Positions 1 through 37,639 of a stretch of DNA of 37,639 nt are shown here, piece after piece. The stretch covers positions 15,723,787 to 15,761,425 of the forward strand of contig JAHRHZ010000002.1 in the NCBI GenBank assembly GCA_024137785.1, written 5' to 3'. The DNA is from Ginglymostoma cirratum (taxonomy: Eukaryota). The notes below the pieces were generated by a model, which ran no database searches, was not told the origin of the DNA, and worked only from the letters and a program-made list of their open reading frames with translations. The translations under genes and the position numbers were made by a program. Positions within the stretch are counted from its first letter, which is position 1, and each line of letters begins with the position of its first letter.

Positions 1-547
1 GAACCCCATCCAATTCCCCCCCTCACACACAGACACTGAACCCCATCTCCAACTCTCCTTCTTTAAAGAAGTGGCCTTGATCTGTCTCACGTCTGATTAT
101 AACTTTCCAACAATCTTTATGCAATTAGTTTCCATTAGGTCATCTTGCTATTGATGGTTTCCGAATTCTTGTTTTCTGATGTTTAGTTTTGGCTTCTGTT
201 TGAATGACTGAGTCACCTCCAGCTGCACTGCATCCTTTTGGCAATGCAATATGACATAGTGGTAATGTTATTAGACTAAGGACTAAGAGAACACTTTAAT
301 GCTAAGGGATGAGAGTTCAAATCCCATGGAGCTGGTTGGTGGAATTTAAATTCAAATAATGAAGAATTTGGACTAAAAGGCTATTCTTGCTCCTGGTGAC
401 TACAGGATTCTCCAATTGCTGTAAAATCTTCCTCCTTAGAAAAGCTTTCTGCTGTCCTGCTTACAAATGACCCTCGACCCATAACAATGTGGAGACTCTT
501 AATCGTCCTCTGGAATGCCCCCAGCAAGACAGGTCCTTGTTTCTGTT

Positions 548-577
548 CTGAGGAAGGGTCACCAGACCCGAAACGTT
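548..577 (+). ncRNA. Minimal hammerhead ribozyme motif in a short PLE-type terminal repeat (about 540-650)
   Basis: CTGAGGA-A-[GGGTC acca GACCC]-GAAA-CGTT: conserved core boxes with a perfect 5-bp stem II. Confidence 0.65.
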
Positions 578-929
578 AACTCTGTTTCTTCTTTCACAGA
601 TGCTGCCAGACCTGCTAAGCTTTTCCAGCAACTTTGTTTTTGTTCCTGGTTTCAAACTGTTGTAGAAAAGGCAAACGCGAATAAAACCTTATCTAGCATC
701 AACCCGGGGACACAATGCATGCCCTGACCGGTCCCCCTACAAAGTCGTCCCCCACTAACATCTGACCTGTCCCAGACTCGTCAGTGACCATTCCTGTGGC
801 TATGTCCTATTCCACCAATAGAGTGGAGGTAGTGACACATTGCTACACAATAAGGTAGGTGGTCTCAGCGTTCACTCCTGATGCTGTGAAGTCTCTGTCC
901 CCATCCAGCACCTTCGGCTAATGAATCAC

Positions 930-1192
930 AGGGAGACGATAGTGTAGTGATCACACTACCCGACTAATAATCCAGAGACTACTGCACTGGGGATGTGGTG
1001 GACATAAGTTCAAATCCCACCAGGAAAGCTGCTGGCATTTACCTAATGAATAAAACATCCAGTGTTGAAACCTATTCTCGCTGATGGTGATTGTGAAACT
1101 ACCATGCATTGTTACAAAAATATCTGATTCATTAATGTCCTTCAGGGAAGGAAATCTGCCATCGTTACCTGGTCTGGCCTATATGTAACTCT
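930..1192 (+). mobile_element. tRNA-derived SINE, unnamed family (related copies about 250-520 +, 21250-21580 -, fragment 30975-31030 +)
   Basis: B-box gttcaaatccc and a shared body ttcagggaaggaaatctgcc...ttacctggtctggcct that recurs within the window. Confidence 0.7.
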
Positions 1193-2734
1193 ACTGCTAT
1201 CACTACCAAATCTGTGATGATCTATTCTGACAATCCTTGGAAGAATGACCAAATCTGTCACAGTGGTAACATGACAAATGAGGAATTCTTTGTCCTTGAG
1301 CGTAGGTGAATTGCTGTTGTCTTGGTGCCTTGACTCCCTGACGGTAGGTGGTGATGTAGACTGCCCTTTCTTCAAAGGCTCCTTCACTGATACCCAGGTT
1401 TCCACAGTCTTGCTGCCAACGTGCCCCTTGGGGTCAACTGTTGTAGCCAGACATCCAAAGGCACTTCAAGTCTTCAGATGTACTTTTCTTCAGAAATTGC
1501 TTTGTAAAATTGTTTTGACTTTTTTTCTCTCTCCTGCTACAAGTTATAGGGTGAAATATATTGCGAATAGTCACACAAAGGTGATACAATCTATGGTTTA
1601 ACACTTGAGCATGAATGTGTTATCTCGGTTATCACATTTTATCATTTAGGTCAACGTTCAACGGCTATCACTTCTGCTGGAACATAGTAAATAGGAAGAC
1701 TGTTTGAACCCTGCTCCGCCATTCAATATGATCGCATCTAATCATCCAACTCAGTCCCCTGTTTCCACTATCCATTATCTCTCCCATCTCTTTAGCCCTG
1801 AGATCTAACTCTAACTCATTATAGTCATACAGTCATCTTGCATGGAAACAGATGGTCCAACACATTCATGCCAACCAAGATTCCCAGACTAAATAGTCCT
1901 ATTTTCCTGTGTTTGGCCTATATCAGTCTAAACCAATGCTTTGGTCTCAGCTGCTTTCTGTGGTAGAGAATCCTATGAGGAGAAATGTCCTCATCCAGAG
2001 AGTGGGGAGCCTGTGGAATTCTCATAATTGGCCAATGACTGTTTGAGGTTACTTTTCCCGGCCCTCGTCTACTGGAACTGGGTGTCAAAGTCAGATCCTG
2101 TCCAACTTATCGAACCCAATGCAGCTGAGCTCTCTCACGCACAAGGAAAACTTCTGTCTTCCCCAGTGTCCTCCTCCTCCTCCCTGGAAGACTGTTCCTG
2201 TTCATCCACTTTCTCAACACATTGTCTCATTGCCAGCTCCAATTTTTCAGGGCACAACACACCAGGATATGATACGAATGGGGTACCTCTCAGGGATATA
2301 TCTATCTCCTTCTTTCTGGGTGAGGACATTTCTCCTCATGGAATCCTCTTCCACAGAAAGCAGCTGAAGCCAAAACATTGAATGTTTTCAAGAAGGAGAT
2401 AGAAAAGTAACCTCAAACAGTCATTGGTCATCGTGCCAATTATGGATTGTTTGTTAATCTTGCGGTTCGAACTGCGGCCTCTATTCATTTTGATTGTATT
2501 GGCTTCTGATGACTTGAAAGAAAAGCTCATCTTTGGAAATGTTCAAATGTTTGCCCATCTATTGCAGTCCTGCAATGGACAATCACAAAATGTTGGTGTG
2601 AAATGGGCATTAGGGAAAGGGTAGCAGTGACTCAGACAGGGTTGTTAGGAATGGGATGTGGCTAAGGACAGCTAAGCTGGTGATTAACCAGTGACCATAG
2701 CAAGGAAATGGTGGTTGCATGTACCAGGAAGTAT

Positions 2735-3116
2735 TGTTGGTCTTCCAGAGCAAGGAGTTGACCCCAACCGAATGTTGCAAACTTGCAGAGGTCTAGGACA
2801 GCATGCTGAGGGATGCACTAAAGCTTGGGGCAGCTGCCGCAGAGGTGCAGTGGGGAAAGACCACCGTCTGAGGTCTTCCTGTTGAAGGCAAATGGGGATC
2901 TGTTCAGTTATCGGACCCTCCCTGAGCGTCAGATGCATGAACATATAATCTTGTACAAGTAACAAATGCCTTTGGTTTGTTTGTTTGATAGAGTCCAACT
3001 CCAATGTTTGTTCTGTTTTCTTCATATGCTGTTGTTTAGAACCAAACTGCTTTCGCAAATGTGTATGTATAGATAACTTTTTATGAATAAAGTATATTTT
3101 TGAAATTAAAAAAAAA
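2735..3116 (+). mobile_element. 5'-truncated Tx1/L1-clade LINE 3' end with poly(A) and TSD
   Basis: Decayed ORF2 C-terminus LVFQSKELTPTECCKLA...LRDALKLGAAAAEVQWGKTTV-stop, AATAAA, A-tail, and flanking repeats gtaccaggaagtat (2721-2734) / gtaacaggaggtat (3117-3130), 12 of 14 identical. Clade assigned from memory. Confidence 0.75.
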
Positions 3117-4384
3117 GTAACAGGAGGTATCAGCCATGCTAGGTATGTGCTGTAGGTCATTACATTGCCAGGTTATGGTAACTCCAAATTGCCAATGTTT
3201 GGCCTGTCTTCACCAAGGTTTAAAGACAGTGATGAGTGTTGTCCCCAACCAGCTAAGGCGAGAGGGTAGAATGACGCCAGCATTGATCGAGAGGGGTGTT
3301 ATCTCTAAGGTTCCTGTTTAAACAAGTTACAGTACTCTGACCAGAGTGCTATGAATGAATTTGCCCAGGTGTCCCACAGTACTGGAGCGTTCAAATCAAT
3401 ATGAACACAAGCTGGTACCAGTGTAAAACCGTCCTGACTTTATTAAGGACAAAATTCTAACCATATTTGGCCCCTTAAGGTTACAATGCTTCCTGAGTCT
3501 CTTGTAGAATTACACAGTCACTGTCTGTGTGCCTCTGTCTCTGGGTCTGCGAAGTTGGTTTCTCCATCTCACTTTGTGTGTGGATGGTCAGCTGGTCTCT
3601 GCCTCTTGCAATGCTGATCTCCTCAGAAGGCCTCAGATGATTCAAGCCAAGTTCCAAGAAGTTCCAAGAGAGGTCTGCAGGTGAACCCGGTTTTTATACC
3701 TTTTAGATGGTTTTCTGAAACTTTCTATAGTTCAGGCCAATCAGGGAGATACACTTAATAGTTTGAAAGAGAGTAAATGATTTGGACGGCATGCTACTGT
3801 TTCTTGTGTAGCAGAGCCCAGTGCCTTTCTATCCGGACTCTCCATTGTTTAGTGGACAAGTTGTTGGGAGTGTGTCTATCCAGAAAAACAGCTGCCTTTT
3901 ACAATCTGCCCATGTCATTAGCACATGGCTGCTGTGTTTGCACTGTGTCTGGTGTGTAAGTTTTGTTATTTCAGAGTTTTGAGTATTTCAGAACCCATAC
4001 TATCAAGCATGGGCTGAGTTTCTGCACTGACTGAGGTCACTACAAAGGACTTTCCTTCTCAAGCTTGCCTCTTGCCTGAGATATGGTGGCCCTCAGGTTA
4101 AACCACGACCACTGATCTCTCTTTAATACAAGAGGGACCGCAGTGACTTTCACTTCCTATTTGTGAAAAAAGGAAAATGTATTATCCATAACCAAATCTG
4201 AAGTGGGGCCCAAAATGCATTAAACAGCTTTTGTTTTTAATAACTGTGATAATGTCCGAATGTTTTCACTGCTACTTCTCGATAAACCCTCTGATTGCAC
4301 TTTCCGGATATCAGCATTTGACATGTGGTCAAACTTAAGGTTCATAGCAAGAGGAAAAGTGAGGTTTCATCATAAATTGTTTCA

Positions 4385-7136
4385 GAGATAGTAGGAACTG
4401 CAGATGCTGGAGAATCTGAGATAACAAGGTATAGAGCTGAATGAACACAGCCGGCCAAGCAGCATCAGAGGAGCAGGATGGCTGACGCTCCACAGCCAGC
4501 AGCTCCAGAGGAGACAGCAACACTCAGCTCTGCCGAGTCTTCACCATCCCCCCAAGACCTCCCCCTTGCTGAGGACGAACGGTCAATCCTCAGTAAAGGG
4601 CTCACCTTTGTCCCCCTCCACCCACACATCAATGAATACCGGTCACATATGGACATTGAGCAGTTTTTCCACCGCCTCCGTCTCCACGCTTACTTCTTCA
4701 ACTGTAAGCCTAACCCTCCCTCTACTGACCCCTTCTCCCACCTCCAACACACCCCCTCCTCCTGGACACCACCCCAAGGCCTCCTACCCTCCCTTGACAT
4801 TTTCATCTCCAACTGCCGTCGAGACATCAATCACCTCAACCTCTCCACCCCTCTCAAACAGTCCAACCTCTCGCCTGCAGAACGTGCAGCTCTTCGCTCC
4901 CTCCGCTCCAATCCCAACCTCACCATAAAACTTGCCGACAAGGGAGGCGCAGTTGTAGTATGGCGCACTGACCTCTACATTGCCGAGGCCAGATGCCAAC
5001 TCTCCGACACCTCCTCCTACCACCCCCGGATCATGACCGCACTTCCGACAACCAAACCATTATCTCCCAAACCATCCACAACCTCATCACCTCAGGTGAC
5101 CCCCCACCCACAGCTTCCAACCTCATCGTTCCCCAACCCTGCACCGCCTGCTTCTATCTCCTTCCCAAAATCCACAAACCTGAATGCTCTGGTCAACCCA
5201 TTGTCTCCACCTGCTCCTGCCCCACTGAACTTATCTCCACCTATCTGGACTCCATTTTCTCCTCCTTAGTCCAGGTACTCCCTACCTACGTCCGTGACAC
5301 CACCCATGCCCTCCACCTCCTCCAGAAATTCCAATTCCCCGGTCTCCAACACCTCATCTTTACCATGGACATCCAGTCCCTATACACCTGCATTCCTCAT
5401 ACAGATGGCCGAAAGGCCCTCCGCTTCTTCCTGTCCTGCAGGCCCAACCAGTCCCCCTCCACTGACACCCTCATCCTCTTAGCCGAACTCATCCTCACCC
5501 TCAACAAATTCTCTTTCAATTCCTCCCACTTCCTACAGACAAAGGGGGTGGCCATGGGTACCCGCATGGGCCCAAGCTTTGTCTGCCTCTTTGTAGGTTA
5601 CATGGAACAATCCCTCTTCTGTAGCTACACTGGCCCTAAACCCCACCTCCTCCTCCGTCACATTGATGACTGTATCGGCGCTGCCTCGTGCTCCCACAAG
5701 GAGCTCGAACAGTTCATCCACTTCACCAAAACCTTCCACCCCAACCTTAAGTTCACCTGGACCATCTCTAATACCTCTCTCTCCTTCCTGGACCTCTCTG
5801 TCTCCATCTCCGGCAACCACCGAGAAACCGATTTCCATTTCAAGCCCACCGACTCCCGCAGCTACCTAGAATACACCTCCTCCCACCCACGTTCCTGCAA
5901 AAATGCCATCCCCTATTCCCAATTCCTTCGCCTCCGCCGCATCTGCTCCCAGGATGAGGCATTCCACTCCCGTACATCTCAGATGTCCTCGTTTCTCAAG
6001 GACCGCAATTTCCCGACCTCAGTGGTCGAGAACGCCCTCGACCATGTTTCCCACATTTCCTGCAACTCATCCCTCACACTAACTCCCCTCAATCACGACC
6101 AAAACAGAATCCCCTCGTCCTCACGTACCACCCCAACAACCTCCGGATCCAGCGCATCATCCTCCGACACTTCCGCCATCTGCAATCAACCCCACCACCA
6201 AAGACATTTTTCCCTCCCCACCCTTGTCTGCTTTCCGGAGGGACCACTCTCTCCGTGAATCCCTTGTCCGCTCCACACTCCCCTCCAGCCCCACCACACC
6301 CGGCACTTTTCCCTGCAACCACAGGAAGTGCTACACCTGCCCCCACACCTCCTCCCTCACCCCCATCCCAGGCCCCAAGAAGACTTACCACATCCAGATG
6401 TTCACCTGCACATCTGCCAATGTGGTATACTGCATCTGCTGTACCCATTGTGGCCTCCTCGACATCGGGGAAACCAGGCGGAGGCTTGGGGACCGCTTTG
6501 CACAACACCCACGTTTGGTTGCACTAAACAACTGCAATTCCCAGTCGCGAACCATTTCAACTCTCCCTCCCATTCCTCAGACGACATGTCCATCCTGGGC
6601 CTCCTGCAATGCCACAACGGTGCTACCCAAAGGTTGCAGGAACAGCAACTCATACTCAGCTTGGGAACCCTGCAGCCCAATGGTATCAATGTGGATTTCA
6701 CAAGCTTCAAAATCTCCCCTCCCCTTACCACATCCCAAAACCAGCTCAGCTCGTCTCCGCCTCCCTAACCTGCCCTTCCTCCCACCTATCCCCTCCTCCC
6801 ACCTAAAGCCCCACCCCCATCTCTGACCTACTAACCTCATCCCGCCCACTTGACTTATCCGTCCTCCCCGGGCTGACCTATCTCCTCCCTACCTCTCCAC
6901 CTGCACTCACCTTTACTGGCTCCATCCCCGCCTCTTTGACTTGTCTGCCTCCTCTCCACCTATCCTCTCCTCTATCCATCTTCTATCCGCCTCCCCCTCT
7001 CTCCCTATTTATTTCAGAACCCCCTTCCCCTCCCCTATTTCTGAAGAAGGGTCTAGGCCCGAAACATCAGCCTTCCTGCTCCTCTGATGCTGCTTGGCCT
7101 GCTGTGTTCATCCAGGTCCACACCTTGTTATCTCAG
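4385..7136 (+). mobile_element. Penelope-like retroelement (Neptune-type), near full length, frameshifted and probably inactive
   Basis: RT motifs (ADKGGAVVVW, FYLLPKIHK, TMDIQSLYT, GVAMGTRMGP, RHIDD for YIDD, FLDL), Cys linker PCNHRKCYTC and GIY-YIG region (VVYCI...DIGET...LGDRF). Several frameshifts. Inverted terminal segments at 4416-4487 and 7065-7136; flanking direct repeat aggtttcatcataa at 4362-4375 and 7135-7148. Confidence 0.93.
7041..7068 (+). ncRNA. Minimal hammerhead motif in the 3' end of PLE copy 1
   Basis: CTGAAGA-A-GGGTCTAGGCCC-GAAA-CATC; the CGTC of copy 2 reads CATC here (likely CpG decay). Confidence 0.6.
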
Positions 7137-7487
7137 GTTTCATCATAACATTGGTTAGCATCAACCGGCATGCAATTGTTTTAATTCACAAACGTTCTTT
7201 CATCTTTTACCCCAGCCAGAGTTTCATTCTAAAGTCTAGCCCACCCATGTCTTTTATTTGATTCATGTTATCAAACTTGATGTTTTAAGTCTCAAGTTCC
7301 CAATCACGAACTATCTTGCTTTGTTTCAAACTCAACCATACACAAGACTGAATATGCTTCAGATAGTCAACTCAAAAAGTTTATTTAACATTGGGCAGTC
7401 GAAATGTTACAAGTTAAGATGATAGGAGACTGAGTTCCAAGTAACCGTAAAAAAAAAGCTCAAGCTAACAACTGAACAGATTTTCAC

Positions 7488-7666
7488 CATTGGGAGGGCA
7501 GTAGAGGCAACAAACCTCACCAGCTTTAAAAAGTACTAGATGAGCACTTGAAATGTCATAACATTCGATACTATGGGCCAAGAGCTGGAAAGTTGGATTA
7601 GTGTAGATAGGTTGGTGCAGATCTGATGGGCCAAAAGGTCTCTCTGTGTTCTATGACTCTACGACT
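7488..7666 (+). mobile_element. CR1 LINE 3' end
   Basis: Typical tail ...gatgggccaaaaggtctctctgtgttctatgactctacgact. Confidence 0.75.
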
Positions 7667-7678
7667 TCCTCAGCTGAT

Positions 7679-7841
7679 CAAAATGAACCCATGTGTAATA
7701 TGATTCTCTCTCCCAGTGGATAACAAAACGAACCCATGTGTAATATGACTCTCTCTCNNNNNNNNNNTGATTCTTTCTCACAGTGGATAACAAAATGAAC
7801 CCATGTGTAATATGGTTCTCTCTCCCAGTGGATAACAAAAT
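7679..7841. repeat. 45-bp minisatellite (caaaatgaacccatgtgtaatatgattctctctcccagtggataa) spanning a 10-N gap
   Basis: Units start at 7679, 7724 and 7791, with slight variants. Confidence 0.9.
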
Positions 7842-8354
7842 GGCTGCCTCTAAACCTCCATTTTATATATTTTCCATTCCACACTTATATAAACAACTCT
7901 TGAGCAGTGGGCCTTGGTCCTTGGCTTCCTGGCACAGAGATAGGGACACTACTGTTGCATCACAAGTACCCTCCCGTCCTCCATTTTATAATTTTATTTT
8001 AAATTAACCTATTTTTCTAATCAATGTGTTCACAGATGCTATTACACACCTCCAGTGGCAGCTGGGACTTGAACCTGGGATTCCTGGCTCCGAGATAGGG
8101 ACACTACACTGCACCACAGGTGCCCTCCCTACCTCCATTTTATGCCTTACCTGGCATTTTTCTGACCTCAAATCAGCCTTTGGGTTAATTAGTTAACCCA
8201 ACTCCCTGTTTAATTTCAATTGGTTTCTGATACCGACAAACAGCTTCTCACCTCTATGAGTACTTTCCCTACACAGCAATTGATATTTTCCAATCAACCT
8301 GTTCAGAAATGTTATGATGAATCTCTGGAACCCAGGCCTCCTGGCTTAGAGGTA

Positions 8355-8726
8355 AGACCATAAGACCATAAGACATAGGAGTGGAAGTAAGGTCATTCGG
8401 CCCATCGAGTCCACTCCGCCATTTAATCATGGCTGATGGGTATTTCAACTCCACTTACCCGCACTCTCCCCGGAGCCCTTGATTCCTTGCGAGATCAAGA
8501 ATTTATCAATCTCTGCCTTGAAGACATTCAACGTCCCGGCCTCCACTGCGCTCCGTGGCTATGAATTCCACAGGCCCACCACTCTCTGGCTGAAGAAATG
8601 TCTCCTCATTTCCGTTCTAAATTGACCCCCTCTAATTCTAAGGCTGTGCCCACGGGTCCTAGTATCCCCACCTAACGGAAACAACTTCCCAGCGTCCACC
8701 CTTTCTAAGCCATGCATTTTCTTGTA
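8355..8726 (-). mobile_element. Young-looking CR1 LINE 3' end inserted in a SINE-like unit
   Basis: Terminal 8-nt repeat (taagacca)n, retained CpGs, possible aggta TSD. Confidence 0.85.
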
Positions 8727-9368
8727 GGTAGGAGTAGGAGTACTACCACTGTACTACCAGATCCTCCTAATGCAGTGCTATGTTGGCCGTATTCAGAATG
8801 TTTCCATCTGACATTTTTTATAATAACCTGAATAACAACTATTCTTTATCCTATTTCATGGGATGAAAGATGCTCATTCATGGTTTTGTTTTAATATCCC
8901 TTATCTCAAGCCTGGAAATCACCATTTTACAAAGAAGGAACCTACATTGTACATTTGTAAATTACTTACAAAACAATTATAGACTTTCTATTGACCCAAA
9001 ACTTACTCATAGTCATATTGGTTAATCATTTATTCTGCAATTGTCTTACAATCAAAGTTTATTGCTTTGTTCAATCAATCTTAGCTGTTTTCCAAATATG
9101 CAGCAACATTTTTTTAAAAAAATACTTTCTGTGTTAGTCCTAAAATGGCTTCTTCTGGCCATGTAATTGACACCTTTGAGCTTCAGGAGATTGTCAGCAA
9201 GGGACAGTATATAGATGACAAGGAGGGAGCAAGCAAAGATCATTAAAGAACATCGCAGAAAATGGTGCAGGAGGATTTGATTTATTGTCACATTTACCAA
9301 GTATAGTGAAAAACTTGCCATTGAAAGTGATTATGTTTCTACAATTTGAATGGAACCAGATGAATCAT

Positions 9369-9664
9369 CATAGAATCCCTACAGAGTGGCAACATGCCCT
9401 TCAGCCCAACTAGTCCACACCGACCCACAGAGCATTGCACCCAGATCCATCCCCCTATCAACCTACCTGATCTGCACATTCCTGAACACTATGGGAAATT
9501 TAGCACAGCCAATTCACCTAGCCTGCACATCTTTGGACTGTGGGAGGAAACCGGAGCAAACCCACGCAAACACGGGGAGAACGTGCAAACTCCACACAGA
9601 CAGTCACCTGAGGTCCCTGGAGTTGTGAGGCAGCAGTGCTAACCACTGAGTCACCATGCTGCCC
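9369..9664 (-). mobile_element. HE1-type V-SINE
   Basis: tRNA-like head (tggtgactcagtggttagcactgctgcctcac), V-domain core (ctgtgtggagtttgcacgttctccccgtg...ggtttcctcccacagtccaaagatgtgc) and CR1-like tail. Confidence 0.88.
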
Positions 9665-9894
9665 AGCTGAGAGCATCACCACCCAGCTGGACAACTGTGG
9701 ACAAAAGCGAGAGGGCAGGCTGTGGTCAATTATGTCAAAGGCTGTAGATAGACTGAGGAAGGCGAAGAGGAGACATGCCACAGTCACAGCAGACTTAGCA
9801 AGGAATAATTCCACAGACTGCCAAGGGACAGAGGTACCCAGGAATCCATGTGTATAGGTGTTTGAGTGTGGCACAACTTACTGACAAAATATTT

Positions 9895-10805
9895 CATAAA
9901 GTACATGGGATTCTTGGCTTTATAGAGGTAAGAGAACGGAGGTCATGCTTAACATTTACAAAGACCTGGATTGGCCACTGCTAGAGTTTTGTGTTCAGTT
10001 CTTGTCGCTACATGACACTGAAAGGTGTGAGGTGCCTCAGTGAGTGCAGAGGTGATTTATCGAAATCACAGACTTCTTACAGCATGAAAGAAGCTAGTTG
10101 ACATATCATGCATGTGCCAGATTCCCATTGAGCAGTTATTCAATGCCATTCCTCCCACCTTCTCCCCATAACCCAACGCCTTCTTCCTATTCAGATAACA
10201 TTCTAAGTCCCCTTGAAAGCTTAGACAGAACCTGCCTCCACCACACTCTCAGGCAGTGAATTCCAGACCCTATCTCTGTGTCAAAAAGATTTTCCTCATG
10301 TCACTTTGGCTTCTTTCGTGAATAGCTTTAAACCTGTGCCCTCTCATTCTTGATCCTTTCATGAGTGGGAGCAGTTTCTCCAGATTTACACTGTCCAAAC
10401 CCTCCTCTTTATTTTTGAATACCTCTATCAGTTCCGCTGTCTTCTCCAAGAGAAACACTTTCTCAAATTTAACTTTGGTCTTCAAAACTGAAGTTTGCCA
10501 TCCCTGGAACTTTTCCGCAATTTCTCCTGCACATCCTTCCTAAACTGTGGTGCCCAGAACCAGAGACAATGCTCCAGCTGAGGCCTAACAAGTGCTTTAT
10601 GCAAGTTCAACACAGACCTTTCACTCTGGTACCCTATGTTTCTATTAATAAAACCCAGGATGCTGTACGCTCTACTAACTGTGCTCCCAGCCTGTTCTGA
10701 CACCTTCAATTACCTATGCAACTAAACATGCTGGTCTCTCTGTTCCCCTTTAACGTTGTATGTCCATGTATTTCCTACCAAAATAAATCACACCACATTT
10801 CTCCT
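9895..10805. mobile_element. Two CR1 ORF2 C-terminal fragments in opposite orientation (about 9895-10062 +, 10065-10805 -)
   Basis: ILGFINRNIGYQSERSVLNLHKALVRPQLEHC...FWAP and RMRGHRFK...IFLTQR motifs. Confidence 0.85.
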
Positions 10806-10813
10806 GTGTCACT

Positions 10814-11008
10814 CATAGAATCCCTGCAGCATGGAAACAGTCCATTCAGCCCATTCACTCGACAGTGACCCTCCAAGGAGCATCTCACCCAGACCCATAC
10901 ACCCCTTACCCAATAAGCCTGCATTTCCCATGGCCAATCCACCTAACCTGTACACCTTTGGAAACCCACGCAGACACAGGCAGAATATGAAAACTCCACA
11001 CACACAGT
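10814..11008 (-). mobile_element. HE1-type V-SINE, partial
   Basis: V-core and tail similar to the 9369-9664 copy. Confidence 0.75.
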
Positions 11009-11662
11009 CATCAGCGTTAGTGTCCTTACCTCTGAATGCATAGACCCCTGAGTTCAAGCCCCACTTGCTTCCTAAGTGTGTAACCGCATCTCTGAGCAAA
11101 TTAATTCAAAACTGTCTCCGCTGCATCTGAGGCTGCTGCTGTAACGTGGTTTTCTTTTCTAGTCTTTGCGCAATTGTGGTTCTTACTTACTTCGCCTTTA
11201 CGGGCAAGTATCGCTGTAACCTTTAACCCCTTGGGGGGCTGAAGAATTGGAGAAAAGGAGGATGGTGGGAGGATAGCTGCAGAGTAAAAACTGCCCCATT
11301 GGTGAGGGGACCCAATCTCCATGTTTTGCAAGAGGAGGTTGGGAAGGAGAAGATGGTTTGTATTTTTTTGGACAGTAAGTGCTAATAGTAACCCGCAGAT
11401 TTTGGGAGGAATGCGGAAGTGGACACCATGAAATGATTTCAGAAGAATACCTTGGGGAGTGGGGGGAGGGTGTGAGAGGGTTTTTTTTTAGGAATTGACC
11501 AGCCTCAAACAGAGTGAGGCAATGGGTTGGAATGGATTCTTCAGCAGGGGCGAGGATCGGGCAGTTTAGCCTGAGATGATTATTTTTGAATCCGGGTTGA
11601 GCTTTACACTCCGCCCACTTTCTCTGTGTCTGACCGAGGCGGAGAAAAAAGGCCAGCGGTGC

Positions 11663-11766
11663 CTCCGGATCGCTATCCCCACGCCGCCCCCAGCTAAGCG
11701 CTGTCTCCGNNNNNNNNNNATCCCCACGCCGCCCCCAGCTAAGCGCTGTCTCCGGATCGCTATCCC
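11663..11766. repeat. 42-bp tandem repeat (ctccggatcgctatccccacgccgcccccagctaagcgctgt) across a 10-N gap
   Basis: Identical units on both sides of the gap at 11710-11719; copy number unknown, and it could be a contig-overlap artefact. Confidence 0.6.
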
Positions 11767-11834
11767 GTCCCCTACTTCTCAGCCCAGCCCAGGCGCCTCG
11801 GTTTTATTTCTCGCAGAGTGCAGGGAGGCTGCGG

Positions 11835-11895
11835 ATGGATCCCCGATCCCTTCTGGTGTTGCTGCTCGCTCTCCTCCGGGCGATCGCTGCAGGAG
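11835..11895 (+). CDS. Exon 1: signal peptide [20 protein letters not shown]
   Basis: ATG in good context (gcggATGG) within a CpG-rich region; Leu-rich core ending in small residues (AIAAG); phase-1 donor G|gtgagg, typical of Ig-superfamily leader exons. Confidence 0.9.
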
Positions 11896-14800
11896 GTGAG
11901 GATCTGGCTGAGGGAGGGAGCATTGAATACCCGCAGGGTCTGCAGGATACGGGGCGCCGGATCCTGGCAGTGGATCCCATTCCCCGGAGCGACCTGGGAG
12001 CAGCTCCGGCCCCGGGATCTCTCTCTCTCTCTCTCTCTCTCAGCCTTTCTGCAGAGACATGTTGAGAATCGAGAAGTTTCTCTTCAGTTAAAAGTTTCAT
12101 CCCGTCGCCTTGGGGCTTGCAAATGGAAATTGTCTTTTCTTGTATTTCTTCCAGGGTTCCACTGTTTCCCCCAACTCCAACCCACTTCACCCCACCCTTC
12201 TCTCCCGGCTCTATGGAGCTCTTCCCTCCCTTCCAAGGCTCTCTAAATTCACCTGTTTCCCTCTGGGTTGTTTCATACTTGCAGGAATCTCCCAGCCAAC
12301 TTTCTCTTCTTTTCCCACAGGGCTCATTCATCCCCTCCTCAATCTCAATTACCCCTTCTCACTCCCTCGATCTCCCCATTCCCATTCCCCCCTCCCCATG
12401 CTCTGTCGTCCTCTCTTTCCCCATGCCCCTTCCCCCTCACTCTCCCCATGCCCGTTCCCCCACTCTCCCGGTCCCTTAAACCCCCTCATCCTTCTCCCTT
12501 TGCTTATACCACCTTCTTTCCCTCCTGCCATCTCCACACACCCCTTTCCAAAGAGTTTGGGAGACACAGACTATTACTCTAAACAAAGTATGATTTGACA
12601 TTGAAAAGAAACTCAAAGGAAAACTTTATTGAACTACAGACTTTCTTTGAACTATGCTCTTTCTCCCTCCTCTCCATGTATCCCTTTTCTCTCTTCCGTT
12701 CCCCCAGTACCCTTTCTTCCCATTTCTGTAAAAAAAATCCTGTAGCCATTTCAATCTTTGGCTAAGTCCACTTCATTACCATACGTTACTTGGTCACGAT
12801 CACATTTCTGTTTTGTGGGGTCTTGCTGTGTGAAAATTGACTGTCGGGTTTTTCACACTACATCAGTGATTTCACTGGCTGTGAAAGAGATTTTACAGAG
12901 ATCATGACAGGCGCTGTATAAGTGAGAATCTTGTGTAGAGCTGGATGAACACAGCAGGCCAAGCAGCATCAGAGGAGCAGGANNNNNNNNNNNNNNNNNN
13001 NNNNNNNNNNNNNNNNNNNNNNNNNNNNNNNNNNNNNNNNNNNNNNNNNNNNNNNNNNNNNNNNNNNNNNNNNNNNNNNNNNNNNNNNNNNNNNNNNNNN
13101 NNNNNNNNNNNNNNNNNNNNNNNNNNNNNNNNNNNNNNNNNNNNNNNNNNNNNNNNNNNNNNNNNNNNNNNNNNNNNNNNNNNNNNNNNNNNNNNNNNNN
13201 NNNNNNNNNNNNNNNNNNNNNNNNNNNNNNNNNNNNNNNNNNNNNNNNNNNNNNNNNNNNNNNNNNNNNNNNNNNNNNNNNNNNNNNNNNNNNNNNNNNN
13301 NNNNNNNNNNNNNNNNNNNNNNNNNNNNNNNNNNNNNNNNNNNNNNNNNNNNNNNNNNNNNNNNNNNNNNNNNNNNNNNNNNTCACATGTTAATGGATTA
13401 CTTTTGTTTCTGTTTTTCATGTCAATCACTTGGAGGGGACAATGTTGTGGCTGCCATTGGTTCATCAGTTTTACTGGATCCTGATCACGGAGCGAATCTC
13501 AGCGACAGTCAGATTGAATGGACGTTCAATAACAGCAGTGGAAAACTTGTTACTATTTTGGATTACGTACCAAATTCCCCAATCCAGAAACCAAATACAC
13601 ACTTCAAATCCCGTTTACGTTTTAATGCATCCAATGGATCAATGATGGTAGACAGTCTAAAACTCGGTGACCAAGGAATTTATACCATCACGGTGAATGG
13701 TACCTGGGAGAGGAGCATGGATCTGAAACTCATAGGTAAGCAATTTCAATACTTTATCACTTTGAAAATGACGGACATTTCAAATCATGAAACAGTTTAC
13801 AGCTTAAGGACTCTGTCATTGAATTGGGACAGGAATAAGCCATTCAGCTCCTCAAACCTATTCTACCCTTCCATGGTTGATCTGTACCTGGTTTCCATTG
13901 ACCTGCTTCGTGCCTTTCTGCCAGCTCCATGACCCAGCAGGAAACCTATTGATCTCATCTGGAAAATTTCAACTGACCCCAGCAGTCAATTCCATAATTC
14001 TTCCTATGGTGGTGTTGGGAGGGGGGAATAGTTAAATGATTTGTGTGTAAAATGGTCCAGCTGTAGCTTTTGAGATTATTCCGTCTTGTTCTGGGTTGTT
14101 CCATCAAGCAAATGTATACTGCTTGTCTTCATTCAAGATTAAACTAAAACTACTGATCAAGATGGAAGAAAGAAATGACAGAAATTGACCTTCAGCTTCT
14201 GCTGTCGTGCTGTATCTGTCATTCCGTCATTGTGGAATTCCTTGGGAATTGTGACCTATGATCTGTTGCCCTACTAGTCACCATAGTCCTGGAGGCTGCT
14301 CTCTCATTGAGACAGAGATGAGTTTTACCTGAGGGTCACCACATCTTAGGGAAGGGGCAAAGTTGAAAAAGTGGGATCTTCATGGTGACCTTAGCTAAGT
14401 ATGAGAATTGAACCCACACCCATTGGCATTACAGACCTGTATTGGTAGGGAGTTAGTTAGCTCAGTTGGCTGGGCAGCTGTTTTGGGTGCAGAGTAATGC
14501 TAACAGTCTGAGTTCACTATGAAGGCCCCATCTTCTTGACCTCATCCCTCTTTGTGGCATGGCGACCCTCAGATTAAACTACTACCAGTCCATGACTCAT
14601 GCACTGGAATGCCTCAGACATCATTCTTCATCGAAGTAATATTCTCTGTTGTGATTTTTTTAATTAGTCATCTGGCTTGTAAGAATACCAGTGTCAGCAC
14701 TCTTCAGAACGTAAACCATCCCAGCAGTACGGATCCCAATTTTCCTAGAATTAGCAGACACTTTTCCCAAACTGTTCTTTGAACCACACATTCACTTGTC

Positions 14801-17800
14801 TAATCTTATCCATCCTGTTGCCAATTTGCACGTGGCTCAGGTAGTAATCCAGAGATTATTACTTTTAAGATTCTGCTTTTTAAATTGGCATTTAATGTCT
14901 CACATTATCTCAGGAGAACCTGTTTCCTAACTCTGGTGCACATCGGTACTAACAATACTGGATCCTTCCCATCCCGCTGCAAATTCTCCGGCCTAGAGCG
15001 TCCCGAATCCTGGCACTGGACAGACAACACGGTGATCCGGACTTGCTGAGGAGGAGAGTGTCCGTCCCCCCTCACTAAACTGTCCCCTATATCACTACAC
15101 TCCTTACTCCACCCCCTCGACTTGAATGGCTCCCTGCAGCATGGTGCCGTGGCCAGTGAGCACATCTACTCTGCAGCCCTAACTCTCATCCTCAAACCTG
15201 TGGGGCCATTATAAAGGCTGAGGGTCCTGTGCTGCTACCCCCTGGGACCCCCTTTACCTGCCTCACTTGTTCCTAACCACTGACTGAATCAGGCCATCCC
15301 ATCATTTAGCGTGTGACTACCGCCTGAAATAAAGTGTCCAGGTAACATTCCCCTCCATCTTGATGTACTCCAATGTCTGCAACTTGACGTCCAGCTCGAT
15401 ATCTCTGATTTGAAGTCCCTGTAAACCTCATGCCCTTACTGCGGATATGTTTCCCCAGGGGACACTGGAATCCAGAAACTCCCACAGGGTGTAACTGCGG
15501 CTTATTCCCTGCCCTCTCTCCTTTGTGTTCATTAATTAGTAATTGCTAATTAGTTCATTTGTAACTAATACAGCCTCTGCCTCCCTCAGCGCTGCCATTA
15601 AAAAGACACTTGAAGGGAATGGGTGAAGAAAGAGAAGGTGGATAGTATTAGGATTGTGGTTAACCGTTCACCCATTTTGGGGATTTCAGACCAGGCTGTT
15701 CGCAAGTGACGTTTGTGTAATATATCGTGAAAATGTTCCCGATGAGTTAAGTACAAAGTGCAATTGGGCTAAGAAAGAGAGGTTGGAACTCTGTCAATGC
15801 CTCAGGAGAAGCTGCAAAAAGCGAAAAACCCTCGTGTACAGTGTTAATATCACAGTCCGTCTAATGTTCCAAGGATATGGATTCAAACCCCACCATGGTA
15901 AATGATGAATCTTTGTCCTGCTCATAAAAGCATGAGAGGGCATCCATTCAAAGTGATGTGCAAAAGAAGCACAACAGTGATGTGAGGAGGAAAAAAAAAC
16001 TTCGGGTGAAAGGGCAGGAGACTGGCCAGGGGAAAGTTAGTTGAGAGTGGAGCGAGAGAAAGCGACGTGCAGCGATGTCTGCAGCTTGACATCCAGCTGG
16101 GCCGAAGCAAGGGGAAAGCTGGGCAGTGTTACAGAGGTGGAGGTGTAGATAGCCTTTGTGATAGGATCAGAGGTTCGTCTCTACTCCAAAGCCAGCTGAG
16201 CTATATGTGAAAGACAGACCAGTTATTAAGCATACTAGCAGAATGCGAAGTAATAATACTGCCTTAACACTCGTTTCTTTTACCTGTTCAGAACCACTGT
16301 CAAAACCTTCGATTGTCAGTAATAGTACCTGTGTGGATACTCCCATTGAACTCATTTGCCAGGTGTCTGGGGGGAAAGAGGACTCTATTCTGTGGTGGAA
16401 AGACAACAAGATGTTAACAAGTAGTCAATATTATCAGTTAGTGCAAAACAACAGCACGTTGATTATTTCTGAAGCACAAGTATCAGACTGCGGGACCTAC
16501 ACTTGCACTGTAGAAAACCCTGTTAGCCAGAAGAATACTTCATATTCTCTCACGCTTCGTGGTGAGTCATGCCAATTGTTGACTTATTTTTTTTTCAAAG
16601 TAATACATTGCTGATCTCGTTTCCCTTCAATTTTTAACTTTGTATGTTTTCACCTTCACCTTTGAACTGGGAGAATATTTTACCGGAAAGGATGGTTGAT
16701 GAGCATGGCCGATGTTTGAGAAAATAGTTTGTGATGGGTCCTTGAGGAAGAAGCATTCTGGGAAGGGGAAAAAACCATGGTTGACCAGTGAAGTTAAGGA
16801 TTGTATCAAATTAAAAACAAAAACATTGATTGTGGCAAAGATAAGTGGTAAACCAGAGGTTGGGGAGAGTTTTAAAAGCCAACAGAAGGTGATCAAAAAG
16901 AATGGAGAAAATAAACTATGAGGATAAGCTACAAAATAATATAAAAATACACAGCAAGAGCTTCTTTAGTTATCTAAAAAGGAAAAGAGAGGCCAGAATG
17001 ACCATGGTGGCCTTAGGGAACAAAGCAGGAGAAACCAATAAATGGCAGAATCAAATAAATACTTTGCATCTGTCTTCATGGTGGAGGATATTAATGACAA
17101 TTACTTCCAAAAATAATAAATAATCATGGGGCTAAATTTGGTGGTCTGGGGGGAAGAGATGAAAATAGTAATTATCACTAGAGAGAGCGTACTAGGAAAA
17201 TTAATGGGACTAATAACCAATAAATCTACTGAACCAAGTGGTTTGCATGCAAAGATGCTATAGGAATAGTGGATACCCTGGTAGGAATCTTCCAATAATC
17301 CTAAGATAATGGAAAAATTCAAGGAGTTTGGAAAACTATCAATGTAACACTTTATTCAAAAAGAGAGAGAGTAAGAACAGGTAACTTTAGGCCAGTTAGC
17401 TTAACATCTATCATGGAAAATTTTAGTGACGATTACAAAGGACTTAATGGAGTCTTTATTAATGTATAATATAATCAAGTAGAGTCCGTATAGCTTCACA
17501 AAGGGGTAAGTCACCACAGTGCCAGAGGACTCATGAGAGAGAGATAACAGGTTGTGGTTTAACATGAGGGTCACCACAGACAAGGAGCAAGATTCAGAAG
17601 GCAGGATCTTCATGGTAATATCAGCCAGTTCAAGAATCGGACCTACACTTGGCATTACCAAACCAGCCTGTCTAGCCAACTGAGCTAACCTGATGTGGGA
17701 AGCGTGAAATACCAAATGAAAGTCCTTTGATTTACTTTTCTGATTGTGGAATCTCTGTTCAATTTTGTGACAGCGTGGAACATAATTTGCACTGCATCTG

Positions 17801-20800
17801 AAGTATGATACCAGTGTTAAATATGTGAAGCAAGTGCGGTTTTATAATCTATCACATAATGCCTTGAATAAGAGCAATTATATTGAAAAATGTACCCATT
17901 GGGAATTTGTAATCTGGTGTGAAAGTGTAGAAGGGAATGGTAAGGGATTTCGGAAGATTGTAGATAGAAGGTATTTGCTTTCCTGAGTGGTTTTGGAACA
18001 GTGAGATGAGAGCATATCCTAATGGTACCCTGTGTGGTCCAGGCAGATCTAATGGTGAATAGGAAAGTCCCAATTATCCACCACATCTGATCAAGTCTGT
18101 GTCCCATTGATTTACAAAGGAGTGTAAATGCTTGTCCTTCCAAATCTAATCACCTTCGAGCATTTGCGATGAAGTTGCACCAGTCTTTCATCCCACTGGA
18201 TTGTTTCTGCCCTCCAGAAGTCTATACTACATTGGCTTGCTGTTTACTCATGTCAGCCTAGTTTTCTGCCAACAGCAAATGTCAATATTGGGCTCCTAAC
18301 GCCAATTCAAACCACCCGTTTACAGCTCGGAGCCAGTGCCAAACAAAGCCAGTTGCCTTAAGTGCTTAGTTTTCCGCCAACTATCTAAATTTGTACTTAC
18401 TCATATTAGGAGGAATATTATTCAATGGCAGGATTTCAGGAAGGGAAATGAACGAGAAGCAAAAAGATTTCAGGATGCAACTCCAGAGCATGGGGGTGTG
18501 CATATGGCTGAAAGTACCTTGGAAGGAAAACACAGTGAGAAGTTTGAATAGTGGGATGAGAATGTTACATTGAAGACATTGTAGGATGTTCACCAATGTA
18601 AATCAGTGAGGACAAGGGTGGTAGGGCAGAGGAAGTTGGCAAAGGATCACATGCAACTGACACATATTCAGGTGGGCCGACCTTTAGGATGGACAGACAG
18701 TGGGAGATGGGTGAGGAAAAGGTGGTGTAGGCAGGGTTGCTGAATATTTTTAAGAGGGAAGTAGATGGATTCCGGTTAGGCAGGAGAGTTAAAGGTTATC
18801 ACGTGTGGATGGCAACGTGGAATTTGGAACACAAACACATCGACCATGATCTTATTGAACAGCAGAGCAGGTTCATAGGGCTGAATGGTCCACTCCTGCT
18901 CGTAATTCCAATGCTTGTACCTATAAGGTTTGGAATAGTCGAACCTGGAAGTGAGAGGGGGTTAAAAGGTCAGTATTTGAGTTGGGTTGAAGTCAGGGGC
19001 GAAGTGGAGAGCGGATGAAGGCAGTATGTATGATAGGATTGCGGGGTTGGGACTTTGAACCTATTTTCAGGAATGTGATATGTTTAAAGACAATGCGGGA
19101 GGGTGGCACAGCGGCTCAGTACGTTACATAATATCATTACAATAGCATTATGTGAAGCAGTAATGATGTCTACTTCTCAGACCTGTTTAGTGATGTTCAG
19201 GAGCACTTGCTCACATTAATGCTGCCTGTAGCTGATAACTAGCTTGTGGAGGGCTCTGATGTTTGTCTTGTGTTCGTGCCGCAGGAAGTGTACTTTTTTA
19301 AAAACTCTGAAGAGATTATTTACTATCTTTAAAAGGTGGAAGAAGTTCCTGTTTGTATTTTTAAAATCTGATTTGGCTCACACGATGACTTTCTTGTAAA
19401 ATTTCTATTTCAGGCCTGACACGTCTGCACCATAGCATTTTGGCATTTTCTGTTGCAGCATTGGTCACTGCTGGTGTCATACTGATCACTGCTGTTGCAA
19501 CTCATTTGGATAAAACCTTGCATGTGAGCGAGGACGGTAAAACATGTAAGTGAAAATTGTTTTTGCTGAAGGTTCAAAACTTAGAACTTAATTTTGCAGA
19601 TCCTGCAAAACTTTGAAAAATGATGCCCATGTCATGTTAAATATTGATCCTCAATTCTCAGAATCGACCCTTTGATTGCATGAACATTCTCTGCTTGAGT
19701 ATTGTTGATATCAATTTGCGTATTTTCCCAGGGCTTCCATTTATTCGAGAGAAGATGCGGCATTTGTTGAAGTTTGCACCAGTGTTTTCACTCCTTTTCT
19801 TTTCCGTTGCATGCGTATGTTGGATACTGACTGAAGGTAGCGTATGTTCACTCACTGTTACTTTTCTCATTTAGTAACTGCATTTCCAGTCTTCTTCAGA
19901 AATGCTGGACTGGGTGTTAGGGGACTCAGTGGTCACCAGATAAAAGTTAGGCAGGGCTTGGTGAGGGAAGTTGGGAAAATCTACCTACAATATCGCTGGC
20001 TGTTCCTCAGCGGTTTAACACCTGGAGCAGTGTTAATGTCCTTGAGGAGAGACTTCCAATTCAGTCACTGGCAGCCCCACTCCAGAACGCAGCCCAAACT
20101 CCAGGCAGCTCACAAAGAAGAGAAGCCCAAGCATTCGGGATGGATGGGTAACTCCGGGGTATCGCCAGGGCAGACCCCAGTGAGGGAGGTCATGGTGGTG
20201 GGGGGATGATTTGCGAGGCTGGGGTGAGGGCAAAAGGGACTTTCAGGAGCAGAATTCCTCCTGAAAAGGTAGTCCACCTCTGTCCTGCCCAGCCCTCACA
20301 ACTAAAGCTACAGGGCTACCTGCTGAGCAAGGGCCTTCCCTTGCTGTGGGTAAAACAAAAATGGCAGAGATGGGCTGAGGCTCCTCAGTGACCACCAGAC
20401 CAGCTGCCAGGGGGAAGGAGGGCCGTCTAATGCCCGATAGGGATTAGATAATAGAAAAGACACCAAGCTGGCGTCAAAGCAGAAAACAGAAGTGGATTGG
20501 AGGCCAGCATGGTGGCACTGAAGTCAGCACTGGACGGGTTCGATTCCTGCCTCGGGTGACTGTCTGTGTAGAGTTTGCACGTTGTCCCAGTGTCTGCGTG
20601 GGTTTCCTCCGGGTGCTCCGGTTTCCTCCCACAGTCGAAAGATGTGTGCGTTGGGGTGGATTGGCCATGCTAAATTACCCATAGTGCCCAGGGATGTGCA
20701 GGCCAAATGTTTTAGCCATGGGAAATGTGGGGATAAGGGGATGGGTCGGGGTGGGGCGTACTGAATGGGTTGTACTTCGGAGTGTCGGTGCAGATGCAGT

Positions 20801-23800
20801 GAGCTGAATGTCATTTTGCCACGCTGTAGAGATTCGATGATTCTAATAACAGTGACAAAGTCTAGCTTAGAGTGAAAAATAATGGAGGGCCATTTTCTGA
20901 CAGCACTGCACCCCGTGAAATTGACTGACAGCCATGAGAGTGTGGTTTGTGGACGGGATGGAGTGCCTTAGTGATTGTCTTCCATATTTGTAGATAATAT
21001 TGAGAGCTGCGACTTCTCTAAAGATGCTTCTTGCATTTTTAAATGCACCTTCGCAATACCAGGTGGTTCCTAGCTCATGCATTATTTTTTTCTTTGCTTG
21101 AAGTACAATCTGGATCCGAGCAGCATGCGATCACCAGCGTTACTGAAAGATAAGCAACTTACTGTGGCTGCCTTTGAAATTTGGCATTCTTGCATGTGTC
21201 CTGATGAGTGCAGAATGAAATGGCTCAATGGCATGTCCCTTTTCTTTTAATTCATTCATGGAATGAGGGCATCGCTGGCTAGGCCAGCATTTATTACCCA
21301 TCCCTAATTGCCCAGAGGGCAGTTAAAAATTAACCACATTGCTGTGGGTCTAGAGTCACATGTAGGCCAGACCAGGTAAGGATGGCACTTTCCTTCCCTA
21401 AGGGGCATTAGCGAACCAGTTGTTTTTTTTTTACATCAATTAGTCTCTTACTTCCAGATATTTGTTGAATTTAGATTCCACCATCTGTCACAGTGGGATT
21501 CGAGCTCTGGACCCAGAACATTACCTGCGTCTCTGGATTAACAGTCCAGCAATAATAGGACTACACCATTGCCTCCCCTGTTTCTTAGGAACTTTGAAGT
21601 TCTGTGCTACCAAGTAATTATCACCTGCTTTTCCTACAAAACAGGGTCCTTTTGCCTTTAACTGAGATGGAGTAAGGGACCTTGACTCTACACCTCATTC
21701 TAAAGAGAGTCCCTTCATTTGTGAAATGCTCTCTTAATGCTGTGCTGAATTGGGAGCTTAGATTATTTGCTCGCCTCTCTGAAATGGAACGTCGGTCTCA
21801 GATCCTCTCTCTTTGGGTTACTGTTTCTGCTAAATACCAGGCAGACTGTACCATACATCCATGAGGGTGGCTGCCTGAGTTTCCATCGATTACCTGAAAT
21901 AGATGGAGAATGGAATGGATTCTCACAGGACTGTGCCCTGATCCATCCAGCTTTCCTGGACGCAGAACATCCGAGCAATCCAGCAAGAGGAAGTCTTCCC
22001 CGTACATTTCTTCACCGGTTTGCATTCCCCAGAGGCACAGCNNNNNNNNNNNNNNNNNNNNNNNNNNNNNNNNNNNNNNNNNNNNNNNNNNNNNNNNNNN
22101 NNNNNNNNNNNNNNNNNNNNNNNNNNNNNNNNNNNNNNNNNNNNNNNNNNNNNNNNNNNNNNNNNNNNNNNNNNNNNNNNNNNCTCCTTCTGTTTTATTT
22201 GTTCACAGTTTGCCTAGACATGCACCATACGCTGACTTCACTGAGTCAATTCATTGCAAACCCAATCCCAATGGTGCATATAATAGGACATGCTGGTAAG
22301 TGTTCAAATGTAAAGTCATAGCCCAGAAATGGTTTCTGAAAGCAGCGACCCACAAAGAATCTTGTAATCGGAAGAGCCGATCACAGCTGTAGGTGATATA
22401 ACCTACCGCTGAATGAAGAGAGAGAGTGATCAACAGGAAATCCTTGCTTTGAGAATTGTTAGAGCATAGATTGCTCTGTCATTGGGAATTTTAAAAACAA
22501 CATTTACATTCAGAAGATATGAGTGTTGCTGCCAGCATTTATTTCCCATGAGAAGGTTGTATTGAGTTGCCTTTTTGAAACTACCACATTCCATTTAGGA
22601 GAATGATATCCATCCTCTTCCTCTTAAGGCAGGGACCATTGCATCTTTTCAAGGAGAACAGAGCCTTGTGATTAGGCTTAGGATTACTCTCGCAACATAC
22701 CCTCACGAACCCAATGGGCCAAGTGACTTCCTTCTCCTCTTTCAAAACTTGAAGTCAAGTTAAACAGCCACTGATTGGGCGCTGTAACAGAAACACAAAC
22801 TAACAGTGAAAGGGAACTTAGAATGGGCAAACTTGAAGCTTAGTAAATCGATGTACCGTGTCAGGGGTCAGCCCACCATGGAGCCCACTGGCCTTGAAAG
22901 GCTCCACATGCTCCCTCTTCATGGACACTTGAGCATGGACATGTAAACAGCAAAATGGGGGCAGTCAGTCCAGTATAGTGATCTCCTCCATAGCCCACTG
23001 CCTGGACTGGTTCCATATTTACACTTTGATCTTTGACCTTCCGATCTCTCCACAGTCTACCTACATGGGGTGCCTGTGGATCAGGAGCGTGGTGCCAAAA
23101 TCAGGGGCAGCCCCTTCAAAAAAACTTAGGAGGGGTTTCAAGCGAGAACATTCAACAGAAATGTGGAAAACCATTTCACCCCAGACCACAAAAACTACAT
23201 GTGGCCTGGCAGCCATTTATTTATTAGTGACTGTGTTCTTTGCTGTAAAAATATATGGGTCTGTAAGTTAAGAATTGCCCGAAGGTACATCCAGTTTTTA
23301 TATTTATCCCTTTATCAACCTATGACTGTGTGTAATTTTGTTCACTTTTTTGATCTTTTAATAGGGCATTCTGGAATCAATGTTGTTCTGTCAATGTCTT
23401 GGCTTCTCCATCTCACAGTAGTACTTTTAAATTATCGTTTCATCTGTGACAAACCCATGTTAAACAAGATCATCTCGAACAAGTGTAAGTTGACAATTGT
23501 AGTTGTTAATCTCACTCTTATCCAAACCTTTCCCAATGGTAAGAGCCTTAATTAAATTTTCGCTGGCAATCTCCACTCCGTTGAGACAGTCCCATCAATT
23601 TTAGCCCACAACGTTATATCCTCATTACAGGAAAGATGTGGAAGCTTTAGAGAGGGTGCAGAGGAGATTTACCAGGATGCTGCCCGGACTGGAGGGCAGG
23701 ACTTATGAGGAAAGGTTGAGGGAGCTAGGGCTTTTTTCATTGGAGCGAAGAAGGATGGAGAGGTGACTTGATAGAGGTGTACAAGATGATAGAGACATAG

Positions 23801-26800
23801 ATAGAGTGGATAGCCAGAGACTTTTTCCCAGGGTGGAAATGACTATTACGAGGGGGCATAATTTTAAGGTGATTGGAGGAAGGTATAGGGGAGATGTCAG
23901 AGGCAGGTTCTTCACACAGAGAGTGGTGGGTGTGTGGAATGCGCTGCTGGCAGTGGTAGTGGAGTCAGATACTTTAGAGACTTTTAAGTGACTCTTGGAG
24001 AGGTGAATGGAGGATAGTAAAATGTAGGGTATGCAGGGTAGATTAATCTTAGTAGGATAATAGGTTGGCACAACATTGTGGGCCGAAGGGCCTGTACTGT
24101 GCTGTGCTGTTCTATGTTTCTATGTTACAACACTAGACCTTACGCCCGGTGACTTGAATGCTTCTCCTTTGAGACGTATCATTATTATGCAGTTGGCTGC
24201 TGTCCCTCCCAAAGTCAGTAGACATGTTGGTGGCTGTGTCTCCAAGCAGATCATTTTAGTCACCGCATGACTGAGGCAGTGAGCTGTCACAAACTTTATT
24301 TTTGGCTCTCCACCCATTTTCAAGTTACCATTGTTTCGCTTGCGAGCGAAATGGAACAGGAGAGCTGCAGTTCATGCTGTCATCGCTCATTTTACATTAA
24401 GTTTGTGTTACGAAGGAGAAAATGGCCGAACCGCTCTGATAATTAAATTAAAACACAAGCCCCAATCTGTTGTGGTAGGAGTCGGGGCTCCCCTCTAATA
24501 AACCTCCCCAAAACCCCCCGAGAAGCTCGTCTTTCCCCTCATAATCTATTAAAAGAGTGGTTAAAAGAAAGAAAATCCCTGATCTCCACTTTACAAGTAA
24601 CAAGAAACAATTTATTTCCCAACAATGAACAAATTAACAAAATTACTAACAAACTGACAATTCCCTCTCAGACTACTAACTACTCCCTAACTGGTCTACA
24701 TTCTACTGGAATGCTGTTTAAATAAAGACAAGCCCCACTAAAAGAAACCCAATGAATAAGAAGCAATAAATTATAACTTATTTTCTCCAATTTGACACTG
24801 ACTGTCTTCTGGAATATTCTGTCTTCTCTGGTCTCTTCACAAACACTTTTCTTGCACTAATTCTGCTGTTAGGGATGTTTTATCTCTATAATTTAGTTAA
24901 TGAGGACTTTGAGCTGAAGTACTATGGTACCCTTGATTAATTAGTTGGGCTTTCTCTGAGCACTGAATGGTGCTAACTCTGGCAGTTGGCCGATGGCTCT
25001 CTCTTTCAGATGGCAGTTAGCTCTCCCCAATTTTCCAAATGCCCTTGTCTAATATATCTGTAATGACATTATCAAATTCTTATAATATGATTGGTTTCAG
25101 GTTGTAAACACCATCAGATTTAAATTCAATTGGCTTTCTGTATCTAGGTGCTTCTTTTAAATTAATTGGCCAAATTCAAACTTGTTGTCTTGGAAGAAAC
25201 TGCTGCTTGGCTGTTCTAAACAAAATGTTTCCATCTGGGCGCACTCTGTGCACACGTTTTTATAAACTTCCGAGCGCAGACAAAGCACTAGCTCCTAAAG
25301 AGGTCATGACACGCTTTTCTTCACAATCATCTTTACCAACAAATTCTAACTTCCGACCTTCCAATTCTCAAATATGCGACCCAACTTTGTCACAGTTGGG
25401 ACCAGCCAACATGCAGGAGCGGCAAGCCGGGGATGTAAATCTGCCAGAGTGTCTCTGAAAAGTTTGGGAAGCCCTTCCTGTCATTAGTCAGGTCAGCCTG
25501 TGGCGGTCTATCTCTGAGAAACAGGCTGCTAAACCCACTGCTTCTGAAGGATTGACTATGCCTTTGGCTCGAACGCCTGTTTCCAACATGCAGGTGCTCC
25601 CATGTTTGGAGATTCATCACAAAGAGTCCAAAGCAATGGATGGAATTTGTATATCAACAGCTCCTGGGATGACTAATCGCTGGAAGAGGTCTCCATCTGT
25701 GTGAAGTCAATGCTGATTGAGATAAATAAGCTAGCAGAATCGTAGAAACCATACTGTGTGGAAGGGGGCCATTTGGCCCATCAAGTCCAGACTGAGTCTC
25801 GGATGAGCATCCCAGCCAGACCCACCTTATCCCTGTAACCCCACATTTCCCATGGCTAACCCACCTAGCCTGCACTTCCCTGGATACTATGGGCAATTTA
25901 GCATGGTCAATCCAACTGATCTGCACATCTTTGGACTGTGGGAGGTAACTGGAGCACCCAGAGGAAACCAATGCAGACGCAGGGAGAATATGCAATCTCC
26001 ATGCAGATAGTTGCCCGAGGGTGAAATTGAACCCTGGTCCCCGGCACTGTGAGGCAGCAGTGCTGACCACTGAGCCACCATGCTACCCCAGCAAGTGAAG
26101 TAAGATCAGAGTAGAAATCTGGAGTTAAGGTATCGGGTTCATCATCACAGAATCGAAGAATTATTACACTTCAGAGGTGGGTATTCAGCCCATCATACCA
26201 GCTCTATTATCTAACCTGACTATATTATTTCCTGCCAATTTTCCCCATATCCCTGCATATCATTGCATCAATTATAGCTATAAAAAGACCATAGCACCTA
26301 TAAGCTATTCAGTCAGAGATCATACAGCGCGGAAACAGACCCTTCAGTCCAACCAGTCCATGCCTAACATAATCCCAAACTAAACTGATCCCACCTGCCA
26401 GCTCCTGGCCCATATCACTCCAAACCTTTCCCATTCATGTAGTTATCCAAGTGTCTTTTAAACTTTGTAACTGTGTTTACGTTCACCACTTCCTCAAGAA
26501 GCTCATTCCACATGCGAACCATATGTACGACTGGCCCGACAAGCATTGTATATAGTTCCTTGAACGTGGCGTTATGTGTAGATAGGGTGGTGAAGATGGC
26601 ATTTGGCATGCTTGCTTTCATTGGTCAGAGCATTGGATTTGGGAGTTTGGACGTCATGTTGCGATTATACAGGATGTTGGTGAGGCCACTTTTGGAGTAC
26701 AGCATCCAGCTCTAGTTGCCCTGCTATAGGAAAAGTATTGTTAAATTGAAAAGAGTGTAGAACAGATTTAGAAGGATCTTACTGGGACTTGAGTTGTAAG

Positions 26801-29800
26801 GAGATCCTGGATAGGCTAGGATTTATTTCCCTGGAGCATTGGAGATTCAGGGGTGAGTTTATAGAAGATTATAAAATCATGAGGTCCATTAATAAGGTGA
26901 ATAAAAAGGTCTTTTCCCCAGGGTAGGGAAGCTCAAAACTAGACGGCATAGGTTAAAGGTGAGAGGGGAAAGATTTATAAGGAACCTTAGCGGCAACGTT
27001 TTCATGCAGAGGGTGGTGCGTATGTGGAATGAGCTGCCAGAGGAAGTAGTGGAGGCTGGTACAATCTTTAAAAGGCTTCTGAATGGGTATATGAGTAGGA
27101 AGGGTTTAGAGGTATGGGCCAAACATAGGCAAACGGGACGAGTTTAATCTGGGAAGCCTGGTCGGCATGGATGATTTGGACCAAAGGGCCTGTTTCCTTG
27201 CTGTATGACTCCAAACAAATGGCCTGAGGTATATTTGAGGGGTGAATATTAGCCAAGATAGCAGCAAGTTCACCTGCTCTTCATAAAGGAAAGCCATTCA
27301 AATGAGTGGAAGCAAAGCATTCCAGTCAATCATCTAATCCTAAAGACAGCATCTCTGACAGTACAGCGCTCCTGCAGTACTGCACTGAAATGCTTGCTTA
27401 GATTACATGTTCCGTCTCTGGAGAAGGGCTTGAACTTATGCCTTTGGGTTCAATGTTCCTCTATTTACAATTGTTTGATCCCCTGGGAACATAAGTACAG
27501 CAGAAGAGCTGGTGAATAGCACACACCTATGGGAAGGAGGCCACATGATTTATCATATGGGCTCCGTTGTTCCTTCCTGCTAGATTTTATTGAATTCACA
27601 CACTTAAATGATCCAATCATCACCAGGACAGCGGCAAATTCTCCGCTGTATTTCCTTGACCAGTTGCGTTACTCAGGAGCACAGTTAGAGGCGGATAGGG
27701 TTTGTGTGTGTTTTTCTCTCTCTCAGCAAATCTCCTCTTTCACCTGTTCCCAGTTTGCCGTGTTGTCCTGAATGTCGCAGCTCCTGTCATTGCTGTGTTT
27801 GGGCCGAGTATCCTCATCAGAGAAGTAATTAAACAAACCGGTGAGTGCTGTCTGACAAAATTAATTAATGAATTCTGAAAGTAACATCCCATCAGGAGTT
27901 GTATCATTAGGAGAGCTCACTGCTGAGTTATTTTGGCCGGTTTTCATTGAAACCCGTCAAACTCCTAAGTTTACAGTGCCATCTGCCCTTTGTTCAATTG
28001 CTTCAAATCTGTTTCCCCTTCTCTACGTGTTTTTTCTCACAGTTACCCAGATGCAATGATTCCTATCTCAAACATGCCCTGTGACAAAATATTTCCATGC
28101 TTCAAAACCTTTGTAAATAAGTTCTTCAAACCTTTACTTTCATTCTTGACTGACTTTTCTTTACTGAAAACCCATATTCATCGAAGGAAATATTTTCTGT
28201 ATTTGTTCTATTTATCTCCTTAGAATGTCTACAAACTTTCTCATCTGTGATTTCCAACTGTCCATTCCTTGACACCTGATGGCCTTTAGTTTCTTCAGTA
28301 ATTTTCTTCCAATCCCTTCATCAGTTCACTTGTAAAAGATCCCACATTGTAATCTAATCTAGAATAAAATAGAATATCCTTTCAATTATCCTTTAACTGA
28401 TTAAACCCAACACTTCCTCCAAATCACATTCTACTTGAGGGCAGCACAGTGGCTCAGTGGTTAGTATTGCTGCCTCACAGCGCCAGGAACCTAGGTTCAA
28501 TTCCACCCTCAGGTGACTGTCTGTGTGGAGTTTGCATGTTCTCCCCACATCTGTGTGGGTTTCCTCCCACAGTCCAAAAAATGCCAGTTAGTTGGGTTGG
28601 CAAAGCTAAATTGCCCATAGTGTGTGGGAAGTGCTGGTTAGGTGGTTTAGCCATGGGAAATTCAGATAGGGTGGTGGGTGGGCTGCTGTTCAAAGGGTCA
28701 CTCTGGGCTGAATGGCCTGCTTCCCATACTGTAGGGATTCTACTTAATGTGCCTGGCTATAACATCTTATGATTGTCTGCAGTGAAGTTTTTAATTGTCA
28801 TGATTAGAATTTTAATTTAGCTATTGACATGATGATCTCTATTCACAGATAGCGATTGTGGCTCAGCAGCCATACTGCCATCAACTATAATTCTGACCAT
28901 GGTGATTACATTGGTTATTCTTGCTGTAACCTTTGTACCCTATAAAATATGTAAGTAATGGTGGGTGAAGTTGTTTCAGATCTACTATTAATGGACATAT
29001 ATTGTTGTGAGCAGAAACCTTGACTGGATTTTCCTCTTCATTCTCTCCTGACCATCTGCAGTGCAGATTGGGCCATCCCAAACTCCTCACAGGATCCCTA
29101 CGATGCAGAAACAGACCATTCAGCCCACTGAGTTCACACCAACTGTTTAAAGAGCATCCCTCCCACACCCTGTTATCCCCGTAACCCTGCATTTCCCATG
29201 GTTAATCCACCTAACCTGCACATCTTTGGATTCTGGGAGGAAACTGGAGCACCCAGAGGAACCCCATGCAGACACAGGGAGAATGTGTAAACTGTACACA
29301 GTCACCCAAGGCCAGAATTGAACCTGGGTCCCTGGCACTGTCAGGTAGCACTGCTAAGCACCGAGCCACCATGGCCCATAACCTTCCAACTAATTTGATT
29401 AGAAACAGATTAGGAATTTGCTGAAGTTGCCTAGTTTGTGTCAGGAACACTGAATTGGAGAATCTTGATCAAGGCTCTTCAGTCATTCTGCATTCACTGG
29501 TGGTATTTTGTGAACCGTAGTACTCTCTCCTTTTTATTACTGCTAGGTTTCTGTGTAATCGATGAGTTTCCCTTAACTGCATGACAGTAATGACACCCTG
29601 CATTAAACTGATCAGGTGAAGTCACCATAGCCCTTCTGCGCTATCATTAGAGAGAGATGCCTGGTGGTGGTTTAACCTGAGGGATCCATATCTCAGTTGA
29701 GGGGAGAGATTGAGAGGAGGTTGAGGGTAACCTCAGCCTGTGTGGGAGTCAAACCCATGCTGTTGGTGTCACTGTGCAGCCTACTGAGCTGACCGACCCC

Positions 29801-30844
29801 ACCAGTTCCAAGGAAGGGTCACTGGACCTGAAAGTCTGCTTTCTCTCCACAGATGCTGTTGAGTTTCTAAGAGCAACTTCCATTTTTGTTTCTGATTTCC
29901 AGCATCCACAGTTCTTTCCATTTTTATAAAATTCAACCTATATTGTATTGCGGAAAACGCATTTGGACTAATCCAAATTTAATGAAAACCTTTGTTTAGT
30001 TAATCTTTACATCGATACAACTGATTGTTCATTCACGTCAACAGACATCGAATGGAAAAAACAACCAGTTGGAACTCCTCCTGCAAGTACGAGTTTCGGA
30101 GGTTCTGATCATCATCAATGTACTGTAAGTATTAGACTTTAATAGAAATTAGAAGTTTGACAGGCAACTGTGCCCTGAATCTTCATAAAAGTAGTGCAAA
30201 TGCAAGATTCTCTTTTATTATGCCATTTGCTTGGAGAGTCAGAAAAGCCAGAGTAACTATTGAGCTTACTAGGAACAGAGGTGTTTGATTCTGGGGATGT
30301 ACAGATTACAAGAATTATCTCTCATAAACTATCCTCTCCATTAAGTGTTTAAAAGGAAAATCAAATCCTTGAGGCAAAGGGTACAAAGTGCAAACAATTA
30401 ATTTTATATACAAGCATTTAATACTAGAAAAACATATTGCCAATTTTCCTTTCTCAATTGCAGTAAATGATCTTTTGAAAATAATGTAAGTTTTCAAAAA
30501 TAAAGGAAAAGGTGCTGTATTGAGATGATTTGAAATGCTGTATTGAAACACCTGTATTGCAGTATGGTCCACAGTGAATATGTTTATTATGTTAGATAGG
30601 GCAAACATTACTCGTTCGTAAAATGTAACCTTGACAAATATACGTGGTTCACATCTCAAAGGGAAAAGAGCTCAGCTTAATTCTTCGATATAAAATTCAA
30701 ACAAAATTCATGTGAAGAAGTTGGACCAATAACTGATTTTACGTTTTTATGTGTTTAAGTAAACAAAAATGGTGTTCTCAGGCTTTAAATAAGTTTACCT
30801 TTACCTTGCTGTAGGAGATGAAGAAAACACCCTCAAGTCCATGA
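11835..30844 (+). CDS. Spliced gene, 10 coding exons (11835-11895, 13421 or 13436-13735, 16292-16561, 19414-19545, 19732-19836, 23365-23484, 27754-27840, 28849-28950, 30045-30124, 30815-30844): signal peptide + IgV + IgC2 + 5 TM + short cytoplasmic tail, ~428-433 aa
   Basis: The exons join in one open frame (1302 nt with the 13421 start, 1287 nt with 13436). Introns are GT-AG except the 13421 option. Introns 1-8 are phase 1 and intron 9 is phase 0. The loops predicted to be cytoplasmic are basic, as the positive-inside rule expects. Confidence 0.82.
12018..12041. repeat. (CT)n microsatellite in intron 1
   Basis: Seen directly. Confidence 0.9.
12795..12925 (+). mobile_element. Deu-domain SINE (SacSINE1-like) 3' fragment
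   Basis: tgtggggtcttgctgtgtgaaaattgactg...ggcgctgtataagtg resembles the recalled DeuSINE core and tail. Confidence 0.6.
12932..12982 (-). mobile_element. Penelope-like 3'-terminal fragment running into the N-gap in intron 1
   Basis: gtgtagagctggatgaacacagcaggccaagcagcatcagaggagcagga matches the PLE terminus seen at 4430-4478 and 34700-34748. Confidence 0.85.
13421..13735 (+). CDS. Exon 2: V-set Ig domain lacking the B-F disulfide (CD2/SLAM/CEACAM/HEPACAM-type N domain)
   Basis: [11 protein letters not shown]...IEWTF...[28 protein letters not shown], with the C-strand W and DxGxY motifs and no Cys. Donor G|gtaagc at 13735. The acceptor is ambiguous (tttttcat|13421 or gag|13436). Confidence 0.9.
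13810..14110 (-). mobile_element. Old CR1 3' fragment
   Basis: aggaataagccattcagctcctcaaaccta... resembles the reversed CR1 tail. Confidence 0.55.
14850..15500 (-). mobile_element. CR1 ORF1 (SGNH/GDSL esterase-like) remnant
   Basis: IGDSLVRG motif in ORF 14905-15165. Confidence 0.65.
16292..16561 (+). CDS. Exon 3: C2/I-set Ig domain
   Basis: EPLSKPSI...ELICQV...ILWWKDNK...NNSTLII...[14 protein letters not shown] has the canonical C, W and YxC plus the NPVS motif seen in CEACAM/SLAM/HEPACAM C2 domains. Acceptor ttcag|AA, donor G|gtgagt, phase 1-1. Confidence 0.95.
16670..17505 (+). mobile_element. CR1 ORF2 internal fragment (intron 3)
   Basis: [25 protein letters not shown], and a [10 protein letters not shown]-coding stretch at about 17380-17410; multiple frameshifts. 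Confidence 0.85.
18712..18912 (+). mobile_element. CR1 3' end
   Basis: ccatgatcttattgaacagcagagcagg...gggctgaatggtccactcctgctc tail. Confidence 0.75.
19414..19545 (+). CDS. Exon 4: TM1 ([23 protein letters not shown]) and start of cytoplasmic loop 1
   Basis: Acceptor tttctatttcag|GC, donor T|gtaagt, 132 nt, open in the phase-1 frame. Confidence 0.9.
19732..19836 (+). CDS. Exon 5: basic loop (REKMRHLLK) + TM2 ([19 protein letters not shown])
   Basis: Acceptor tattttcccag|GG, donor GAAG|gtagcg (somewhat weak), 105 nt, phase 1-1. Confidence 0.82.
20501..20845 (+). mobile_element. HE1-type V-SINE (intron 5)
   Basis: V-domain gggtttcctccgggtgctccggtttcctcccacagt. Confidence 0.88.
21250..21580 (-). 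mobile_element. tRNA-derived SINE, same family as 930-1192
   Basis: Reverse-complement match including ggccagaccaggtaaggatggc...ttccttccct. Confidence 0.75.
23365..23484 (+). CDS. Exon 6: TM3 ([18 protein letters not shown]) + basic cytoplasmic loop 2
   Basis: Acceptor ttttttgatcttttaatag|GG, donor T|gtaagt, 120 nt, phase 1-1, open frame. Confidence 0.8.
23627..24125 (+). mobile_element. CR1 3' end (intron 6)
   Basis: [33 protein letters not shown]; terminal (ttctatgt)n repeat. Confidence 0.9.
24404..25394. mobile_element. Possible solo LTR in intron 6
   Basis: TG...tgtcaCA-type ends, clustered CCAAT/ATTGG boxes and poly(A)-like signals; left boundary and TSD not convincingly identified. 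Confidence 0.3.
25736..26087 (-). mobile_element. HE1-type V-SINE, full length (intron 6)
   Basis: Head with A/B boxes, V-core and tail on the minus strand. Confidence 0.88.
26310..27212. mobile_element. CR1 fragments (about 26310-26520 -, 26545-27212 +)
   Basis: [15 protein letters not shown] and [19 protein letters not shown] motifs. Confidence 0.85.
27340..27440 (-). mobile_element. Deu-domain SINE 5' fragment
   Basis: Reverse complement agtgcagtactgcaggagcgctgtactgtcagagatgctgtcttt resembles the Deu core. Confidence 0.6.
27754..27840 (+). CDS. Exon 7: TM4 ([19 protein letters not shown])
   Basis: Long pyrimidine tract then ttcccag|TT, donor G|gtgagt, 87 nt, phase 1-1. Confidence 0.85.
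28438..28745 (+). mobile_element. HE1-type V-SINE (intron 7)
   Basis: gtggctcagtggttag...ggttcaattcc head and V-core. Confidence 0.88.
28849..28950 (+). CDS. Exon 8: extracellular DSDCG + TM5 ([17 protein letters not shown])
   Basis: Acceptor ctctattcacag|AT, donor T|gtaagt, 102 nt, phase 1-1, strongly hydrophobic. Confidence 0.88.
29090..29376 (-). mobile_element. HE1-type V-SINE (intron 8)
   Basis: Reverse-complement head and V-core. Confidence 0.88.
29618..29800 (-). mobile_element. tRNA-derived SINE, second unnamed family (other copies about 4010-4155 +, 14278-14430 -, 14448-14590 +, 17508-17690 -)
   Basis: Shared gtcaccatag...tttaacctgaggg..cacca body and a ggtcagctcagt / ggttagctcagttggct head. 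Confidence 0.7.
29807..29918 (+). mobile_element. Degenerate short PLE-type terminal repeat, same family as 540-650
   Basis: aggaagggtcactggacctgaaa...ccacagatgctg...tttttgtttctg is similar to 551-648; the hammerhead core is broken (ccaagga). Confidence 0.6.
30045..30124 (+). CDS. Exon 9: cytoplasmic tail [27 protein letters not shown]
   Basis: Acceptor caacag|AC, donor ACT|gtaagt (phase 1-0); WKK stop-transfer-like residues follow TM5. Confidence 0.78.
30815..30844 (+). CDS. Exon 10 coding part: EMKKTPSSP-stop
   Basis: Acceptor tttaccttgctgtag|GAG, TGA at 30842-30844. The frame assumes direct splicing from exon 9; a missed micro-exon would give [14 protein letters not shown]-stop instead. 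Confidence 0.62.
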   Translation, partial: EMKKTPSSP

Positions 30845-31225
30845 CACACAGCTACCACTGAAGTGACTCAGGGATCACTGCTACCTGAGAAGAACAACTT
30901 TAAACCTTGCGATTAAAGCACTACCTGAAATTTGCACTGTAAATACTGAGAAATTGAACTACTTGCAGCTCATTTCAGGAAGGAAATCTATGTGTTTCCT
31001 TGGTCTGACCTAAATGTGACTCCAGACTGAGTCTGGACAATGTCTTGTTTTCATCATGTCATCGAACAAGTGTGGACTCCAGCTAAAGCCTAACATTTCA
31101 AGAGCTTTCAAATTGCCAATTCTTGTTCGAAGTTTTTGTACTGGATACTTCTTTTAATACTTTATACCTGTACTTATGTGTGTGCTTCGTATCACATTTT
31201 ATTATTTTTCTCTGGATTACTAGAT

Positions 31226-31231
31226 AATAAA
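31226..31231 (+). terminator. Polyadenylation signal AATAAA of the Ig-5TM gene
   Basis: About 380 nt after the stop, followed by a U/GU-rich tract (ttcttcattctgtcttt). Confidence 0.6.
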
Positions 31232-31439
31232 ATTCTTCATTCTGTCTTTCAGGAAGAATTTAGAATTGGCTCCTTCATTTTGATTTAGTAAACTATGTTT
31301 TAATTTAAGTATGACATAGGTTTGTGCTAAAAAGAATTTAAAATCTATGTTGTGGTTAACTGAAGGGGTTAAAAAGAAGGGGAGGGAATTCACCCGATTG
31401 AAGCAAAATATCAATCTCCGATCATTCTGGTTAGGAACG

Positions 31440-31975
31440 CTTGGTAGGTCATTCAGCCCATCATGCCTGCTTCTCTCCACCATTCAGTTAGATCATCACT
31501 GATCACCTACCTCAGTGCCACTTTCCTGCACTATCTCTATATCCCTTTATGCCATTAGCCTCCAGAAATCCATCGATATCTCTCCAGAATGTGCTCAACG
31601 ATTGATCTTCCGCAGGGGTTAGAGAATCACAAAAGATTCCCAGCCCTTAGAATTGAAGAAATTTCTCCTGCTATCAGTCTCAAATAGATTACCCCTTTGT
31701 TATTCTCTCCCTTCCTGTTAGACTCACCAGTCAAGGAAAACATCTGTCAAGTACTATAAGGAATCTGTAAGTTTTCATGATAACCTCTTATCTTTTGAGA
31801 CTCAGTGGAATACAGATCCGACTTCCTCCGCCTTGTCCCAAAAGCCAATGCCATTTTCTAGCGATTGATTTGGTCAACCTCTGTTGTGCTCTCTCTTCCT
31901 TTTTAATAGTTATTGGTTTGCTTAGATAAGGACACCCACACTGTACACAATACTCCAAATGCGTTCTCACCAACG
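31440..31975 (-). mobile_element. CR1 3' fragment downstream of the gene
   Basis: LVRTHLEYCVQC motif. Confidence 0.75.
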
Positions 31976-32699
31976 ATTTTCCAGAAAGCAATTGGAATGT
32001 TATCCTTTATTCTGAGAGGAATTAAATGTAAAGGTTAGGATGAGGGTGAGTGGAAGGGATGGTAAAGGTATGCAAAAGAAAATCCAGGATCCATGCATCT
32101 TGGTCAAAGGCACCAAAGCCTCACCCTGTTCCACAGGTAGCAGACACACACCCACACTCACTGACATGTGACTCGTGCCTGCCTCTCTGCATCGACACGG
32201 TACATCGCCAATCCATTGACAACACACTTCTGCAATGTCTAGCGGCACTTTGGGACACACTGGCACCTATTATTGCAAGGATACTGTGCGCACAAGGCGG
32301 GCAGTTGGATTGGACTCGACTGCACCTCTCAATTGTTTGCACACTCTCTTAGCACTCACTCACTTTGTTTGCCTTGATGTTCACTTCATTCCTGCTTTGC
32401 TTTGACTTTTCAGTGCAGTCACAATGCCAGGCAGTTGGTCATCATGTCAGGTAGTCATCCGCCAAGGAGGTGTGGATATGTTAGTGGGCATCGCGCTGTC
32501 ATATTTCATACCTACACCATGTGCCAACAGCCTGTGTGGCAAACACATGGCACGTCCATCCACGAAATGGCCCTGGCTCAAAGTCAGAGGGGAGTTACGA
32601 TCAGTGATGTCAAGGGAGACATCTTTCAGTCAGGGGGGTTCCGAAACATCAAGCAAGTCAAGGGGTAGCGTCTGATATCAGTCCAGAGGCTTGGGGATG

Positions 32700-33180
32700 G
32701 TCCATCCGCTGCTCTGGGTGGTCAGGGCAACAATCCTCTCCATATTGGTCGCAAGGAGCCAAATCTCAGGCAGCCCACCATCCGTCTTGGCTCTTTCTAC
32801 CCAGTTGTGGGCTGTTTTCCCTAGGAATGAGAGAAAGGGAGGGAATGAGTGCAATAAAAGTGAGTGGCAGAGCTGTTATTGTTGGTGGAGGTGGGGAAAG
32901 GTTGGTAGAAAGTATTGAGGGTGAGTGACGTAGGAGGCTTGGGGTGGGTGAGAGAAAATGAGGGGAGATCTTACATATAACAGTGAGAGGCATTAGAGCA
33001 CAAGTTGAGGTGGAAGGTGTGCGCAGCAGCACATACAGAGTGGGTGAGAGGTGGCAGAGAAAATATGGGGACACTTACCCTAACAGAGCAGAGAAGGACA
33101 ACCTCAGAGCACACAGGAAGGGTCTGATGGTGTGGCCCTCTCTAGTGGTCCGGGGGAGGAAGAAGTCCCTGCTGTGCAAC
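32700..33180 (-). mobile_element. Decayed PIF/Harbinger-type Myb/SANT-like gene remnant with its intron
   Basis: Minus strand: ...LLCSVR|gtaagt (donor at 33073-33078), then attcctag| KTAHNWVERAKTDGGLPEIWLLATNMERIVAL, resembling the K.AHNRRER.KTGGG...L...EER signature of Harbinger Myb/SANT proteins; stop and deletion present. Confidence 0.65.
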
Positions 33181-33469
33181 ATTCTGTCTCCCGGCACTTC
33201 CAGGTCATTGCCCGCAACGTGGGACATTAATTGTTTTGTCCAGGGCAAATATTACAAGCACAATGTACAGGACAGTTCCGGACCCAGTGCTCGACCGGGT
33301 GCACAGTGGCCTTTTTCTGCACCCGGGGTATCCAGAGATATTCCAGAAGAGTGAGTAGTTCTGGTTACGTGAAGTGGAAGAGTCAGGCTAGCATCGGATG
33401 AGAGAGTTGCCATAGATGTGGTGTCGGTCATCAATCAGGTGAGATTGGGATGAAAATTAAACCTGCTAG

Positions 33470-34462
33470 GCCTCATGGAGAGACACCCTCCATGAAACTT
33501 GATGAAATTGGTGCTCAGGCAAAATATTGTAAGATCCCTTATGTATTGTTAGACTTGCACTTGCCCAGGCAAATGGAGAGTATTCCATCACATTCCTGGT
33601 TTGTAGATGATGCACGGGCTTTGGGGAGACAGAATATGAGTTACTCACCACAGAACACCCAGCCTCCAACCTGCTCTTGTAGCAATAGGATTTATATGAC
33701 TGGTCCAGTTCAATTTCTGGTCGTGGGTAACCCTCAAAATGTTGATTATGAAGGAAGTCAGCAATGGGAATGTCAATGAATGTCAAGACTGATGGTTAGA
33801 TTCTCTCTTGTTGGAGATGGTCATTGCCTGGAACTGTGTGTCACGAATATTATTTAACCACTTTATCAGCCCTGACCCAAATGTAGTCCAGACCTTGCCG
33901 GACTGGTTCAGCATCTGAGGAGTTGTGACAGTTCTGAATATTGTGCAATCTTCGGTGACCATGATGGGATGGATGGTCTTTGACAAGCAGCTGAAGATGG
34001 TTGGACCCAGGACGCTACCCTGGTGAACTCCTGAACGATACCTAAGATCTGCGATGATTGACCTCAAACAACCACAACGATCTTCCTTTGTGCCAGGCAT
34101 GATTCCAACTTACATAGAATCTTTCCCTTGATCCCATTCCCTCCTGTTTCACCGAAGGTCCTTGATGGCACTCTGGGTTGAATGCTAACTTCATGTCAAG
34201 AGCAGATGCTCTCACCTTACGTCTGGCAGAAAGGTATTTTTGACAATGTTTGGACTAAGGCTGTGTTGAGGTGAGGAGCTGAGTGGCCCCAACTGTATCC
34301 AAACTGTCAGTTATTCCATCACCGTTGCTGCTTCACAGCACTGTCAGCTAACGTTTCCATCAATTTCTCGATGATTAAGAGGAGAAAAATACATTGCAAT
34401 TGGCCATATTGGATTTATACTACCTTTTCTGCGCAGGGCACAACAGGTAAATTTTCCACATT
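33470..34462 (-). mobile_element. CR1/L2-clade RT fragment
   Basis: SGVHQGSVLGPTIFSC (GVPQGSVLGP motif) and VMEYSPFAW. Confidence 0.75.
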
Positions 34463-34689
34463 TTCAAGTTAATGCCTGCATTATTTTAGCCCTGGAATGT
34501 GCAAAGCTGTGTGACAGACAAGCCCAGACAGGAAGAAACATAAAGTTAGAATGAAACTGAACCATCAACTTCCTCGTAAGGTATATACACTCGGTTGTCT
34601 TTGACTTTCTTTGTTCTTCTATACAATCACACATGACTGTCTCAGTGATTAGTATATGCATAAGCACAGAGACTGACAAAGTATCACAG

Positions 34690-35864
34690 GATAACAAAGT
34701 GTAGAGCTGGATGAACACAGCAGGCGAAGTAGCATCATAGGAGCAGGAAAGCTTGACGTTTCGGGCCTAGACCCTTCGTCAGAAATGGGAGAGGGGAAGA
34801 GGGTTCTGAAATAAATAGAGAGAGAGCAGGAGGTGGAAAGAAGATGGATAGAGGAGACGATAGGTGGAGAGGAGACAGACAAGTCAAAGATGAGGGGATG
34901 GAGCCAGTAAAGGTGAGTGTAGATGGGGAGGTAGGGAGGAGATAAGTCAGTCCAGGGAGGATGGACAGGTCAAGGGGGCAGGATGAGGTTAGTAGGTAGG
35001 AAATGGGGATGCGGCTTGAGGTGGGAGGAGGGGATAGATGAGTGGAAGAACAGGTTAGGGAGGCGGGGACGAGCTGGTTTTGGGATGCGGTAGGGGGAGG
35101 CGAGATTTTGAAGCTTGTGAAATCCACATTGATACCATTGGGCTGCAGGGTTCCCAGGCTGAATATGAGTTGCAGTTCCTGCAGCCTTCAGGTGGCATCA
35201 CTGTGGCACTGCAGGAGGCCCAGGATGGACATGTCGTCTGAGGAATGGGAGGGGGAGTTGAAATGGTTCGCGACTGGGAGGTGCAATTGTTTATTGCGAA
35301 CCGAGCGCAAGTGTTCTGCAAAGCGGTCCCCAAGCCTCTGCCTGATTTCCCCGATGTAGAGGAGGCCACAACGGGTACAGCGGATGCAGTAAACCACATT
35401 AGCAGATATGCAGGTGAACATCTGCTTGATGTGGAAAGTCTTCTTGGGGCCTGGGATGGGGGTGAGGGAGGAGGTGTGGGGGGAGGTGTAGCACTTCCTG
35501 CGGCTGCAGGGAAAAGTGCTGGGTGTGGTGGGGCTGAAGGGGAGTGTGGAGCGGACAAGGGAGTCACGGAGAGAGTGGTCCCTCCGGAAAGCAGACAAGG
35601 GTTGGGAGGGAAAATTGTCTTTGGTGGTGGGGTTGATTGCAGATGGCGGAAGTGTCGGAGGATGATGCGTTGGATCCGGAGGTTGGTGGGGTGGTACATG
35701 AGGACGAGGGGGACTCTTTTTGGGTTGTTATTGCGGGGACAGGGCGTGAGGGATGAGTTGCAGGAAATGCGGGAGACACGGTGGAGGGCGTTCTCAACCA
35801 CTTCCTTCGACCAAGGAAGTTGCGGTCCTTAAAGAACGAGGACATCTGAGATGTACGGGAGTGG
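34690..35864 (-). mobile_element. Second Penelope-like copy, 5'-truncated (RT C-terminal region, linker, GIY-YIG endonuclease, 3' end)
   Basis: Highly similar to 5960-7136 in reverse; VVYCIRCTRCGLLYIGEIRQRLGDRFAEH in ORF 35188-35598. Confidence 0.93.
34755..34782 (-). ncRNA. Minimal hammerhead motif in the 3' end of PLE copy 2
   Basis: Reverse complement reads CTGACGA-A-GGGTCTAGGCCC-GAAA-CGTC, with an intact core and GUC triplet. Confidence 0.7.
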
Positions 35865-36127
35865 CTGAGGCATTCCACTCCCGTACATCTCAGATGTCCT
35901 CGTTCTTTAAGGACCGCAACTTCCTTGGTCAACTTCCTGCAACACTCAGATTCACATTCACACACACAGACTATCATGCAAACTCATATCTACATGTTCA
36001 TGGACTCACATCCATATATACATAATGACACAGTTACACCTTGGGATATACACAGCCATAGTTAAATGTGCAGACAGTCACACAGAGAGTTATTTTTCTC
36101 CAAATTTATAGAACCTGAAGCTATTTG

Positions 36128-36202
36128 AGTGGCACGGTGGTTCAGTGGTTAGAACTGCAGCCTCACAGCGCCAGGGACCCGGGTTTGATTCCACTATCAG
36201 GC
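36128..36202 (+). mobile_element. HE1-type SINE tRNA-like head only
   Basis: ggcacggtggttcagtggttag...cagggacccgggtttgattcc. Confidence 0.8.
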
Positions 36203-36207
36203 CTATA

Positions 36208-36288
36208 GTCTAGGCCCAAACTTCAGCCTTCCTGCTCCGCTGATGCTGCTTGGCCTGCTGTGTTCATCCAGCTCTACACCTTGTTATC
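36208..36288 (+). mobile_element. Penelope-like 3'-terminal fragment
   Basis: Matches 7051-7132. Confidence 0.85.
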
Positions 36289-37096
36289 ACGGCATATATG
36301 AGGGTCTGTGATATGAGGGGAATGGGAGATGTGAGGGCCTGTGATATGAATGATATGAAGGGGAATGAGAGATATGAGAGCCTGTTATATGAAGTATGTG
36401 AGGGGGTTGGGAGATTTGTTGGAGGATGGAAGATACGGGGTTGGGAGAGTGAAAGAAATGAGGCCTAAAATTTGGAGGATCTGAAGAAGTATATGAGTTC
36501 TGCGATGTGGAAATTGTGAGGAGGAACAGGAGATATAAAGGGGAGTAGGAGATATGACAGGAATGGGTGTGCGATTTTAACCTTGCTTTTCGAGAATCCT
36601 GAGGCCCTGAATCTACACTGCGGTTCATGATTCCCTTGGGGGTGTGTGGTTTGATTGTGAGCCATGACTCATTGAGAATCACTGCATGCAACAGAGTTGG
36701 CTGGTTTGAGACGGTAGAGTTTTGTGACTGTTTATTGGAACGGGTGGTCTGTATTAGGAATGAGTAACTACATCTTTCTAAAAAAAAGGCCAGAGGCAGG
36801 CAGGCAACCTGACTCTAAGAAAATCGGTGCCATGTAACATTTCAGGACGGTGGGTCTTTGTTAGAATTGCTGTGCAAACTCTAGTCTCTCGTGTAGTGCC
36901 CCTTTGTATTTCTGACGATTGTAGTTAAAGAGCTCAGGGCTACATTAAGATGCAAAGGTACCGACATCAAATAGGTCTGACCAGAATTGAGAACAGATTG
37001 CCCCTGGGGAAAAAAAAAGTTCAGAGTGACTCTTAATTAATGTGTTGCAAGTAGGATAGGTCTTATACACAAAACTAGTGCGGGAGTTGAAACTTC

Positions 37097-37590
37097 ATGT
37101 TGCAGTTGTACAGAATGTTGGTGAGGCCACTTTTGGAGTACACTGTACATTTCTGGTTGCCCTGCTATGGAAAGGATATTATTAAATTGGAGAGGGCACA
37201 GAAAGTATTGACAAGGATGTTAACAGGCCTGGAGGGTTTGAGTTATAAGGAAAGGCTGGATGGGCTGGGACTTTTTTCACTGGAGCGTAGAAGGTCGAAG
37301 GGTGCTCTTATAGATGTTCATAAAATCTTGAGGGGTACAGTTAAAGTGAGTAGCAAAGGTCTTTTCTCTAAGGTGGGGGAGTTCAAAACCAAAGGACATA
37401 ATTTTAAAGTGAGGGGAAAAGATCTAAGCGGGACCTGAGGGGCACCTTTTTCTCCCAGAGGGTGGTTTGTGTGTGGAATGAACTGCCAGAGGAAGTGATA
37501 GATGGAGGTACAGTTACAACATTTAAAAGACATTTCGACAAGTACATGAATAGGAAAGGTTTAGAGGGATATGGGCCAAACACGGGGAAA
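37097..37590 (+). mobile_element. CR1 ORF2 C-terminal fragment
   Basis: [12 protein letters not shown]...[18 protein letters not shown]...TKGHNFKVRG. Confidence 0.9.
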
Positions 37591-37597
37591 AGTGTAT

Positions 37598-37639
37598 CAG
37601 AGATAAAAGGTACTGCAGATGCTGGAGAATCCGAGATAA
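37598..37639 (-). mobile_element. Start of another Penelope-like terminus at the window edge, adjoining a CR1 copy
   Basis: agagataaaaggtactgcagatgctggagaatccgagataa resembles 4385-4424. Confidence 0.7.

Follow-up and report, generated by a model that had tools for sequence, protein, structure and literature searches.

A transcribed shark gene for a predicted two-immunoglobulin-domain, five-pass membrane protein, and the elasmobranch family to which it belongs

The window, a 37,639-nt stretch of Ginglymostoma cirratum DNA, holds a real, transcribed gene of 11 exons in an orectolobiform shark. This gene is a member of a large, undescribed multigene family of elasmobranch receptors with an Ig-Ig-5TM architecture. 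Our preferred reading, to which we give a probability of about three in four, is that the one gene encodes an elasmobranch membrane glycoprotein of ~457 aa with a probable long-range disulfide and an adhesion-type function. From the N-terminus, the protein would consist of a signal peptide, a V domain lacking Cys, a C2 domain, five helices with an insert from exon 5b (e5b) and a tail. The family represents another Ig-superfamily set on five helices beside CD47, with dozens of relatives in every shark or ray proteome that surfaced. It lets comparative immunologists probe the origin of the CD47 design and the role of a five-helix base for an Ig receptor, and it raises the further question of what expanded families recognize in the oldest living jawed vertebrates.

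Gene structure and transcription

The features of the locus are collected in Table 1. The original prediction had placed here leader, V and C2 exons and five dispersed phase 1-1 exons flanked by AG/GT. All of them are present with these borders and phases, and the five have lengths that are multiples of 3. It had missed e5b, however; once this exon is counted, the coding sequence is 1374 nt including the stop, and the predicted ~430 aa become ~457 aa.

Table 1. Features of the Ig-Ig-5TM gene in the window.
Feature	Position	Strand	Description
Exon 1	11835-11895	+	ATG and signal peptide; donor GAG/GTGAGG; leaves in phase 1; read from sequence
Assembly gap (N)	12983-13382		Within intron 1; stops 53 nt short of the V-exon acceptor
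Exon 2	13436-13735	+	V-set domain without Cys; 300 nt; phase 1-1
Exon 3	16292-16561	+	C2/I-set domain; canonical Cys pair and extra Cys in E-F turn (SDCGTYTC); 270 nt; phase 1-1; tblastn 93% identity to whale shark
Exon 4 (e4)	19414-19545	+	Linker, helix TM1, then the first half of the cytoplasmic loop; 132 nt; phase 1-1
Exon 5 (e5)	19732-19836	+	Basic loop and TM2; 105 nt; phase 1-1; tblastn 94% identity to whale shark
Assembly gap (N)	22042-22183		Within intron 5
Exon 5b (e5b)	22209-22295	+	Weakly hydrophobic insert between TM2 and TM3; 87 nt; phase 1-1; acceptor 25 nt beyond end of second N gap; tblastn 90% to whale shark
Exon 6 (e6)	23365-23484	+	TM3 and basic cytoplasmic loop; 120 nt; phase 1-1; colinear with orthologue models
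Exon 7 (e7)	27754-27840	+	TM4; 87 nt; phase 1-1; tblastn 78%
Exon 8 (e8)	28849-28950	+	Extracellular TM4-TM5 loop with conserved Cys (DSDCGS) and TM5; 102 nt; phase 1-1; tblastn 79%
Exon 9 (e9)	30045-30124	+	Cytoplasmic tail; 80 nt; enters in phase 1, leaves in phase 0; tblastn 81% to whale shark
Exon 10, coding part (e10)	30815-30844	+	EMKKTPSSP, then TGA; tblastn 88% to whale shark

The window exons were searched one by one, and whole-protein work was done on natural database relatives. The whale-shark protein XP_048472931.1 is colinear with the gene over e2 to e10, with 77-94% identity per exon in tblastn. At the 5' end, the N-terminus encoded by exon 1 matches those of epaulette-shark and zebra-shark family members by sequence comparison, and nothing in the orthologue proteins between leader and V calls for a hidden exon. 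From these orthologue N-termini we infer that e1 continues in frame into e2 across the first N gap. Exon 2 takes as its acceptor the first AG past the pyrimidine tract, which itself closes with CAT, not CAG, 15 nt upstream. At the 3' end, the TGA codon of exon 10 is replaced by GGA in whale shark, where reading continues for 25 residues ('*' aligned to G in tblastn). A polyA signal was not found near 31033, the predicted contig end. We rejected a pseudogene, since the coding exons are all open, spliced and transcribed and only the stop position differs from whale shark.

Transcript evidence comes from RNA contigs of three runs in three studies, supplemented by single raw polyA RNA reads. One contig piece covers 16290-16560, the C2 exon, and pieces from runs X1 and X4 cover e5. 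The joint of e3 to e4 (16560 to 19413, GT..AG) is found in contigs of runs X1 and X2 and in one raw X11 read, and that of e4 to e5 (19545 to 19732, GT..AG) in contigs of X1, X2 and X4 and in one raw X11 read. The transcripts therefore continue past TM1 instead of ending after exon 4. A contig of 1334 nt from X1 holds e3, e4 and e5 contiguously, then enters e5b, of which the first 30 nt are read, and extends 695 nt in all past e5. Because it runs from 19836 directly into e5b, the second gap hides no exon, and the exons keep their order, strand and frame across it. The same contig carries both Ig and TM exons, so the possibility of two separate genes was rejected. Further downstream, the joining of e5b, e6, e7, e8, e9 and e10 is predicted from the gene models of orthologues, from the length of the contig and from word content: the share of the words of 27600-29100 in RNA-type runs is 0.09, against 0.088 expected for e7 and e8 alone.

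The ectodomain and the family

The V exon matches the Pfam V-set model at 3e-7 and Receptor_2B4 at 6e-4 (20.4 bits, cutoff 21), and gives 286 phmmer matches at E<=1e-3. The C2 exon matches I-set at 8e-17. A V domain without any Cys is thus followed by a C2 domain of the disulfide type with its canonical pair. Receptor_2B4 passes its cutoff in the sevengill-shark family member P0002 (31.2 bits), and the SLAM Pfam model stays below threshold in P0027 and P0002. For the ectodomain model, Foldseek ranks murine CEACAM1 first among structural matches (3r4d_A, E 1.7e-6, 25% identity), and Foldseek with the whole orthologue model gives Ig matches only.

More than 50 related proteins share this architecture, all from sharks and rays, and the same exon chain appears in the gene models of more than 15 species. 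The membrane-domain profile is matched by ~50 of 160 proteins in a local jackhmmer search, and two wider searches returned matches from elasmobranchs exclusively (35/35 and 53/53). V-domain matches shorter than 700 aa outside the family have at most three hydrophobic segments each. In non-exhaustive searches that started from the V domain or from 5-residue words in common, we found no chimaera or bony-fish member; a membrane-region word search with member P0013 alone, which is insensitive to distant kin, gave three close relatives only. These results support the prediction of an uncharacterized cartilaginous-fish family that joins a Cys-less V and C2 ectodomain of CD2/SLAM/CEACAM type to five helices, and open-access papers and preprints yielded no description of a shark Ig+5TM family. 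Family members carry unrelated automatic names such as "uncharacterized", HEPACAM-like, CEACAM-like and hemicentin-like, among others, which is exactly the mislabelling, with the membrane part overlooked, that had been foreseen. Pfam has no model for this membrane domain. The TM exons of the window gave no Pfam match when searched singly, and exon 6 no phmmer match in the PDB, these pieces (28-43 aa for the TM exons) being too short to inform. The family is a practical warning for annotation, as a membrane part without a Pfam model lies hidden behind HEPACAM-like or hemicentin-like names.

The predicted membrane domain and its origin

Each of the five dispersed exons encodes one hydrophobic stretch, as claimed, and a strong one, with best 19-residue Kyte-Doolittle means of 2.46 for e4, 2.33 for e5, 1.88 for e6, 2.23 for e7 and 2.61 for e8. 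AlphaFold models likewise give five helices rather than two or fewer. In the orthologue they span residues 125-157, 161-204, 232-253, 269-298 and 304-337, and a catshark member shows five long helices with pLDDT mostly 63-85 in the block; model confidence is moderate, with mean pLDDT of 69 and 74 for two family members. Basic residues are concentrated in loops 1 and 3 and in the tail: the successive loops have ~6, 0, 5 and 2 Lys and Arg residues, followed by the basic tail, whose spliced start reads YKI/Y/IEWKK. The basic loops and tail of the original prediction are borne out, and the loop charges agree with the N-out/C-in five-pass topology that it proposed. Hydropathy, models and loop charges together fit a predicted topology of five membrane helices, each on a phase 1-1 exon of its own, with N-out/C-in orientation. 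The end of the TM1 exon had to be revised; e4 ends at 19545 (donor ACAT/GTAAGT), so the TM1-TM2 loop has ~30 residues.

Two cysteines outside the canonical pair show a common pattern of retention. The Cys of the C2 E-F turn and that of the TM4-TM5 loop are both present in 46 sequences and both absent in 5; another 5 have the loop Cys only, and none has the Ig Cys only. These counts include related sequences and come down to ~4 independent losses of both residues and 3 of one. Since the two residues are kept or lost jointly, they suggest a predicted disulfide from the Ig domain to the membrane domain in the style of CD47.

CD47 has so far been described as the immune system's sole five-pass receptor (PMC8410850, PMC10902115). 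It sets an Ig domain directly on five helices, N-out/C-in, with a short tail from mini-exons (PMC10902115); a long-range disulfide, C15-C245 / C33-C263, connects the Ig domain to the TM4-TM5 loop (PMC8410850, PMC10902115), and an SWF linker before helix I and a GLG motif at the top of helix III are conserved (PMC8410850). The shark proteins share this build and probably the disulfide, and they may be very divergent true members of the CD47 family, that is, an elasmobranch counterpart or sister with a second Ig domain kept or gained. The CD47 Ig model PF08204 points in the same direction, reaching the membrane-proximal C2 domain of some members below its cutoff (best 18.5 bits versus 21; E 0.0018, 0.012 and 0.09). 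The CD47 transmembrane model PF04549, however, matches none of 8 full-length members (E<=1) or 6 short members (E<=10), and CD47 is absent from the best 60 phmmer matches against the PDB. The fold of the membrane domain was searched with the AlphaFold model of a natural catshark fragment, P0196, which comprises half of the C2 domain and the whole membrane domain. Foldseek aligned it to the CD47 structure 7MYZ (7myz_C) with an E of 1.1, a probability of 0.16, a TM-score of 0.22 and an rmsd of 21 Å, and the structure searches gave only generic helical bundles, which speak neither for nor against a known fold, with CD47 outside the best 50 PDB matches. The SWF and GLG motifs occur neither in the window, where helix III starts GHSGINVV, nor in the family consensus. 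The position of the extra Ig cysteine, the multigene character of the family and the CD2/SLAM type of its N-terminal V domain also count against CD47 kinship. Both CD47, with 17/305 residues common to human and birds/reptiles (PMC8410850, PMC10902115), and the family's membrane domain, with 27% mean pairwise identity, diverge fast, so a lost homology signal is plausible. On balance, we regard true membership of the CD47 family as unlikely.

The membrane domain had been described as CD47-like; the likeness in build holds, but it is unsupported as relatedness, and the family cannot be said to link CD47 with the other Ig groups. Common descent is unproven, and the likeness may stem from descent or from convergence. 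One tentative proposal, which we put forward with considerable doubt, is that sharks and rays possess in this family another, expanded class of Ig-tethered five-pass proteins, whose membrane domain has common ancestry with that of CD47; CD47 would then be the lone survivor elsewhere in vertebrates of an old V-C2-5TM lineage of CD2/SLAM type. If the membrane domains are unrelated, the design of an Ig domain on five helices with an Ig-to-loop disulfide arose twice.

The TM2-TM3 loop had been described as tiny (TEGHSG), which is wrong: e5b is present in the transcript and in the orthologue, so the loop has ~35 residues. This exon appears to be a second copy of the TM4 exon e7 and would encode a 29-residue insert in the outer loop. 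As a copy of a TM exon, and one that is fairly hydrophobic in carcharhiniform members, e5b could instead form a true membrane pass, giving six spans and inverting all that follows, with the TM3-TM4 loop and the C-terminus outside and the TM4-TM5 loop inside. In the window, however, its best 19-residue hydropathy mean is 1.06 versus 1.9-2.6 for the five helices, and the segment holds two Pro and four His residues; the corresponding region of the orthologue model has pLDDT <50 and only a 10-residue helix. An inversion would also expose the K/R-rich loop on the outer side and leave the loop Cys, which is conserved and co-varies, in the cytoplasm, whereas both cysteines are retained in all e5b-bearing members. 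A sixth span is thus improbable, and five helices with an extracellular insert remain our reading. It is hardly credible that the functional protein is single-pass and CD2/SLAM/CEACAM-like and ends just past TM1, with the downstream exons untranslated or belonging to another gene: one 245-nt X2 contig (19517-19761, depth 8.4) does pass through intron 4, where read-through meets a stop after ...GKTCK, but the spliced form has a depth of 24 in the same run and is the one shown by X1 and X4, contigs go on well beyond e5, and the downstream exons are in frame and phase, are 78-94% conserved with whale shark and form the same chain across species.

Proposed function and comparison with known receptors

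By analogy with known receptors, the shark protein would act in adhesion. The disulfide from the E-F-turn Cys to the TM4-TM5-loop Cys would fix the pose of the ectodomain on the helix bundle, the role that C15-C245 has in CD47. Like the N domains of CD2, SLAM and CEACAM, the V domain may bind a partner on another cell, either homophilically or heterophilically. The tail of ~40 residues comes from two mini-exons, has its sole tyrosines at the juxtamembrane position and contains no ITSM in e9 or e10. Since no conserved ITIM, ITSM or YxxL was found in the tail, a signal would most likely travel laterally, from the five-helix bundle to membrane proteins associated with it, as with CD47 and integrins.

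CD2/SLAM, CEACAM and HEPACAM proteins are single-pass or GPI-anchored; signalling members of CD2/SLAM use ITSM tails (TxYxxV/I), and the cytoplasmic tail of HEPACAM is long. The shark protein resembles the CD2/SLAM group (CD2, CD48, 2B4/CD244 and SLAMF1-9) in its N-terminal V domain, which lacks Cys, and the disulfide-bonded C2 domain next to it, in its numerous N-glycosylation sequons, in its phase-1 Ig exons and in its matches to the Receptor_2B4 and SLAM Pfam models, which range from weak in the window to passing in sevengill shark. In contrast to that group, it has five predicted membrane helices and no ITSM. With CEACAM and HEPACAM it shares a V plus C2 ectodomain, for which CEACAM1 is the best structural match; however, the anchor joined to it within one transcript is a five-helix domain, whereas theirs are never multi-pass.

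CD47 and its poxvirus homologues carry a single disulfide-bonded V domain on five TM helices. The shark protein is similar to them in having a membrane-proximal Ig domain directly on a five-helix domain, N-out/C-in, and to CD47 in the probable long-range disulfide from this Ig domain to the TM4-TM5 loop and in a short tail, encoded by mini-exons, without a classical tyrosine motif. Unlike CD47, it has two Ig domains, the outer one Cys-less and of CD2/SLAM/CEACAM type, and its extra Ig cysteine lies in the E-F turn and not in the N-terminal strand. The TM2-TM3 loop has an additional exon-derived insert, and the family has neither a PF04549 match, a significant 7MYZ fold match nor the SWF or GLG motif. 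Lastly, CD47 is a single gene, whereas the shark family is large, fast-diverging and multigene.

Gene structure and transcription

The gene in the window is transcribed and encodes a CD2/SLAM/CEACAM-type ectodomain on five helices, a glycoprotein that is kept across sharks and rays. Eleven exons were mapped on the + strand, with a summed length of 1374 nt, or ~457 codons. Reading of the sequence places AG and GT borders and a pyrimidine tract at all internal exons; e2 to e8 are in phase 1-1 with lengths divisible by three, and e9 exits in phase 0. The best 19 residues of the TM exons reach hydropathies of 2.46, 2.33, 1.88, 2.23 and 2.61, and those of e5b 1.06. The exons of the original prediction, with AG/GT borders, phase 1-1 and one hydrophobic stretch per TM exon, are borne out by these borders, phases and hydropathies (1.88–2.61). 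Its list was incomplete, since the 87-nt e5b was overlooked. The whale-shark orthologue XP_048472931.1 (393 aa, N-terminally cut, named "uncharacterized protein") is colinear with the window at 77–94% identity per exon, and its mapping brought to light e5b, the correct e4 end and the tail exons. Exons of the window were searched singly, and whole-protein analyses were done on natural database relatives.

Exons of the gene and retroelement remnants in the window
Feature	Position	Strand	Content
e1	11835-11895	+	ATG, signal peptide
e2	13436-13735	+	V domain
e3	16292-16561	+	C2 domain
e4	19414-19545	+	TM1
e5	19732-19836	+	TM2
e5b	22209-22295	+	Insert
e6	23365-23484	+	TM3
e7	27754-27840	+	TM4
e8	28849-28950	+	TM5
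e9	30045-30124	+	Tail
e10	30815-30844	+	Tail, TGA
Retroelement remnant	4478-6826	+	Decayed coding remnant
Related retroelement remnant	35055-35977	-	Inverted, close to the opposite window end

The splice evidence comes from four runs aligned to 16250-22040, and the joints read directly lie within e3–e5b. The joining of an Ig exon to the TM1 and TM2 exons is confirmed by a contig of run X1 (1334 nt, depth 40), which carries consecutive letters on e3, e4 and e5 and the start of e5b, with a further 130 letters towards e2 and 695 past e5. The joint 16560>19413 (GT..AG) is found in X1, X2 and one raw polyA RNA read, and the joint 19545>19732 (GT..AG) in X1, X2, X4 and one raw read, X1, X2 and X4 being runs of three different studies. 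The latter joint fixes the e4 donor at ACAT|GTAAGT. The 695 nt suffice for e5b to the stop (506 nt) and a 189-nt 3' UTR, a match in length of which 30 letters were read; no polyA signal was found in the window sequence at the predicted contig end. Five RNA-type runs contain 0.08–0.09 of the sampled words from 27600-29100, and the share expected with e7 and e8 alone is 129/1471 = 0.088. Intron 4 (186 nt) is read through in one X2 contig (19517-19761, 245 nt) at a depth of 8.4, versus 24 for the spliced form. Translation of this read-through would stop after ...GKTCK, yielding a single-pass V-C2-TM1 product; the contig could represent a minor isoform or merely pre-mRNA.

Two N gaps interrupt introns of the gene, and no sequence was substituted for N in either. 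Order, strand, frame and continuity hold across the gap at 22042-22183 in intron 5, whose end lies 25 nt upstream of the e5b acceptor: in the X1 contig, the e5 piece stops at 19836 and is followed by the first 30 letters of e5b. For the gap at 12983-13382 in intron 1, which stops 53 nt short of the V acceptor, continuity is supported indirectly by relatives; the leader and V start agree with the N-termini of zebra-shark and epaulette-shark proteins, which have no additional residues there. The pyrimidine tract ahead of the V exon ends in CAT, and the first AG, 15 nt further downstream, gives a frame that fits the same N-termini.

Intron 5 also contains two segments (20518-20711 and 21100-21681) that, with many variant letters and summed RNA-type contig depths between 10^3 and 10^5, behave as transcribed SINE-like repeats of high copy number would. 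Short ORF motifs of a similar kind occur on both strands near 9390-9640, 10830-11040, 25650-26070, 28450-28770 and 29150-29450. An ORF at 4993-6258 (421 aa) shows a weak match to the reverse transcriptase family RVT_1 (E 0.001, below cutoff).

Domains, topology and the e5b insert

Pfam assigns the C2 exon to I-set (8e-17) and the V exon, which has no cysteines, to V-set (3e-7), with a Receptor_2B4 score (6e-4, 20.4 bits) slightly below cutoff. Five helices, at 125-157, 161-204, 232-253, 269-298 and 304-337, are present in the AlphaFold model of the whale-shark orthologue, which is of moderate confidence (mean pLDDT 69, from an alignment of 48 sequences). The top PDB matches of this model are Ig proteins, the first being murine CEACAM1 (3r4d_A, E 1.7e-6). 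The model of P0196, a natural catshark fragment with half of C2 and the whole membrane domain, is likewise of moderate confidence (68-sequence alignment, mean pLDDT 74) and contains five long helices plus a short cytoplasmic one. Across loops 1 to 4 of the window exons, K+R number ~6, 0, 5 and 2, respectively, and the tail start is basic. The predicted five-pass, N-out/C-in topology fits both the helices of the two models and the basic residues of loops 1 and 3 and the tail start.

The e5b exon equals e7 in length and phase. Both have Cys as the second residue, a hydrophobic run and similar endings (..EVMGQ(S/T)G in e5b and ..EVMKQTG in e7), a likeness that is plainest in catshark, houndshark and bullhead-shark members. 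We read e5b, from these sequence features, as a copy of the TM4 exon that lies between the TM2 and TM3 exons in a single subfamily. The tiny TM2-TM3 loop of the original prediction holds for many paralogues, which lack e5b and have a short loop there, but not for the window gene, where e5b is inserted. If e5b crossed the membrane, basic loop 3 would turn outward and the conserved loop-4 cysteine inward; e5b-bearing members retain both conserved cysteines. Because of this, e5b is provisionally taken as an outer or interfacial insert. In the orthologue model, the e5b stretch has a pLDDT below 50 and one ten-residue helix.

Distribution of the family and the cytoplasmic tail

Compared by phmmer with 1.84 billion representatives, the V exon has 286 matches at E<=1e-3. 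When the membrane region was used as query in a local iterative search, ~50 of the 160 proteins collected by then proved to contain this domain, and two additional database searches yielded 35 and 53 relatives. All relatives returned are elasmobranch proteins, from sharks (Rhincodon, Stegostoma, Chiloscyllium, Hemiscyllium, Heterodontus, Scyliorhinus, Mustelus, Carcharodon, Cetorhinus, Heptranchias and Pristiophorus) and rays (Hypanus, Hemitrygon, Mobula and Pristis). Searches seeded by the V domain or by shared 5-residue words found no chimaera, bony-fish or tetrapod members, and no non-family V-domain match under 700 aa has more than three hydrophobic segments. Several loci per species carry adjacent LOC numbers on one chromosome-sized record. 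The large number of paralogues in each genome suggests that a recognition system is diversifying. As anticipated, HEPACAM/CEACAM-like labels occur among the database names, which comprise "uncharacterized", HEPACAM-like, HEPACAM2-like, CEACAM1/6-like, hemicentin-1-like, contactin-6-like, VEGFR2-like, CD276 homolog, CD48-like and CD2-like. In five proteins of other species (P0154, P0172, P0006, P0042 and P0106), predicted as isoforms or paralogues, the five-helix domain carries a single Ig domain, a CD47-sized layout of ~310-375 aa; the C2 exon is absent in some and the V exon in others.

The stop codon TGA at 30842-30844 corresponds to GGA (Gly) in the whale shark, which continues for 25 residues, and the window sequence past the TGA still resembles this extension (HTATTE.VTQGSLLPEKNNFKPCD). 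Thus, the tail appears to have been recently shortened in Ginglymostoma cirratum. In e9, the window encodes HHQCT, compared with QHQYTEL in the whale shark and QHQYTEQ in the zebra shark. The Tyr of these motifs is the sole non-juxtamembrane tyrosine of both tails, and the Cys at its place in the window argues against a conserved tyrosine-based signalling motif.

Comparison with CD47

The original prediction of a CD47-like membrane domain is not supported by the sequence and model comparisons. Among eight full-length members (E<=1) and six short members (E<=10), none matches the Pfam CD47 transmembrane region (PF04549), and CD47 is missing from the best 60 rows of a phmmer search of P0196 against all PDB sequences. 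By Foldseek, the CD47 chain 7myz_C ranks 21 (E 1.1, probability 0.16, TM-score 0.22, rmsd 21 Å), and its neighbours in the ranking are acetylcholine receptors and GPCRs. Unlike CD47, the window gene has neither the SWF linker nor the GLG motif. CD47 diverges fast in sequence (PMC8410850), and mean pairwise identity among paralogues is 27% for the membrane domain versus 52% for each Ig domain (alignment A2, whose 49 full-length members were gathered via the V domain, which biases this comparison); a signal of kinship may therefore have been lost by divergence. A diversifying receptor would be expected to vary most in its ectodomain, whereas in this set the Ig domains are better conserved than the five-helix domain.

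In the 68-sequence alignment, the canonical C2 Cys pair is invariant and two further cysteines are conserved in 82% and 84% of sequences. The first lies within the C2 DxGxYxC motif as DCGxYxC (SDCGTYTC in the window), and the second in the TM4-TM5 loop (DSDCGS). Among sequences with a residue in each of the two columns, both hold Cys in 46, neither in 5, the loop only in 5 and the Ig domain only in 0, counts of related sequences rather than independent events; the five double losses carry Y/W (twice), S/R, G/F and S/F. The E-F turn, where the additional C2 cysteine lies, is at the membrane-facing end of an Ig domain in standard Ig topology, and the Cys pattern suggests a disulfide tying the C2 domain to the helix bundle. 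In the working we propose, the V domain would bind a partner on another cell, by analogy with the N domains of CD2, SLAM and CEACAM, and the predicted disulfide would pin C2 to the bundle. Because no tyrosine motif is conserved in the tail, lateral contacts of the bundle, like those of CD47 with integrins, would mediate signalling or sorting.

The family is present in public databases as automatic predictions only, and no description of it was found in the literature (open-access papers and preprints). According to its structure paper, CD47 has a unique fold and is alone among immune-system receptors in having five TM helices (PMC8410850). Its Ig-to-loop bond C15-C245 (C33-C263 in alternative numbering) is required for normal ligand binding and signalling (PMC10902115; PMC8410850), and the bond from the E-F-turn Cys to the TM4-TM5-loop Cys would be the predicted counterpart. 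We class the family as previously undescribed immunoglobulin-superfamily receptors of the CD47 design.

Follow-up and report, generated by a model that had tools for sequence, protein, structure and literature searches.

Analysis of a 37,639-nucleotide stretch of Ginglymostoma cirratum DNA (hereafter, the window) identified a plus-strand gene for a 457-residue protein composed of a signal peptide, a cysteine-less V domain, a C2 domain, five predicted membrane helices and a short tail. On the reading that we favor, and regard as reasonably probable from comparison of related sequences, the C2 domain would be locked by a family-wide disulfide between C187 and C391 and, in one clade, by a second between C134 and C291, an arrangement probably convergent with that of CD47. 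The protein is CD47-like in architecture but is not a member of the CD47 family, and no kinship between the two was detected by Pfam, profile and fold searches.

Gene structure and membrane topology

Seven GT..AG introns, which connect the signal-peptide exon to the TM4 exon within the initial 17 kb of the gene, were fixed by RNA joints (raw reads X13, one to seven per joint, plus contigs of X4 and X1), and the gene is thus spliced and transcribed. The three cysteine motifs of a preliminary description of this DNA were found where it had placed them on the plus strand: a 12-residue motif at 16324-16359, SDCGTYTC at 16483-16506 and DSDCGS at 28848-28865. Exon 1 (11835..11895; RNA joint 11895/13436 and translation) contains the start codon and signal peptide, and exon 2 (13436..13735; RNA joints and translation) encodes a V-type Ig domain without cysteine, of the CD2/CEACAM N-domain type, with a V-set match in the orthologues P0004 and P0005. 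The membrane-proximal C2/I-set Ig domain of exon 3 (16292..16561; RNA joints, domain match and translation) has CEACAM1/5/6 domains among its nearest folds, and its canonical cysteine pair lies at 16357-16359 and 16504-16506. TM1 and the beginning of the first cytoplasmic loop are encoded by exon 4 (19414..19545; RNA joints, hydropathy and model) and TM2 by exon 5 (19732..19836; RNA joints on both sides and hydropathy). These are followed by exon 6 (22209..22295; RNA joints), a clade-specific insert of 29 codons in the first extracellular loop (ECL1), by exon 7 (23365..23484; RNA joints, hydropathy and charge) with TM3 and the basic second cytoplasmic loop, and by exon 8 (27754..27840; RNA joint 23484/27754) with TM4. 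Exon 9 (28849..28950) encodes ECL2 and TM5; the joint into it is based not on RNA but on splice signals, phase and orthologues, in particular P0003 of the whale shark, the closest protein (329 of 368 aligned residues identical). All coding introns are of phase 1 as far as the TM5 exon, with one exon per helix. The annotated isoforms P0008, P0015, P0024, P0031 and P0001 omit single helix exons; skipping of these phase 1-1 exons keeps the frame, yet would flip or cut the topology.

The cytoplasmic tail would be encoded by exon 10 (30045..30124), as indicated by splice signals and orthologues, and the last coding exon (30815..30844) ends at an in-frame TGA (30842-30844) which stands where the whale shark and zebra shark have glycine. 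The next 23 codons are open and match the tails of those two sharks, so the shortening of the tail is either recent, or confined to one allele, or an assembly error. The introns and flanks are full of decayed reverse-transcriptase-like retroelement frames and many high-copy SINE-like repeats, as is ordinary in shark DNA (4445-6823, 23600-24000, 26500-27150, 34738-35983 and 37090-37560).

The hydropathy profile has five peaks, and lysine and arginine are abundant in the loops between helices 1 and 2 and helices 3 and 4 and at the start of the tail. For both the whale-shark orthologue (C2 domain and membrane part; pLDDT 79) and a horn-shark paralogue that lacks the insert (membrane part; pLDDT 82), AlphaFold predicts five long helices and puts the ECL2 cysteine in a short loop joining helix 4 to helix 5, the location that had been proposed for it. 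A five-helix topology is therefore predicted, with the N-terminus, ECL1 and ECL2 outside. Exon 6 was considered as a sixth helix and rejected, since its loop has no lysine or arginine and the exon is missing in relatives, both of which point to an ECL1 insert. The insert occurs in eight of the 43 sequences compared below, which form a single clade (support 99/95), and is modeled by AlphaFold as short helices. No ITIM-like motif was found in any of 19 family tails or in the tail of the window's own protein; the tails have no ITIM/ITSM-type motifs.

Conservation and co-loss of the spare cysteines

The preliminary description counted three spare cysteines, whereas we count four in the extracellular parts: C134 in the A' strand of the C2 domain (16330..16332), nine residues before the B-strand cysteine; C187 in the DCG motif of the E-F loop (16489..16491); C291, which opens the exon 6 insert in ECL1 (22211-22213); and C391 in ECL2 (28857-28859). 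Its arithmetic of possible pairs consequently fails. We compared these positions in 43 sequences, one per gene, each having both the C2 and the TM5 exon. Conservation of the loop cysteine had been set beforehand as a test of the tether, and C391 was kept in 41 of the 43; C187 was kept in 39, and the two are among the most conserved columns of the alignment. By comparison, C134 was present in nine sequences, the result of two changes on the tree, and C291 in eight. Co-conservation of the cysteines first singled out thus holds for C391 and C187 but not for C134. The conservation of C391 and C187 is not due to chance; in alignments to titin, Robo2 and CEA, by comparison, all 20 DxG-type positions displayed are without cysteine.

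The losses of C187 and C391 also go together. Both were present in 39 sequences, C187 without C391 in none, C391 without C187 in two and neither in two (Fisher p 0.0066, uncorrected for kinship among the 43 sequences). Both sequences that have lost C391, P0006 and P0040, are also without C187, and they do not form one clade (AU p 0.0014), which places the losses on separate branches; the chance, by branch length, that both C391 losses would land on C187-less branches is about 0.005. A sign test on independent pairs gave p 0.5, two independent co-losses being too few to reach significance. The two sequences with C391 but not C187, P0029 and P0050, each have another spare cysteine in the C2 domain. 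C134 is absent from 34 of the 43 sequences, 32 of which retain C391, and is therefore irrelevant to it. The conservation of C391 and its loss together with C187 support the tether as C187-C391. From these comparisons, an Ig-to-membrane disulfide likely exists, and the Ig partner of C391 is most likely C187 rather than C134. The original proposal of a tether from the Ig domain to ECL2 is accordingly upheld with respect to the loop cysteine, but not with respect to the CD47-like C134 as its partner.

The predicted partner of C134 is instead C291. All eight sequences with the C291 exon have C134, the two appear on the same branch, and they occur together again in a paralogue at G000:C2:18.44 Mb; in P0030, C134 is present and the insert exon absent. 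A second, clade-specific bond C134-C291 is thus possible, the link resting on one evolutionary event. The simplest reading of this distribution is that the C187-C391 tether would be ancestral and the C134-C291 bond a later addition.

Alternative pairings

Two other arrangements of the same cysteines deserve consideration. In the first, which we regard as improbable, the bonds of this clade have been rearranged, such that C134 pairs with C187 inside the Ig domain and C291 with C391 to join ECL1 to ECL2, with no Ig-to-membrane tether. The joint appearance of C134 and C291 would fit this arrangement, as would Hemiscyllium P0010, which keeps both loop cysteines although, like P0034 (also with a loop cysteine), it has no C2 domain. 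Membrane-distal duplicates of the C2 domain, which are identical at 76-85 of 86 residues, keep spare cysteines in all four cases, and the copies in P0002, P0011 and P0019 retain both Ig cysteines. The copy in P0027, however, retains a lone C187, so such recent duplicates are uninformative. In addition, C187 occurs without C134 in 30 of the 43 sequences, so its ancestral partner must be sought elsewhere, and in the general geometry of Ig domains the A' strand is separated from the beginning of F by the G strand.

The second arrangement, to which we give slightly less credence still, has no intrachain tether, the cysteines either being free or forming interchain bonds in homodimers or in heterodimers with clustered paralogues. 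At least eight paralogues are clustered on one contig, chicken BG proteins dimerize via an Ig cysteine (PMC5043582, in excerpt), and the number of spare cysteines is odd in several members, including P0030 and many from tetrapods. Eight of ten tetrapod members (P0052, P0054, P0055, P0059, P0060, P0069, P0083 and P0087) have an extra cysteine close to where strand D of the C2 domain begins, which gives them three spare extracellular cysteines; it could pair with C187 instead. Against interchain or free cysteines are the two independent branches on which C187 and C391 disappeared jointly, as a pair predicts, and the even number, four, in the protein of the window. We retain the C187-C391 tether as the preferred arrangement.

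Relationship to CD47 and other Ig receptors

CD47 combines a single IgV domain and an RVVSWF linker with a five-helix fold without known relative and with a bond (C15-C245) to ECL2 that holds the ectodomain for SIRP-alpha binding and signaling (PMC8410850, in excerpt). In the numbering of PMC10902115 (excerpt) its bonds are Cys33-Cys263 and Cys41-Cys114, its IgV domain is in exon 2 and its tails come from exons 8-13, from which five exons are inferred for the membrane part. The likeness to the protein described here comprises an Ig ectodomain, five helices (here predicted), a short tail, a conserved ECL2 cysteine likely bonded to the membrane-proximal Ig domain and a membrane part that apparently derives from five exons in both. 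There are also differences. CD47 has a single V domain with a canonical disulfide, whereas here a cysteine-less V domain is followed by a C2 domain; the conserved Ig cysteine precedes strand B in CD47 and lies in the E-F DxG motif here; and in place of the SWF linker there is a short G-L-x-x stretch without a Trp-Phe pair. Moreover, the pentaspan family is expanded in sharks, and its named matches include no therian or teleost protein. V joined straight to five helices, without C2, was seen in the models P0010, P0028 and P0034; this is the domain count of CD47 without the canonical V disulfide, and could reflect exon loss, skipping or annotation error.

The preliminary description had also taken a shared C-x-D-T as a hint of homology to CD47. 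This hint is not borne out: the tether Cys33 of CD47 stands eight residues before the B-strand Cys41 and C134 stands nine before, which puts the motif one residue out of register, and CD47 is missing from the profile matches. PF04549, the CD47 membrane domain, matched none of nine membrane parts and none of nine further members at E<=10. V-set_CD47 matched an Ig domain of P0006 weakly (E 0.006, under the cut-off), and the CD47 fold was not among the PDB matches listed. It is thus highly unlikely that C134 is the equivalent of Cys33, bonded to C391 in a CD47 homologue: the overall layout of Ig domain, five helices and ECL2 cysteine is alike (PMC8410850, in excerpt) and C134 is near the membrane-facing end of its domain, but 32 of the 41 sequences with C391 have no C134, the spacing of C134 to the B-strand cysteine differs, PF04549 is unmatched in both sets of nine, the SWF linker is absent, and two poxviral CD47-like models align with TM scores of 0.25 and 0.37 and an rmsd of 16 A, values that are model-dependent.

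A distant shared origin of the two membrane parts is possible, since in each of them five helices apparently come from five exons; Cys263, we presume, opens the last helix exon of CD47. On a more speculative reading, unlikely in our judgment, ours would be a second ancient pentaspan Ig family across jawed vertebrates that shares a remote ancestor with CD47, as the helix per phase-1 exon and the cysteine opening the last helix exon would indicate. CD47 would then be a derived offshoot in which C2 was lost and the tether cysteine moved, and the shark clade would be doubly tethered, its second bond coming from a new cysteine-bearing exon. Probably, however, the pentaspan family is a CD2/CEACAM-like ectodomain attached to five one-helix phase-1 exons, convergent with CD47 and not its orthologue.

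The ectodomain is CEACAM/CD2-like. CEA and CEACAM1 were the best matches spanning both Ig domains, CEACAM1/5/6 were among the top folds, and all 18 V domains scored have either no or one cysteine. As in CEACAM, CD2-SLAM and HEPACAM proteins, an N-terminal V domain without the canonical cysteine pair is followed by a C2/I-set domain, and databases call members HEPACAM-, CEACAM-, CD48- or 2B4-like. CD2-SLAM/HEPACAM-type receptors are single-pass or GPI-anchored, and tyrosine motifs are frequent in all these groups, whereas the present family has spare cysteines and no ITIM-like motif. CEACAMs are likewise single-pass or GPI-anchored (PMC4079198, in excerpt), in contrast to the five TM exons here, which are joined in RNA or in orthologues. 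SKINT1 of the butyrophilin family also combines IgV and IgC with several helices (PMC4382165, in excerpt), but it has three helices and B7/butyrophilin-type Ig domains, as opposed to five helices and a cysteine-less V domain, and its example shows more than one origin of multi-pass Ig receptors, which can arise independently.

Distribution of the family

Word-based searches gave matches confined to shark proteins. A profile of nine membrane parts, searched against 1.84 billion representatives (E<=0.001), matched 38 proteins, 28 of them named, from chimaera, sharks, rays, axolotl, newt, caecilian, turtles, birds (including chicken LOC422295), platypus and echidna, and labeled as uncharacterized or HEPACAM/CEACAM/CD48/2B4/VSIG-like. 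None of the 28 named matches was CD47, SKINT, or a teleost or therian protein, and eight of the ten unnamed ones fell within the chondrichthyan clade of the tree. In the same genome as the window, at least eight multi-TM paralogues form two clusters (G000:C2:15.58-15.83 Mb and 18.27-18.45 Mb), and two divergent candidates lie among further C2-like exons at G000:C213:0.94-1.03 Mb. In all ten of these candidate multi-TM paralogues a cysteine falls within the opening codons of the final TM exon, and nine have the E-F cysteine; the paralogue at G000:C2:15.81 Mb has C391 and lacks C187. As a weak control, six related C2 exons that read DSG instead were not followed by a series of TM exons in the 10-30 kb downstream, as judged with an insensitive exon finder and over stretches some of which hold N. 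The second cluster has a SEC22B-like exon (L051, G000:C2:18103833-18103997) some 170 kb away, a weak synteny lead to the CD2/CD58 region, near which human SEC22B presumably lies.

We found no published description of a two-Ig pentaspan family in the literature, and excerpts of PMC13262535, PMC4079198 and PMC5413580 make no mention of one. The family thus apparently is undescribed, and its members range from chimaera to platypus.

Proposed mechanism and significance

In the mechanism that we propose, the C187-C391 disulfide would tie the C2 domain to the helix bundle and so hold the ectodomain at a fixed angle to the membrane, as in CD47. The cysteine-less, CD2/CEACAM-type V domain would thereby face a ligand carried by another cell, and, because the tails lack ITIM/ITSM-type motifs, the signal would run via the helix bundle and lateral membrane partners. 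The clustered expansion in sharks suggests a possible role in immune or epithelial recognition.

CD47 has been described as the immune system's sole five-pass receptor, its fold resembling that of no other protein (PMC8410850, in excerpt). Our results point to a second Ig-plus-five-helix family, annotated just as uncharacterized or HEPACAM/CEACAM-like, in which the same Ig-to-ECL2 disulfide was likely reached via a different cysteine, and chicken LOC422295 makes this family testable at once. If the resemblance is convergent, the tether would prove to be a design rule of Ig receptors with five membrane passes; if it reflects remote homology, CD47 would gain an origin.
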